Source of the DNA: Gallionella sp.
GTDB lineage: Bacteria > Pseudomonadota > Gammaproteobacteria > Burkholderiales > Gallionellaceae
Length of the DNA: 64,000 bases
Assembly (NCBI GenBank): GCA_049294375.1
Contig: JBAQCT010000155.1
Span: 5,974-69,973 of the forward strand
Direction: 5' to 3'
The translations under genes and the position numbers were made by a program. The notes below the pieces were generated by a model, which saw nothing but the letters and a program-made list of their open reading frames with translations, was not told where the DNA came from and searched no databases. Shown here piece by piece: positions 1-64,000 of the stretch (positions are counted from its first letter, which is position 1; each line of letters opens with the position of its first letter).

Positions 1-2
1 TT

Positions 3-1203
<1,201 letters not shown>

Positions 1204-1237
1204 ATCAACACCCCTAAAATCGATTCACCAACCTTAA

Positions 1238-1498
<261 letters not shown>

Positions 1499-1542
1499 TT
1501 TCCACATAAGCGACAACGCATAATTCAGGAAAGGTAGCTTGC

Positions 1543-2013
1543 ATGAATATCAATGCAACTCTTCTCGCCCAAACGATCATGTTTGCGCTGTTCGTGTGGT
1601 TCTGCATGAAGTTTGTCTGGCCGCCCATCGTGGCTGCGCTGGAGGAACGCAAAAAGCAGATCGCAGATGGCTTGGCGGATGCTGAACGGGCGAAGCACGA
1701 CCTGGAACTGGCCGCCAAGCGCTCCGCCGAAATTCTGCGCGAGGCCAAGGAAAAGGCCGGTGAAATTGTCAGTCATGGCGAAAAACGCGCCAGTGAAATT
1801 ATCGAAGAAGCCAAGACGCAGGCCAAACTGGAAGGCGATCGTCTCATCACGGGCGCCAAGGCTGAAATCGAGCAGGAAGTCTTTCGCGCCAGGGAGCAGT
1901 TGCGCACGCAGGTATCGGCAATCGCGCTGGCGGGCGCCGGCAAGATTCTCGGTCGCGAGATCGATGCGAAGGCGCACAACGATTTGCTCGATAAACTGGT
2001 TGCGGAAATCTGA
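1543..2013 (+). CDS. atpF: F0F1 ATP synthase subunit b
   Basis: 156 aa. One N-terminal TM helix is followed by a long charged Ala/Glu/Lys/Arg-rich helix. Operon position matches. Confidence 0.94.
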
Positions 2014-2018
2014 ACGCC

Positions 2019-2552
2019 ATGTCCGAATCCATTACCATTGCACGGCCTTACGCGCAGGCGGCATTTGAAGAAGCGCAAAAACTGTCAGACCTGAAGGGCT
2101 GGTCGGATGCGCTGCTGTCTCTTGCGGAGACGGTCTGCCACCCCGAAGTGCGCGCGGTCGTTACCAGCCCGCGGGTCGCCAAGCGGCAACTCGAAAACCT
2201 GATGGAGGGCTTTCTGGGTACCCAGGCAAGACCCCAGTTGCGCAACTTCATCCGCGTATTGGTCGACAACCAGCGCCTGCTGGTGTTGCCGGAGATCGCG
2301 GCAACTTTCGAGATACTGCGCGCAGAGGCCGAGAAAACAGTCAATGTGGTGGTGGACTCGGCATTCGAGATGTCTGCCGCGCAACAGGAGAAAATCGTCA
2401 GGTCGCTGAAAGCGCGCCTGGGCCGCGAAATCAAGCTGTCTTGTAAAGTGAACAAGGAATTGCTTGGCGGTGTGGTGATCCGTGCCGGAGACAAGGTGAT
2501 CGATGGCTCTGCCCGCACACGCCTCGGTGAAATGGCAAACGCACTGGCATGA
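2019..2552 (+). CDS. atpH: F0F1 ATP synthase subunit delta (OSCP)
   Basis: 177 aa with an N-terminal RPYAQAAFE-type OSCP signature. Lies between atpF and atpA. Confidence 0.94.
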   Translation: MSESITIARPYAQAAFEEAQKLSDLKGWSDALLSLAETVCHPEVRAVVTSPRVAKRQLENLMEGFLGTQARPQLRNFIRVLVDNQRLLVLPEIAATFEILRAEAEKTVNVVVDSAFEMSAAQQEKIVRSLKARLGREIKLSCKVNKELLGGVVIRAGDKVIDGSARTRLGEMANALA

Positions 2553-2558
2553 TATGAA

Positions 2559-2702
2559 AGGGAACCTCTAAAAATTCAGAGTTCGCCCAAATGCAAGGCG
2601 CGGGAAAAATTTCGCTGCGCCGCATATGATTAATTATGTAAGCAAGAAATTTTTCCCGCAACGCAGCAGTTGGGATGAAATATGGATTTTTAGAGGTTCC
2701 CT
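2559..2702. repeat. Nested palindromic intergenic element (REP/MITE-like) in the atpH-atpA spacer
   Basis: Perfect 17-bp terminal inverted repeat: AGGGAACCTCTAAAAAT (2559-2575) pairs with ATTTTTAGAGGTTCCCT (2686-2702). Perfect inner 14-bp inverted repeat: GCGGGAAAAATTTC (2600-2613) pairs with GAAATTTTTCCCGC (2646-2659). The segments between the arms are also partly complementary. Confidence 0.75.
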
Positions 2703-2730
2703 AAAGATTTATCAAGATAAGGAAATGTAG

Positions 2731-4272
2731 ATGAAGCTCAACCCTTCTGAAATAAGCAATTTGATTCGCAGCCGCATCGAAAATTTCGAGGCGCTAACGC
2801 AGGCGCGCACCGAAGGTACGGTGGTCAGCGTGACCGACGGTATTGTCCGCGTACACGGGCTTTCCGACGTGATGCAAGGTGAAATGCTGGAATTTCCCGG
2901 CAATACGTTTGGCTTGGCGCTGAATCTTGAGCGCGATTCTGTCGGTGCGGTGGTGCTCGGCGAATACGAGCACATTACCGAAGGCGACACGGTCAAGTGT
3001 ACCGGGCGTATCCTGGAAGTGCCCGTCGGCCCGGAATTGTGCGGGCGCGTGGTGAACTCGCTCGGCCAGCCGATCGACGGCAAGGGGCCGATTGGTGCCA
3101 AGATGACCGACAAGATCGAAAAGGTGGCGCCGGGCGTGATCGCGCGTAAATCGGTCGAACAGCCCGTGCAAACCGGCCTGAAGTCGATCGACTCCATGGT
3201 GCCAATCGGACGCGGCCAGCGCGAATTGATTATCGGCGACCGCCAGACCGGCAAGACTGCCGTGGCGGTGGATGCCATCATCAACCAGAAGGGTCAGAAC
3301 ATGACCTGCGTCTACGTCGCGATCGGTCAAAAAGCTTCGACCATCGCCAACGTGGTGCGCAAACTGGAAGAGCACGGTGCCTTGGGTTACACCATTGTGG
3401 TTGCGGCAACCGCTTCGGATTCCGCAGCAATGCAATTCCTCGCGCCTTATGCAGGTTGCACCATGGGCGAGTATTTCCGCGACCGCGGCCAGGATGCGCT
3501 GATCGTTTACGATGATCTGACCAAGCAAGCCTGGGCATATCGTCAAATTTCCCTGTTGCTGCGTCGCCCGCCCGGTCGTGAAGCCTATCCCGGCGACGTG
3601 TTTTACCTGCACTCCCGTTTGCTGGAGCGTGCGGCACGTGTGAATGCCGACTATGTGGAAAAGTTCACCAACGGCGAAGTCAAGGGCAAGACCGGTTCGC
3701 TGACCGCGCTGCCGATCATTGAAACGCAGGCGGGCGACGTGTCCGCCTTCGTGCCGACCAACGTAATTTCCATTACCGATGGCCAGATATTCCTGGAAAC
3801 CGATTTGTTCAACGCAGGTATCCGCCCCGCGATCAACGCCGGTGTTTCGGTGTCACGCGTAGGGGGTGCCGCGCAAACCAAGGTGATCAAGAAGCTCGGT
3901 GGTGGCGTGCGCCTGGCATTGGCGCAGTATCGTGAGTTGGCGGCGTTCGCGCAGTTCGCTTCGGATCTGGACGAAGCCACCCGCAAGCAACTGGAGCGCG
4001 GCCGTCTGGTTACAGAACTGATGAAGCAGTTGCAATATGCGCCCTTGTCGGTTGCCGATATGGCCGTCACGCTGTTCTCGGTCAACAAGGGCTACTTCGA
4101 CGATGTGTCGGTGCCCAAGGCGTTGGCGTTCGAGTCGGCGCTGCACACTTACCTGAAATCCAGCAACAAGAGCCTGCTGGACGCGATCGAGTCCACCAAG
4201 GATCTGAACGCGGACAACGAAAAATTGTTAGCGGCGGCAATCGAGAAATTCAAGGCAACGGCTGTTTATTGA
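2731..4272 (+). CDS. atpA: F0F1 ATP synthase subunit alpha
   Basis: 513 aa with Walker [10 protein letters not shown] and a typical alpha-subunit sequence throughout. Confidence 0.98.
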
Positions 4273-4285
4273 GTTGGGGTGAGGA

Positions 4286-5152
4286 ATGGCTGGTAGCAAA
4301 GAGATACGCGCGAAAATCAAGAGCGTAGAAAATACGCGCAAGATCACGCGCGCCATGGAAATGGTCGCTGCGGCGAAAATGCGCAAGGCGCAAGAGCGCA
4401 TGCGCGCGGCGCGGCCCTATGCGGAAAAAATCCGTAATGTTGCGGCGCACCTGTCGCGCGCTAACCCGGAATACAAGCACCCGTTTCTGGTTCATCGCGA
4501 GGGCGTCAAAAATGTAGGCCTGATAGCGGTAACTTCCGATAAGGGGCTGTGCGGCGGTTTGAATACCAACATTTTGCGTCTCGCGGTAGGACGCATGAAG
4601 GCTTGGGAAGGCGAAGGAAAGGGTATTCTGGTTTGCCCGATCGGCAGCAAGGGGTTGGGTTTCATGACGCGCATCGGTGCCAAGGTCAAGTCCAATATGA
4701 CCGGGTTGGGGGATACGCCGCGCATCGAAAAGTTGATCGGCACGGTGAAGGTGATGCTGGACGCTTATGTGAACGGCGAGATCGACGCCATCTACCTGAG
4801 CTACAACCGGTTCTTCAACACCATGAAGCAAGAGCCCTGCATGGAGCAATTGCTGCCGCTGAGCGGTGAGAAGATGGGAACCTCGGAGGGTAGCTGGGAT
4901 TATATTTACGAGCCAGAAGCCAAGCTGGTGATCGACGAGTTGCTGGTGCGCTATATCGAATCGCTGGTCTACCAGGCGGTCGTCGAGAACATGGCCTCCG
5001 AGCAAAGCGCGCGGATGGTGGCGATGAAAGCCGCGTCGGATAACGCCAAGAGCGTGATCGGCGATCTCAAGCTGATTTACAACAAGGCGCGCCAAGCGGC
5101 GATTACCCGCGAAATCTCGGAAATTGTCAGCGGTGCGGCGGCGGTTGGCTGA
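4286..5152 (+). CDS. atpG: F0F1 ATP synthase subunit gamma
   Basis: 288 aa with N-terminal [27 protein letters not shown] and C-terminal [19 protein letters not shown] gamma signatures. Confidence 0.97.
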
Positions 5153-6619
<1,467 letters not shown>

Positions 6620-6639
6620 TAGTGTAAAAGGGGAACAGC

Positions 6640-7068
6640 ATGGCAATGACCGTACATGTCGACGTGGTTAGCGCGGAAGAAGCCATTTTCTCCGGGCTGG
6701 CGGAAATGATCGTTGTGCCCGGTGAAATGGGCGAACTGGGTATTTATCCGCGCCATACCGCGTTGATGACGCGCATCAAGCCTGGCTCGGTCAGGATCAA
6801 GCGACCTGATCAGCAGCAGGATGAGCTTATCTACGTTTCAGGCGGCATGCTCGAAGTGCAGCCCGGCGTAGTGACCATCTTGGCCGACACGGCAATACGC
6901 GGCGCCGACCTCGACGAAGCGCGCGCGCTCGAAGCGAAGCAGGCTGCGGAAGATGCGATGAGGAACCGCGCCTCCGATATCGATTACGCACAGGCGCAAG
7001 GCGAGTTGGCAGAAGCTATTGCCCAGTTGCGCGCGATCCAGCAACTGCGCAAGCAGACAGCGCACTAA
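6640..7068 (+). CDS. atpC: F0F1 ATP synthase subunit epsilon
   Basis: 142 aa. An N-terminal beta-sandwich region ([13 protein letters not shown]) is followed by a C-terminal helical hairpin. Last gene of the operon. Confidence 0.95.
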
Positions 7069-7075
7069 TCGGTAC

Positions 7076-7093
7076 GCTCAGCTTTGGCTGAGC
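7076..7093. terminator. Short hairpin at the convergent atpC / glycosyltransferase junction (possible bidirectional terminator)
   Basis: GCTCAGC (7076-7082), loop TTTG, GCTGAGC (7087-7093): a perfect 7-bp stem. It overlaps the minus-strand stop codon at 7078-7080. There is no U-tract on either side, so intrinsic-terminator strength is doubtful. Confidence 0.35.
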
Positions 7094-8211
7094 AGTTCGC
7101 CGTAAAGCGCCAGTACGCCCTGAGTGATCTTGTCGCTGGGAAATAATTCCAGCGCACGCACCCTTGCCGCTTTGCCCATTTGCCGACGCAAATCCCTGTT
7201 TTCTATGAGTTCAAGCAAAGCATGCTTGAGTGCAGCGGTATCGCCCGCCGGAAACAGCAATCCTGTCTTGCCTTCTTCAATCGCATCGGTAATGCCGTAT
7301 ATTCGTGAAGCGACAGAAGGGACTCCACTTGCGCCGGCCTCAATAATGACTTGACCGAAACCCTCACGATGGCTTGGCAGGCAAAAAATGTCAGCGGTAG
7401 CCATGTAACGCTCAGGAGTAGGAGTGAAGCTAACTCTGCGCAACCTGTCGCTGTGCTTTCCGCAGATTGCTTGTAGGTTGACGAAAGGAAAATCTTCTTC
7501 GGCGCCCACCAGCACCAGCATGACATCGGCGTGATGCGACGCTATATCGGCAAATGCGGCGGCAAGCTCAGGCATTCCCTTGTCGCGGTTCAGCCTTCCC
7601 AAAAACAGGATTACAGTTTGCTCCAGGCCGATATTCAGCTCTGCGCGTACCGCTTTATTTGTTGGCATATTGGGGTGAAACCGATGTGCATCGATTCCGC
7701 AGATGGAGCCGTGCTCAATAACCATGCCCTTTCCTTGCGGCAAAACGCCTTCGGAAACCAGAAAGTCACGCTGCGAGGGGCTGTCCACCAGAATGTGCGT
7801 CGCAAACAAGACGATCAATTTGTCGAACTGTTTGAGTATCCGGCGCCTCCACCCGCGCTTGCTCGCCCAAACTTGCCCAGTAAAGGTATGGATCCGGTTC
7901 GGGACACCGGCCAGCCAGGCAGCCAGCATCGACAGAAATCCTGTTTTCGGCATGATGGAATGAACCAGATCGAAGCGTTCACGGCGGAACAACATCACGA
8001 GTTGAACCAAAGTTAGCAAATCGCGCCAAGGCGATACCTTGCGTTCGATAGACAGCGGGATGAAGGATGCAGGTATATCGCGCAACAGCTCGGCATCTAT
8101 GGGTGCGCTGACTATGCTGACCGTCCACTTTTGGGCACAGCTGCTGATATGCTCTTTCAAAAAGGAATGCAATACAGCCGGGACGGTTGCGACGAAGCAA
8201 AGCTTTTTCAT
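7078..8211 (-). CDS. Glycosyltransferase, GT-B fold (family 1/4-like)
   Basis: The C-terminal region CLPSHREGFGQVIIEAGASGVPSVASRIYGITDAIEEGKTGLLF is the classic GT4/GT1 E-x7-E donor-binding block. The track ORF runs to 8349. The likely start is the ATG at 8211 (MKKLCFVATV...), which sits directly after the upstream stop at 8213-8215. Confidence 0.85.
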   Translation of the reverse strand: MKKLCFVATVPAVLHSFLKEHISSCAQKWTVSIVSAPIDAELLRDIPASFIPLSIERKVSPWRDLLTLVQLVMLFRRERFDLVHSIMPKTGFLSMLAAWLAGVPNRIHTFTGQVWASKRGWRRRILKQFDKLIVLFATHILVDSPSQRDFLVSEGVLPQGKGMVIEHGSICGIDAHRFHPNMPTNKAVRAELNIGLEQTVILFLGRLNRDKGMPELAAAFADIASHHADVMLVLVGAEEDFPFVNLQAICGKHSDRLRRVSFTPTPERYMATADIFCLPSHREGFGQVIIEAGASGVPSVASRIYGITDAIEEGKTGLLFPAGDTAALKHALLELIENRDLRRQMGKAARVRALELFPSDKITQGVLALYGELLSQS

Positions 8212-8212
8212 T

Positions 8213-9172
8213 TTAATTCGCATGCTGTAATTTTTGCTTATATGCAGCCACCAGTTCGCGTAGCCCGTCTTCCATTGAAATAGCATGGCGATAATCCAGC
8301 TCTTGCTGAATGCGCAATATCGGATAAACCGAGCGATTATCCAGTGCATTGACTCTTGACGGGGTAAGGGGGAATCCGGGCATTTTGCCTAAAGTGATGG
8401 CGGCCAAATGTGAGATCGGCTTTGGAAGCCTTAGCCGTGGCGGTGGGCGGTCAAGCGCCCCGGCTATGGTTTCAACGAAATGCTCCATGGTGCAGTGATC
8501 GGAAAGGTTGTATACCCTACCTTTGGCTTGCTGCATGGTTCCGCAACGTATCAACCCATCGACCACATTATCGACATGAATGTAATTTGCGGATGAGCCG
8601 TGTTTCCCGATATAGAAAAACAGGCCACGGTCAATCATGGCGATCATGTTGAACAACGACTGGTTTGTCATTTTAGCGCCGAACACATTGGAGGGGCGCA
8701 AAATCGAATAGCTGAAGCCGCCTTTGCTTGCAGCTTCCATCACGATTCTGTCCGATTCGGCCTTGGTGATCTCATACTGCCCGACCGGGTTTAGCGGCGA
8801 ATCTTCCGTGACGATCCCTTGCATGACCGGGCCATACACACCGACACTGCTCAGTTGTACCCAATGGGGTACACGACGAGAGGCCGCTTCGGCCAGTTTA
8901 TGCGTCGCATCGACATGCAATGCGCGCATGGCATGCTGGTTCTTTAGTTGTCCCGCACAATGGTAAAGAACGTCTACGCCATTTAGCATGGCCGAGAGTT
9001 CGCTGGCTCCTGTTGTTATCAGGTCACATTCACGCACTTCAACGGCGGAGCGCTTTTCCGATAACATCGGACTGTGCCGCGTTAAGAGCCGAACTGTGTC
9101 ACCTTGTTCGACAAGGCGGGCGACAAGTTTTTTTCCAATAAAACCTGTTCCACCAGTGATTGCGATAATCAT
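8213..9172 (-). CDS. NAD-dependent nucleotide-sugar epimerase/dehydratase (extended SDR)
   Basis: N-terminal Rossmann ITGGTGFIGKKLV and catalytic YEITK (YxxxK). Confidence 0.85.
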   Translation of the reverse strand: MIIAITGGTGFIGKKLVARLVEQGDTVRLLTRHSPMLSEKRSAVEVRECDLITTGASELSAMLNGVDVLYHCAGQLKNQHAMRALHVDATHKLAEAASRRVPHWVQLSSVGVYGPVMQGIVTEDSPLNPVGQYEITKAESDRIVMEAASKGGFSYSILRPSNVFGAKMTNQSLFNMIAMIDRGLFFYIGKHGSSANYIHVDNVVDGLIRCGTMQQAKGRVYNLSDHCTMEHFVETIAGALDRPPPRLRLPKPISHLAAITLGKMPGFPLTPSRVNALDNRSVYPILRIQQELDYRHAISMEDGLRELVAAYKQKLQHAN

Positions 9173-9213
9173 CTCTGCCTATCCATCGAGTCCAGAGCAG
9201 CAGAAGCGCCCAC

Positions 9214-10113
9214 TTAGAATTTTGCGCCAAAAAATCGGCGTGTTGGGCCATTCCCCCAAAGAGCGGATGGGTCTGTGACAAAACCATGCAGGATCATCTT
9301 CAAACCTGCCCAGAAAGAGTCGGCGCTTAGGGTGGCGATCCCAAGCTTAATTTCTGCAATTGCCATTGTGCGACGATTGAGTCGGCGTGCCTTGGCGCTC
9401 AACTGCAGCGTATCAGCAGCTTGCTTGAATAGTAATAATAGTTCGTTAGCAATCAGGGTTTGATATTTTCTGGAGCGTGTCATGCTGGCAGTCAGCACTC
9501 TTAACTGACACAGGTAGTCAGCTATCATCGCAATTTTGGCGCGTTGAGCCAGCGCCAGCGTCAGTCCGAAGTCTTGCGCCCAGACTATATTTTCAGGATA
9601 TCCGCCCGCTTCATGCGCCAATTGGCACCGATACATGGCTGATGAATGGATAATCGGATTGGTCCACCCCAGACAATCCTGCAGCTCTTGCCGGTCGGAG
9701 GGCGGCTTGAATTCGTCAAATATTTTTCCTTTTTCATCAATATATTGCGCCCAAGAACCTACAAGTGCTACATCAGGGTGTTGCTTCAAAAATGCCACTT
9801 GTCTCGCCAGGCGATCAGGATGCGAAATATCGTCGGCATCGAGTACGGCTACAAACTCGCCGCGAATTTGCTGAAAGGCCTGTATCCTGGCTGGGCCGAG
9901 TTCAGTATGTTCACTGGCGTAAAAATACCGTATACGGCGATCAGCGTAGCTTTTGCAGATTGCTGCGCTATCGTCTGTCGACTGGTTATCCCAAAATACC
10001 AGCTCCCAATTCTGGTAGGTCTGAGCCAATACGCTGTCCAACGCTGCGCGAAGATACTTTTCTCCGTTGTAACAGTTCATCAGGACGCTGACGAGGGGTT
10101 GATCAAGCTGCAC
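9214..10113 (-). CDS. Glycosyltransferase family 2
   Basis: VSVLMNCYNGEKYLRAALDSVLAQTYQNWELVFWDNQSTDDS plus DxD (VLDADDIS). The track ORF extends to 10287 inside the upstream gene. The likely start is GTG 10113 or ATG 10080. Confidence 0.85.
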   Translation of the reverse strand: MQLDQPLVSVLMNCYNGEKYLRAALDSVLAQTYQNWELVFWDNQSTDDSAAICKSYADRRIRYFYASEHTELGPARIQAFQQIRGEFVAVLDADDISHPDRLARQVAFLKQHPDVALVGSWAQYIDEKGKIFDEFKPPSDRQELQDCLGWTNPIIHSSAMYRCQLAHEAGGYPENIVWAQDFGLTLALAQRAKIAMIADYLCQLRVLTASMTRSRKYQTLIANELLLLFKQAADTLQLSAKARRLNRRTMAIAEIKLGIATLSADSFWAGLKMILHGFVTDPSALWGNGPTRRFFGAKF

Positions 10114-11026
10114 CGTCTTGGTTCCTGTAATATTCGATAGCCCTCGCAAGACCCTCCTCAAGCGGCACCTGTGGTGACCAGCCGAGCAACTCATGCGCGA
10201 GATGGGTATCAGCCCACAGCGCCATATTTTCCCCCTGGCGGTATGGAATCTTTCCAAAATCCGGCTGCCCCTGCCCGACCAGTGCACAAACCTGTTCGAT
10301 CATGGAACGGATGCTCACCGGTATACCGGAAGCCAGGTTAATCACCTGACCACAGGCTTCCGGGGCGTGCAGCGCACGCAGAATACCCTCCACGATATCG
10401 TCTATATAGCAAAAATCCCGTAATTGCCTGCCTTCCGAGACTGGGAAACAACGATTCTGGAGGCAGCCGCGAATAACCTGAGGCAGGAAGCGCTTTGCAT
10501 CCTGCCCTGGGCCGTAGGCCAGAAAGATGCGCAGCGTCACGGACGGAAAGCGTTCGGTGCGCCAGAGCATTTGCAGAAAATGGGCAGCAGCTACCTTGGC
10601 CAGTGAGTAGGGCGAGATGGGCGCCTCGCGGATTGTCTCCGATTGCGGAGCTGCCGCTGCGCCGTATTCATCACCGCTGCCGATTTGCACAAAGCGTTTC
10701 AGGCAACTTAGATCAACAGTATCCAGGAGGTTTTGGACGCCTTCAAAATGTGCTGCGATAAGATCCCTGCCGCCTGAGAAGTAGGAGCGGTGGTCAACAT
10801 AACCGCCGCAATTCACCAGATATTCGAATGGTTTTTCTGCAAGCAGGCCTTTAAGTGGCTCGCGATCGGCAAGATTGGCAGACAGGTAGTTGACCCCATC
10901 AAGGCCTTCCGCAGGCGCGTGCATGGAAAGAGAGGTGACTGTATGTCCCCTCGCTTGCGCTATCCTGCAAAGATTGTGCCCGATGAATCCGGTTCCGCCG
11001 ACCACTAGCATCCGGTTTGCCGTCAT
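10103..11026 (-). CDS. NAD(P)-dependent sugar epimerase/reductase (extended SDR); candidate CDP-4-keto-6-deoxyhexose 4-reductase
   Basis: VVGGTGFIGHNL Rossmann and YSLAK catalytic motif. The reductase role is inferred only from position downstream of rfbF-rfbG-epimerase. Confidence 0.75.
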   Translation of the reverse strand: MTANRMLVVGGTGFIGHNLCRIAQARGHTVTSLSMHAPAEGLDGVNYLSANLADREPLKGLLAEKPFEYLVNCGGYVDHRSYFSGGRDLIAAHFEGVQNLLDTVDLSCLKRFVQIGSGDEYGAAAAPQSETIREAPISPYSLAKVAAAHFLQMLWRTERFPSVTLRIFLAYGPGQDAKRFLPQVIRGCLQNRCFPVSEGRQLRDFCYIDDIVEGILRALHAPEACGQVINLASGIPVSIRSMIEQVCALVGQGQPDFGKIPYRQGENMALWADTHLAHELLGWSPQVPLEEGLARAIEYYRNQDGAA

Positions 11027-11123
11027 GGCGCCTCACCGGATAGCAGGATGTTGGCCACCGCATTCATGGCGCCCACGAATCCGACCGCAATTTTTCCGAA
11101 TCTAGCTGCACGGGCACATCGGC

Positions 11124-11573
11124 TCATCGGTGTTTAATTGCCCAATCATAGGGAATCGAAGGATCAAAAGGATCGCGGCGGTCTATTTCATCCGGCGAAT
11201 GCGGGATAGTGGCGCAGTTTGCGACGACAGCCATTTCCTTGCCGATACCCTTGAATCCATTCCACACCATAGTTGGCACGGTTACCAAGCAGTAATTGTC
11301 CGGCCCCATGAAAATTTCCTGTATCTCGCCATGAGTCGGGCTGTTTGGCCGCTCATCATAGAGCACAAACTTGATATTGCCATGGGGCACGGCATAATTC
11401 AGCGTCATTTCCTTGTGGATATGCCAGCCTTTGATGGCTCCGGGATGGACGCAGGAAAAATAGATTTCGCCGAACTGCTGGAAGGCAGGGTCGCCAACCT
11501 TGAGCATATGCATCACCTTGCCGCGTTCATCAAGAATTTGGCGCAAGGGTGTAATTCTGACTCCCTCAATCAT
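11124..11573 (-). CDS. RmlC-like cupin sugar 3,5- (or 5-/3-) epimerase
   Basis: The pattern DERGKVMHML...IKGWHIHKEM...KFVLYDERPNSPTHGE...VPTMVWNGF matches the dTDP-4-dehydrorhamnose 3,5-epimerase family layout by eye. The likely start is ATG 11573 (MIEGVRITPL), which overlaps the rfbG stop by 8 nt. The track ORF runs to 11657. Confidence 0.75.
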   Translation of the reverse strand: MIEGVRITPLRQILDERGKVMHMLKVGDPAFQQFGEIYFSCVHPGAIKGWHIHKEMTLNYAVPHGNIKFVLYDERPNSPTHGEIQEIFMGPDNYCLVTVPTMVWNGFKGIGKEMAVVANCATIPHSPDEIDRRDPFDPSIPYDWAIKHR

Positions 11574-12645
11574 CAACTTTCTCCATATAACATTCAATTT
11601 GTTCATTGCTGACCTTAACCGCCGGTTCGCCCGCAAGCACAGCTCGATACCAGTCAACGGTCTTGCTCACCGTCGCATCGAAATCCCAGCGCGGCCGCCA
11701 GCCCAGTACATGGCGCGCCTTGTCGCAATTCAAATGCAGCAGCCCTGCTTCATGCGGATCGCTGGCCGCACCCCGTATTTCAATCTTTCCCGAGCCCCAG
11801 CGCTCAATAATTTTCTGCGCCAATGCGTGCACGGTTTGCGTCGCCTCTCCATCCGGCCCAAAATTCCATGCTCCCGAAAATCGTGCAGGATCCCGCGCCA
11901 GCGCCGCAGCCAAAGCCATGTAGCCGCCCAGTGGTTCCAGCACATGCTGCCATGGCCGGGTAGACTGCGGCTTGCGCAGCACAATCGGTTCGCTGTTACG
12001 CAGGGCACGCAAACAATCCGGCACGATCCGGTCATCCGACCAGTCGCCGCCCCCAATCACATTGCCGGCGCGCACACTGGCATAGCCGAATCCTGGGCGC
12101 GATTGAAAAAATGAATTACCGTAGGCAGAAAGCACCAGCTCCGCCGCCGCCTTGGAAGCGCTATAAGGGTCATGGCCGCCCAATTCATCGTTCTCGCGGT
12201 AGCCCCATATCCATTCTCTGTTGCGATAGCACTTGTCCGACGTAATGTAGACGAGTGATTTCACCGAAGGTGTCTCGCGCACGCATTCAAGCAAATTCAC
12301 AGAACCGCCTATATTGGTATCGAACGTCTCCTTTGGGTCGCGGTAAGACCGCCGCACCAGCGCCTGCGCGGCAAGATGGAACACGAATTCGGGCTGTGCC
12401 GATTGGAAAAAAGCGCCCAGTCCGGCGCGGTCGCGGACATCACCATCATGGTGTGTAATGCGATCGCGCAAACCCAGTAAATTGAAGTGATCATCCTCGC
12501 GTTCAGCAGGCAATGCGTAACCGTAGACCTCGGCACCTGCCCCGGTTAGCCACAAGGCCAGCCATGAGCCCTTGAAACCAGTATCCCCGGTCAGCAAGAC
12601 ACGCTTGCCTCGAAATAAGGCAACGGCGGCTACCAGATCATCCAT
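11566..12645 (-). CDS. rfbG: CDP-glucose 4,6-dehydratase
   Basis: Hallmark blocks GKRVLLTGDTGFKGSWLALWL, ITSDKCYRNREWIWGYRE, YSASKAAAE, VRAGNVIGGGDW and RPWQHVLEPL. These match enterobacterial RfbG/DdhB closely from memory. Confidence 0.93.
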   Translation of the reverse strand: MDDLVAAVALFRGKRVLLTGDTGFKGSWLALWLTGAGAEVYGYALPAEREDDHFNLLGLRDRITHHDGDVRDRAGLGAFFQSAQPEFVFHLAAQALVRRSYRDPKETFDTNIGGSVNLLECVRETPSVKSLVYITSDKCYRNREWIWGYRENDELGGHDPYSASKAAAELVLSAYGNSFFQSRPGFGYASVRAGNVIGGGDWSDDRIVPDCLRALRNSEPIVLRKPQSTRPWQHVLEPLGGYMALAAALARDPARFSGAWNFGPDGEATQTVHALAQKIIERWGSGKIEIRGAASDPHEAGLLHLNCDKARHVLGWRPRWDFDATVSKTVDWYRAVLAGEPAVKVSNEQIECYMEKVDD

Positions 12646-13424
12646 GGTGCCTGCTTTTTTTCCAAGAGGTTATTCAGCAACTGCCAATCGCGATAGGTAT
12701 CCATGCACTGCCAGAATCCGTCATGCTCATATACGGCAAGCTGCCGATCACGTACCAGCGCCCTCATCGGCTCCTGCTCAAAGACGAGATCATCGCGTTC
12801 ATCCAGATAATCGAACAATTCACGTCGGCAGACGAAGAAGCCGCCCGAAATCCATCCGCCAGTCGCTTGAGGCTTTTCATTGAACTCGGTCACCAAACCT
12901 TGACTGTCTGCCATCAGTTCACCAAAACGTCCCGGCGGCCTGACGCCGGTTACCGTAAGAATACGGCCATGGCTTTTATGAAATGCCAGCAGGGCATCCA
13001 AATCAATATTGCTTACCCCATCGCCATAAGTCAGAAAAAAATGTCCATCTTCTTCAAGATACTGGCGAATCTTGCGGATGCGCCCGCCGGTCAGGGTCTC
13101 CGGCCCAGTATCCGCCAGCGTTACTCGCCAGTCTGTTTCTTCATGGTTGGTGTGGAATTCGACGGATTTGTTCGCCCCCAGTGTCACCGTGCAGTCGCGG
13201 GTATAAGCCTCGTAATTGAGGAAAAAATCCTTGATGGTCTGCCCCATGTAACCTAGGCACAGGATAAAGTCCTTATGGCGATAGCTGGCGTAATATTTCA
13301 TCAGATGCCAGAGGATTGGGAGTTGTCCAATAGGAATCATCGGCTTGGGAATATTGTCTGCGACATCGCGTATGCGAGTGCCGCGCCCGCCGCAAAGAAT
13401 GACCGTTTTTAAGGTGCCACGCAT
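12630..13424 (-). CDS. rfbF: Glucose-1-phosphate cytidylyltransferase
   Basis: VILCGGRGTRIRD...PKPMIPIGQLPILWHLMKYY...LTGGRIRK...TYGDGVSNIDL...GFWQCMDTYRD: typical RfbF/DdhA. Confidence 0.93.
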   Translation of the reverse strand: MRGTLKTVILCGGRGTRIRDVADNIPKPMIPIGQLPILWHLMKYYASYRHKDFILCLGYMGQTIKDFFLNYEAYTRDCTVTLGANKSVEFHTNHEETDWRVTLADTGPETLTGGRIRKIRQYLEEDGHFFLTYGDGVSNIDLDALLAFHKSHGRILTVTGVRPPGRFGELMADSQGLVTEFNEKPQATGGWISGGFFVCRRELFDYLDERDDLVFEQEPMRALVRDRQLAVYEHDGFWQCMDTYRDWQLLNNLLEKKQAPWMIW

Positions 13425-13475
13425 GTTATTTATTTCCCTGATTTAATTGTAAAATATGGTGCATAATTATCGCGA

Positions 13476-15017
13476 TCAAGCCAAATCGAAAGCACGCACA
13501 ATATTCTCCTCGGTAGGCTCGACAAAGCACGAGGATTTATACCACTCTGCCGCTTGCCTTATTCCTTCGATATTTGTTGCGCGCTGCTCCAGCAGATTAT
13601 TATAAGTGTTATTTAATTCGTCCGAATTGAACACTAAATCCCATATCACGCCCCGCCCGCAATCGAACATGGGGTTGCAGGTAAAAGAGGACTGGCTGGC
13701 AACGACAATAACAGAAACGCCCAGTGCTGCTGCTTCCACTGCGATTCCTGATTCTGAAGTAATAATAATTGCAGTATCGCTAAAAGCGCTACTCTTAGCG
13801 GAAGTATCGTAAATCCAGCAGTCCGGTAATGCAAGCTGGCGGCTGCGCGTATCGGCCGGATGTGTCCTCACTTTGACAGCCTGGCTCGTCAAAACGGAAG
13901 CCAGGCATAATTTGAGAAGCTCTTTGTTTCGTTCATAAAAATAACTGAACAGCAGCAGGCACTGCGTTTCATTGCCGCTCAGCACAACTGCGGGGCTGAA
14001 CAAATATTTGTAGCGAAAAGAAGCACCAAGGCGATATTCCAGATTATCAGAATGCTTCATGTATGCGGTGCCATTTACCAGAATCTTGTCGGGAACTACT
14101 CTGGAAGGCATCTCCAGTTCGGCGACGAAACTATTTAAATATGCGGGATAATCAATGTAGGTTCGGCACGCATAGATGGATGAATGTTGCGTACTCTCCT
14201 TCAATCCGCGGTAGAAATGTTTCTGTTGAACCTGGTTCTCAAACCATGAGATTACGGTGATTTTACCGTTGAACCAGTCAGCTAACCGCTTCCCAGATAG
14301 ATAGCGGATGTAACTATGCACCGTCATTCGATCCAGTGTTTTCATTAGTTCAGACGACAGCAATTGCCCCAGATAGTCTGAGCGATCCATTTGCCGCGAC
14401 AGTCGGATTACGGCAAATGGGTAAAAGCAGATAAATCTTGCCAGGGCAAAATAATCCACAGCCTTGAGCAAATCATATTCCGTAATGATGTTGACCGGTG
14501 CGCTCCTGATGATGCTGAATAGTCCGATACCTTTATTCCATAGCGCGACCCTGCCGTATAAACAGGGGAATATATAAACGTCTTTTCCTCGACGCGACAA
14601 TACTTCATGCAACCCCGGAAAATATTTTTCTTCATAAGAGTGGCTTGCTAGCGTGGGTTCCACCAGCAAGAAGTTATCGATGATTACCGGGTCGGTGGCA
14701 CGCCGAAAATCGGGCCGAAAAAAAATCTGCACGACTATCCAAGTAATAGCATGGTTAATCAAATACAGTATGCTTTTCAGGTAATATTGAAGCAGCTTAC
14801 AAAAAACGCCGAAGGCATTGATGTCCCGCTCCGGAATGCGGAAAAGGAAATTATGCAGCAGGCTGCTGACAAACGGATTTCTGCTGAGTACCGGGTTGGA
14901 AATCAGATACACATTGCGGTATGCATCCGCTGTAATTTGCTGAATATAATTGTCGACTTGCCGCAAGTCATCACGCAGACGCCCATAGCAGCCCTTTAAG
15001 TCCAGCTTATCGCTCAT
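13476..15017 (-). CDS. Uncharacterised 513-aa protein; possible non-canonical GT-B-like polysaccharide biosynthesis enzyme
   Basis: Long clean ORF in a low-GC block. I recognise no family motif. The C-terminal stretch DTAIIITSESGIAVEAAALGVSVIVVA resembles the donor-binding end of GT-B / TagF-like / capsule enzymes. Confidence 0.5.
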   Translation of the reverse strand: MSDKLDLKGCYGRLRDDLRQVDNYIQQITADAYRNVYLISNPVLSRNPFVSSLLHNFLFRIPERDINAFGVFCKLLQYYLKSILYLINHAITWIVVQIFFRPDFRRATDPVIIDNFLLVEPTLASHSYEEKYFPGLHEVLSRRGKDVYIFPCLYGRVALWNKGIGLFSIIRSAPVNIITEYDLLKAVDYFALARFICFYPFAVIRLSRQMDRSDYLGQLLSSELMKTLDRMTVHSYIRYLSGKRLADWFNGKITVISWFENQVQQKHFYRGLKESTQHSSIYACRTYIDYPAYLNSFVAELEMPSRVVPDKILVNGTAYMKHSDNLEYRLGASFRYKYLFSPAVVLSGNETQCLLLFSYFYERNKELLKLCLASVLTSQAVKVRTHPADTRSRQLALPDCWIYDTSAKSSAFSDTAIIITSESGIAVEAAALGVSVIVVASQSSFTCNPMFDCGRGVIWDLVFNSDELNNTYNNLLEQRATNIEGIRQAAEWYKSSCFVEPTEENIVRAFDLA

Positions 15018-15020
15018 GGA

Positions 15021-15686
15021 TTACGATGTCGGCGTCAATCGCCCGCTGTTACGGATAAATCCCTGCAGGCCGGTCATGTCAGGCAACACCGGCACGTCCG
15101 GCGGAAAAATATTACCCGGTAAAGCCGCTCTCCCCAAAAAACATATCCCTGCTTCATTGGCGCCCTCCATATCCAGCAGGGAGTCTCCGACCATCAACAT
15201 TTTCTCCGGACGGTAACCGCCGCTCTCCAAAATGTCGCGCAATATCTCCCCTTTCTTGGCCGGCGAACCGAATGCCGCGCGGAAATAGTGCGATATATGC
15301 CGTTTTTGCAGGACGCGTTTAAGCTCTTCTTCCGGCGTGCCGGAAACCACAAATAAGGGAATATCGGCGTGGTATTTGACAAGAAATTCTTCCGCTCCCT
15401 CGACCCATGGCGCGTCGATCACTGCCGCTTCGACACGTGCATTAAACTCGGTTGCCAGCCTGTTTTCTTCCTCCAGCGAAAGAGGAAGCCCAAGCAGCTT
15501 ATTATGGAAATAGCGAAATTTTTCGAAGCGTGGCAAACCGCCGTTTGCCAGATGAAATGAGACGACACGCTCTACGATTTCTGGCCCATAGCCGACATAC
15601 AGTGCGGCAAATGCCTGGGTTTTAACATCAACCGATTCAACCAGGACACCATCAAAATCAAAAGCGATGGCATCATATTCACTCAT
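15021..15686 (-). CDS. HAD-superfamily phosphatase (phosphoglycolate-phosphatase-like)
   Basis: Motif I FDFDGVLVES, motif III/IV region MVGDSLLDMEGA. ATGA overlap with the upstream gene. Confidence 0.85.
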   Translation of the reverse strand: MSEYDAIAFDFDGVLVESVDVKTQAFAALYVGYGPEIVERVVSFHLANGGLPRFEKFRYFHNKLLGLPLSLEEENRLATEFNARVEAAVIDAPWVEGAEEFLVKYHADIPLFVVSGTPEEELKRVLQKRHISHYFRAAFGSPAKKGEILRDILESGGYRPEKMLMVGDSLLDMEGANEAGICFLGRAALPGNIFPPDVPVLPDMTGLQGFIRNSGRLTPTS

Positions 15687-16612
15687 CCTTTCGCCTCGCC
15701 ATTGGCCACCAGCCAGTCTCCATCGGCATGCTGGCGGTTATGTAACTGCTCATGTATTTCCGCCATGCAATCCAGCAAACCTTGCCCGAAATCCACATAG
15801 TCATTCGATACCAGCTTGTGCCCGATCTTGGGGTGAAACCCATAAGGGGTCATGACGTAGTGTCCGTCATCGACCTTGCCCTGGAAATCCAGTTTCACTC
15901 CGCCCGGAATCATTTCGCTGATCATTTTCATGAAATTCTCTACCGTCATGCGTTCCTGCCCCGATAGCACAAAATGTTTATTGGCGAATTTCGCCTCAAG
16001 AATTTGCGCACTCAGTTTCGCCGCATCGGTGACATGAATATATTCGCGCATCGCATCCTTGCTGCCCATATAAGTGACGGCTTTGCTTTCCAGCGCCTCC
16101 CTGAGTAATCTGTAAATACCATTGCGTTCATCGGCCCTGCGGCCATATAGCGACCCATAGCGTAGGATGGTATATGGCAAACCGTACCTTTCATGGTAGC
16201 TTTCCACAAAGCGCTCCGCAGCCTGCTTGCTGGCACGGTAAAAAGAGCCGGATTCCGAATAGACGTACAGGCTGCTGGCAAAAACAAACCGCTCAGCTTG
16301 GCTAATGCGGGCGCCTTCCAGCACGTGCACATTACCCAGCACGTTGATTCTGGCCGTATCCACTGGCCGATTTTTGGCGTCATTGATGTCTGCGATACCG
16401 GCGAAGTTGTAAACATACTTGCACCCTTTGGAGGCGCTGATGACTTCGTCCAAGTTCATGATGTCGCCGACAACCATTTCTTGGTCTGTCCGTACGTAAG
16501 GGGAAGATTCGCGGTCGAAAATTCTTACCCGATAACCCGCGTCGGACAATGCATCCGCCACGTGGCTTCCCAAAAAACCGCTACCCCCAAACACAATGGC
16601 TGTAGTTGTCAT
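15683..16612 (-). CDS. NAD-dependent nucleotide-sugar epimerase/dehydratase (extended SDR)
   Basis: FGGSGFLGSHV Rossmann and YRASK catalytic motif. Confidence 0.85.
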   Translation of the reverse strand: MTTTAIVFGGSGFLGSHVADALSDAGYRVRIFDRESSPYVRTDQEMVVGDIMNLDEVISASKGCKYVYNFAGIADINDAKNRPVDTARINVLGNVHVLEGARISQAERFVFASSLYVYSESGSFYRASKQAAERFVESYHERYGLPYTILRYGSLYGRRADERNGIYRLLREALESKAVTYMGSKDAMREYIHVTDAAKLSAQILEAKFANKHFVLSGQERMTVENFMKMISEMIPGGVKLDFQGKVDDGHYVMTPYGFHPKIGHKLVSNDYVDFGQGLLDCMAEIHEQLHNRQHADGDWLVANGEAKG

Positions 16613-16615
16613 GAT

Positions 16616-18154
16616 CTATTTCGCAAATTCAACTTTTTCAACATCATCTTCTTTCGCGTAATCGCCATAATGCATATATTTCTCCAGGCATTCATCTTTG
16701 AGCTTGCGAAAAATACGCTCGCCTTCCGGCGTGAGAATTTCGGCTTCTCGAATTTCCGGCCAGCGCTCTTTTGGCATTTTCACATAAAGCACAAAACAGC
16801 GCCGAACCCCCTCAATTTCCTCCTTGGTAAATTGCGGCATGGAAATCATCGTGGGTTGTGAAATGCACCGTGCCAGATCCCCCTTATTTACATATCCCAT
16901 ATCTTCTGACAATTGACGAAGCGGGGTTCCGTGAAAGGGGGTATAGCTGTATGCATTCACACCATCCGATTTGAAATGGCGATTTAGCTCGATGGTGTCA
17001 AACGCCAATTCGCGCGTCTCTGTCGGAAAGCCGATGATGTTGTTGACACTGATGGGTATTCCTAGGGAATTGACCAGATTGAGCTGTCTGATAATCACAT
17101 CATTTTTAACTTTGCGCCCAAGCAATCGTTGGCGAAACGCTTCATTGCCATGCTCAACGCCGAACGCCACGCGAAGCAAGCCGATGTCTGCCAGTTTCTT
17201 AAACTTATCTTCCGTTACGGTTTCAGGGCGGGTCTGCATCCAGAATGGCAACTTGTAGTCGGCATACATTTCGCAGAATTCGTCAAATTCCCTGTTGTTC
17301 CATGCAAGGAAGGTGTCTGCCCAGAAATAAATGGAATCTGCCTTATAATTTTTTACTGCGTGGTCGATTTCGCGGCGTACCAGTTCGATTCTCTGAGGCC
17401 GAAAAAAACGGTTGTTTTCTGCTTTATATATCTGGATCTGTGATGGGGAGTTGCAATACGCGCAGGTGTACGGGCAACCGCGGATAGTCTGCACGGGTAT
17501 CATGCGCCGCAACTTACCTTGCATCGGACGATAATAACGGCTCTCCTCAAACAAGCTGAAATCCGGCAATGGCAGGCTGCCTAAATTGACCGGGCGCGGC
17601 AGAGGATTCTTGATTTTTTTTCCGGCGATGATAGCGCATAGCCCGCTGACTGAAGAAACATCAGCCCCATTTTCCAACCGTTCACACAGTTCAGGTAAAG
17701 TTTCCTCACCCTCGCCGCGCAAAATATAATCAATGGCCCCACCGGAAAGTTGCAGCGCCAGATCGGGAGCGAACGTTGGAAAAACGCCACCAGCTACAAC
17801 TGGTGGTCTATTCGGCCCCAGCACTTTCAGGAGGTTTACACCCAATGGATACATGTCCTCGGTACAGGACATGGCTATGAGATGCGGCGAAAAATGCCTG
17901 ATTACATTTATAAAATCTTCTGCAGCATTGGTGGTTCTCGCGTGCTTCTTGAGTAGCGTATCGTCGAACGGGCGCGCATTGAGGTTTTCCGATTTTTGTT
18001 TATCGGCATCAACAGCAGCCAAGTTCTCATAGATCGTTGTGTCAAAAAGCGCCACATCATGGCCGCGCTGTTTCAGGATGGCAGTGAACAAACCAATTGC
18101 AGGCGGCAAGGTGTTCATGCCGTAAAGATTGGGGTAGAAGAGAAGTACTCGCAT
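16616..18154 (-). CDS. Cobalamin-binding (class B) radical SAM enzyme
   Basis: N-terminal B12-binding-type Rossmann (MRVLLFYPN...HLIAMSCTEDMY...PPVVAGGVFPT) and the radical SAM cluster motif CPYTCAYC (CxxxCxxC). Confidence 0.88.
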   Translation of the reverse strand: MRVLLFYPNLYGMNTLPPAIGLFTAILKQRGHDVALFDTTIYENLAAVDADKQKSENLNARPFDDTLLKKHARTTNAAEDFINVIRHFSPHLIAMSCTEDMYPLGVNLLKVLGPNRPPVVAGGVFPTFAPDLALQLSGGAIDYILRGEGEETLPELCERLENGADVSSVSGLCAIIAGKKIKNPLPRPVNLGSLPLPDFSLFEESRYYRPMQGKLRRMIPVQTIRGCPYTCAYCNSPSQIQIYKAENNRFFRPQRIELVRREIDHAVKNYKADSIYFWADTFLAWNNREFDEFCEMYADYKLPFWMQTRPETVTEDKFKKLADIGLLRVAFGVEHGNEAFRQRLLGRKVKNDVIIRQLNLVNSLGIPISVNNIIGFPTETRELAFDTIELNRHFKSDGVNAYSYTPFHGTPLRQLSEDMGYVNKGDLARCISQPTMISMPQFTKEEIEGVRRCFVLYVKMPKERWPEIREAEILTPEGERIFRKLKDECLEKYMHYGDYAKEDDVEKVEFAK

Positions 18155-18987
18155 TAATTGGGTGGCCTGACAAAAATATAGTTATAAATATTCTTGTATT
18201 TTGTGGCATCAAACATGGGTGCGTGATATTTCCCTTTTAATGCAAATCCTCTTTCTGTCAAGATAGCAGCGACTGCATCGTCTTTTGGAAGGTCATCGTT
18301 AAGTTCGATCAACACGCTTCTTATGTTCGTATGACTTAGCGTTTTTTTTGCACCCAAAATAATATCCGACTCCAATCCGTCGACGTCAATTTTTATATGG
18401 TTCGGGATCGGAAGGTGATATTTCTCTATCAAATCATCTAGCGAAATAGACAGAACCCCCTGTTTAAATGCAGACTCCATTGGTTGATGGTTATAATCTT
18501 CGGAGCTTCCTAGGTTGTTTACGGCGCCACCAACCGTGAACGCTGACAGGAATAAATGGTCGATTGCGCTGGATTTGCCTACAGCTATGCCAAGTCCTGT
18601 CACATGATGTTGAAATTGATTAAGAAAAATATTTCTATTGAGTTGCGCGTAATTTTGCGACTCCGGTTCAAATGCAATAACCTTTATTCCTTTCGAAGCT
18701 GCATAAATTGAATACATTCCTACGTTTGCGCCGATGTCATATAGCAGTTCACCCCTGCTAAATGAATCTATCCACTCAATGGTGTCTGGCTCTTTGGTGA
18801 GGAGTGTTCTGGCTCGCCAAAGAGTTAACAAGCTTACGCATTCATACTTAATAGTGTCATTTCCAGATTTGACAGTGTAAATGGGATGCAACTTCTCAAC
18901 CAGCCTTACCGAAGGACGGATGGCCTTGTTAAGCAACAGCACGACCGGGAGCGAAACAAGGTCAAAAATTTTTTGTTTTATGTTCAT
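18154..18987 (-). CDS. FkbM-family SAM-dependent methyltransferase
   Basis: LYDIGANVGMYSIYAA...VIAFEPESQNYAQL FkbM signature. Its stop shares one nt with the downstream start (TAATG). Confidence 0.85.
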   Translation of the reverse strand: MNIKQKIFDLVSLPVVLLLNKAIRPSVRLVEKLHPIYTVKSGNDTIKYECVSLLTLWRARTLLTKEPDTIEWIDSFSRGELLYDIGANVGMYSIYAASKGIKVIAFEPESQNYAQLNRNIFLNQFQHHVTGLGIAVGKSSAIDHLFLSAFTVGGAVNNLGSSEDYNHQPMESAFKQGVLSISLDDLIEKYHLPIPNHIKIDVDGLESDIILGAKKTLSHTNIRSVLIELNDDLPKDDAVAAILTERGFALKGKYHAPMFDATKYKNIYNYIFVRPPN

Positions 18988-19023
18988 TTACTCAATCCAC
19001 GTATAACGGTTTAGTTTACCGAT

Positions 19024-19764
19024 TCAGTCCCCGCCTGCTACCGTAATAATTTCACCGTGAATAAAACTGGCCTTTTCTGTCAATAAAAAAGCTATTGCAG
19101 AAGCAATTTCCTCGGGCTGCCCCGCCCGACCAAGCGGAATTTTGGCAATCCGCCCTACCAGTTCATCGGCGCTTCTTCCTTCACGCTGTAAAGGCGTGTC
19201 CACAAAACCGGCGCGAACGCCATTAATACGGATGCCACTCTTGCAAAGTTGCCGTGACAATCCGTGCATGGCGGTTTCCAGCGCCGCTTTTGCAGCAGCG
19301 TAATGCAATGTTTTTGCCGAACCGCCATATTTCGGAGAAATGGAGCTAAGGTAGGCAATCCGGCCCTCGTGTGCTGCAAGCATTGACGGCACGAATTTCT
19401 GGACGATAGTAAGCGGAGCAATACAATGCTGAAAAAAAGCTTGCTGCCATTTTGATTCATCAAGCTGTTGCCAGGGCGTCCAATCGATCTTTCCACCGCA
19501 AAGTGCAAGCGTATGCAATACATCAAGCTCTTTGATGGCAGCTTCCACGAAATCAGTGCAAGCCTGCGCCGAATCGAGGAAAGATTGCAGCAATACGCCT
19601 TCGCAGCCAATAGTTGAAATCTCTTCTTTCAGCATATTTGCTTTTTCGTGATTATGGCAATAATGTAGCCCAATACGGACATCTGCATGAGCCAACTGCC
19701 GTACAAGAGCTGAGCCGATTGCACCAGATGCGCCAACAACAAGAATATTATGCTTCAGACCCAT
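19024..19764 (-). CDS. Classical short-chain dehydrogenase/reductase (FabG/PtmA-like)
   Basis: VVGASGAIGSAL cofactor motif and YAAAK catalytic motif. The likely start is ATG 19764 (track ORF runs to 19794). Confidence 0.82.
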   Translation of the reverse strand: MGLKHNILVVGASGAIGSALVRQLAHADVRIGLHYCHNHEKANMLKEEISTIGCEGVLLQSFLDSAQACTDFVEAAIKELDVLHTLALCGGKIDWTPWQQLDESKWQQAFFQHCIAPLTIVQKFVPSMLAAHEGRIAYLSSISPKYGGSAKTLHYAAAKAALETAMHGLSRQLCKSGIRINGVRAGFVDTPLQREGRSADELVGRIAKIPLGRAGQPEEIASAIAFLLTEKASFIHGEIITVAGGD

Positions 19765-19769
19765 ATGTA

Positions 19770-20930
19770 TTAAACCACGCTGCATCGCCGACAAGGCTCT
19801 TTTTGTTGGCGCGCATTGGTTTTATGAATTTCACGTAAAGCATTATATTCCGTTGAACGCCAGATATTGCCAAGATTACCATCGGTAAATTTTCCCACTG
19901 AAAGTGTCGATTTATAGTCCACATCACAAGGGTTTACCTGGCCGTCCCACCAAACAAACATGCGCCGCCAAAGATCTGAACAACGCTGTGATATCCCGTT
20001 AATCGGGCTATGGTAAGTATCTTCCCAGGGGTTATAGTTGACAAAAGCCACCTGATCAGCCAATTCACCCCAGAAGCTTTGCATCTCATCCAGGTTTTGT
20101 TGATCGGACATCTTAACCCCCGATACTCGAGTAATAATGTTGGCATCAGGATACTGGGTAGCGCGAATTTTCTGGAAACGTTCGATATTGGCAAGTACCT
20201 TATCCAGTTTCCCGCCTACACGGAGCCGACTGTAAAGCGGCTCTGACGCCGCATCAGCTGAAAAAACCAGCGTTTTTACGCCGCCCTGCAGAATGGCATG
20301 GCATTTACTCTCATCCAGCAAAGAGGCATTGGTGTTCATCTTGAGGTTGAGAAACTTCCCGCGTGTATAGGCCAGCATCTTTTCGATATCGGGGCATAGC
20401 AGGGGCTCGCCGCGTGACGCAAGCGAAAGAAATTCTACTTTCCCCTGGATTTCGTCGATTATGCGCTGAAAAAGATCCAGCGGCATATACCCCATAAAAC
20501 CGCTGGAGCGCCGTGTGAAGGCCTTGTCGCTCTCAAAACAGAACACACAGCGATAATTGCAGATAGAGCTTGGTTCTATCTGGAGGTAGGGCGGGTAGTC
20601 ATCCAGTTCTGCAAGCTGCGGGTAGATTTCGTAACGATATCGATGCACGATATATCTGGGCAAATCATCGTCTGAAAGAGTATTGATTTCCTCAATAACA
20701 CTGGGTGTTAGCTGCAGGCATGGTGCATTTTTTTCTTCGTCAGCCAAAATATCCCGCACAGCACGGTCAAGGATGCCCTGCCATGCATCCGACAGCCCAT
20801 CACCTCGCTGCGGTTTGTTTTGTAATAACTTGATGCGTGAGATTACTGTTTCCTGGAGCGCGCCTTGCCGCGAGCGCAAATCGACAAAACTGTTATGTTT
20901 GCGATATGTGGGGTTGTCCCCAATGGTCAT
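19770..20930 (-). CDS. Radical SAM enzyme with C-terminal SPASM/twitch-like Cys-rich domain
   Basis: CNYRCVFC (CxxxCxxC). C-terminal CSDLWRRMFVWWDGQVNPCDVDY...CRRC. Confidence 0.85.
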   Translation of the reverse strand: MTIGDNPTYRKHNSFVDLRSRQGALQETVISRIKLLQNKPQRGDGLSDAWQGILDRAVRDILADEEKNAPCLQLTPSVIEEINTLSDDDLPRYIVHRYRYEIYPQLAELDDYPPYLQIEPSSICNYRCVFCFESDKAFTRRSSGFMGYMPLDLFQRIIDEIQGKVEFLSLASRGEPLLCPDIEKMLAYTRGKFLNLKMNTNASLLDESKCHAILQGGVKTLVFSADAASEPLYSRLRVGGKLDKVLANIERFQKIRATQYPDANIITRVSGVKMSDQQNLDEMQSFWGELADQVAFVNYNPWEDTYHSPINGISQRCSDLWRRMFVWWDGQVNPCDVDYKSTLSVGKFTDGNLGNIWRSTEYNALREIHKTNARQQKEPCRRCSVV

Positions 20931-21694
20931 AATGAAAGCTCACCCGGTTTTGCCTCTTCAAACCCATGCTTGCGCAGCCAGTATTCGACCTGAGGTAATT
21001 GCCATTCATAGTCGATATCACAACCGCCCCACGATTTGATGGGATGGATTCGTTGCCCCATCCATTTTTGTGGAAGTAAGCCGTCCTTCAGATTATCTAG
21101 GCAATGGGGACGCACGATGGAAAGTCCCATGTCGGCGAAACACACATCCCCTTGAGAGTCTCTATCGCAGTTAAGGGTTGCCGGGTCACCAAAGGTTTCA
21201 AACGGTACAAAAGGATGAAGGCATCCATCTTCTCCGATGCGTCTGGCGCGCAACGGGCTCCACATGTTGTATACAGAAACAGTGACTGCAGAATCCAATG
21301 TGTAGTTGTTTCTGAGTTTTTCAATGCCTTCGTCGATCAATGCTCCGGTGACAGTTGCTCCATTGGCGAAAAGCAGCACCATCAATTCCACGGTTTCACC
21401 CTTTGCTGCAAGCATCTTGACGATTTCCCGGTAGCCTTGGGCAAAAACATCTTCGCCCAAGGCCGCCTTGGTGGCTAACTCGGGAGGGCGGTCAATCAGT
21501 TCAGCGCCAAATCTTTGACCAATTTCCATGATTTCGGGCGAATCAGTCGAGACGAAAAGCCTGTCCACATAACGGGAAGCGCGCGCCGCCATCAGTGGAT
21601 ATGATGCCAGCGGGCGCCCCAAAACAGGATAAATGTTTTTACCGGGGAATCCGACGCTGCCGGCACGGCCAATCATCAGTGCGCAAATAGTCAA
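20927..21694 (-). CDS. Acylneuraminate (NeuA/PtmB-family) cytidylyltransferase
   Basis: ALMIGRAGSVGFPGKNIYPVLGRPLASYPL...VSTDSPEI...IDRPPELA family pattern. Confidence 0.82.
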   Translation of the reverse strand: MTICALMIGRAGSVGFPGKNIYPVLGRPLASYPLMAARASRYVDRLFVSTDSPEIMEIGQRFGAELIDRPPELATKAALGEDVFAQGYREIVKMLAAKGETVELMVLLFANGATVTGALIDEGIEKLRNNYTLDSAVTVSVYNMWSPLRARRIGEDGCLHPFVPFETFGDPATLNCDRDSQGDVCFADMGLSIVRPHCLDNLKDGLLPQKWMGQRIHPIKSWGGCDIDYEWQLPQVEYWLRKHGFEEAKPGELSL

Positions 21695-21732
21695 AATTTT
21701 CTCCTCAATTAATTTGGCACGGCTATAAGCAT

Positions 21733-22716
21733 TTACAGCCCCTGCCTTTGAACCTCATATTCATCGGGCGGCACCGAGCCTTTAAGAGGGTTTCCGGTGA
21801 GAAAACGCACAGCTTCTTCAGTGGCCTCAATTTCCATCCGTGTTCGGCAATCTATGGACATCGAACCCATGTGTGAGGTTAGCAGGCAGCGTTCAATGGC
21901 CGCCAGCGGGCCTGTGTATGGCTCATGCACGAATACATCAATGGCCGCTCCACCCAAATGCCCTGAATTAAGAGCATCGGCCAAGTCCTGCTCGTTAATG
22001 ATCCCTCCGCGTGAGGCGTTGATCAACAGTGCATCCGGCTTCATGAGCCTGAGATGGTCTGCGCGAATCATGTTTTTGGTGTGCGCGGTAAGGGGTACGT
22101 GCAGGCTGATTATATCGGCTTGGCGGTAAATCTCTTCCTTGCCTACCCATTCCAGCTTGAGTTCAGGTACCAGTTTTGTATCCGGGCGTATATCGTTGAC
22201 CAGAATGCGCGGTGTGCCAAAACTGCTCAAACGTGTCAGCACGCGGCGACCGATACGCCCTACGCCGATGATGCCAATGGTGACTTCGGGAATACGCCGT
22301 CCAAAGTGGCGTTGCCATTCGCCGCGATGTAGTTGGGCGTTGGCTACATGCACGAAACGCAGCAAGGACAGCATGAATCCGATAGTTAATTCTGCCACGG
22401 CCGGTGCCGGTGCATCAGGGGTGTAGCTCACATGGATGTCACGGCGCTCGGCGGCCAAAAGGTCGACGCTGTCCAGCCCAATCCCGACACGCGAGATCAG
22501 CTTCAGCCGGCTGGCGCGGCTCATGACCTTGTCGGTGATGGGCTCGGTTCCCGCGATCAGAACATCGAAATCGGCAACCATGTTTGCCAGCTCATCTTCT
22601 TTCAGTTTGCGGCCAAGGGGGTTGATCGAATATTCAATACCGGCAGCCTCAAGCAATTCGAGCGGCAGTCGGTTTTTGTCGCCGAAGGGGACGGTAGTTA
22701 TGAGGGCTTTGGGCAT
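21733..22716 (-). CDS. D-isomer-specific 2-hydroxyacid dehydrogenase (phosphoglycerate/glycerate dehydrogenase-like)
   Basis: IGIIGVGRIGRRV NAD motif, NASRGGIINEQDL, AAIDVF, and catalytic-His region LTSHMGS. The likely start is ATG 22716 (MPKALITT); the track ORF runs to 22863. Confidence 0.85.
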   Translation of the reverse strand: MPKALITTVPFGDKNRLPLELLEAAGIEYSINPLGRKLKEDELANMVADFDVLIAGTEPITDKVMSRASRLKLISRVGIGLDSVDLLAAERRDIHVSYTPDAPAPAVAELTIGFMLSLLRFVHVANAQLHRGEWQRHFGRRIPEVTIGIIGVGRIGRRVLTRLSSFGTPRILVNDIRPDTKLVPELKLEWVGKEEIYRQADIISLHVPLTAHTKNMIRADHLRLMKPDALLINASRGGIINEQDLADALNSGHLGGAAIDVFVHEPYTGPLAAIERCLLTSHMGSMSIDCRTRMEIEATEEAVRFLTGNPLKGSVPPDEYEVQRQGL

Positions 22717-22942
22717 GTCGGGCAGCTTCGTTAAAGAAGGTTTTTTAAATTTTCTATGTAATTCAATTACATGGCTAGAGTAATGTTTGATTGGAGTGGC
22801 TATCTGGAGGCACGGAAGATAGCCGCTGACCATTACGTTAATTGTACTGCTGGTTTTGCACAATCGTTAACAAATCGTTATATGCGAAAGCGGGGCATGC
22901 ATGGTTTTTCATCATGCAGGAGTTTAGCTGTCAGTTTGGTTG

Positions 22943-24781
22943 TTATGCGTGAATTGGCTGAAGCTTTCTGCCCTTGGAGAATTCAGACAATACTTTCGCT
23001 GCGCGTTCGGCGGACTTGCCGTCGGGCATGTAAAGGCTATATGCCATCAAATAGCTGTCATCTAGCCGAAGCGGAAATTGAGCAGTGCTCACAGCAATAT
23101 TACGAACTGCGGATGCCAGAGATTCCAAGTTTTCGAACAGATATGCTCGTTTTTCTAAGCGCTCTTTTTGCTTTGGGGTGAAGCCTGTTACGCCTTCTTC
23201 TGCCAAAACAAAAACATAGGCCGTGGTTGCAATGCAGCTCAATAATACTGTAGAGGGGAAATCCAGAATAAATAAATCAACGCCATGCATGGCTTTTTCA
23301 AATCTGCGGGTTTCGAGATGGATACGTCTAAACTCGGCAGACTGAAGCACGGCTGGTGTGAAAGCGTCATGAGGGTTGGGTTTTGCGATAACTTTTGTGC
23401 TCGCTGGCATTGAGGCCAGAAGCTGAAAAATACTGGCTTGGCTCGAGTGGTATAACGTGCTGACCAGGCCATTATTCGGGCAATGCATAATGTTGTCATC
23501 AGCGACAGTCCCGGCATACATGACCGTGCGGATTTGATCTGGCGGCGGCATGGGGCGCAAGCATATGCGAATTGCATCCTGATGCGCAGAACCAACAGGT
23601 ATAAGAGGTTTTGTGCTGGCCCCAGAATCCTTATAGTATTCGACGTTTCCTGCGCCGTAGCACAGCATGGCATCGCCATCCACGACCTCAGTAAAATCGT
23701 AGATGGGCGAAACGATGGATCCATAACCTGCGCCTTCCTGGTATGTAATCAAGGGAGCGCCATTTTTTTGCGCAGCGAGCATGCGGCATCGATTCACCAA
23801 ACCGAGGTTGACTGTGCCGGTTAATGAGAATTTGATGTCAAGCTTCGGCAATATCTTGCATAGGTGGTCATGTTCGGCTATGGCGCGAGGCAATACAGAA
23901 TTGGCATATTTCTCCAGCGAATCTTTGACTAGCGAAAAATAACTAATCTCATCATGAGAGAAAAATTCTTTAAACTCCTCGCTTGTCAATAGCATCTGCC
24001 AAAGAAAATGGCACTCCTTGATAATGTCCGGATTGGCGCTTGTCGAAGTGGTTGGCGGGTAAATAAGCTGAAGTTGCTGATTCAGCAGATGCGGAACAAT
24101 ATACGAAATGTCATGGCCGAAGTTGAAGCAAAGATATTTACCGTAAGTGCGGTTTTTTCGGAATGCCTGCGAGGCGCGTACAACACCGCGTAATGCCCTC
24201 AATTTTTCACGTGCCAGCGCGCGCCATGAACTCAAAATAGATGGCGCTTCGGTACTCGGATTGGGCAATGGTGATAATTTTGCTTTGTCATTAAAAAAAG
24301 TTTCCAACAGCACAGCAAACATATTGACATTACTATCAGGCCGCAAAAAATCCCCGGATATGATTTTGTGGCCAAGCTCTGGTAAATAGAATATCTCCTG
24401 CCCTGATGCATAATGAATAAAATTTTTCAGCATCAGCAATTTTGTCGAGATGGAATCAATGAGAATTTTCAGGTCAAAATAACCGAAGCGGAACGGCTTG
24501 ATGCTGCGGTCTTTTAAGCACGGAGTGCAGTCTTGTGCGGCGGAATCCCAGTGTTCGCAGAAGAGGGTAAGCGAAGCATAATTATGCCAGCCAAGGTTAA
24601 TGATTTCTGACCTGGTGCTATAGCGGTCAAGAGTTGTATACGGCAGCTTTGCTCGAATGCAAGCAGCTATTCCATAAGAGGTTGAGGCTACCAGAATAAT
24701 GTCATCTGGCCAATTGCTGGCGAATAATTGAGAAAATGAATCAAGCGCTTGATTGGAATTGACGAGCAGATAACGAGGCAT
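22943..24781 (-). CDS. Uncharacterised 612-aa protein; possible non-canonical GT-B/TagF-like transferase
   Basis: Long clean ORF in a low-GC block. I recognise no family motif. The C-terminal segment GVDLFILDFPSTVLLSCIATTAYVFVL is reminiscent of TagF/capsule-polymerase-type C-terminal domains. Confidence 0.45.
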   Translation of the reverse strand: MPRYLLVNSNQALDSFSQLFASNWPDDIILVASTSYGIAACIRAKLPYTTLDRYSTRSEIINLGWHNYASLTLFCEHWDSAAQDCTPCLKDRSIKPFRFGYFDLKILIDSISTKLLMLKNFIHYASGQEIFYLPELGHKIISGDFLRPDSNVNMFAVLLETFFNDKAKLSPLPNPSTEAPSILSSWRALAREKLRALRGVVRASQAFRKNRTYGKYLCFNFGHDISYIVPHLLNQQLQLIYPPTTSTSANPDIIKECHFLWQMLLTSEEFKEFFSHDEISYFSLVKDSLEKYANSVLPRAIAEHDHLCKILPKLDIKFSLTGTVNLGLVNRCRMLAAQKNGAPLITYQEGAGYGSIVSPIYDFTEVVDGDAMLCYGAGNVEYYKDSGASTKPLIPVGSAHQDAIRICLRPMPPPDQIRTVMYAGTVADDNIMHCPNNGLVSTLYHSSQASIFQLLASMPASTKVIAKPNPHDAFTPAVLQSAEFRRIHLETRRFEKAMHGVDLFILDFPSTVLLSCIATTAYVFVLAEEGVTGFTPKQKERLEKRAYLFENLESLASAVRNIAVSTAQFPLRLDDSYLMAYSLYMPDGKSAERAAKVLSEFSKGRKLQPIHA

Positions 24782-24802
24782 CTTGAGCAGCAGTTTTTTG
24801 TC

Positions 24803-25693
24803 TTATGCTTTACGCGCGACCACGTAAAGTGTGTCAGTGTAGCCGCTGGATTCAAGTGATTTAATGTATTCAGAATCTGCGCGGCCTGCAAATAGCGACG
24901 CAAAAAGTACATTACCGCCCGGAATGCCGTCCTTCAGCCATTGCAAATGGTTCGACAAACCATAGCGTTGTTTATAGATAACCTGTTCAATCACCATCCC
25001 GCTGTATGCGATCAGCATCCTGATTGCTTTTTCACTGTAGACATATGGATGCATGGCCTGAAAGTAAAATGATTTGAATGCTGGGTTATTGTATAAGCTT
25101 ATCAACGGATCATTGGCTGATGGAATTTCGAGGATTATTAATCCCGTTGGAGACAGACAGTTTTTTAGTTGTGACAAGAATAGTTGGGGATTGTGGATAT
25201 GCTCCAACAGGCTGAAGAGGCAAATGCGATCATAAGTTTCGCCCGCGGGCAGATCGTGGGTGTATGCATATGCCCTGTAGCCTTTCTTTTGAAGAGCATC
25301 CCTGTATTCCGGGCAAGAATCGACTGCTACTGTAGCGCTGGCCGCATGGGCAATACGGTCAAGGAAGCCGCCTTTTTCGGCACCAACTTCCAGTACCGAG
25401 GGATGATTCTCAAAGAATTGCTTTAGATCTTGGAAGCGAATCTCAATACTTTCATCCACCAAAATATCAAAAGTTTGGGGAATATATTTTGACACTAGTT
25501 CAGATCGTGTTTGAATATAACGATCATATTTCGCATCGAATTTGCGCTGTTCATCCTCAGTTTCTAGCGGATCGAGAAAAAAGGAATCGCAGGATGTGCA
25601 GCGCATGACTTGCTTGCCGGGTGCGTTCCAAACCGTTGCCCAATACAAGGTTGGAGAGGGGTCGTGGCAAAGTGGGCATTGATTGGCTGGCAT
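24803..25693 (-). CDS. Class I SAM-dependent methyltransferase with N-terminal zinc ribbon
   Basis: CPLC...CTSC zinc-ribbon pairs, then motif I VLEVGAEKGGFL. The start is ambiguous: ATG 25693 is preferred, and the track ORF runs to 25759. Confidence 0.8.
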   Translation of the reverse strand: MPANQCPLCHDPSPTLYWATVWNAPGKQVMRCTSCDSFFLDPLETEDEQRKFDAKYDRYIQTRSELVSKYIPQTFDILVDESIEIRFQDLKQFFENHPSVLEVGAEKGGFLDRIAHAASATVAVDSCPEYRDALQKKGYRAYAYTHDLPAGETYDRICLFSLLEHIHNPQLFLSQLKNCLSPTGLIILEIPSANDPLISLYNNPAFKSFYFQAMHPYVYSEKAIRMLIAYSGMVIEQVIYKQRYGLSNHLQWLKDGIPGGNVLFASLFAGRADSEYIKSLESSGYTDTLYVVARKA

Positions 25694-26039
25694 ATTTGAA
25701 TACTTGGAATCGTTAAGAAAGCGTCGAACAAGTACCCGCATAAAGCAGCTTTTGCGCATGTGTGTCCGAGTTGTTAAGAAGTTGATCCATTTTATCTATT
25801 TTCCCGTCCCAATAGGGTTTATACCGAAAATGTTTCTTTCAATTTGCTCATGCTGGGTGCACTTGCCCTGTCAGAGGACATCCCCATTTGTCAATATTGA
25901 TCAACGCCAGAACACAAAGGCACGATTGGCATTATTGGTCGAACTCGGGACGGCGGTGGTGGGAGGGTTATCGGCAAAAATTGCCGCCTGCTGAAATAGG
26001 CTCTAAATGCAGCTAAGAGTGATCACCACACGAGGCGTT

Positions 26040-27893
26040 TTATCGTCCACGCCGCAGTGGTGCCATTTCCGGCGCATCCGAGTGTAACGGAGGCAGTTGC
26101 TTATCGACGATCTTTCTCAGCGAGTCGTGCTCAATCAGTAATTCCTTTCGCTTAGAACCCAAGGTGTAGTTGTACACATCTTTGCATGTGGCTATGAGGC
26201 CTTCCGTCTTAATTACTTGCGCCAAATGATAAAGAATGGCGATAAACTGAAAGCGGTCAATCACCACTGGGTGGAGTAATGCGAACAATGCCAGCTTGCG
26301 TTGGCGCAGCAGCGTCCAATTGCTTGGTAGATGCACCTCATTGCGTCCTAGTTCAGGGTTTCTTGTGATATCTTGCCCACGATCAATGATGAGATTGTCG
26401 GTGACCTTCTTGATTCCGCGAAGAAATGGCTCAAAATTGGAATTTTGTTTCAATTTGCTGCGGTAATGTTCTATACCAAATTTACGGACATAATTGGCAG
26501 CAACACGGAACATCACGCGCGTGCGCCACGAATGGCGGATAAAATTAGGTACGTTGGTCATATTGAGGGAAACAGTAATATTGGAGGCGTTTCGATCTGA
26601 GACATCAAGCAGATAACGTTCTTCTGAATCAATGCCCTGGCCAATTAGACCTTTTCTACGCGCAAACTCATACAATGGTGTGCCTGGTAAAGCTTGGGCA
26701 TAGTTGATGCTGATATGCAAAGGGTCTCGATCAGGCCCTATGTTTTTGGCATAAGTCAACAGCTCGGCGGTTTCAAAAACCGTCTCGGTTGATTCACCAG
26801 GCATCCCCATAATAATTTCAGGAGTGAGTTCTATGCCAATTTCGTGCAGCCAGCGTATCGCGTTATAATTGTCTTCGATTTTAAGCTTCTTTTCCATAAC
26901 CTTGAGCATTCTTTCGCTACCGGTCTCAATGCCCATGCAAATACTGGAGGCTCCGGCATCGTGCATCATTTTTAGCCGTTCCGGGTCGACGCAATTGACA
27001 CGCATGCCTGCGACTTGCCAAAGTACATCAAATGGCTTGATGCGTTTGCAAAATTCAGTTAGCCAGCGAAGATCGGTGCCAAAATTTTCATCGGCGATTG
27101 AGACGAAGCCCACGTTATATTTCTCAATCAGGTATTCGAGCCGCTTTGCGATGAGTTCCGGCGGAATATAACGAATGCCCTTGTCCCAGCGGTGGCAAAA
27201 TGTGCAGCGTGCCACGCACCCCTTTGCACCAGGCAGGCTTGTAATCGTTTTATTACGGCGGTGGGGTTGGTAGGCTCTTTTATCCTTGGCAAACCAAGGG
27301 AATGCTTTACCATTTTCGTTAAAAGCGGGGAAAACGAACGTATTAATGTTGGAAGATTTTTCCAGATCGCACCAATCGATATCGTAAATTTCTTCGCGCG
27401 ATAGTGGTTCTTCATACCCTGTGTTAACTAAATTTTTGGACTGATCGAGCAACATAAGGCCAGGAATGTCCGCAAAAGCCATTGGGCTGCGCGTTGTCTG
27501 TGCGCGTTTTACAACGTTGAGCATCACCTTTTCGCCTTCGCCGAGGACACACAAATCAACGCCAGCTCGACGCAAAAGAATCTCAGCGCTTGCGGCGAGC
27601 CCCCCTCCAACGATGATCAATGTCTCAGGGAGCATGCGCTTGATGTCGAGAGCTAGCCGTTTGGTATACGTATAGGCTGTAGAAACAACCGCGCTGATAC
27701 CTAAAACTTCAGGGCGTTGTTCACGGATATGCGTGAGCACATCCTCATAGCTTGGTCGATTGCCGTCAATATTGTAGAACTCGACATCGCTGATACCGTT
27801 TTTGCGCAGATAGCTTAAGATACTTAAGCTGCCGAATGGTGGAAATGATGTGGGGTACGTACGAATCGGAGTTGTAACAATCATCGTTTTCAT
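26040..27893 (-). CDS. Cobalamin-binding (class B) radical SAM enzyme
   Basis: N-terminal B12-binding-type domain (EVLGISAVVSTAY...LIIVGGGLAASAE) and the CVARCTFC radical SAM motif. 617 aa with a long C-terminal extension. Confidence 0.88.
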   Translation of the reverse strand: MKTMIVTTPIRTYPTSFPPFGSLSILSYLRKNGISDVEFYNIDGNRPSYEDVLTHIREQRPEVLGISAVVSTAYTYTKRLALDIKRMLPETLIIVGGGLAASAEILLRRAGVDLCVLGEGEKVMLNVVKRAQTTRSPMAFADIPGLMLLDQSKNLVNTGYEEPLSREEIYDIDWCDLEKSSNINTFVFPAFNENGKAFPWFAKDKRAYQPHRRNKTITSLPGAKGCVARCTFCHRWDKGIRYIPPELIAKRLEYLIEKYNVGFVSIADENFGTDLRWLTEFCKRIKPFDVLWQVAGMRVNCVDPERLKMMHDAGASSICMGIETGSERMLKVMEKKLKIEDNYNAIRWLHEIGIELTPEIIMGMPGESTETVFETAELLTYAKNIGPDRDPLHISINYAQALPGTPLYEFARRKGLIGQGIDSEERYLLDVSDRNASNITVSLNMTNVPNFIRHSWRTRVMFRVAANYVRKFGIEHYRSKLKQNSNFEPFLRGIKKVTDNLIIDRGQDITRNPELGRNEVHLPSNWTLLRQRKLALFALLHPVVIDRFQFIAILYHLAQVIKTEGLIATCKDVYNYTLGSKRKELLIEHDSLRKIVDKQLPPLHSDAPEMAPLRRGR

Positions 27894-27937
27894 ATTTAAC
27901 CTTGGATTAATTGATCCTATTTTGTGGTTGTAACAAG

Positions 27938-28597
27938 CTATGTCGCTCGTTCGCCAACAAGAACATACTGGGATCTAACAATGCCTTTTGTAACATATTC
28001 ATGCGAAAGATATTTCGGCATGGAGTCTGTATATTGATCCCTGATAATAGATGTAGCAAAACCCAACTCATCAAAAATACCCATAATTTCCGAGAACGAA
28101 AACTCCCATATTAAGTAATCGTGTGACGCTCCATTTTCACGCACAACGGAGCAGTGGGTTCGATCACCAAAAAAAGTCCGTAGAATAACAAGGTGGCTGG
28201 TATGAGTAAGGATGTTTCTCAATGCTGACCGGTAATCGAGGATATGCTCCAGTGTTGCAGACATGACTGAAATATTGCTTACGCGGTGCGGTGGGGTGAC
28301 AGAAATATCCATGAGAGAGTATTTTCCGGCCATGCAGGGAAATACACGCAAACCGATCTCAATGTACTTTTCTTCTATATCATAACCATGATAATCAAAA
28401 TTCAATGAACGTGATTTCAGACCTTTGTAAAATTGAAACGATTGACAGCCGAAGTCGTTAATGCTGACCGGAGCCACATCGCTCTTATTGGTAATAATAT
28501 CAAGGAATTGCTCTACCCATGTAAGCCGGACATTCAGTAGCCGTTGCTCAACTGATTCAATATAGGCCTTGCTTTTGGTATGTTGCCAACCAGTCAT
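27938..28597 (-). CDS. Probable SAM-dependent methyltransferase-like protein (divergent)
   Basis: Weak class I pattern (SINDFGCQSF...YHGYDIEEKYIE...MSATLEHI). The likely start is ATG 28597; the track ORF runs to 28669. Confidence 0.5.
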   Translation of the reverse strand: MTGWQHTKSKAYIESVEQRLLNVRLTWVEQFLDIITNKSDVAPVSINDFGCQSFQFYKGLKSRSLNFDYHGYDIEEKYIEIGLRVFPCMAGKYSLMDISVTPPHRVSNISVMSATLEHILDYRSALRNILTHTSHLVILRTFFGDRTHCSVVRENGASHDYLIWEFSFSEIMGIFDELGFATSIIRDQYTDSMPKYLSHEYVTKGIVRSQYVLVGERAT

Positions 28598-28616
28598 AGT
28601 GTGTACTCTCTGAAAG

Positions 28617-29918
28617 TTATTGGGGCAGTCTTTGGAATACACCTGATATTTTTTCGAACGCTTTGACAATATCCCGAAAATCCTCCAGGGTATTGGGCAG
28701 CCGGATGTGTTCGCTTATCAAAACTTCATCTCGTAGAGCTTCGGCCATCGGGCAGGCACCGGGTTCATAGTTTGCAATACTTCCCCGATTTTCCGGTGCG
28801 CTGAACGGGTATCCATGCTTGAAAAGCAGGCGCCTCTGGTAAATAGGCTGTTGGTAAAGCGGTTTGTAGCCACGAGCAAAATACATCCCCTCGGCATTCA
28901 GCGCCGTTCGGAATTCTTCAACATGAACACACGCTACATCGGGGCGAAAAAGGATGGGATAGGTATAGTAGGTGCTCACGCAATCCTTGCGGCCATCCAT
29001 AATTTCCAGGAAGTCGAACTGACGGAGATGCTCGTTAAGCCAATCTACAAAGCCCATGCGAGCGCGATTAATGGCATCAAGCTTTTTAAATTGCTCAATT
29101 GCAACCGCAGCCTGAATTTCGGTCAGGCGGTAATTGAACCCGATGATATTGAGTATGTTTTCATAGCCTGCAGGCCCAACCACATTCTCACCATGGTTAC
29201 GGACTAGCTCCAGTCGATATTTCAGGTCGTCGTCATTCGTCGTGCAAACACCGCCTTCACCGCACTGGATGGATTTATTTACATTCAGGCTGAAAATGCC
29301 GATGTCGCCAAATGTGCCTACGTATTGGCTTTTATATTTTGCCGCGTGCGCTTGGGCACAATCCTCTATCACTTTGATGTCATGGCGACGTGCAATGGCC
29401 ATGATCCGATCCATATCGGCCGGAATCCCGAACTGATGCACGACAATGATGCATCGGGTTCTATCGGTTATCAGCCGCTCGATGGAGTCCGGATCAAGCG
29501 CGCCGGTCATGCGCTCGATATCGGCAAAAACAGGCATCGCCCCGTAGAGTAAGGGGCCAACGGAGCTTGCGGTCATGGTTGAGGGTGAAACAATCACCTC
29601 GTCGCCATAGCCGATCTCAAGTGCCGCGATCGCCGCATACAAACCGGAAGTTGCGCTATTAACCGATACGCTGTGTCTTACACCGTAGTAATCGCACCAC
29701 ATCCGCTCAAGCTCCTGCACGAGCGGCCCGCCGTGAAAGCTGAAAGGCGGATCGGGGGTATATGACCCCTCGAACATCGACAGATAGCCCGATTCGATTG
29801 CGGCTACGGCAGCCCGTTTTTCTTCCTCGCCAAAGGTGAAGTTATCGCACCATTTTTTGGTGCGTACAGGCTTCCCTCCATTAATCGCCAGCGCCGGGTG
29901 CTTAAGATTGAGTGGCAT
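28617..29918 (-). CDS. DegT/DnrJ/EryC1/StrS-family PLP-dependent sugar aminotransferase
   Basis: Family layout with GTFGDIGIFSLNVNKSIQCGEGG. The Schiff-base Lys is retained. Confidence 0.88.
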   Translation of the reverse strand: MPLNLKHPALAINGGKPVRTKKWCDNFTFGEEEKRAAVAAIESGYLSMFEGSYTPDPPFSFHGGPLVQELERMWCDYYGVRHSVSVNSATSGLYAAIAALEIGYGDEVIVSPSTMTASSVGPLLYGAMPVFADIERMTGALDPDSIERLITDRTRCIIVVHQFGIPADMDRIMAIARRHDIKVIEDCAQAHAAKYKSQYVGTFGDIGIFSLNVNKSIQCGEGGVCTTNDDDLKYRLELVRNHGENVVGPAGYENILNIIGFNYRLTEIQAAVAIEQFKKLDAINRARMGFVDWLNEHLRQFDFLEIMDGRKDCVSTYYTYPILFRPDVACVHVEEFRTALNAEGMYFARGYKPLYQQPIYQRRLLFKHGYPFSAPENRGSIANYEPGACPMAEALRDEVLISEHIRLPNTLEDFRDIVKAFEKISGVFQRLPQ

Positions 29919-30879
29919 ATTTCTCCGTTCCCTTCCAGATAGTATTCATGGTATTTTGAGCTTCGCTGAGGCCATAAGGCTCGATGACGGATCGGTCTCC
30001 GCTATCAAGGTAGTTGCAGATTAACCTGATGGCGTTGCTGATGCAGTCTCGCATGCCAACTTCGCATATGGCCGGATCACGGACAAGCACGTTTTCCCGC
30101 TCGGAGTTCACGGCTTTGCGGAACACATCAATGCTGTTGCCGAAATCAGTCACTTTAATCTGGCCGCGCTGGCACATGATATTCATGTCGAGGATCTGGT
30201 AGTAATCTTCCAGAAAACCAGCAAGGCTCAGGCGGGCATTGCCTATGCGCCCCGTTACATCCAGCGTGGGGTCGTCAGCGTATTTTGACTCGCAATGGTA
30301 CTCAACCCGATCAATCTCTACCAGAGCATCCAGCATGTACTGCAGGATATCGATAATGTGAACGCCAAGATGACGCCAGCCACCGTAGTAATCGACATGG
30401 ATTTTCACCAGCGGCCCCAAATCACCGGAGTTCAGTAGAACCTTCAGCCGCTGGTGCGCCGCATCAAACCTGCGGCTGTGATTGACGATGATCCGAGTGT
30501 CAGAGGCGCGCTCAAGCTCAATCAACCGGCCAAGTTCTTGCCGGTCATTGCATACTGGCTTTTCCACAAAAATAATTTTAGGGGGGGATGCGCCCTGCAA
30601 CAGCGACACAGTTGTCGAATAATGAAAATTATCCGGCGTGCAGACAGATGCAATATCCGGTCGAAAATCAACCATGATTTCGGATATGGTGGCAAAAGCC
30701 TTGCCTCCTGCTTTGGCAGCCAGTTCTTTTGCGCGATTGCCGTCCAAATCAAAAAACGCCAGCTCTCCTATGGTGCTGTTTCTCCGGTATGCCTTGGCAT
30801 GAGAATAGGTTTTTGGGGCAGAGAAATCCTCAAATCGCCCCGCAATCATGCCGCACCCGATTATCGCCGCTTTATACAT
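29902..30879 (-). CDS. Gfo/Idh/MocA-family NAD(P) oxidoreductase
   Basis: N-terminal AAIIGCGMIAGR Rossmann and EKP motif (FVEKPV). The likely start is ATG 30879 (MYKAAIIG). Confidence 0.85.
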   Translation of the reverse strand: MYKAAIIGCGMIAGRFEDFSAPKTYSHAKAYRRNSTIGELAFFDLDGNRAKELAAKAGGKAFATISEIMVDFRPDIASVCTPDNFHYSTTVSLLQGASPPKIIFVEKPVCNDRQELGRLIELERASDTRIIVNHSRRFDAAHQRLKVLLNSGDLGPLVKIHVDYYGGWRHLGVHIIDILQYMLDALVEIDRVEYHCESKYADDPTLDVTGRIGNARLSLAGFLEDYYQILDMNIMCQRGQIKVTDFGNSIDVFRKAVNSERENVLVRDPAICEVGMRDCISNAIRLICNYLDSGDRSVIEPYGLSEAQNTMNTIWKGTEKYATQS

Positions 30880-31639
30880 CAGAAGGCCTGTTCTTGAACT
30901 GCCACCACCGCCTCTCCTCATTCTGGTTCAAGCTCACAAGATCCGGACGTGCCTCCAAAAAATCGAGTATCTGCGATAGGGAAAAGTGCTCCTTGCCGTG
31001 CTCGACAAAATGTGAAATCACCTGCGACAGCATCTCGAAGTCACGTGCCGTATCCACTTCCAGAAATATATCGGGGCGATGGAAATAGAGCGGTGCTTTC
31101 AAGCAGCAAGAGCGATAACGGACATTTTTGCTGAGATGGATATCGACATGCTCCCTTAACGGGTCATCGGGCGCAACCAGCCCTTCCGCCTCGATCAAGG
31201 CTGCGGCAGGATAAACGTTGACCTCCATGCCGGATGGATAGGTGAGTTCCATACCGTTGGAAACGTAATCATAGCGGCCCCTGTGTTTCAGGTAAAAACC
31301 TATGATTTCGTCGGCAATCTGCGGGTCAGTCAGCGGGCTGTCGCCAACAAACTCGGCATGCACATCGACTTGATGAATGCGCAGCAAGTCCGCAATGCGT
31401 TTTAATACATCTTCCTCAGGGCCGCGGTAGACGGTGACCCCGAGCTTTTTTCCAAGCTCGACAATGGGCTCATCATGTGCGGATGTCGTAGTGGCAATAA
31501 TAATGTCGTCCACCAGGCGCGAGCGGCGGATACGCTCGATCTGGTACTGAAGCAAGGGTTTGCCGCATACCTCCTTCAACACCTTGCCGGGCAGGCGGGT
31601 GGAACCCAGCCGCGCCTGTATGGTTGCCACAATGTTCAT
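30872..31639 (-). CDS. SpsF/FlmC-like cytidylyltransferase-family protein
   Basis: MNIVATIQARLGSTRLPGKVLKEVCGKPLL...IIIATTTSAHDEPI: the SpsF-type subfamily of the NeuA/KdsB fold. Confidence 0.8.
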   Translation of the reverse strand: MNIVATIQARLGSTRLPGKVLKEVCGKPLLQYQIERIRRSRLVDDIIIATTTSAHDEPIVELGKKLGVTVYRGPEEDVLKRIADLLRIHQVDVHAEFVGDSPLTDPQIADEIIGFYLKHRGRYDYVSNGMELTYPSGMEVNVYPAAALIEAEGLVAPDDPLREHVDIHLSKNVRYRSCCLKAPLYFHRPDIFLEVDTARDFEMLSQVISHFVEHGKEHFSLSQILDFLEARPDLVSLNQNEERRWWQFKNRPSDV

Positions 31640-32736
31640 GCCATCATCCTTTCTACAGCTCCGATCATGCGCTCAGAAGAACCCAAAAAACGGCTCCCAA
31701 ACGGCGTAATGGATGGTTCGCGCACATCTTGCCGACCACTCAATAATAGCTTCAATTCATCCCTTGTTGTCGCCGGGAGTGTCGCGCCCAATCTGTTGCC
31801 TATAAACATCGACGAATTCCCTCCGGGCATAAAGCTGATGACATCGTTGCGCACCAAAGCGGCTTCAAGCAACAACATCGAATACATCCCAACGATCCGT
31901 CCTGCTGACATAATCAGCTTTGCGTTATCAGCATCTTTTAAAATTTCCAGCCTGTTGCCGAGCTCATGGCCAACGAAATTAGTGTATTTATCTACAGGTT
32001 CCTGCGGGTGCAGCTTGACCAATATCCTTGATTTCGAGAGATCAGCAGAACTTAGCAGCGCTTCAAGCACCTCAAATTCATCGAATCCTCGATAAAGGGG
32101 GGAGCCTTTTGGAAAATCCTCGCGCACTCGTTCCGATATGTATACGACGGTATCATCGTGCTTGCAAATACCCTGTGCTTGCAACACGCCAATTTGATGT
32201 TCCAGATGAGGCTGCCCTACCACATCGATCCGATTGCCGGGCAGACCGGCAGCAATAGCTTCGGCGCTGGCCATCTCGTCATTGACCCAGATTCGATCCG
32301 GCAAAAATTTATCAAGGTCGGTGATTTTCCCATCGGCGACCCTTGCAAAGCGCTCCCGATAGAGATCCCAATGCTCGACTACGGCTGCACACGGGGTTTC
32401 GTGTTCGCGTGCGGCGAGCGTCAGTGCTTTATCGATTGTCGGGCCCCATGATGTTCCGGTTAATACAGCCTCGGGTTGCTGTTCAGCGATAATGCGCTTG
32501 CCCAGATCATGTAGCTCATCCCAGGAAAGTTGCTGGACTGATGTGTAAGGAATACTCCAGCGATCAAATACTCGTGCCGCATGAGTCTGTGCAAAAACAA
32601 CGTAAGGGCGAGAGAGGCGTACAAGCATCGGCGCCATTGCGTTGGCTGAGCCGGTATCACATGCTGTAACAAGCAGACACCCAGAGCCACGTTGGGCCTG
32701 CGACCGCTTATATCCACTGCTAACCGCTGCCAGCAT
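31636..32736 (-). CDS. Uncharacterised 366-aa protein, possibly GT-B fold (PseG/SpsG-like?)
   Basis: Clean ORF, translationally coupled on both sides. The pattern VVGQPHLE...ILVKLHPQEP...IVGMYSMLLLEAAL suggests a two-Rossmann GT-B layout. The PseG/SpsG idea rests on adjacency to the SpsF-like gene only. Confidence 0.4.
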   Translation of the reverse strand: MLAAVSSGYKRSQAQRGSGCLLVTACDTGSANAMAPMLVRLSRPYVVFAQTHAARVFDRWSIPYTSVQQLSWDELHDLGKRIIAEQQPEAVLTGTSWGPTIDKALTLAAREHETPCAAVVEHWDLYRERFARVADGKITDLDKFLPDRIWVNDEMASAEAIAAGLPGNRIDVVGQPHLEHQIGVLQAQGICKHDDTVVYISERVREDFPKGSPLYRGFDEFEVLEALLSSADLSKSRILVKLHPQEPVDKYTNFVGHELGNRLEILKDADNAKLIMSAGRIVGMYSMLLLEAALVRNDVISFMPGGNSSMFIGNRLGATLPATTRDELKLLLSGRQDVREPSITPFGSRFLGSSERMIGAVERMMA

Positions 32737-33706
32737 TTTTGGAGCACTTCAGGCAAACAGCATTCTCGCGGAACCGGCCTTCTGCGTGAAGCTTGCGCAG
32801 GCTCTTGGCTTCCGGAGAGTTCCAGAGCTCCACCAGGCTGTGTTCATGCATGTTGCCAAGCTTGAGATAACTGCTAAACATTGCGCAGCATGGGGTGACA
32901 TCACCGTTCCCGCGAATATACAAGCGTTGCCAGGGTTGCTGGCAACGAAATTCTGGAACGGGCGTGCGATCGGCAACATCGAGATAGCCGTAGTCGCCCT
33001 GAATATCCGGTGTCATGAAATCCTGGATGACGATATAGTCAACTTTGTCGTTCCAGTAATGCTCGAAAGCTTCTGCCTCATGGGCATTAAGCGCCATTTT
33101 CACAAAATTCACTCCAACTTTCGGCAAGGCAGACTTGAGGCGGCTGCGAACGTTGAGAAAAGTCTCGACGTTTTGCATTACTTTGGCAAAGTTGCCGCCT
33201 ATGCGGATCTTGCTGTACGTTTCGCTGGTAATGGCATCCAGGCTGAACCTAAGCCTCGTAAGGCCGGATTCCACAATGCGCACTGCCAGATTCTCATTCA
33301 TCACCGACCCGTTGGTATTCACCATGATGTCTTGAAAACCCGCATCCTTGGCCATTCTGAACCAATCCGGCATTTGCTTGACCAGAAACGGCTCATTGTC
33401 GCCCTGGAATGAAATGGATGGGCATTTGTATTGCTTGGCCTGCTCCAGAATTTTCGCAATGTCATGTGTTTCCAGGCGCTCACTGTAGCCAAATTTCTTC
33501 TTCAGCTCAGTAACGCCTTGGGTGCACATAGGGCAGCGAAAATTGCACTTATAATTCGATTCGATATGGAGAAACAGGGGAAACTCCGTTTCCAGTTCGA
33601 ACTGGTTCGCCAGATCCCACTTCTCACGATAAGCGTTAAACTCCTGCCCACGCAGCCGTTTTAACTCTTCTACAGCATCTGCCTCGGTTCGGTATTTGAT
33701 AGTCAT
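32720..33706 (-). CDS. Radical SAM enzyme with C-terminal SPASM/twitch-like domain
   Basis: CNFRCPMC motif. C-terminal CQQPWQRLYIRGNGDVTPCC...CLKCS. The likely start is ATG 33706 (track ORF runs to 33751). Confidence 0.85.
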   Translation of the reverse strand: MTIKYRTEADAVEELKRLRGQEFNAYREKWDLANQFELETEFPLFLHIESNYKCNFRCPMCTQGVTELKKKFGYSERLETHDIAKILEQAKQYKCPSISFQGDNEPFLVKQMPDWFRMAKDAGFQDIMVNTNGSVMNENLAVRIVESGLTRLRFSLDAITSETYSKIRIGGNFAKVMQNVETFLNVRSRLKSALPKVGVNFVKMALNAHEAEAFEHYWNDKVDYIVIQDFMTPDIQGDYGYLDVADRTPVPEFRCQQPWQRLYIRGNGDVTPCCAMFSSYLKLGNMHEHSLVELWNSPEAKSLRKLHAEGRFRENAVCLKCSKNAGSG

Positions 33707-33716
33707 GCGCAGTCTG

Positions 33717-34787
33717 TTACATGGACCTGTACAGATCCAGAATATGTTCACGCGTAAGCAACGTACGCCAATTTTCCCCCAGTGCGTTTGTCAGGGGGCG
33801 CTCCATGCGCAACGTCATTTCCACCATCCGCGCCATGGCTGCATCATCAAGATTGCTGCAAGCGTTACGCGGCAAGTTGATCTTGTGAATATCGAGCATT
33901 GAGCGAAATTTATTTACCGAGGAGCCGTAATACTCATCCAGCACATTGAAAGCGACACAATTGGCAAAGCCATGGCGGTACCCCAGTTCCATGCTGAGCC
34001 CATAGGAAAGCGCATGGCATATACCGACCTCGGAATTGACAATGGAGACACCGCCCAAATATGAAGCCGTCATCAGCATGTCATTGTTGCCCTTTTCCAG
34101 AAATGCTTTTTCGCAAAGCTCCAAAGCCTTGCTTGCATAACCTCTCGAGAGTTCATTGATCATGGTTCCTTGGAGGCTCTCCACGCAGTGGATATAGCAA
34201 TCCATACCCGAATGGAAACGCTGCTCGGTTGGCACGCTTGCGACCAATGCACTGTCAAGGATGATGGCGTCGAACATGCTGTAATCGCTGTTGATACCAA
34301 ACTTACGATCCTTTCCCATCAATACCGCAGTGCGGCTGGCTTCGGCGCCTGAACCTGCGACAGTGGGGACGCCGATTTTGTAGACGCCCGGGTTGGGAAC
34401 CAGATCCCAGCCCTGATACTGGGCAGACGAGCCTTTATTACAAAGCATAACCGACAAAGCCTTGGCCACATCCATAGTGCTTCCGCCGCCAATCCCAATT
34501 ATTGCTTTGGGAAGGCGACCGCCACGCATTTCGACGACTTTGTCACGCAAAGTGTCGACCTGTATCGTTGATGGCTCCTTGGCGCTCGCTGGAAACCATT
34601 CAAGCAGATCATGGCTGTCCGAATTCAATTGATCTTTCAATGAACCGGTGCGGTGCACATCATCAATAACGAAGACATAGTAATCATCCGAGGTCTCTTT
34701 AACCGGTAGCAATTCGCTTGCTCGCCCAAGAGCCCCCTCGCCAAAAAGCAGTCGTGATACTTGTTTGAAAATTCGAAAAGAAGTCAT
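33717..34787 (-). CDS. Iron-containing (group III) alcohol dehydrogenase family oxidoreductase
   Basis: IGIGGGSTMDVAKA (GGGSxxD) and His-rich metal-site region (HSGMDCYIHCVE...CHALSY). The ATG at 34787 forms an ATGA overlap with the upstream stop. Confidence 0.85.
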   Translation of the reverse strand: MTSFRIFKQVSRLLFGEGALGRASELLPVKETSDDYYVFVIDDVHRTGSLKDQLNSDSHDLLEWFPASAKEPSTIQVDTLRDKVVEMRGGRLPKAIIGIGGGSTMDVAKALSVMLCNKGSSAQYQGWDLVPNPGVYKIGVPTVAGSGAEASRTAVLMGKDRKFGINSDYSMFDAIILDSALVASVPTEQRFHSGMDCYIHCVESLQGTMINELSRGYASKALELCEKAFLEKGNNDMLMTASYLGGVSIVNSEVGICHALSYGLSMELGYRHGFANCVAFNVLDEYYGSSVNKFRSMLDIHKINLPRNACSNLDDAAMARMVEMTLRMERPLTNALGENWRTLLTREHILDLYRSM

Positions 34788-35446
34788 GGTTGGGTGCGGC
34801 ATGTAGTTAAGAAGGGCGCACCAGCAGAAGCATATCTCTGCATAAGTGCTTCAAGAATCACAAAATCAATCTCATCATCAATTTCATAGTTTTGATGGCG
34901 TGCAATGACATGGCGGCAGATATTGTTTCCATACCACATACCCTGCTCGATCAAGTGGCGCGGCAAGACGTACACGTTGCCGTCATCATAAAAAAATCCC
35001 TTGTAATCCTGTCGGCGCATATTGTTATGTTTGCCAAACTCTTGAATCTTGCACCAATAGCCGGTCGCCAAGTTGCTGTATTGGCCCTGTTCGTAAAGTT
35101 TGATGCATTCATCGATCAAGCCTCTATCCCGTAGCGGCGAGGTCGGTTGCAAAACGATAAAACTCGCGGCCTCTGGCACTTCTTGAGCGACATGCCCCAA
35201 AACAGAAATGGTGGTCGCTTCGTCCGTGGCTAAGACCGCAGGGCGCTTTAAAACTTCACAACCCCATTCTCTGGCTACTGCTGCGATGCTGTCGCTATCT
35301 GTGCTTACGATAATACGATCAACTTTGGATGCTTGTTGCGCGGCTTCGATTGACCATGCGATGAGCGGTTTGCCATGAAGTAATCGGATATTTTTCCCCG
35401 GAAGCCCCTTGCTGCCTCCGCGTGCAGGAATAACAGCTAAACGCAT
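34784..35446 (-). CDS. Acylneuraminate (NeuA-family) cytidylyltransferase
   Basis: MRLAVIPARGGSKGLPGKNIRLLHGKPLIAWSI...IVSTDSDSI...VLKRPAVLATDE: canonical CMP-ulosonic acid synthetase N-terminal pattern. Confidence 0.88.
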   Translation of the reverse strand: MRLAVIPARGGSKGLPGKNIRLLHGKPLIAWSIEAAQQASKVDRIIVSTDSDSIAAVAREWGCEVLKRPAVLATDEATTISVLGHVAQEVPEAASFIVLQPTSPLRDRGLIDECIKLYEQGQYSNLATGYWCKIQEFGKHNNMRRQDYKGFFYDDGNVYVLPRHLIEQGMWYGNNICRHVIARHQNYEIDDEIDFVILEALMQRYASAGAPFLTTCRTQP

Positions 35447-35449
35447 AGA

Positions 35450-36631
35450 TTAACCACGTAATTTGCGCAGAGCATTGCGCACTGCTCCAACCAGATAAGC
35501 GAAGTCTTCATCATTGATTTCCACCGAGAAAGGGAAAGAGATCATATTGTCAAAGAAGCGGTCAGTTTCTGGAACATCTGCATGACCAAGCCCGGCTTTG
35601 CGAAACAAATCATAGCGATAAAGCGGGTAATATTGCACGATAGCTTTGACGCCGTACTCGGTCGACAGCAGTCGGATAAGATCATCACGGTTCCACCCTT
35701 CAGCGGTGCAGCGTGCCGGCAAGAGATGGTGGCTATGCGCCTCAGGTGTGTGAATAGCCTGGAAGCGCAGTTCGGGAAAGTCCTTTACGCCCTCACGAAA
35801 AGCTTTGGAGCGCTCCCGGCGTTGTTCTGTCAACGAGTCCAGCCGTTTTAGCAGCAGGCATCCCACCGCTCCTTGCGCCTCGCTCATGGTCGACTTCATC
35901 GGCCAAACCCCATGGATATCTTCGTCGACATTGGTCATGGCAGGCAACCAGTATTCCGGTTTGACCGAAAAGGGCGCATGCCCGTTAAGTCGCAAACCCG
36001 GCACCTTGGCGGCTAATTCGGGGTTTGCCACCACCATCATTCCGCCTTCGCCTAGCGTGCTCAAATTCTTTTGGGCGTGAAAACTGTAGCAGCCGATATC
36101 GCCAAACGTACCGCAGTGCCTGTCAGACAGCCTGGCGCCGAGCGCCTGTGCGCAGTCCTCAATCAACATAATGCCCCGTTCCTTTGCAACGGCTGCAATC
36201 TCCTCGATATGCGGGCTAAGCAGCCCATAGAGGTGAACGACGACGATCGCCTTTGTCTTTGGTGTGCAAAGTTTGCGCAGGCTATCGGGCGCAACCGTTA
36301 ATGCTTCCGGGTCGATGTCTGCCCAGCGTATGGTTGCGCCTCGGCGAGCGAATGCCAAGGCTGATGCGCAGTAGGTGTGGGCTGGGATAATGATTTCGTC
36401 GCCCGGTGCGAACTCAAGCAGCGCAGCAGCGATGTCCAGCGCGTGGGCGCAACTCATCAAGGCAAAAGCGCGCTTTGCGCCAACATATTGCGCGAAAACC
36501 TGCTCGAACCGCTGGACATGCGGCCCTTGCGTCAAGGGTTGCCCCGTCGCGCGCATCACTTGCGCCACTGCCGCTATTTCGTCTTCCGTATAGCCATGCC
36601 CTCGCGGTGGCCAATCAATCCTGATATTCAT
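35450..36631 (-). CDS. DegT/DnrJ/EryC1/StrS-family PLP-dependent aminotransferase
   Basis: GTFGDIGCYSFHAQKNLSTLGEGG with catalytic Lys. Family layout throughout. Confidence 0.88.
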   Translation of the reverse strand: MNIRIDWPPRGHGYTEDEIAAVAQVMRATGQPLTQGPHVQRFEQVFAQYVGAKRAFALMSCAHALDIAAALLEFAPGDEIIIPAHTYCASALAFARRGATIRWADIDPEALTVAPDSLRKLCTPKTKAIVVVHLYGLLSPHIEEIAAVAKERGIMLIEDCAQALGARLSDRHCGTFGDIGCYSFHAQKNLSTLGEGGMMVVANPELAAKVPGLRLNGHAPFSVKPEYWLPAMTNVDEDIHGVWPMKSTMSEAQGAVGCLLLKRLDSLTEQRRERSKAFREGVKDFPELRFQAIHTPEAHSHHLLPARCTAEGWNRDDLIRLLSTEYGVKAIVQYYPLYRYDLFRKAGLGHADVPETDRFFDNMISFPFSVEINDEDFAYLVGAVRNALRKLRG

Positions 36632-36716
36632 ATCGGGTATCCTGATGTTTGACTAAGATATTCGTTTGACCGGGTGTTGCATCGATTGCACGAAGCCAGC
36701 ACCATGGCAAAATTGT

Positions 36717-38963
36717 TCAAAGATGCGGCTCCAGACGGTCAAGCGCCCTCCAGAAGCCCTCGCCCCTGTTTTTGTGGCCCTGCCATATCTCTGGAATAAA
36801 CGATACATTTGGCGCCGAAGCCGCCAAACTGCGACCCATTGCAAATAGATCGATATCGCCCTCACCAATTTGCAGGCCTTCGCCGTCGATGCCCGAGGCA
36901 TCGGCGATATGCAGATGCGCAGAATGCGGCCCTACTTTTTCTATGAACTCGCCGAATGACCACTTGTAGTGATTGCACGCCAGCTTGGAGTGTGAAACAT
37001 CGAAGCAAACGCGGAAGCCGTTGATGGCGCAAAAATCCCCGATTTCATCGGGATCCATGAAAAGGTTGTGGAAGCGTTGCCCGCCAAAATGCCACGGAAA
37101 AGGCGGCATGGTTTGTGGAATGATTTCAACCCCTTCAAGATCGATTTTGCCCAGAGATTCCAGAATCATGTCATAGCGCAATTTGCGCTCTGCATGCTCA
37201 AGCGGTTTGTCCATGGAGAATCCGCCCGCATTGATTATGATTCTGGGGCGCTTTGACCGGGTAAATTTTGCCTGTAGCCGTTTTGTGACTTCGACCACCT
37301 TGCGCAGATTGTCGATGGATGTGGCCCGGTAACCGGCATCGAGTGAGCAAAGATCCATGATATGGTCGCCATCAAACAGTTCGGGTGCATGCACCACCAG
37401 ATCCATGTCCAACGGCTTGGGAATATAGCGATCGATATCTTCTTCCATGTCACGGTAGCTGAGGTGAAATTCCAGAAGATCGAGGTTGGACATCGAGCCC
37501 AAAGTATTCAAATCGTGATAGCGGATGGGAATCCCGAATGGGCGTTTGAATGAATAGCGACGAGGCTCGGAGGCGCCTTCGCCCAGGTCGGACGGAAAGA
37601 GGATGTCTCCTGGCTTGAGCGCGCGTCGCGCCGGTTTGCCCACCAGAGCCGATTTGCGGTTAGGCTGGAGCCCGCGACCGGGGCTTCGCACCTCGATCAT
37701 ATGTTCCTCGATAATTTCTCCCGGTTCGAGCGCCACCTTGATCCACAGGCTTTTGCCAAGAGATTCGCGATTCATTATTTCGCCCTGGCTGAGCCGGCGG
37801 ATCGCTTCTCCACCCAATGCAGCTTCGACTTGGCGGATGCCTTCGACCATGGCTGAAAATTCCTGAGGGAGAAGGCTCACGCGGTGATCGTTACCTTCCA
37901 TTTTCTGATCGAGGGTAAAGTGCTTTTCAATGATGCTCGCCCCCAAGGTCACTGCCGCGACAGCGATATTAATTCCACGGTCATGGCTGGAATAGCCGAC
38001 TGAACACTCGCCAAGCTGGCGCAAATTCTCCATGTAGCGAAGGTTGAGGTCTTTAAACGGCGCAGGGTAAGTGGAATTGCAGTGCAGCAGCGCATACTGT
38101 GCGCCGGATGAGCGAAGCAGTGCTACTGACTCCCGGATATCACCGTCGGTGGTCATTCCGGTTGAGCAGATCAGCGGTTTGCCGGTGGCAATTAACCGAT
38201 GAAGAAAATCGTGGTTGGTGAAATCTGCCGAAGCCACCTTATAGGCGCTCATGCCATATGATTCGAGCGCATCAAGGCTCGGTATATCCCAGGGCGTGCA
38301 TAAAGGCATGATGCCTTTGCTTTTGCAGTAGTCGAATACGACGAACAAATCGTCCCTGGATAGCTGGAAACGATTCAGCAAATCCAGTGTGTACTGAGAT
38401 CCAAGATCCTCGCTCGCATCATTTGCATTTCCTTTATTGGCGTATAAGGAATTCAGGTCACGAAGCTGGAATTTTGCGCAATCAGCCCCCGTTTCAACTG
38501 CCTCATCGACCAAGCGAAAAGCGAGCTCAATATTGCCATTATGGTTGTTTCCGATTTCAGCGATGACGAAGCATGGATGGCCTGGGCCAATCTTGCGGTC
38601 TTCCAGTTGAAATTGTGAGCTTCGGCGGCGCGCTAGTGCAACAAGCCGCCCTTGTGGATCGGTAAGCGGCAAGAAAACTACCGAATCGCTGAACTTGGTT
38701 GCCATCCGTTCAATGCTGTCACCCATCATGGCAGAGACAAAATTACGGTTAATGACGCTGCTGACTGGTTGATTCAAATCAGGCATGCTGGTGTGCATTG
38801 CCCAACGGCGAAAATCGCCGTCAGTCAGTACGCCAACCAGTAGCCCGTTTTCATCCGTACAGACGATCAGCCCCTCTTCATTGGCGTTAATTTTTTCCAG
38901 CGCGTGACGAATCGGATCTTCGCCAATTACCGCATAAGGCAGGATGTTTCGGTCAATGATCAT
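36717..38963 (-). CDS. Multidomain CBS-pair / NeuB-type (non)ulosonic acid synthase / SAF / xylose-isomerase-like TIM-barrel fusion protein
   Basis: - aa 1-~120: CBS-like (LLVGVLTDGDFRR...GRLVALARR)
- aa ~125-400: NeuB blocks PCFVIAEIGNNHNGN, AKFQ, GYSSHDRG, IEKHFTLD
- aa ~405-465: SAF (IKVALEPGEII...LKPGDILFPSDL)
- aa ~472-748: sugar-phosphate isomerase/epimerase-type TIM barrel (VVHAPE...IINAGG...CFDVSH...LHIADA). Confidence 0.8.
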   Translation of the reverse strand: MIIDRNILPYAVIGEDPIRHALEKINANEEGLIVCTDENGLLVGVLTDGDFRRWAMHTSMPDLNQPVSSVINRNFVSAMMGDSIERMATKFSDSVVFLPLTDPQGRLVALARRRSSQFQLEDRKIGPGHPCFVIAEIGNNHNGNIELAFRLVDEAVETGADCAKFQLRDLNSLYANKGNANDASEDLGSQYTLDLLNRFQLSRDDLFVVFDYCKSKGIMPLCTPWDIPSLDALESYGMSAYKVASADFTNHDFLHRLIATGKPLICSTGMTTDGDIRESVALLRSSGAQYALLHCNSTYPAPFKDLNLRYMENLRQLGECSVGYSSHDRGINIAVAAVTLGASIIEKHFTLDQKMEGNDHRVSLLPQEFSAMVEGIRQVEAALGGEAIRRLSQGEIMNRESLGKSLWIKVALEPGEIIEEHMIEVRSPGRGLQPNRKSALVGKPARRALKPGDILFPSDLGEGASEPRRYSFKRPFGIPIRYHDLNTLGSMSNLDLLEFHLSYRDMEEDIDRYIPKPLDMDLVVHAPELFDGDHIMDLCSLDAGYRATSIDNLRKVVEVTKRLQAKFTRSKRPRIIINAGGFSMDKPLEHAERKLRYDMILESLGKIDLEGVEIIPQTMPPFPWHFGGQRFHNLFMDPDEIGDFCAINGFRVCFDVSHSKLACNHYKWSFGEFIEKVGPHSAHLHIADASGIDGEGLQIGEGDIDLFAMGRSLAASAPNVSFIPEIWQGHKNRGEGFWRALDRLEPHL

Positions 38964-38987
38964 AATGAGGCCCTAGCAAAAGAAAAT

Positions 38988-40388
38988 TCAATCTCTTCCA
39001 TACTTATCTTCCAACCTTACAATATCATCTTCTCCCAGGTAATTGCCGGTTTGAATCTCTATCATCTCCAGCGATGTTTCTCCCGGGTTCTCGAGGCGGT
39101 GTGCGACGCCAACGGGGATATAAGTTGATTCATTTTTGGTTAAGCGAAGAATTTCTTCTCCGCGAGTGACAATTGCTGATCCCGCTACTACGACCCAATG
39201 TTCGGCGCGATGGTGGTGTATCTGCAAGCTGAGCTTGGCACCTGGTTTGACCGTGATGCGTTTGACCTGAAAATGCTCACCGGCATCCACGCAATCATAT
39301 GTACCCCACGGCCTGGCCGTGAGCCGGTGTTGCGCAGCCTGCGGGGTGTTGGATGCGTCCAGTTCAGCGACGACAGTCTTGACTAATTCAGCATGGCTGC
39401 GGGCTGCTACCAGAAGCGCATCCGGGCTGTCGATGATGAGAAGGTCATGTGTGCCCAAGGCAACCACTGGCCGATGCGGCGCATGAATGTAGGTATTTTG
39501 TGCTTCCAGCATTCTTCCCTGTCCATGGATGCGATTGGCTTTGTCATCGGCGGGTGTAAGTTCAGCCACTGCATTCCAGCTACCCACGTCACTCCATTGG
39601 CCAATGAGCGGAATCATGGCTATCTTGTCATGATGTTCGAGTACGGCATAGTCGATGGATTCGCCGGGGCAAGGGGCAAATGCTTCTTTGCACAGTCTTG
39701 TAAAGCAGCCGTCTCTGGTTTGTTGTGCAGTAGCCAAGCGGCAGGCTGCAAGGATGTCGGGCGCATGTTTTTCAAGCGCCGAGAGAAGCGTGCCCGCCAG
39801 CGCCAGGAAAATGCCAGCGTTCCAGTAATATTCTCCAGCCAAAAGCAGTTGAGCGGCTTGGTCTGCATCAGGCTTCTCGATGAAGCGTGCCACGCTATAG
39901 CTAAACGTGTCCAGTTTTTTGCCGCGCTGAATATAACCATACGCGGTAGACGGAAAGGTTGGTGATACACCGAAAGTGACAATGTAGCCTGCTTGCGCAA
40001 CAGGTATGCCTTGCTGAACGGAGTCAGCGAAGGCCAGCGCATCGGGAATATGGTGATCGGCTGGAGCAAATAACAACAGTTGATCGGGTTTGGCATTTAG
40101 GGCGGCAACTGCCATGGCTGCTGCCGTATTTCGACCGAAGGGCTCCAAAATATGCTGCGCGCTAATCCCAACGGCTTCGGCGGCTTCCTGTACGAAAAAA
40201 CGGTGTTCTTCACTGGCTACAGTTTGCACCTGCGGCGCAATATGTTTCATACGCTCGAGCGTTAATTGCAGCAAGCTTTTACCATTAATCAGCGGCACGA
40301 ACTGTTTGGGGAAAGTTTTGCGCGATAACGGCCACAGGCGTGTACCGGAGCCACCGCAGAGGATAACAGGTAAAATTTGTTGGTTCAT
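38988..40388 (-). CDS. manC: Mannose-1-phosphate guanylyltransferase / mannose-6-phosphate isomerase (type II PMI-GMP)
   Basis: ILPVILCGGSGTRLWPLSRKTFPKQF N-terminus and a C-terminal cupin (RPWGTYDCVD...LSLQIHHHRAEHWVVV). The start is ambiguous: ATG 40388, ATG 40421 or TTG 40451. Confidence 0.9.
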   Translation of the reverse strand: MNQQILPVILCGGSGTRLWPLSRKTFPKQFVPLINGKSLLQLTLERMKHIAPQVQTVASEEHRFFVQEAAEAVGISAQHILEPFGRNTAAAMAVAALNAKPDQLLLFAPADHHIPDALAFADSVQQGIPVAQAGYIVTFGVSPTFPSTAYGYIQRGKKLDTFSYSVARFIEKPDADQAAQLLLAGEYYWNAGIFLALAGTLLSALEKHAPDILAACRLATAQQTRDGCFTRLCKEAFAPCPGESIDYAVLEHHDKIAMIPLIGQWSDVGSWNAVAELTPADDKANRIHGQGRMLEAQNTYIHAPHRPVVALGTHDLLIIDSPDALLVAARSHAELVKTVVAELDASNTPQAAQHRLTARPWGTYDCVDAGEHFQVKRITVKPGAKLSLQIHHHRAEHWVVVAGSAIVTRGEEILRLTKNESTYIPVGVAHRLENPGETSLEMIEIQTGNYLGEDDIVRLEDKYGRD

Positions 40389-40474
40389 GCGGGGGGAGTG
40401 TTCATGCAATAAGGCGGTCATTATGACTTGAGTTGTTTCTGTTTTTGACAAGCTAAGAGCATGTTCAATTCTCG

Positions 40475-42157
40475 TTATCTTCGATCAGCATCTAAAGCAA
40501 TGTTCCTGACGCGTTTAATGATAGCTGTAACAAACGGGATTTTCTCTGCGTAAAAACGCAGGCGCGGGTTCCTCAGATATAACCCCTTAAGCCCATAAGC
40601 CGCATGGAGTTTAATTTTCTGCCAAGCACTATAGTTATCCGGGAAGGCTTTAAGTGTGCTGACTCGATATCGACGAAGGCAGCGTTTGCAATTGACAGGG
40701 AAATGCGGTGAGATATTGGTTTGGTGAAAGTTGTTGTAAATATCTATCGCTTGGCATTCTGGGCATTGTAAAGTGATGGAATAATAATTGGTGCCCTCTT
40801 TGTCGCAACCAGTTTTGTGTGAAGCTATCACTTTTCCACGGGTTTTAAAACGGCTATCCGCCATGTATATATTGGTTTTCGATAGGATCGCACTAAATTT
40901 TAAGTCCGGCATTTCCGTTAGGTTGATGATTGGAAATTTATTTTTCATGTATTCGAACTCATCCTTAATCAGCCCCTTTTTTAAGGCTAACTGGTAAAGC
41001 CTGGAATTCGGTATTGTGAGTATCGGATAAAGAGCGAGGTCATACTCAGGATGTTTTTTCCACCACTCTAGGGAAATTTCGAATGTTTCTTCAGTTTCAG
41101 CTGGGTCGCCGATTAGAATGTTGCCTGTAACGCCGATTTTTGCTTCACGAGTAGTTCGAAGCGCATCTTCGATTTGCTTTGAAGTGATTTTCTTCTTCAT
41201 GCTTATCAGAATATCGTCGTTGACGCTCTCAATACCATAACTTATCAACATAAGCCCTGATGCCTTCAGGGTCCGCAGCAGAGCCAAGTTTACATCACCG
41301 ACCCTGAGTTGAGCCGTCCATAAGAGATGGTATGGTGTAATTCGAGCGGCAAATTCCAACATGCGATCTTCTTTAATTGAAAAAAGATCGTCCATTAATC
41401 CAATGGCATTAATACCGTAATTTTCTCTTAAAAAATCTATTTCTTTAAATACATTTTCTATCGAACGTTGCCGATATACACGCCCCAAAGGCTGATAGCA
41501 GAATGTGCATGAAAAAGGGCAGGAGCGTGATGAAATAATATTAGCCAGCCGCACATCATCCAGCATTTGAAAAGGGCTGGCGTTTGGTTTCATTAGCGCT
41601 ACATGCCGCTCAAATTCCCATCCTTCATAATCTGGCATAGGGAGAGCATCCAACTCCATAATCGCTTTTCTTTCCCCTGTAGAAACAAATTTTCCTTGCT
41701 TATCTTTAAAGACAATGCCGGTCACAGCAGACACATCACCGCCGTTGCAAAGAGTTTCTGCAAGTTCAGCCATGGTGTACTCGCCCTCTTTAGTTACACC
41801 ATAATCAATTTGCATATTTTCGATTGAAAGCTGCGGGTGTGCTGTGATAATCGCTCCACCTACCACTGTGATTATCTTTGGATTGATTCGCTTGGTGATT
41901 TCTAGAACTTCATTAATGCCATCAAATTGAACGGACATGCCACCCAAGCAAACCACGTTAATTTCATCTGAGATGATTTTCTTTCTTAATCGAGTTTCGA
42001 CGGATTCATTACTTGCAAAATTTAAATCTAAATAATGAGGGTGAAATCCCCGCTCCTTCATGACGGCTGTCACATATGCTAAACCATAAGGGAAGCCGTG
42101 TTGCTCCTTGTCACGTGTTTCTTTTTGCATCACAAAAAGAAAATTTAGATTGCCCAT
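40475..42157 (-). CDS. Cobalamin-binding (class B) radical SAM enzyme with C-terminal Cys4 zinc-ribbon-like tail
   Basis: B12-type domain (VVCLGGMSVQF...IITVVGGAIITAHP), CPFSCTFC motif, and C-terminal CPECQ...CKRC. Confidence 0.88.
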   Translation of the reverse strand: MGNLNFLFVMQKETRDKEQHGFPYGLAYVTAVMKERGFHPHYLDLNFASNESVETRLRKKIISDEINVVCLGGMSVQFDGINEVLEITKRINPKIITVVGGAIITAHPQLSIENMQIDYGVTKEGEYTMAELAETLCNGGDVSAVTGIVFKDKQGKFVSTGERKAIMELDALPMPDYEGWEFERHVALMKPNASPFQMLDDVRLANIISSRSCPFSCTFCYQPLGRVYRQRSIENVFKEIDFLRENYGINAIGLMDDLFSIKEDRMLEFAARITPYHLLWTAQLRVGDVNLALLRTLKASGLMLISYGIESVNDDILISMKKKITSKQIEDALRTTREAKIGVTGNILIGDPAETEETFEISLEWWKKHPEYDLALYPILTIPNSRLYQLALKKGLIKDEFEYMKNKFPIINLTEMPDLKFSAILSKTNIYMADSRFKTRGKVIASHKTGCDKEGTNYYSITLQCPECQAIDIYNNFHQTNISPHFPVNCKRCLRRYRVSTLKAFPDNYSAWQKIKLHAAYGLKGLYLRNPRLRFYAEKIPFVTAIIKRVRNIALDADRR

Positions 42158-42270
42158 AAAAAACTTTTTATTTTTACGCTGAGGGAAAGATTGGAAATCA
42201 CCTGGAATTTTGACTATTAATGGAGGCTGTGGTGAACTGCCGCCAATTCATTGCCTACAAAACGCTATCA

Positions 42271-43521
42271 TCAATTCAATAAGTGTGGGTGGGATTCAAT
42301 AAAGTTAGGCCACATGATAGCCAGCTTATCAATCGCCAAAGCTTGCGAGCTTCCTCTTTGCCACTCTGCCCATTCAGCGTCTGAAATAGACCGTTCAATG
42401 AATCTGCGGTACATCGCCTTGGTGATTTCCAAGATATCGTCTTCTGAATTATCCTCAAATGTTAGACCCAGATTTTCCATTGTGTACATTAAGTCAAACA
42501 TCGAGTTTGGTTTGTGGAATAGAGCAAAATAGTCTCTAATACTTATATAATTTCCTGACTCTTTGTATTTGATTAATTTTGGGATGGTTAAACGATCTCT
42601 CCTGCCGATGTCCATAAAACCCCACAAATAGTAATTCACCATGGCCATTGGAACATCAGTAATTCTCGATAGATCAATTGTTCCCGATGCATTGCCGACA
42701 GAAAAATTACAGTGACAAGCCAAGTAGAAATCCGCAAAGTCAGATTTGAAAGGGCTAAAAGGATAATCAATAAAGCGTGGGTGCGAATAGGCAACCCTGT
42801 TTTTTACGACGCTCCCCATCCTTATAACATAGCCCCCCTTGGAGATAATATAATCAATGGCTTTGCAATATGTATTTATATCCGAATCTCGGCACTGATG
42901 ATGGAGTTTATACGCGTCAAGCTGACGTGTTAAGTTTTCGTTGTACGCAGAATCTCTGGCGGAAAAGCAAACATACCAAGATTGGCCAAAGGTAATCCCC
43001 ATTCTTCGTAGTAGGTCGCGTCCCTCAGCATGGTGCTCGTGAGAGAACCATTGTATCAATGTCGGTTTCTGGAAAGAGTCATCATTTAGTTTTAGGACTT
43101 CTGCGGAGCCGATTAATCGAAATTTACTTGTTATCCTCGCCAATGGTGCTAGCAATATCCTGATTGGCAAATTGGTAACAACTTGCACCTTTGACTTCAT
43201 TAAATCAAAAAAGAATTTATTTGAAATTTTCTTGGGGTTGATTAAAAATATATCTTTGGTGGTTTGATGGCATTCTGACTGTCTTCTTCTAAGGTAAGAA
43301 TCCAACGTGGCAACCCATCCGCCGATATGTCTTGTATCGATCTCAAACACGCGAATCCTTCTATTCGTGATGACTAGGTAGATAGTTGCAATTAAATAAA
43401 CTAATGGAAATACCGCCCAATTGCAGAAATATTCCAAATTTCTAGTTATGAGGTGAAACACGCTAACGCTAATTTGGCGATCTTTGAGCCTCGCTTTTAT
43501 CAGCTTGAGGTTTATGACCAT
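42271..43521 (-). CDS. Uncharacterised 416-aa protein (putative non-canonical glycosyltransferase)
   Basis: Clean ORF overlapping the upstream rSAM gene by 10 nt. It has N-terminal TM-like helices. The C-terminal half (CRDSDINTY...GGYVIRMGS...FYLACHCNFSVGNASG) loosely resembles orphan surface-carbohydrate transferase families. No secure motif. Confidence 0.4.
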   Translation of the reverse strand: MVINLKLIKARLKDRQISVSVFHLITRNLEYFCNWAVFPLVYLIATIYLVITNRRIRVFEIDTRHIGGWVATLDSYLRRRQSECHQTTKDIFLINPKKISNKFFFDLMKSKVQVVTNLPIRILLAPLARITSKFRLIGSAEVLKLNDDSFQKPTLIQWFSHEHHAEGRDLLRRMGITFGQSWYVCFSARDSAYNENLTRQLDAYKLHHQCRDSDINTYCKAIDYIISKGGYVIRMGSVVKNRVAYSHPRFIDYPFSPFKSDFADFYLACHCNFSVGNASGTIDLSRITDVPMAMVNYYLWGFMDIGRRDRLTIPKLIKYKESGNYISIRDYFALFHKPNSMFDLMYTMENLGLTFEDNSEDDILEITKAMYRRFIERSISDAEWAEWQRGSSQALAIDKLAIMWPNFIESHPHLLN

Positions 43522-44501
43522 TCGGCGTTGTCCAATGCGGATAATTTATTGTAATACGTGTAAAGGGGGGAGCGACGAATCAGATGACCGTCCTGAATCT
43601 CTTCTGTGTAGGATTCCTGACTCCACCCATTACAAGAAGAGCAAATAGCTATTTCATCCCACCGCCCCGCCTCGTGGAGCTTTCTGGCAGCATTAAACTT
43701 TTCACCGTTCCATATGTCGCTCAAATTTTCATTGAAAGCATTGCCCACATTTGTAGTTCTGAAACCATCCAGGCAGCAAATACTCACAGTGCCATCGCTG
43801 TGAATGGGCATGGTTTTATATAAAGCTGGGCAAGGTGTCCTATCCTTCGGAGAGGCCAAATTATAAAAATGACCATTCTCGAATTGGTGGCTAATCCGGA
43901 TAACATCAACCTCCCCAAGCCAGCGGGCCACAAACGCATCCAATTCACCTTCGTTTGCTTTTTGAACAGTAAAGGAAACGCCAATACGCGGGTAGATTTT
44001 GCTGCCACGAGCAGTAAGCATTTTTGTAACAGCTCTTTCCAGCACAGAAATCTTATTGATTCCTCGAACTTTCATTAGGGTCGAAGGAGTAACCGCATCA
44101 ATACTGAACATAATTGCATCAAGCTGCACTTCAACAAAAAATTTTGCTAGTTCATCAGTTAGTGCGATCCCATTAGTGTTCATCGCCACTTTGAGGCCTT
44201 TGCTCTTTATCAGTGAAACATACTTGGTAAAATTCGGCACTATTAAAGGCTCTGCCCAAAGAGAGGGATGCACCATAGGGCGAGACTCATATAATTGCTC
44301 AAGTATAGTTAGCGCATATTGCTCTGGCATAATGCCTTTTACTTTTTCTGATTTAATGCCATTGTTCTCGTTCCAAATAAGGCATTGTGGGCACCTCAAA
44401 TTACAATCTGTAGCAAAATCAATCAGGACTCTTAAGGGGAAATCTGGAAGATTTGGAATTGATTCTGGATTGCCAACGGCAAGGTTTTTCATTTTATTCA
44501 T
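43512..44501 (-). CDS. Radical SAM enzyme with C-terminal SPASM/twitch-like domain
   Basis: CNLRCPQC motif. C-terminal CPALYKTMPIHSDGTVSICC...CSSCNGW. Confidence 0.85.
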   Translation of the reverse strand: MNKMKNLAVGNPESIPNLPDFPLRVLIDFATDCNLRCPQCLIWNENNGIKSEKVKGIMPEQYALTILEQLYESRPMVHPSLWAEPLIVPNFTKYVSLIKSKGLKVAMNTNGIALTDELAKFFVEVQLDAIMFSIDAVTPSTLMKVRGINKISVLERAVTKMLTARGSKIYPRIGVSFTVQKANEGELDAFVARWLGEVDVIRISHQFENGHFYNLASPKDRTPCPALYKTMPIHSDGTVSICCLDGFRTTNVGNAFNENLSDIWNGEKFNAARKLHEAGRWDEIAICSSCNGWSQESYTEEIQDGHLIRRSPLYTYYNKLSALDNAEWS

Positions 44502-44504
44502 AGA

Positions 44505-45659
44505 TTACTTCCTGGGTATTGCATAAATGACTGTTTCGACTGCACCACCGTCTTGCTGGCGCAGATGCAGTTGATAATCGGATTGCATCGCATGAATCAA
44601 CTCAGGTACTCGCCAAAGATGGTCGGGGGCGTGATAGGCTGAAATTGCGAGTATTGGGTGGTGACGCAGGATGCTGGTGCGCGCACCTTCTAAGGCTTCT
44701 ATTTCAGCGCCCTCGATATTAAGTTTGATGTAGCTAACTGGTGCACTATTCAGCACCTCGTCAATGCTTATCACAGGCACCTCAACTTCGCCCACATTGG
44801 ATAGTAAAGCTGCGCGTGATGCGTCATTGACGAACCGCAGTATCCCTTTGCGGCGGTGCAGGCCGACCTTCATTGGCTCTACACGTGGCTCACTGGCAAA
44901 GTTTGATTTTAGGCGCGAGTAGGTAATAGGGTCTGGCTCAAAAGCAATGATGCGACTAAATTGCCCATCAGAAGCCGCAATGTATCTACGAATCGTATCG
45001 CCATCAAAAGCGCCACCATCAATATATGTTGCGTCAGCGCTAAAGCTAACCAAATCGCGTGACAAAAAGGCGTCCAAATCAAGCAATGGTTCCAGCAATA
45101 AGACATTCATTGTTAAGCGAAAACCAATGATGGCATCAAGCGTGCGCAAGGACAGAGCGTCACCGGCTAGAATATTTTTCAGCGCCTCGTAGTGAGTACG
45201 GTTGTTCCACAAATCCTCAAGCCAATCAGCGTAAAACATATGTGGTGAAAATATATTGGGGTACAGCACCTGCAACAAAGCAAAAGGTGCATATACATGC
45301 GCACCAAGAGCACGCAGTTCGTTTACGGCTGCTAACGGCTTATGTGAGGCAATAATAATTGGGATATCATCACCCGGGAGAGACATGACATCAGCGATCG
45401 GTCGAACCGCATGCCCGCAAAAGTCATTTCCGTGTTTAGTATGATCTCCATCGCACACTGCCAAAACTTCAATGCCGTGAGTCTGGCACAGAGCGATCAA
45501 TCGTTCCCCTTCTGGTGCTGCTCCAACAATGACCAACTTCAATAATTTATCCAAAGCATAGGCAGGGTAACGAATAGCAAGCCCCGCACGCATGGCGTTG
45601 ACATCGGCAAAGTCGCTCAAGGAGTCAAGATACGGCATCGGAGGAAATAGAGTGCTCAT
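44505..45659 (-). CDS. FkbM-family methyltransferase with N-terminal Rossmann-like extension
   Basis: YIDGGAFDGDTIRRY...IIAFEPDPITYSRL FkbM core. The N-terminal domain has KLVIVGAAPEGERL. Confidence 0.8.
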   Translation of the reverse strand: MSTLFPPMPYLDSLSDFADVNAMRAGLAIRYPAYALDKLLKLVIVGAAPEGERLIALCQTHGIEVLAVCDGDHTKHGNDFCGHAVRPIADVMSLPGDDIPIIIASHKPLAAVNELRALGAHVYAPFALLQVLYPNIFSPHMFYADWLEDLWNNRTHYEALKNILAGDALSLRTLDAIIGFRLTMNVLLLEPLLDLDAFLSRDLVSFSADATYIDGGAFDGDTIRRYIAASDGQFSRIIAFEPDPITYSRLKSNFASEPRVEPMKVGLHRRKGILRFVNDASRAALLSNVGEVEVPVISIDEVLNSAPVSYIKLNIEGAEIEALEGARTSILRHHPILAISAYHAPDHLWRVPELIHAMQSDYQLHLRQQDGGAVETVIYAIPRK

Positions 45660-46441
45660 GCGTTTTCCTTTATCAAGGGGATATCTTGTATGGTTGCCAT
45701 TGGTTCTTCCTTCAATAAGTCAGTAACTATATCCAGTAATCCCTGCGCATCCAAAGAGATCCAACTGACGCCTAGTATCTCGCCCTTCATTATCTTTCCT
45801 GAGGCTTGCAGGAACGGTTCAAATTTTGAGAAATCTCGTGGTAGCTTGCGGTGACGGCGAACGTACACGTCATGCCATTCATTCTTCCAGCCGCGACAAT
45901 AATATAGCTCTGCCGACTCAATTGGCTCAAGATAAATATCTGGTGCAACAGCCTCTTCGGCACAATGGATCGTAGTGCAGCACTCGAGACCAACTCCAAG
46001 CAGAAGAATCTTGCCGCTACATCGCGCAATTTGCCCAAATCCACTGCTCATAGGGCAAGGAGTTGCCAGCGCGTGGTGGCCTTCCAGAATATCCCGAACA
46101 CGCGATCCCCACCCGGCGACGGAGTGCGTAGGGTGTACGCTTCTTGACTGAGCGTATTGCTTGCGAAATATCTCTGGTAACAAACCGACATTACCCGCTG
46201 TTATCCGAACATCGAACAGTGGGTTAAGTTGAGTTACAATTCGCCATGACATTGTCGGCATCAACAACATCCCGCCGCCGCCAAGGGCAGCTATCGCTTC
46301 CTCAATAAACCACTCTGCTCGCAATCCCTGCTGCCCAAGTGCGCGAAAGGCACTATGCACCAGCAAAGCATCTCCCGTCTTAATGCATGCTGCTCCCAAA
46401 AGGTCGCGAATCGCTTGACGGCCTTTTGCTTGGCTTAACAT
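45656..46441 (-). CDS. AAC(3)-family (aminoglycoside N3-acetyltransferase fold) acetyltransferase, here probably an amino-sugar N-acetyltransferase
   Basis: Family blocks LLVHSAFRALG, LLMPTMSW, SVHPTHSVAGWG and CTTIHCAEE. Confidence 0.8.
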   Translation of the reverse strand: MLSQAKGRQAIRDLLGAACIKTGDALLVHSAFRALGQQGLRAEWFIEEAIAALGGGGMLLMPTMSWRIVTQLNPLFDVRITAGNVGLLPEIFRKQYAQSRSVHPTHSVAGWGSRVRDILEGHHALATPCPMSSGFGQIARCSGKILLLGVGLECCTTIHCAEEAVAPDIYLEPIESAELYYCRGWKNEWHDVYVRRHRKLPRDFSKFEPFLQASGKIMKGEILGVSWISLDAQGLLDIVTDLLKEEPMATIQDIPLIKENA

Positions 46442-47682
46442 CGATAATGGCCCTCCACCTTTAGCAAAGCGCTCACTACATCCCTAATTTCGCGTTCCCC
46501 GTATTTTTCGTTCAAATAAAGGCAGAAAGTGGAATCACGCATATATCTGGCATTAACAGTCTCAAAATCGTCGGCTAGGTAAGGGTGTAACCATGGCCAA
46601 TCGCGAACCAAGTACTTGTAATGTGGATTTAGAGTAATCCCCTCTGCCAGAACCGCCGAAGTAAAAGTAGCCATATCGCAATGCAGCCTCGATTGGTCGA
46701 CCAATACAGGGTAGATAAAAGGCGAGTCACCGTCGGTTGCCGGATAGGATCGAATGGCACTTGAAGAAACCAAACCTTCCTCGAGGCCTCGAACAAATGC
46801 CATACGTGCTGCAATACTGTCTGGCAGCCTTGCGAGAGAAGCAATTCCAATCGCGCAAGAAATTTCGTCCGTGTGCAGATTCAGTGCGGGAAACAAGTAG
46901 CCGGACGGATCACGGTCATTAAAATCCGCGCGCCAGCGCGGCTTGCCACGATCGGCGTGTGCTAACGCCATGTGAAACAAATCTTCGTCTCTCGCATAGA
47001 CGACACCGCCACTGGCTCCAGTCATGTGCGCCTTTCGGTACATGGTGGAGAATGCCGCAATGTCGCCAAAGGTGCCAACCTTTTGCCCCTTCCAAGTGGC
47101 GCCATGAGCCTGTGAACAGTCCTCGACCACTTTTATACCGTGACAATGGGCCACCTCTACGATGGCGCCAATGGGGGAAGCCTGCCCGGCGGAATGCACG
47201 ACCACCGCAGCTCTCACCTGAGGATCAATCCGTTCAGCCAGTTGCTCTGGCCCGACGTTGTAGCTGCCCGGCATGCTGTCCATCAGCTTGGGCACAAGCC
47301 CATTAAGCACGATGGCGCTGAGTGTGCCAGGGTCGGTGATGGGCGAAACCAGCACTTTCGAACTCTTGGGTAGCGAGAGGGCGGCGATGGCGACATACAG
47401 TGCCGCAGTGCCGGTCGCCACGGCATCCGCATGCCCGCCTCCCAGATAGGCTTCGAAATCACGGCAGTAGCGCTCCTCAAAGTACCCCTGATAGCCTGGG
47501 TCCGCTTGTCGGCTACGGTAATAGTCCAAGCACTCGGCGATCATCGCCTCCTCGGCTGGTCCTAGAGCGAAACGGGGAGGCATCGGCTGGTCTCGCACCG
47601 GCGCACCGCCATTAATGGCTAGGCGTGAATCAGGCATGTAGTCGAAAATCATTAGAATGGAACCATAAGGCGAGGGCGTCAT
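46435..47682 (-). CDS. DegT/DnrJ/EryC1/StrS-family PLP-dependent aminotransferase
   Basis: LAINGGAPVR N-terminus and GTFGDIAAFSTMYRKAHMTGASGG with a Lys. An alternative start is ATG 47637. Confidence 0.85.
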   Translation of the reverse strand: MTPSPYGSILMIFDYMPDSRLAINGGAPVRDQPMPPRFALGPAEEAMIAECLDYYRSRQADPGYQGYFEERYCRDFEAYLGGGHADAVATGTAALYVAIAALSLPKSSKVLVSPITDPGTLSAIVLNGLVPKLMDSMPGSYNVGPEQLAERIDPQVRAAVVVHSAGQASPIGAIVEVAHCHGIKVVEDCSQAHGATWKGQKVGTFGDIAAFSTMYRKAHMTGASGGVVYARDEDLFHMALAHADRGKPRWRADFNDRDPSGYLFPALNLHTDEISCAIGIASLARLPDSIAARMAFVRGLEEGLVSSSAIRSYPATDGDSPFIYPVLVDQSRLHCDMATFTSAVLAEGITLNPHYKYLVRDWPWLHPYLADDFETVNARYMRDSTFCLYLNEKYGEREIRDVVSALLKVEGHYRC

Positions 47683-47729
47683 AGGGGGCGAGTCGCGGCA
47701 AGGCCAGAACTTGATCCCGGGTGAAGGCT

Positions 47730-48086
47730 TTAAAAGCTTTCCCCCTCACCAAGGCGCAGCAATGGCATGATCGCCACTGGCAGGCGGATCTCGAAAAACT
47801 CGCGGTAGACTCGCGCCAAGCCTATCGGCACCAAATCAAACTCGATGCGTGTCAGCGGTCGCAATTCGGTGTTGGTAACTGTCAGGCCTAATTCCTCCTT
47901 GAGTTCCCGACACAGCGCCTCTGTCGGCTGCTCGTCTTTTTCAACACCCCCGCCGAACAGGCACCAATGACCGGGGAAGAAAATACCCTTTTTGTTATCG
48001 CGCAGTTGCAAAAGATAGCGATCATCGTCGAACACGATGATCGCTGCTGCTGCGTTCCCCGGTTGCAATCTCGTTCGGTCGGCCAC
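47730..48086 (-). CDS. Nudix hydrolase
   Basis: Perfect Nudix box GGGVEKDEQPTEALCRELKEELGL (Gx5Ex7REUxEExGU). Confidence 0.88.
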   Translation of the reverse strand: MADRTRLQPGNAAAAIIVFDDDRYLLQLRDNKKGIFFPGHWCLFGGGVEKDEQPTEALCRELKEELGLTVTNTELRPLTRIEFDLVPIGLARVYREFFEIRLPVAIMPLLRLGEGESF

Positions 48087-48103
48087 GTGATGGTCAATGT
48101 ACG

Positions 48104-49018
48104 TCAGAGGAGCACCTCTAGCACATTTTCAACACTCAAGCCGTGGGCGTGCAAGAGTTCTTCATGAGTGCCGTAGCAATGAATGAAATCATCCTTCAAC
48201 GAAAAGCAATTTAATGTGCACCGGGCAGCCATATCCCACGCAATTTCCTTGACTCGCGAACCTAAACCTCCATGGGGAACGTGTTCTTCAATCACCACCA
48301 CTCGGCTGTGGCTTTCGAGTACCTGGCGGATACCGTCCTTGTCCAACGGCTTGATGGTGTGGCATGAGAGCACAGAGACTGAGAGGCCTTTAGCCTCTAG
48401 CTTCTTCGAGGTATCGAATGCCATGGCAACGGTAATGCCGTAAGAGAGAATGGCAACGTCGCTCCCTTTCTTAAGATATCGAACTTTGCCTAGCACAAAG
48501 GGATCAGCAGCCTTTGCAGTCAAGTTCGGCTCACCAGCCTTGCCCAGTCGCATGTAGACTGGGCCTTTGCTCTGGGTAGCGCACCAACGGGTGGCTAAGC
48601 CCATCTCATCTGGGTCACACGGAGCCAGTACCGTCATATTTGGAATTGCACTGGCGACTGCAATGTCCTCCATGGTATGGTGAGTGCTCCCTAGGTTAGA
48701 GTAAATTACTCCGGCACCCATGCCTATTACCGTAACGGGTAGATTTTGGTAACAGAGGTCGACCCGCACCATTTCAAACGGGCGATACAGTGAAAATGTG
48801 GCAATAGTGTAGCAAAAAGGGCGCAGTCCACGCATGGCTAGCCCTGCTGCTATACCGATCATCGACGCCTCGGCCACACCGCAATTGATAAATCGCTCAG
48901 GGAATTCCTTCTGAAACCGTACCATCGATCCGGCTGGAGAGATATCGGCAACGAGCGCACAAATACGATGATCTTCAGCGCCCACTTGATAGACTGTGTC
49001 CGCGAATCTATTTCTCAT
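48104..49018 (-). CDS. Transketolase, C-terminal (pyrimidine-binding) subunit of a split enzyme
   Basis: FINCGVAEASMIGIAAGLA block. 304 aa. Overlaps the N-terminal subunit gene by 11 nt. Confidence 0.88.
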   Translation of the reverse strand: MRNRFADTVYQVGAEDHRICALVADISPAGSMVRFQKEFPERFINCGVAEASMIGIAAGLAMRGLRPFCYTIATFSLYRPFEMVRVDLCYQNLPVTVIGMGAGVIYSNLGSTHHTMEDIAVASAIPNMTVLAPCDPDEMGLATRWCATQSKGPVYMRLGKAGEPNLTAKAADPFVLGKVRYLKKGSDVAILSYGITVAMAFDTSKKLEAKGLSVSVLSCHTIKPLDKDGIRQVLESHSRVVVIEEHVPHGGLGSRVKEIAWDMAARCTLNCFSLKDDFIHCYGTHEELLHAHGLSVENVLEVLL

Positions 49019-49859
49019 AATGGTTCTTCTGTAGTTCCTCTAAAGCTTGCAAGTATTCCGTGGCGTTGGGGGAGCGAAAATGCCAAATTGGTTCATTTTC
49101 CATGTATGACACACCGCGCCCTTTGACCGTGTTGCATATGAGCAGAAAAGGGTGATCACCTTTCCGGTTTTGTACTGCTTGATAAATCGCGTTAGCATCA
49201 TGACCATCGACTTCGATGCACTCCCAGCCGAAAGCTTCTACTTTTTCGCGAATCGGATAAAATTTTGGATGATTATCTCGGGTTCTCCCGAAGGACTGAA
49301 ATCCGTTGTGATCAAGAAAACCAATCAGATTCTTCACTCCAAGATTGGCGCCCATCATCATCGATTCCCACACGGACCCCTCTTGGAACTCACCATCGCT
49401 CATGAGCAGATATATTTTTCGTTCCGCCTTGAGCAGCCTATCTGCATGTGCCATGCCAACAGACATTCCCATACCATGCCCCAGCGAGCCAGTCGATGCC
49501 TCAATACCGGGGACACCGTAGTCTGGATGGCACCCCAAGCGCCCACCAACTTTGCAGTAAAGGTCCAAATCCGCGCGACGCAAGACACCCATTTGCTCCA
49601 GTACGACGTACTGCGCAATACCAGCGTGCCCCTTAGAAAGGATGAAGGTGTCGGGAGATGACCCGTCTGCAGCCCGGCGCATGAGTCCGTGATAGATACA
49701 ATCCATCATCTCCAATGCAGAAAATGCACCGGCAATGTGCAACGCGGTGACGTGCTGGGATATTTCCAAGATTCGCTGCCGATAATGCAAACAGCGCTGT
49801 GCCGATGCCGTATTGTCAAAGGGCGCTGAAGAGTCTAAAACCTCGGTGGTGGTACTCAT
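49008..49859 (-). CDS. Transketolase, N-terminal (ThDP-binding) subunit of a split enzyme
   Basis: GSLGHGMGMSVGMA and LMSDGEFQEGSVWE ThDP/metal-binding blocks. 283 aa. Confidence 0.88.
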   Translation of the reverse strand: MSTTTEVLDSSAPFDNTASAQRCLHYRQRILEISQHVTALHIAGAFSALEMMDCIYHGLMRRAADGSSPDTFILSKGHAGIAQYVVLEQMGVLRRADLDLYCKVGGRLGCHPDYGVPGIEASTGSLGHGMGMSVGMAHADRLLKAERKIYLLMSDGEFQEGSVWESMMMGANLGVKNLIGFLDHNGFQSFGRTRDNHPKFYPIREKVEAFGWECIEVDGHDANAIYQAVQNRKGDHPFLLICNTVKGRGVSYMENEPIWHFRSPNATEYLQALEELQKNHYEK

Positions 49860-49872
49860 AAGCTAGCCTTGT

Positions 49873-50523
49873 TTAATCTATGATGGTCCAGAACCAGTCA
49901 CCAGAATAGCCTGCCTCGCGAAAGAGATGCTGCCATCCATCTGGGTAGTCGTGATGCATGGCGGTCAGCACCCAACTTTCAAATAAAACTTTCTGCTCTG
50001 GTGTGCGATATGAATCGACCTGGATGAATCCTTTGCCAGGAGCTAGCCGTTCCATCTCCTGCACAGCGCGAACACACCGTTCACGGGGCAAGTTGTGCAC
50101 AGTATTGATCGATGTGACGGCTGCAAAGCTATTGTCAGGGAAAGGTAGGGATTCGGCACTTCCAAGATGCAAGCGCCCGACGACCTCCGGCTCGCAGTGC
50201 ATTAAGGCGTACTCAGAGACGTCGATCCCATAGGCATCAATGCCAAGCTCAAGCAGATCCTTGACGAGAAAGCCCTTGGCGCAGCCTACGTCCAAAAGAC
50301 GATCACCCGGCTTGAGATCAAAATGTTCGACAATATCTTTGGCAACGGATCGCCAACGGCCATCGTAACGAAAGCCACCATAGCCGTATTCGCGCGGACC
50401 GTCGAAATACATCTCGCCGTATTCCCGAGAAATGCGAATATGCTCGTCGGTTTTCGCACTCGCTCGAGCGGCGACGTTTCGCTTTCCCTGTGGAAGCGAG
50501 CGAAGCAAATTAATCTCTGCCAT
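49873..50523 (-). CDS. Class I SAM-dependent methyltransferase
   Basis: Motif I RLLDVGCAKGFLV followed by GIDVSEYAL. Confidence 0.85.
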   Translation of the reverse strand: MAEINLLRSLPQGKRNVAARASAKTDEHIRISREYGEMYFDGPREYGYGGFRYDGRWRSVAKDIVEHFDLKPGDRLLDVGCAKGFLVKDLLELGIDAYGIDVSEYALMHCEPEVVGRLHLGSAESLPFPDNSFAAVTSINTVHNLPRERCVRAVQEMERLAPGKGFIQVDSYRTPEQKVLFESWVLTAMHHDYPDGWQHLFREAGYSGDWFWTIID

Positions 50524-50589
50524 GATTGATAACCCTAATTATGTAAAACAAAATGTCGACACTGGCCTCATTCAAACATTACCACGTAC

Positions 50590-51693
50590 CTATTGATTGT
50601 AGAATTCAGAAATCGTCTTCAGCATAAAATCTGTATGTTCAACCTCAATAAACTGATGCGCTGGGAGGGTAATCAAGCCGTCGGCTTGCGACTCAGCCAC
50701 CGGAAAATCACCGCGCTTATAGCCCAGACTCTTCGCTGCCTCTTGCAGATGCAGCGGAATTGGATAGTGAATCTTCGCTTCTATTTCTCGATCAATAAGA
50801 TGCCGCAACAGCCGATCACGTTGTTCGAAAAGACCCATATACAGAGCAAACGTTTCGATGTGATCCGTTGGGCGCGATGGCAAAGTCACATATGGCGTAA
50901 GTGCTTTTAACCCTTGATCAAGCCGAGCAGCAATGCGACACCTCTTTTCGATCACTGCGGGTAAATCGTCGAGACCATGGCTCGCTACAATGGCTTGCAA
51001 CGGTTGCAAGCGCATATTCACCCCCCAGAATTCGATATGATCACGATCAATCATGCCGTGGTTGCGATACTTGCGCATCCACGCTGCGAGATGGTCATCA
51101 TTTGTGACGACCATGCCACCGTCACCCATCACGTTGAGTGACTTCAGTGGATGCATGCTGTAAGCATTGACTTTGCCGAACGTACCTGGGCTGCGCCCCT
51201 TGATGGATGCACCAATCCCCATGCAGGCATCTTCGACAACTGCGAGGCCATGTCTGGATGCCACAGTGCACACTGCGTCCATATCGGGTGAGGCGCCTCC
51301 CCAATGCACCGGAACAATCACCTTGGTGCGATCGGTGATCGCTGCTTCGATCTTCGAGGCGTCGATCTGGAAGCGATCATTACAATCGACAAATACTGGC
51401 TTTGCCCCACAGGCTACGATGGCACCCACGGTCGCGTAGAAGGTATTACACACCGTTATCGCTTCGTCGCCTGCTTGAAGCCCCAATGACTTGAAAGCCA
51501 ATACTAGCGCATCAGTCCCATTGTTCGTTGCGATGCAGTGCTTCATTTTCACGAAGTTCGCAAATTTTCGCTCGAAGGCCTCCATGACTGGTCCTAGTGT
51601 GAACTCAGATGACGCAATCAATTTTTCCCAGTCCTTGAAGACTGGGCCGGGGTTTGCAAACTGCATGGGCAGGTAGTTATACGAAACACGCAT
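50590..51693 (-). CDS. DegT/DnrJ/EryC1/StrS-family PLP-dependent aminotransferase
   Basis: GTFGKVNAYSMHPLKSLNVMGDGG with catalytic Lys. Tandem paralogue of the next gene. Confidence 0.88.
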   Translation of the reverse strand: MRVSYNYLPMQFANPGPVFKDWEKLIASSEFTLGPVMEAFERKFANFVKMKHCIATNNGTDALVLAFKSLGLQAGDEAITVCNTFYATVGAIVACGAKPVFVDCNDRFQIDASKIEAAITDRTKVIVPVHWGGASPDMDAVCTVASRHGLAVVEDACMGIGASIKGRSPGTFGKVNAYSMHPLKSLNVMGDGGMVVTNDDHLAAWMRKYRNHGMIDRDHIEFWGVNMRLQPLQAIVASHGLDDLPAVIEKRCRIAARLDQGLKALTPYVTLPSRPTDHIETFALYMGLFEQRDRLLRHLIDREIEAKIHYPIPLHLQEAAKSLGYKRGDFPVAESQADGLITLPAHQFIEVEHTDFMLKTISEFYNQ

Positions 51694-51715
51694 TGCGGGA
51701 TAGCCTCTTCATTAA

Positions 51716-52810
51716 TTAGCTGTAAAACTTTTCAAACATTTCCGCCACGTAGTCTTGCTGTTCATGCGTAAGCCCTGGGTACAGAGGGAGGCTCAAAATA
51801 CGTTGGCTGAGCCGCATCGTTTCTGGAAAATCCTCTGGCTTGTATCCAAGCGCTACCGCCGCAGGCTGTATGTGAATGGGTGTCGGGTAGTGCACAAGCG
51901 CCTCTATACCATGTGCCCGCAAGAAAGATTGCAATTCCTGTCGCCGATCTGCCTGAACGACGTAGGTCTGATACACGTGGTATTCGCCGTGTGCCTCTTC
52001 TGGCACCTCAACAAAACGCTTCAAAAGCCGATTGTACCGAAATGCAAGGTCACGACGCTCTTCTGTCCACCTCTCGAGTTCTGGAAGTTGAACACGCAGC
52101 AATGCTGCCTGCATCTCATCCAATCGACAATTAAAGCTCCAGAACTCACAGCGGTCTCGGCTGGTCAGGCCGTGATTCTTGCTTATATTCAGACGCTCAA
52201 TCAGTTTCGGGTCTTGAGCGGTTATGATTCCAGCATCTCCAAACGCATGAAGATTTTTCAGAGGATGAAGGCTGAAACTCGCAGCATCACCCCAATTCCC
52301 CACACGCTTGCCGAGCAGTTTCGCGCCCACAGATTGCGCTGCATCTTCGAGCACAAAAAGGCCATGACGCTTCGCGATGTCGTTGATCTCCCGCATCTTG
52401 GCCGGACGTCCAGTCAAATGAACTGGAATAATTGCCTTGGTGCGCGTGGTAATTGCACGCTCGATCTGTTCTGGATCAATATTCAAATCTTTCATCACAT
52501 CGGCAAAGACGGGTTTCGCGCCAGTCAACGCAATGGTTGAGGCCGAAGCGATGAATGAGTTCGGCGCGGTGATGACTTCGTCACCAGTGCCGACCCCGAT
52601 TGCTCTGAGCGTCAGATGCAACGAGCTTGTGCCATTTGAAATGCCGGTGGCATATGGGGCGCCGCAGAACTCAGCAAACTCTTTTTCAAAGCTCGCGCAC
52701 TCTGGCCCCTGAATGTACCGACCGCTGTCAAGTACCTGCTCAAAAGCGTGGATTAGTTGTGCGCGGATGGGTGCGTTTTTATTTTGGAATGCGGTGTATG
52801 GTATTCGCAT
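51716..52810 (-). CDS. DegT/DnrJ/EryC1/StrS-family PLP-dependent aminotransferase (WbpE-like position)
   Basis: GNWGDAASFSLHPLKNLHAFGDAG with catalytic Lys. Confidence 0.88.
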   Translation of the reverse strand: MRIPYTAFQNKNAPIRAQLIHAFEQVLDSGRYIQGPECASFEKEFAEFCGAPYATGISNGTSSLHLTLRAIGVGTGDEVITAPNSFIASASTIALTGAKPVFADVMKDLNIDPEQIERAITTRTKAIIPVHLTGRPAKMREINDIAKRHGLFVLEDAAQSVGAKLLGKRVGNWGDAASFSLHPLKNLHAFGDAGIITAQDPKLIERLNISKNHGLTSRDRCEFWSFNCRLDEMQAALLRVQLPELERWTEERRDLAFRYNRLLKRFVEVPEEAHGEYHVYQTYVVQADRRQELQSFLRAHGIEALVHYPTPIHIQPAAVALGYKPEDFPETMRLSQRILSLPLYPGLTHEQQDYVAEMFEKFYS

Positions 52811-52849
52811 GATTGCGGTAATTGTGTTTTAGCTCTGGGGAAACGCATA

Positions 52850-52878
52850 ATTATAATGCGACTTTGTCGCTGTGACAG
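52850..52878 (-). promoter_or_regulatory. Candidate internal sigma70-type promoter overlapping a 13-bp palindrome
   Basis: The minus strand reads CTGTCA (52878-52873), a 17-nt spacer, then a perfect TATAAT (52855-52850). The palindrome CGCTGT-G-ACAGCG (52868-52880) overlaps the -35 hexamer. It lies in the 101-nt gap upstream of the DegT gene that starts at 52810. Confidence 0.3.
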
Positions 52879-52911
52879 CGGCGCATCCTAATATTTATTA
52901 ATCTGCCTTGT

Positions 52912-53811
52912 CTACGGAGTGGCGCGCATTTCGTGTCTCAAAAGTACTGCTACTTTCCTGAGCCCCTCGTCCAATGGCATGCATCGAAAATCGGGGAATG
53001 CCGCATGTAAATTAGCGACATCGAACGCACGCAACCCGTTGTGCGGTATCGGTCCCATCCGAGAGCTAACGTTAATTCTTGTGGCACTTGGTAGCAAATG
53101 GGTCACCTGCTTCGCGATTTCCTCGAATGAGGCCACCTCACCAACGGCGATGTTCAAAACGCCATTGCTACGATGCAATAGCACACGACTTACGACCTCT
53201 GCCACATCTTCGACACACACATGGTCTCGGCGCTCCTCGCCTTCACCGAAGAGAACGATGTTGTCGCCTGCGGCCGCCAGCCTCATGAAGCGGTTCGGGC
53301 CATAGCCGTTATGCGGATCGCCGATACCGTAAATCAAGGTTGGCCTCAGAAAGCACAAGGGGCCGCTGAATGCGTTGGCCAACATGACTTCTCGCGTTAG
53401 ATGCATCACACCGTGTAGGGATCCTGGCTGAGCGCACGAGCGCTCAGTTAGAGGCGATTCACTGTCGGCATATACCGCGTCGGAACTGATGTATACCACG
53501 TGGCTGACTGGCGACTTTTTTAACCCTTCGCACACTGCAGCGCCCATGCGGATATTCTCGATCAACATCGCTTCAGTCTTGACCGGTGCCTTTGCCGAAA
53601 CGAAAAGGAGCGAGTCATCGGGGCGCAGAATGTCTGCAAGTCGAGTGCTGGCGTCCGCACTGGTTAGGTCGAGCTCTGTGCGCGGCAGTGCAAGAACTGG
53701 TGCGCCCAAGGCTTCGAGGCGTCTTATTGTGGCTGTGGCCACAAACCCCGCTGATCCAAGGATAACTATTCGGGCGGGGTTAGTCGGATGGTCGTGTAGA
53801 TGGGTTAACAT
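52912..53811 (-). CDS. Extended-SDR-fold protein (epimerase/dehydratase family), apparently lacking the YxxxK catalytic pair
   Basis: Rossmann ILGSAGFVATATI and ISSDAVY. Where other SDRs in this locus have P-x-S-x-Y-x-x-S-K, this one reads PGSLHGVMHLTRE (H...H). Alignment is by eye. Confidence 0.7.
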   Translation of the reverse strand: MLTHLHDHPTNPARIVILGSAGFVATATIRRLEALGAPVLALPRTELDLTSADASTRLADILRPDDSLLFVSAKAPVKTEAMLIENIRMGAAVCEGLKKSPVSHVVYISSDAVYADSESPLTERSCAQPGSLHGVMHLTREVMLANAFSGPLCFLRPTLIYGIGDPHNGYGPNRFMRLAAAGDNIVLFGEGEERRDHVCVEDVAEVVSRVLLHRSNGVLNIAVGEVASFEEIAKQVTHLLPSATRINVSSRMGPIPHNGLRAFDVANLHAAFPDFRCMPLDEGLRKVAVLLRHEMRATP

Positions 53812-53814
53812 GAG

Positions 53815-55101
53815 CTAGGTTAATCCGGGTCGCTGCACTCGCGCACCAAGCGTCGAGTAAGTAAAGCCTTGGGCGTTCAACGCATTGCCGTCGATTACCT
53901 GATATGGGTCGATAACGGTTCGGCAACGCATGCGCTGCGCCAGATCGTCTGCGGTGATTGCGCGAAACTCAGGCCATGGCGTCATGATTACGAGTGCATC
54001 TGCGTTGTCTGCCGCTTCCAGTGCAGTACTTGCACGCCTCACATTTGGGCCTGCGGCATTAGTGGCCGCTACCGGATCGAAAGCAATGACATCCTTATCG
54101 ATAAGCTTTTCGATCAATGCGATTGCCGGGGAGTTCTTCAGCGAATTAGTATTCTCCTTGTATGTGAGACCTAGCACAGCTATGCGAGCCGCAGGATTGC
54201 TGCGCAACACCAACGCGTTTAACGTATCCCATGCCCAGTCTCTACGATGGCGTGAATTTTCAACAAACGCCGATACAACCCTGCCGTCTGTCACGTACTG
54301 GCCTGCGAGGCGCAGCACGGTCGCGAGATCGCGCTCCAGATTACCTCCAGCAATACCCAAGCCCGCATTCAGATAGGCATGCTGGCCGATACGCTTATCC
54401 AAACGAAGTGCAGGCACAATCTCCGGCCAATCTGCGCCTATGCGCTCACAGATTTCTGCCAGAGTATTCGTGACGCTCACTGAAGCCACAAGGTACATGT
54501 TGATGGAAATCTTGGTGAGTTCTGCACTCTCGTAACGCATTGACAAGATCGGGCAGCCAAAACTACCAAGGAAGTGTGCCAATATTGGTGGCAGCGGCTG
54601 CGTAGACTCGGCGCAGCCGACGATAAAGCGCTCTGGAAAACGCGCACGCTCCATCGCACGCCCGAAAATAAGCGTCTCCACCTGATAATGCAGCATGCGT
54701 CCGGGGCGCAGTCGCGCACGCGTGAAGCCGGGCGGAACCTGGCTTAGGATAACCATTACGGCATCAGGGCGCAGCACTGCGTCGACCTGTCTGATCAAGG
54801 TGTCAATACCCCCAAGGTCGCTCTGCCCGTTATCATCGGTCGGCACATCCGGTGCAACGTAAATCAGATCACAGGAAATCAACTCTTTGGGGTCGGCTGT
54901 GAATCTGATTCGGCACGCATTCTTTTCCAGTAGCTCGGGCAAATCTGGCTCGATGACTGGCAATTCGCCGCGTTCGAGAGTGGCGACAAGCAGCGGATCA
55001 GGGTCATAGCACAGGATGTTAAACCCTCTGTCGGCCGCCGCCGCTGCGGAATTGAGTCCGAGGTGAGTCATGCCGGCATAGCCGATGATGTGGCCGGTCA
55101 T
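53815..55101 (-). CDS. UDP-glucose/GDP-mannose dehydrogenase-family nucleotide-sugar 6-dehydrogenase (WbpA-like position)
   Basis: N-terminal IGYAGMTHLGLN Rossmann and C-terminal IAVLGLTYKENTNSLKNSPA block. 428 aa. Confidence 0.88.
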   Translation of the reverse strand: MTGHIIGYAGMTHLGLNSAAAAADRGFNILCYDPDPLLVATLERGELPVIEPDLPELLEKNACRIRFTADPKELISCDLIYVAPDVPTDDNGQSDLGGIDTLIRQVDAVLRPDAVMVILSQVPPGFTRARLRPGRMLHYQVETLIFGRAMERARFPERFIVGCAESTQPLPPILAHFLGSFGCPILSMRYESAELTKISINMYLVASVSVTNTLAEICERIGADWPEIVPALRLDKRIGQHAYLNAGLGIAGGNLERDLATVLRLAGQYVTDGRVVSAFVENSRHRRDWAWDTLNALVLRSNPAARIAVLGLTYKENTNSLKNSPAIALIEKLIDKDVIAFDPVAATNAAGPNVRRASTALEAADNADALVIMTPWPEFRAITADDLAQRMRCRTVIDPYQVIDGNALNAQGFTYSTLGARVQRPGLT

Positions 55102-56027
55102 TTGATCGCCTCCAATGAGCGTCGGGAAAGGTCGTTCAGCACGGCATTGATCCAGATGTCATTCTCGATATTGCTTTCGCCGTTTGTGCACAACTGCTTG
55201 AAATGCTGGTATTCAAGCTCCCATGTCGGGTCGGGCTGAACCAAGGTTACTGCCTCCTCGTCCGGTTTTCCGCTGGGCAGTTTACGGTCGCGAAGGGTGA
55301 AGGTGCTGGGACCCCATTTGCAAAGCGATTGAATGTGCGCGCTACCCTTTTCTGCAAACACATCGGCGTAAAAATGATTGCGCCAGTTGAGCAGAGTCAT
55401 TTCGAATTGCAGCGCTGGCGCGCCATTGGTACCAAATGCAAAGTGATCGAAAGATTTGTTCTCGAAACGGTTGCACGAATAAATTTCAAACGGCGTAGTC
55501 GGCTTGCCGAACCAGAACAACGCAGTATCGAGCAGGTGCGACCCCAGGTCAGGCAGCACGCCTGCCCCCTGATCGCGCCAGGCAGAATCGCGCACCAAAC
55601 GCGCCGTACCATTGCCGTAAAACATGCGCACACAATAGATCTTGCCGAGCCGCCCCGACTCGATCACTTGCTTCATGCGCACGAAGTGCGGTTCGAAACG
55701 GTGATTATATGCGGTATAGCAGACGACGCCCTTTGAGCGTGCGATTTTTGCAAGTGCATTGAGCGTGCTGTTGTCGGGTGCGAACAGCGGTTTTTCGACC
55801 AGCAGATGTTTGCCGTTGCTCAGCAGATGGGTGAGCAACTCGATCTTGGTATCGTCTGGAGTGCATACCAATGCAGCGTCGTACGCGCCAAGCGGCACGT
55901 CGGCCAGGGATCGGAAAGTGGCCTCTGGATGCACGGGATCCACGGTCGCGACCACTTCTTTTTCTGCGACAGCGCGTCGCTTGTTTCCCTGCACACCGAG
56001 GCCGACGACAATAACGCGCATGACCAT
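55098..56027 (-). CDS. Gfo/Idh/MocA-family NAD(P) oxidoreductase (WbpB-like position)
   Basis: MRVIVVGLGVQG Rossmann and VEKPL motif. The start is ambiguous among ATG 56021, 56027 and 56039. Confidence 0.85.
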   Translation of the reverse strand: MVMRVIVVGLGVQGNKRRAVAEKEVVATVDPVHPEATFRSLADVPLGAYDAALVCTPDDTKIELLTHLLSNGKHLLVEKPLFAPDNSTLNALAKIARSKGVVCYTAYNHRFEPHFVRMKQVIESGRLGKIYCVRMFYGNGTARLVRDSAWRDQGAGVLPDLGSHLLDTALFWFGKPTTPFEIYSCNRFENKSFDHFAFGTNGAPALQFEMTLLNWRNHFYADVFAEKGSAHIQSLCKWGPSTFTLRDRKLPSGKPDEEAVTLVQPDPTWELEYQHFKQLCTNGESNIENDIWINAVLNDLSRRSLEAIK

Positions 56028-56028
56028 G

Positions 56029-57597
56029 TTATTGCCCATCGTAACGGTATAGGGTGTGCGTTTCCACACGATGAATTTTCTTTCTGACGGCCTCGGGCGT
56101 CACCGGCCAATTGCCATCGTGCTCGCATTCCACACCAGACGCCATGCAGCCCAGTATGGACGCAATAGCCTCATTCTTGGTGGCGATCATGGCAAGTGTC
56201 GCATATGCCAGCATCGCATCGCCGGCGCCGACAGCATCCACAACTTGCTCGACAAAGCTGTCGATGGCGAAAAAGGCTTGGTAGTCCTCCTGCGGCCTCG
56301 AACGATAGGTAATTATGCCGCGCTCGCCCATTTTGAGGATCAGCGTCTTGCATTTCGAGCGGTGGTATAACTCGCGCGCAAGCGGGCGTACCACCGAATC
56401 TTGATCCCCCAGCGCAAACCGGGCTTCGCGCTCATTCGGGGTAATCAGGTCGAACCCTTCGAACTCGAGAATATTGCCCCAGCGGCTCGCCACCTGACTG
56501 TCAGCGACACGGTAAGCATCGGGCGGAATTGCCGAAACTAGATCGGGAATCGTGTTCCGGTTGAATATGCCGTGGCGGAAATCGCTGAATGCGACCGCAT
56601 CCGCCTTGTTCTGGGATATTTGTTTTTTTAACTGCTCCACGTTCTTGCCGGAAATAGAACGGTTGTCCAGAGTATCGACCTTGAGTAACCGGTAGCCTTC
56701 CGCAACAATGGCGTTTTTGTTGGTGGTCGGACGTGTCTCGTCGATGATGGCATGAACCTCAACGCCGGCTTTTTCGAGATCATCAAGCACGAAGTCCTTC
56801 AGCGCATCATTGCCGAGTACCGTGGAAAATGTTACCTCCGCCCCCGCTGCCTTGAGGTGCTTCGCAACGATTGCAGCACCTCCGACATAATCGACTTTCT
56901 TTTGAAACAGCACGCTTATGGTCGGCGTCTTGGTCATGCCGCCGATCATGTTGCAATAGGTATAGCTGTCGACAATGGTGTCACCGACGACGTGGACTTT
57001 AATGCCCTTGTATTTGTTAAGGGCTCCATAGAGGTCGCTGAAACCGATGCCCTCTGCTGCCATGAGAGACATCAGTTTTTCAGTGGCAATCTTGGGCGGG
57101 GCGAGCTCGATCAGCGCCGAGGAAGAGTAAACGATGTCGCCTGGGGTGAAGAGAACTTCGCCGCCATAGGTTTCCAGAACTTGCATTTCTTCTTGGGTTC
57201 TGGGATCTATTCCGCTGCTGGAATATTCGTATCCCTTGGCGAAATAATCGGGCTGGATGATGCCCAGATTTTCGAGCGGTGTTGGCTGGTGGTCGATGAT
57301 GACAAAATCGACTACTTCCAGCGCAGCCAGGTTGATTGCCCGCAAATCCTCTGGAACGTAGGGGCGAAAATTTGCTTTCTTGATGTGCTCGTCCGAGGTG
57401 AGGCTTGCGATCAGAATGTCACCCTTTGTCTTTGCGTACAGCAGATGCCGTACATGCCCCGGATGAACCACATCGAATGCCCCGTGACACATGATCACTT
57501 TTTTCCCCCGCGGCCGCGGCCGCGGCCCGATGATTGCGCAAAGCTGTTCTACCGTCTTGATCTTGCGCTCAACCAGATTTTTGCTTGTCTGATCCAT
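56029..57597 (-). CDS. Bifunctional nucleotidyltransferase / PfkB sugar kinase (HldE-like, but with domain order reversed)
   Basis: The N-terminal cytidylyltransferase-fold block is VIMCHGAFDVVHPGHVRHL (GxFDxxHxGH). The C-terminal ~330 aa is ribokinase/PfkB-like, ending in DAVGAGDAML. Confidence 0.85.
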   Translation of the reverse strand: MDQTSKNLVERKIKTVEQLCAIIGPRPRPRGKKVIMCHGAFDVVHPGHVRHLLYAKTKGDILIASLTSDEHIKKANFRPYVPEDLRAINLAALEVVDFVIIDHQPTPLENLGIIQPDYFAKGYEYSSSGIDPRTQEEMQVLETYGGEVLFTPGDIVYSSSALIELAPPKIATEKLMSLMAAEGIGFSDLYGALNKYKGIKVHVVGDTIVDSYTYCNMIGGMTKTPTISVLFQKKVDYVGGAAIVAKHLKAAGAEVTFSTVLGNDALKDFVLDDLEKAGVEVHAIIDETRPTTNKNAIVAEGYRLLKVDTLDNRSISGKNVEQLKKQISQNKADAVAFSDFRHGIFNRNTIPDLVSAIPPDAYRVADSQVASRWGNILEFEGFDLITPNEREARFALGDQDSVVRPLARELYHRSKCKTLILKMGERGIITYRSRPQEDYQAFFAIDSFVEQVVDAVGAGDAMLAYATLAMIATKNEAIASILGCMASGVECEHDGNWPVTPEAVRKKIHRVETHTLYRYDGQ

Positions 57598-57600
57598 TGA

Positions 57601-58602
57601 TTAACGATCCTCCGAAGATAATGTAGCAAACCAAGTCGTCGTCGCCTTGGCGATGGTTTCTGGATCCCACAAAGGCGCGTTGCGCCAATATTCGATATTA
57701 TCGCGAATGCGCCTCACGCCTTCTTCAAAGCTTATCTCCTGCTTCCAGCCCAGTTGGGTCTGGATTTTAGTGATGTCTGCCCAGGTGCAATCGGGTTCAC
57801 CAGGCCGTTTTGGAATATGTATTACCGATCCGCCGAGCAATTCGACCAAGCGATTTATACTCTGTGGATTTCCTGCGCCGAGATTGTAGATCTCTCCGGC
57901 ACGCTTGGTTTCGGCAGCACTGTAAAAGGCGCGCGCAACGTCGGTTGCATACAGGAAATCGCGCGACTGCGCGCCATCGCCCACGACGGTAAAGGGCTTT
58001 CCTTCCAGTTTCTGCCTTAGAAAAACGCCGAATACCGCACCATAGGCGCCTGATGTTCGCGAACGCGTGCCGTAGGCGTTAAATATTCGGATCGAATTGA
58101 CCGGCAATCGATATACCTGATGCCAGTGGAAGCAGGCCTGCTCGCCTTGATACTTGCTCAGTGCATACGGATACTGCGGTGCAATCGGATGGTCTTCGCG
58201 CGTCGGCACCTTCGCGAGGCCGTAGCATGAAGACGATGCGGCGTAGACAAATTTTTGTACCCCGGCATGTCGTGCACACTCGAGCATGTGTACCGTACCC
58301 TGAACATTTGTAGACATGTACTCGATCGGCTGTTCGATAGAAGGCACTATATCGCCGACCCCGGCGAAATGAAATACATACTTCGCATCCTTGAAGAATT
58401 TGTCCCCGGCCGCAAAGCTGCGAATATCGCGCCGCTCAAGCGCTAGTGGACAATTCTGGTGGTGGGAAAGATTTTCTTCGCGACCGCCCACAAGATTATC
58501 GATTACTCGAACCTCGAACCCCTTCTCGACAAGCAAATCAACCATGTGACTGCCGATGAAACCGGCACCGCCCGTAACGATGGCGATAGGGCGAGCCGTC
58601 AT
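57601..58602 (-). CDS. NAD-dependent nucleotide-sugar epimerase/dehydratase (extended SDR)
   Basis: VTGGAGFIGSHMV Rossmann, YALSK catalytic motif. 333 aa. Confidence 0.88.
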   Translation of the reverse strand: MTARPIAIVTGGAGFIGSHMVDLLVEKGFEVRVIDNLVGGREENLSHHQNCPLALERRDIRSFAAGDKFFKDAKYVFHFAGVGDIVPSIEQPIEYMSTNVQGTVHMLECARHAGVQKFVYAASSSCYGLAKVPTREDHPIAPQYPYALSKYQGEQACFHWHQVYRLPVNSIRIFNAYGTRSRTSGAYGAVFGVFLRQKLEGKPFTVVGDGAQSRDFLYATDVARAFYSAAETKRAGEIYNLGAGNPQSINRLVELLGGSVIHIPKRPGEPDCTWADITKIQTQLGWKQEISFEEGVRRIRDNIEYWRNAPLWDPETIAKATTTWFATLSSEDR

Positions 58603-58754
58603 TTTGCGCCTACCACTTTCATCGTGCGCGCGTTGCGATAGCGGGTGCCGAAGATAATGTCAAAAACGGCAACATCCAAACCCTCTTCGAGCAACTGCGG
58701 CATCAATATCCTTCCGTAGTAGCCTGCCCGGCCAACTGCCAATGCCTTTTTCAT
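58599..58754 (-). CDS. Small ORF (51 aa) encoding only a Rossmann beta-alpha-beta unit; possible remnant of a displaced SDR gene or a coupled leader ORF
   Basis: Hand translation: MKKALAVGRAGYYGRILMPQLLEEGLDVAVFDIIFGTRYRNARTMKVVGAK. An AAGGGGA Shine-Dalgarno sits 4-5 nt upstream of ATG 58754. Its TGA overlaps the ATG of the next gene (ATGA at 58599-58602). It is below the 60-aa cutoff of the ORF track. Confidence 0.3.
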   Translation of the reverse strand: MKKALAVGRAGYYGRILMPQLLEEGLDVAVFDIIFGTRYRNARTMKVVGAK

Positions 58755-58834
58755 ACCGTCCCCTTAATATTTGCAGATTGCGAGTTTGCGATAATTCAAA
58801 CGACCTAGTTGTTCCTGGTGCGAGAGAATCGAGA

Positions 58835-59563
58835 TCAAGATGTAAGCGCAATTTTGTATCCGGCAGCTTGAGCGTCCGTGTGGAACATCTGGACGGTTTC
58901 GAGCGAATATTGTTCCAGATCCTTGTCGACCAGGGAAAGCTTCTTCAGGATGTCGTTTGTAGCGGTGATGATATGGCACCCGACTGAGTCGGCCTGAAAA
59001 ATATTGAACAGCTCGCGCGGGCTGGCCCAGATCAGTTCGGACCTTGGTTTTGCGCGCATGATTTTTACGGCTTCCGCCATTAACGGAACCGGGTCGCGCC
59101 CCGTGTCGGCAATGCGCCCCGCAAACACGGAAATGATTGCCGGTGTGTCCGGTGCGAGTCGCTCTGTAACGCTCTTCACTTGATCGAGCGAGGTCAGGGC
59201 AGTGACGTTAAGTGAGACCCCTGCATTCGATAAGCTTTCGATCAGAGAGCCGGCAAACTCTTTTCTGGTATTGGTTACCGGAATCTTGACACTCACATTT
59301 TTGCCCCACGATGCGATCTCCAGCGCTTGGCGCTCCATTTCATCGAACTCGTCGGCGAATACCTCAAACGAGATTGGCATATCCGGTACTGCTTCGAGCA
59401 CCTGGTGCGCAAATGCCTTGTAGTCCTGCACACCTGCCTTGCGCATTAGCGTCGGATTGGTGGTGAAACCCTTGATCAACGGGTTGGCGTACATTTCCCT
59501 TATTCCGGCAAGATCAGCCCCGTCGGCAAAAAGTTTTATTTTAAGACTTGCAATCGTGCTCAT
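58835..59563 (-). CDS. Transaldolase / fructose-6-phosphate aldolase-family (short type) enzyme
   Basis: KLFADGADL...GFTTNPTLM...VSVKIPVT (Schiff-base Lys region)...VTALTS family blocks. Confidence 0.88.
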   Translation of the reverse strand: MSTIASLKIKLFADGADLAGIREMYANPLIKGFTTNPTLMRKAGVQDYKAFAHQVLEAVPDMPISFEVFADEFDEMERQALEIASWGKNVSVKIPVTNTRKEFAGSLIESLSNAGVSLNVTALTSLDQVKSVTERLAPDTPAIISVFAGRIADTGRDPVPLMAEAVKIMRAKPRSELIWASPRELFNIFQADSVGCHIITATNDILKKLSLVDKDLEQYSLETVQMFHTDAQAAGYKIALTS

Positions 59564-59587
59564 ACTGCTTGTTCCTTTCGTAGATAA

Positions 59588-60112
59588 TCATTTTTGAAAA
59601 ATCAGTCTGCTCGCGTCTTCAAGCGATACGACCACCGCGTCCGGATTATCGGCGCGGCGCTCCCGGTATTCATAATCGATAAAAAAAGTGTAGCAGCCTG
59701 CCGCTTTTCCAGCAGCCACGTCACGCCATCGATCCCCTACAATAAAACTGCGCGCGAGGTCTATATGCCATTCGCGAGCTGCTTCAATCAGCATTCCAGG
59801 TTTTGGCTTGCGGCAATCGCAGCCGCTTGCATCCACGTGATAACACACCTTGATGTCATCGCATAATCCTGCTGCGCGCAGCTTATCGTGCATCGCCTCC
59901 ACCACTTCCCGGCGCTGGACTCCCGTGGCGACATCGGGCTGGTTCGTGACAACAACGATCAAGAAGCCGGCTTTGCGCAGAGCACGCATCGCGCGTTCGG
60001 CTCCCGGGAGAAGCTCGAAATCATCGATAGTAGCCGGAGGATATGGTATTCCGTCGCGCACCACAGCGCGATTGATGACACCATCACGATCGAGGAACAC
60101 CGCTCTTTTCAC
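59588..60112 (-). CDS. gmhB: D-glycero-D-manno-heptose 1,7-bisphosphate phosphatase (HAD)
   Basis: VFLDRDGVIN (DxD), VVTNQPDVA, Zn-loop CYHVDASGCDCRKPKPGM, and GDRWRDVAAG. Confidence 0.9.
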   Translation of the reverse strand: MKRAVFLDRDGVINRAVVRDGIPYPPATIDDFELLPGAERAMRALRKAGFLIVVVTNQPDVATGVQRREVVEAMHDKLRAAGLCDDIKVCYHVDASGCDCRKPKPGMLIEAAREWHIDLARSFIVGDRWRDVAAGKAAGCYTFFIDYEYRERRADNPDAVVVSLEDASRLIFQK

Positions 60113-60154
60113 GTCAGTTCACGTTAGTTGTGTAGCGGGTCCAGTGTGTGACCC

Positions 60155-60736
60155 TTACCATTTCGTTGCGATTTGCTGCAGGCCGGGATGCGACACGAGG
60201 CAATGCCAGACTACCGCCTGAAATGCTTCGGTGTGTGGAGTAATTCTGGTGTCGTCTATAGTGGGGATAACGATCACGGCATCGCCAACCTGTTTGGTAT
60301 AGCCGCCATCACGCCCAACCACCCCCATTATTGTTAGCTCACGGGTTTTGGCTTCTTTAAGAGCTTGTACGATGTTGGTGCTTACATTCTTTTCCACGTT
60401 ACCGCCGCCGACCGAAAATACGAACACCGCATCGTTTGAATTGGCTTTACTGGTGCGCAACCACGCGGCGAAAACAGTCTCCCACCCTTCATCGTTGGTG
60501 CGAGCGGTCAATTCCGATACATTATCAACAGGCGTATAAGCCTCAATACCGCAAAGTTTGCGAAAGTCGTTTACCGCATGACTACAGTTCGCCGCGCTGC
60601 CACCAACCCCTAACAAGAATAATCGTCCTCCGCGTTTGCGAAGAGCTGACAGTTCGGAAACCATCCTTTCTATTGCCGTTACATCAATCGATTTTGCTAT
60701 TTCACTTACTTCTTCAAAATATTTTTTCGTGTGCAT
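60155..60736 (-). CDS. gmhA: SIS-domain sedoheptulose-7-phosphate isomerase
   Basis: 193 aa. GGRLFLLGVGGSAANCSHAVNDF SIS block, and context next to gmhB and the HldE-like gene. Confidence 0.85.
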   Translation of the reverse strand: MHTKKYFEEVSEIAKSIDVTAIERMVSELSALRKRGGRLFLLGVGGSAANCSHAVNDFRKLCGIEAYTPVDNVSELTARTNDEGWETVFAAWLRTSKANSNDAVFVFSVGGGNVEKNVSTNIVQALKEAKTRELTIMGVVGRDGGYTKQVGDAVIVIPTIDDTRITPHTEAFQAVVWHCLVSHPGLQQIATKW

Positions 60737-60802
60737 ACGATGTATTCTCTCACTGGTTCTAGGGGGATTCGGAAAGCAGGCGCTGATGGAGCGAGTGCCC
60801 CT

Positions 60803-61897
60803 TTAAATAAAATTTACATGCTGAACGGGATTTTCGCATAACTGGAAGAGATAGCGATTAACTTCGTCCATGCGGCAATTCTTTCGGCAGTCTTTGATGT
60901 TCAATTCATTGCGAACAAAGAAGAAACTCTGGCGCCGTCGCTCGCCTTCCCATATTTCTTTGAAACTTTGCTCATTCACGTTGCCATATTCGAATCGCTT
61001 GTCTTCGAGATACGCGCTGCAACCATAGACTCTCCCATCGGTCATGATATGCGCCCAGACGAACGGTGTGGACAGGCACTTGGTATAGCGCTCCGAGTCC
61101 TGGACGTATTTTTTCATAGTGTTGGCGCGACAGATCAGCGAAAAGAAATCAGTTGACAAGGGTTCCAGCTTCTCGGCTATGGCTGTGTATGCGGAGTAAT
61201 CGACATCATGCTGGTTTTGGCTAAAAAGGTGCTGGGAGTACGGCTTGACCACCAAGTAATCAAGACCTATTTCGTCACGGCACAGCTTGGCTAGAGCCTC
61301 TATTTCGTGGGCGTTTTCCGGTATGAGCAAAATTTGGGCGCCAATCGTGCAATCGAGATGATTGGAATTTCGATAATTAATCGCCTTTTTCAAATTTTCT
61401 ATGACTCTTGAGAAATCGCGTTCGCGTGTACGATGAATCCTGGCGTAGGTGTCTGCCGTTCCCGCATTGACGGATGCCTTTATCCATGACACATGTCGAA
61501 TGGACTTCTGAATAAATTCATCATTTAACAATGTGGCGTTGGTCTGAAAGGCCATGTCAATGCCAGCATTCTTTGTCATCTCGACAATTTCGTTGATCTT
61601 CTTGTGCAGCAAAGGCTCTCCTTCGCCGGCATACATTATGCTCTTGACGCCTAAAGCACCCATTTCTGGTAGAAGGCGCTCCAGCATTTTAATGTCATAC
61701 ATGATCGACTTGTAGCCGATGTAATCATAAGCACAAAAAGTGCAGCGATGATTGCAGGCACCGACTGGAGACATTTCCACATAAATGGGATAGACGGCCT
61801 TCGCTTTTTCCCAGTCGCCACCCGCATCCATCAGTTGAGCGACCCGCTTGGGGTGGTACATGAGTTTGTGGCTATCGATACGAAAAATGTCGGACAT
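60803..61897 (-). CDS. Radical SAM enzyme with C-terminal SPASM/twitch-like domain
   Basis: CNHRCTFC motif. C-terminal [20 protein letters not shown]...CRKNC. Confidence 0.85.
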
Positions 61898-61927
61898 CGT
61901 TATGCTTTTCTGAGGTTTGAAATAAAG

Positions 61928-63724
61928 TCAGGCATTGAGCATCTGCTTGAATGTTTCATTGGATCCCACCAATTCCTGAAAGGTGCCATGCTGCACTATT
62001 TTGCCATGATCGAGGAGGTAGATCACATCGCAATCTTTTACCGTAGTCAAGCGGTGTGCAATCATGACGATGGTGATTTTGTGAGACAGCGCTTGAATAG
62101 TATCGATAATAATGCGCTCTGTGATCCCGTCCAGAGCGCTGGTAGCTTCATCCAACACCAACACTTTGGGGTTGTGGTAAAGCGCACGGGCGATGCCGAT
62201 GCGCTGACGTTGTCCGCCACTCAGTCGCACGCCCCGCTCTCCTACGATGGTTTGATAATTATTAGGGAGTTCCAGAGTTACGAAGTCATGTAAATTGGCA
62301 ATGCGCGCGACCTCTTCCACTCGTACCATGTCAATGGAATTTGCCGGGCAGCCCAACGCAATATTGCTCGCAATCGTATCATCCACCAAGTAGATTTGCT
62401 GGGGAACATACCCCACATTTTTTTGCCAGCTTTTTACGTTTGATGGAGTAATTCTTTTGCCGTCCACGCGCATTTCCCCTGCTTGCGGCTCGAGTAAACC
62501 AAGGATGATGTCGATAAGCGTTGATTTCCCCGAGCCGGTTGTGCCAACCAATCCGATGGAGGTGTTATTTTTGATACAGAGCGAGAGATTATTGATAACC
62601 GGTGAGTCGCATTCCGGGTAAGTGAAGAAAACGCTGTCAAGCTTAATATCTCTAGAGTAAGGCATTGCCTCTTGTGGGCATACGTAAGTAGAAAATGTAA
62701 CGGGTAAACTGCTCAAATCCCTTTTTAGATTCTGAAGGGCTGGAAAGGTATAACGGATATTAGAAAGGCTTTGAAAAATTTGCTGGATCGCCGGTAGCAT
62801 CCGGTAGCCTGCGAAGGCATACAAAGCGATCAATGGAAAAGCGATAGAAATATCCTTTCTTAACCCGAGCAAATAAACCAGAATCAGCAGCATTCCGCCA
62901 AACGCCATGGACTCTATGGCATATTTTGGCAGCAAAGAAAGTGTGTAGCCGATTACCTTGTAGCCGGCCTGAAGTTTTGATGAAATGGAAAACCGCTCGA
63001 CAAAGGCCTGTTCTTTTCCGAGTAGCTTGATTTCTTTGGCACCGCCCAATGCTTCATTGGTGAATTTGTAGTTTTGCGTATTTGCTTCGGAGGAAAGTTG
63101 TCCATTATCCAGCAACTTGCGTCGAATCAAAATGTATGTGACCGAATATGCCGTACCAATGATCAAGGCAACCGTTATGGCCAGTAGCGGGTCAATAAAC
63201 ATCAGCATGATCAGCATCAGCAAAACTACCATAGCTTTAGTGATGAGCTGCATTACCGGAATGATTGCTCCGGTAACTACGGTTTCGGTTTCTGTAAGGA
63301 TATTTTTGGATAATATGGCGCTATTTGTACGCAAGAAAAAAGGAAAAGGTTGAGCCAAGTAAGAAGTTAACAAGCGCTCTGCCAATTTTTGCTCAAAAGC
63401 AAAGGCAAAACGGTATAGCATCCATGCAGACAGTGCGGAAATAGCATTGCCAGCCATCATGATAAAGAAAAATATAAGTCCGGCTAAAAACAAAAAGCGG
63501 TTAATGCTGGAAAATCCCATATAGGTATACATGGAATGAATATACTGGTTGGTTTGTATGATTTCCGGCTTGGCGACGATAGCCATAAAGGGCATTATGG
63601 AGACAACGCCCATAACCTCAATGATTGAGGTTAGAAAAATCACAAATAGCAATACTAATGCTTGCTTACGATCACTATGGCTAAATAGCGATAAAATGTC
63701 GCGTAAGGGGGGTAATAAAAGCAT
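61928..63724 (-). CDS. Half-size ABC exporter (fused TMD-NBD, MsbA/PglK-like)
   Basis: About six N-terminal TM helices. Walker A GTTGSGKST, signature LSGGQRQR, Walker B VLVLDEATSALD. First gene of the cluster. Confidence 0.9.
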   Translation of the reverse strand: MLLLPPLRDILSLFSHSDRKQALVLLFVIFLTSIIEVMGVVSIMPFMAIVAKPEIIQTNQYIHSMYTYMGFSSINRFLFLAGLIFFFIMMAGNAISALSAWMLYRFAFAFEQKLAERLLTSYLAQPFPFFLRTNSAILSKNILTETETVVTGAIIPVMQLITKAMVVLLMLIMLMFIDPLLAITVALIIGTAYSVTYILIRRKLLDNGQLSSEANTQNYKFTNEALGGAKEIKLLGKEQAFVERFSISSKLQAGYKVIGYTLSLLPKYAIESMAFGGMLLILVYLLGLRKDISIAFPLIALYAFAGYRMLPAIQQIFQSLSNIRYTFPALQNLKRDLSSLPVTFSTYVCPQEAMPYSRDIKLDSVFFTYPECDSPVINNLSLCIKNNTSIGLVGTTGSGKSTLIDIILGLLEPQAGEMRVDGKRITPSNVKSWQKNVGYVPQQIYLVDDTIASNIALGCPANSIDMVRVEEVARIANLHDFVTLELPNNYQTIVGERGVRLSGGQRQRIGIARALYHNPKVLVLDEATSALDGITERIIIDTIQALSHKITIVMIAHRLTTVKDCDVIYLLDHGKIVQHGTFQELVGSNETFKQMLNA

Positions 63725-63919
63725 GGATGGGCAGAATTGCTAAAAAATTTTGGTTCGTGATAGTTGCACTTAAATACGGCAGGATGTTTATCGAAATCTT
63801 GGTTACCGAAAAGGCGATTTGAAGCGAAAGCTGCTAAACAGAACCCTGGCCTAATGTTGCGGCATAGTTTAATCGGCAACTGTCAGATTAAGCCTGAACT
63901 ACTGTGCATGCTTTTCAGG

Positions 63920-63931
63920 CACGCTACCGCC
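63920..63931 (-). promoter_or_regulatory. ops / JUMPStart core element (putative RfaH-type antiterminator loading site)
   Basis: The minus strand reads GGCGGTAGCGTG, an exact match to the enterobacterial ops consensus GGCGGTAGnnTG. It lies ~195 nt upstream of the first start codon of the cluster, on the non-template strand. Confidence 0.55.
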
Positions 63932-64000
63932 CTGCAAAATACTGGCGTATTTCGCATAACATGTTAATTATTAATATAATTACTACGCGGCCTGAACAAC

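Follow-up and report, generated by a model that had tools for sequence, protein, structure and literature searches.

An ops sequence with a conserved 5' hairpin between rfaH and a glycan gene cluster in Gallionella

Introduction

Does a 12-nt sequence that matches the ops element of Escherichia coli letter for letter, and that lies at the head of a long glycan gene cluster in an iron-oxidising bacterium, act there as a working ops site for RfaH, and which neighbouring elements belong to it? The question is raised by a 64,000-nt stretch of Gallionella sp. DNA, referred to as a whole as the window, in which a first-pass annotation made from the letters alone had proposed such a site. Work on the RfaH/ops switch has dealt almost exclusively with enteric pathogens. 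The spread of RfaH across Proteobacteria has already been published (PMC7593976), and as far as the text of the supplements to that study goes, the taxa considered here are not listed. In the literature searched, neither a description of ops or JUMPstart elements in this betaproteobacterial lineage nor a link of RfaH with Gallionella or related genera was found, and the combination of RfaH, ops and Betaproteobacteria did not appear. The first-pass annotation considered an ops element outside the Gammaproteobacteria notable in itself. Gallionella is indeed a betaproteobacterium in the NCBI taxonomy, but the occurrence is less striking than claimed, since in GTDB this betaproteobacterial group falls within Gammaproteobacteria, and annotation pipelines already assign the name RfaH in it.

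Results

The ops sequence heads a glycan cluster

Read on the minus strand, positions 63931 to 63920 spell GGCGGTAGCGTG and match the 12-nt sense-strand ops consensus GGCGGTAGnnTG, confirming by direct reading the exact 12-mer of the first-pass annotation (Table 1). The same letters, without a change, close the JUMPstart 39-mer of the E. coli galF-rfbB interval as its final 12 nt, and their orientation is co-directional with the ~56-kb glycan cluster. Both exact matches to the pattern GGCGGTAGNNTG that the window contains are on the minus strand; 0.09 would be expected per window, and two or more matches were reached in 0 of 100 dinucleotide shuffles. The earlier view that the 12-mer is no product of chance is borne out by this expectation per window and by the E-value of 2e-21 that the 47-nt element described below attains. 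The second of the two matches, GGCGGTAGTCTG, has neither a hairpin nor conserved flanks and may be a chance occurrence; as a candidate second element it was rejected, as the covariance model R1 does not report it even at E<=10.

Table 1. Features of the window discussed in the text (positions count from the first letter of the window)
Feature	Position	Strand	Basis or remark
Six atp genes (a, b, delta, alpha, gamma, beta)	340-6619		NCBIfam
Co-directional glycan-biosynthesis array, about 50 genes, ~56 kb	7078..63724	minus	ORF list, Pfam, NCBIfam
Second ops-pattern match, GGCGGTAGTCTG	60207..60218	minus	In frame inside SIS/GmhA-like ORF
First cluster gene, ABC transporter, 598 aa	61928..63724	minus	Pfam ABC_membrane and ABC_tran, fused
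Leader, element to first start codon	63725..63913	minus	Sequence
Locus-specific 7-bp stem-loop GCCUGAA...UUCAGGC	63892..63920	minus	Predicted fold; G63920 common to ops
Whole JUMPstart-like element, 47 nt	63914..63960	minus	Covariance model R1
CCTGAA 3' extension, moderately conserved	63914..63919	minus	Alignments, at least 70% per column
ops element, GGCGGTAGCGTG	63920..63931	minus (sense, non-template)	Sequence; 3' part of the 47-nt element
Conserved 10-bp hairpin, UGCGAAAUAC-GCCA-GUAUUUUGCA	63933..63956	minus	Fold, covariation
AT-rich spacer, 26 nt, rfaH stop to hairpin	63957..63982	minus	Sequence
rfaH 3' end (V V Q A A, then TAG 63985-63983)	63983..64000	minus	Sequence; contig L024; orthologues

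The distance to the cluster, given earlier as ~195 nt upstream of the first start codon, holds as well, with 195 nt between ops and ATG 63724, the start codon farthest upstream in the first ORF. The gene caller chose 63586; the N-terminus read from 63724 resembles, by eye, those of the ABC-transporter homologues that follow the same element in the loci L126 and L046, which makes 63724 the better start. A homologue of this transporter also follows the element in a third locus, L049. The homologues found in reference genomes (the best of them 40-52% identical) come from unrelated taxa and have no such element, and so are uninformative on conservation; no similarity to the leader of the window was found in E. 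coli genomes. Within the leader, no site resembling an intrinsic terminator was found, and the ~17 nt before ATG 63724 hold no purine-rich run of the Shine-Dalgarno kind.

Beyond the transporter, the array encodes heptose-pathway proteins (SIS/GmhA-like, HAD, kinase/cytidylyltransferase), six DegT aminotransferases, a NeuB fusion, ManC, three B12-binding radical-SAM and two SPASM enzymes, methyltransferases, epimerases and glycosyltransferases, and it is the presumed target operon of ops. Parts of the array have a G+C content of only 41-48%, compared with 54-57% for the adjacent atp region, and such a drop is typical of horizontally variable surface-glycan loci. The AtpG protein of that region is 86-91% identical to proteins from Gallionella, Sideroxydans and other Gallionellaceae/Nitrosomonadales MAGs, and at the DNA level the window is matched by soil, groundwater and aquatic metagenomes only.

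The upstream gene encodes an RfaH orthologue

The reading frame that precedes ops contributes 18 nt to the window, so that the integrity of the gene is judged from orthologues. Logan contigs end 21-69 nt past the window; the contig L024, 4.2 kb long, from the best-matching sample and 100% identical over the 1.2 kb compared, adds 69 nt and yields the last 28 residues of the frame, EKRVIVLLELLGKANKIRINRDWVVQAA. This peptide is identical to the C-terminus of a 170-aa metagenome orthologue from the locus L075 and agrees in 27 of 28 residues with P0133, a protein named RfaH by NCBI in a Gallionella sp. MAG; none of the 12 best homologues retrieved contains it exactly. Searches for exact copies of the ABC transporter, AtpD and AtpG proteins gave no match, and the radical-SAM protein alone led to L024.

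Three orthologues were scored against the RfaH equivalog models of NCBIfam, TIGR01955 (cut-off 144.5 bits) and NF006534 (cut-off 124), and two of them pass both cut-offs, the L075 protein with 160.4 and 130.8 bits and the L027 protein with 164.6 and 139.4 bits; the divergent L133 protein stays slightly under both (139.7 and 111.1 bits). The L075 protein carries a NusG N-terminal domain, and of the solved structures E. coli RfaH matches it best (E=2e-24). Both NCBI and JGI annotation name homologues RfaH, those of Gallionella included. On this sequence evidence the gene ending at 63983 is rfaH, and a specialised NusG paralogue, on which the first-pass annotation had made its reading depend, is encoded directly upstream of ops, as the 28 C-terminal residues and the orthologues indicate.

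Key residues of RfaH are retained in these proteins. Across 33 homologues, K13, R26 and Q27 never vary, and T75 and R76 reach at least 90% conservation; they align with K10, R23, Q24, T72 and R73 of E. coli RfaH, where we take R23 and Q24, together with H20, to be ops-DNA contacts and T72 to belong to the DNA side. The position of H20 is an invariant Asn here. On what is presumably the interdomain side, R145 is conserved and aligns with E. coli R138, as are E51, I96 and F137, which align with E48, I93 and F130. In E. coli, K10 and R73 contact ops DNA, and E48, I93 and F130 are autoinhibition residues (PMC7593976). An AlphaFold2 model of the orthologue P0127, built with the 33 homologues, is confident for the N-terminal domain; residues 107-170 have a pLDDT <50, and with its C-terminal domain at this level the model lends autoinhibition no structural support.

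The 12-mer belongs to a widespread 47-nt element

From 5' to 3', the conserved sequence consists of a 10-bp hairpin, one G, ops and CCTGAA. A covariance model of this element, R1, was built from 96 related copies and reports it at 63960..63914 with 71.6 bits (E=2.3e-21) as the sole full copy in the window. The Rfam JUMPstart model RF01707 aligns to 63944..63920 with 25 bits (E=0.0021), where its gathering score is 35; this alignment retains the 5' CAG and the ops end and omits the hairpin of the model, and at the gathering threshold Rfam has no match in the window.

Within the element, the 20-mer TTTTGCAGGGCGGTAGCGTG was found in at least 120 stretches of JGI metagenome contigs. Conserved bases extend beyond the searched 20-mer on both sides, as TTATGCGAAAC... 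and CCTGAA, and the consensus of the listed copies reads TTATGCGAAACACGnnnGTG-TTTTGCAGGGCGGTAGCGTG-CCTGAA. Conservation of the 12-mer at related loci, by which the first-pass annotation proposed to check it, is therefore found in at least 120 metagenome stretches and in a named genome, Gallionella sp. GCA_028689145.1. When contigs of four metagenomes were compared with 63890-64000, the depth was seen to rise several-fold exactly over about 63913-63962; many of these contigs match the block only and carry unrelated sequence on both sides of it, and variation inside the block is limited to a few positions. A contig from a related strain, 96% identical, has no change listed within 63914-63942, and in other metagenome contigs the match to the window stops at 63913-63919.

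In the named Gallionella genome (L145), the MAG that encodes P0133, the order of elements is HTH gene, rfaH, 26-nt spacer, hairpin, ops and glycan cluster. There, priA on the opposite strand comes before a 115-aa HTH_24/MarR-like gene that overlaps the rfaH start, and the glycan cluster differs from that of the window, with a PseB-like epimerase/dehydratase, DegT, NeuB, a cytidylyltransferase and radical-SAM/SPASM proteins. In an alignment of the window with L145, L075 and L081, the sequences are nearly identical across the rfaH end, spacer and element, and divergence starts directly after GTGCCTGAA, so that the element marks the conserved edge of a variable locus.

An RfaH-type C-terminus lies upstream in 58 of 93 distinct loci (at least 62%), counted among the matches listed that have enough upstream sequence. 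The remaining copies (35 of the 93 loci among the matches listed) lie away from rfaH, which implies that RfaH would act in trans too. They are found before or between co-directional polysaccharide genes, next to those for a polysaccharide deacetylase with DUF3473, UDP-GlcNAc 2-epimerase (WecB), an asparagine-synthase-like protein (AsnB-like), a Wza-like exporter and a Bac_transf sugar transferase. Among the matches listed, the longer downstream open frame is on the strand of the element in 50 of 62 loci. One copy precedes a gene for a GlcF-like iron-sulfur protein.

The conserved hairpin lies 5' of ops

The first-pass annotation had described a hairpin directly 3' of the 12-mer. A 7-bp stem does form there (63920-63914 with 63898-63892) and is present in both the minimum-free-energy and the centroid fold, but it is specific to this locus, and the hairpin that is conserved lies 5' of ops. 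In 102 distinct loci, the segments after ops fold no better than their shuffles (median z 0.2) and adopt unrelated shapes, so that the 3' stem was rejected as a component of the conserved element.

The 5' hairpin, in which the first half pairs with the TTTTGCA that precedes ops, includes one G.U pair. Among the matches listed, 98.2% of the pair cells in its arms are standard over 100 distinct loci, and in controls with a slid 3' arm pairing falls to 35-61%. Compensatory, two-sided changes fill 20 cells, against 3.5 in shuffles, and 0 of 500 shuffles reach 20. Since the search pattern fixed 7 of 10 positions of the 3' arm, the covariation evidence is that of the unconstrained 5' arm and of the three apical pairs. 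The 41-nt segment that holds the hairpin has a predicted folding energy of about -14 kcal/mol (z -2.4), and the hairpin is separated from ops by 1 nt in all aligned loci, copies far from rfaH included.

This constant spacing bears on what the hairpin does. It most likely tunes a pause at ops, a role that we derive from the spacing and from background knowledge of hairpin-dependent pauses. One alternative accepts a functional ops and takes the hairpin to be unrelated to pausing, as a 5' stabilising stem-loop that processing between rfaH and the cluster would leave behind, a partial attenuator of read-through from rfaH or a shield against Rho loading. Such an RNA boundary would suit the predicted stability of the fold, the location of the stem 22-28 nt past the stop codon in about half of the loci that have rfaH alongside (28 of 58 among the matches listed) and the placement of the other copies between co-directional genes. 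However, the stem has no U-tract after it and is therefore not a canonical terminator, the 1-nt spacing persists even far from rfaH, which ties the hairpin to ops and not to the end of rfaH, and the hairpin of E. coli JUMPstart likewise abuts ops; we thus regard this alternative as unlikely.

A further alternative reads the conserved block as duplex DNA, with TGCGAAAYAC/GTRTTTTGCA as the operator, or a promoter part, of a dimeric regulator and the ops-like box as a neighbouring or unrelated sequence. The hairpin arms do form an inverted repeat, the spacer next to them is AT-rich, and a candidate regulator would be the small HTH protein encoded before rfaH, whose HTH_24/MarR-like gene overlaps the rfaH start in L145. 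The pattern of substitutions argues against this reading. A G.U pair is nearly universal in the arms (95 of 100 loci among the matches listed), and one-sided changes almost all give G.U on the sense strand, where they are compatible with wobble pairing, and non-standard pairs, namely A.C mismatches, on the reverse strand; as the reverse-strand pairs are mismatches, an RNA structure is indicated and not a duplex operator. The apical pairs covary and their bases are not fixed, and the adjoining 12-mer is that of E. coli ops and stands beside an RfaH with conserved DNA-contact residues, all of which makes an operator improbable. Least credible, to the point of being nearly negligible, is the view that the 12-mer arose by chance or survives in this genome as a relic without function, for which one may point to the fragment of rfaH seen in the window and to the match at 60207-60218 as a 12-mer that occurs without the rest of the element, but against which stand the expectation and E-value given above, a position and spacer shared with many loci whose rfaH is intact, and the unchanged 63914-63942 interval of the 96% identical strain contig.

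The spacer offers no promoter of its own

Between the rfaH stop and the hairpin, the rfaH-adjacent copies, and only these, share a partly conserved TTAATCAATA-like tract. The first-pass annotation had proposed a weak promoter, TTGTTC-17-TATTAA, in this region, and this part of it does not stand: TTGTTC falls inside the last rfaH codons, TATTAA falls in the spacer, and the pair has no match in a sigma-70 consensus scan. That scan of the minus strand found no promoter-like site at the end of the window or in L145. TTCAGG-18-AATAAT (8/12), a second candidate, was set aside together with the proposed one, both being weak by eye and not conserved in other loci. The 22-28 nt that typically separate the rfaH stop from the hairpin leave the spacer no room for a promoter of its own. 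Among RNA-seq runs, none containing the sequence was found.

Discussion

A proposed route from rfaH to the distal glycan genes

In our judgement, the 12-mer is likely to be a working ops within a 47-nt element that follows the rfaH stop by 26 nt and heads a ~56-kb glycan operon. The RfaH/ops reading of the first-pass annotation is supported by the adjacent rfaH and the conserved element, with three corrections. How the site would operate is inferred from these features and from known RfaH systems. RNA polymerase would arrive from upstream, either by read-through from rfaH or from a promoter overlapping the rfaH end, so that co-transcription of rfaH with the cluster is one of two options. After transcribing the 10-bp hairpin, the polymerase would pause within ops, and the exposed non-template ops DNA would recruit RfaH and relieve its autoinhibition. 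The hairpin, which ends 12 nt before ops U11, most likely tunes this pause from within the RNA exit channel, where it would prolong the pause or lessen backtracking. RfaH would then stay on the polymerase, exclude NusG and block Rho-dependent termination over 56 kb, and it may help ribosomes to load on a leader that has no evident Shine-Dalgarno sequence. The same RfaH probably acts in trans on the copies of the element that stand before exopolysaccharide operons.

A wider reading can be put forward tentatively, as a possibility that we do not favour strongly. HTH gene, rfaH, hairpin and ops might together make up a self-contained, portable anti-termination cassette that Gallionellaceae and related betaproteobacteria carry at the conserved edge of their hypervariable glycan loci, and in which an autoinhibited, ops-dependent RfaH made in cis, a hairpin-stabilised ops pause and action in trans on PEP-CTERM-type exopolysaccharide operons would be combined. 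If this were so, the pause would represent a class that unites an exit-channel hairpin of the his type with the non-template-DNA signal of ops, and surface and extracellular polymers, which iron oxidisers would use to handle iron minerals, would be co-ordinated by one factor.

Implications

Polysaccharides of Gallionellaceae are linked to stalk formation and to the avoidance of mineral encrustation, and the present findings point to a control of these polysaccharides at the level of transcription elongation. Uncultured environmental iron oxidisers have kept the ops sequence without a single change, and in them it stands ahead of large, horizontally variable glycan clusters and of several exopolysaccharide operons. 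For metagenomes, the 47-nt element and R1 can serve as a marker of RfaH regulons and of the conserved edges of surface-glycan loci. The covarying hairpin one base before ops offers a natural variant with which the effect of RNA structure on the ops pause can be probed, and the pairing of an rfaH gene in cis with a canonical ops represents an intermediate between the 'cis, constitutive' and the 'trans, autoinhibited' states that have been proposed for RfaH evolution.

Comparison with known systems

By sequence, factor orthology and layout, the system described here is of the RfaH/ops/JUMPstart type, and it differs from its enterobacterial counterpart in three respects: the hairpin is unrelated, longer and more conserved, rfaH is usually in cis, and the host is an environmental betaproteobacterium. 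The E. coli JUMPstart 39-mer is found in 5,392 of 5,426 complete E. coli genomes, between galF and rfbB, and its predicted fold contains a hairpin of about 7 bp that abuts ops, in agreement with the conserved stem-loop reported directly 5' of ops in JUMPstart (PMC2864571). The system of E. coli and Salmonella (RF01707) and the one in the window thus share an identical ops and a hairpin immediately 5' of it, and in both cases the element separates a conserved gene on its upstream side from a long, variable glycan operon of low G+C. The factors are orthologous as well, the type represented by the L075 protein sharing 36% identity with E. coli RfaH and keeping residues for DNA contact and autoinhibition. 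In contrast, the Gallionella hairpin is unrelated in sequence to that of JUMPstart, has 10 bp where about 7 are predicted in E. coli, and is more strongly conserved, and the Gallionella-type element is without the second GGTAG box that E. coli JUMPstart has upstream. Furthermore, rfaH of the Gallionella type lies directly upstream of the ops site in at least 62% of loci among the matches listed, whereas E. coli rfaH is unlinked to its targets, and the hosts belong to an environmental betaproteobacterial lineage in one case and to Enterobacterales in the other.

With regard to pausing, the ops pause of enterobacteria is described as independent of a hairpin and as backtracking readily. In the leader pauses of the his/trp kind, about 11-12 nt separate the base of the his-pause hairpin from the paused 3' end downstream of it, and the stem base of the Gallionella hairpin, 12 nt upstream of ops U11, has a comparable distance.

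A factor gene that heads its presumed polysaccharide target is also known from UpxY in Bacteroides capsule loci, from LoaP in Firmicutes and from the 'monomorphic' RfaH homologues whose genes adjoin long operons. The proteins studied here match the NCBIfam models of UpxY and LoaP more weakly, under the cut-off, score best as RfaH, and differ from those factors in keeping the counterparts of E48, I93 and F130 together with a canonical ops. Monomorphic RfaH homologues encoded in cis are reported to lack some of the ops-binding residues and to act without ops (bioRxiv 10.64898/2026.03.16.712203). Compared with such cis-encoded paralogues, the Gallionella-type system is also distinguished by the copies of its element that stand away from rfaH.

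Gene content and composition of the cluster

The co-directional glycan-biosynthesis cluster that follows the JUMPstart-like element (7078-63724, minus strand) encodes an unusually large number of tailoring enzymes, for example in ORFs 36717-38963, 40475-42157, 26040-27893 and 16616-18154. These include three B12-binding radical-SAM proteins and two radical-SAM/SPASM proteins, together with six DegT aminotransferases, a NeuB of 748 aa that carries a fused xylose-isomerase-like TIM barrel, as well as transaldolase and transketolase-like genes. Judged from gene content, this richness in tailoring functions suggests that the product is a highly modified glycan containing heptose or nonulosonic acid. 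The large cluster ORFs 42271-43521, 22943-24781, 13476-15017 and 31636-32736 gave no Pfam match at E<=1e-6. Within the cluster, the G+C content falls to 41-47% at positions 18001-20000, 24001-28000, 40001-46000 and 62001-64000, whereas the adjoining atp operon (1-8000) has 54-57%, a difference that would fit with parts of the cluster having been acquired horizontally.

For the ABC transporter encoded first, the gene caller placed the start at 63586 (minus strand, 552 aa). Agreement of homologous N-termini with the longer form supports the alternative start at 63724 (minus strand, 598 aa); no Shine-Dalgarno-like purine run precedes 63724. Further downstream, one ORF contains two additional ops-like 12-mers (see table). 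Both lack the hairpin and conserved flanks of the element, and they may represent chance occurrences or an internal reloading site.

Features within the cluster and upstream of rfaH
Feature	Position	Strand	Context
Second exact ops-pattern 12-mer, GGCGGTAGTCTG	60207-60218	- (sense)	inside SIS/GmhA-like ORF 60155-60736
One-mismatch ops-pattern copy, GGCGGTAACGTG	60395-60406	- (sense)	inside SIS/GmhA-like ORF 60155-60736
HTH_24/MarR-like gene, 115 aa	L145 9657-10004; L146 1346-1693		4-nt overlap with rfaH start (Gallionella MAG)

Genomic neighbourhood of the element

Among the contexts checked, locus L109 is the only clear non-glycan setting of the element: its copy (2535-2581) is followed by an ORF for a GlcF-like iron-sulfur (CCG/Fer4) protein (2637-3945) instead of a polysaccharide gene. 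In loci L063, L092, L113, L069, L066, L055 and L067, the ORFs that come first downstream of rfaH and ops resemble toxin-antitoxin genes and not sugar genes, with families comprising Phd/YefM and VapB antitoxins, DUF4258, DUF2283 and NTase_sub_bind. Modules of this kind appear to settle at the glycan locus's conserved boundary.

On the upstream side, the overlap of the HTH_24/MarR-like gene with the rfaH start suggests that, in the Gallionella MAG (GCA_028689145.1, locus L145), the two genes form a single regulator unit that precedes ops. Independent short-read assemblies end within the rfaH 3' end or just past it (window position 64000 and beyond), as seen for L024, a metagenome contig that is identical to the window over the 1.2 kb compared and stops at about 64069, and for a 23.6-kb contig of run X4 that stops about 21 nt beyond 64000. 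These breaks likely arise because rfaH and the element constitute a conserved junction that is common to strains with differing flanks.
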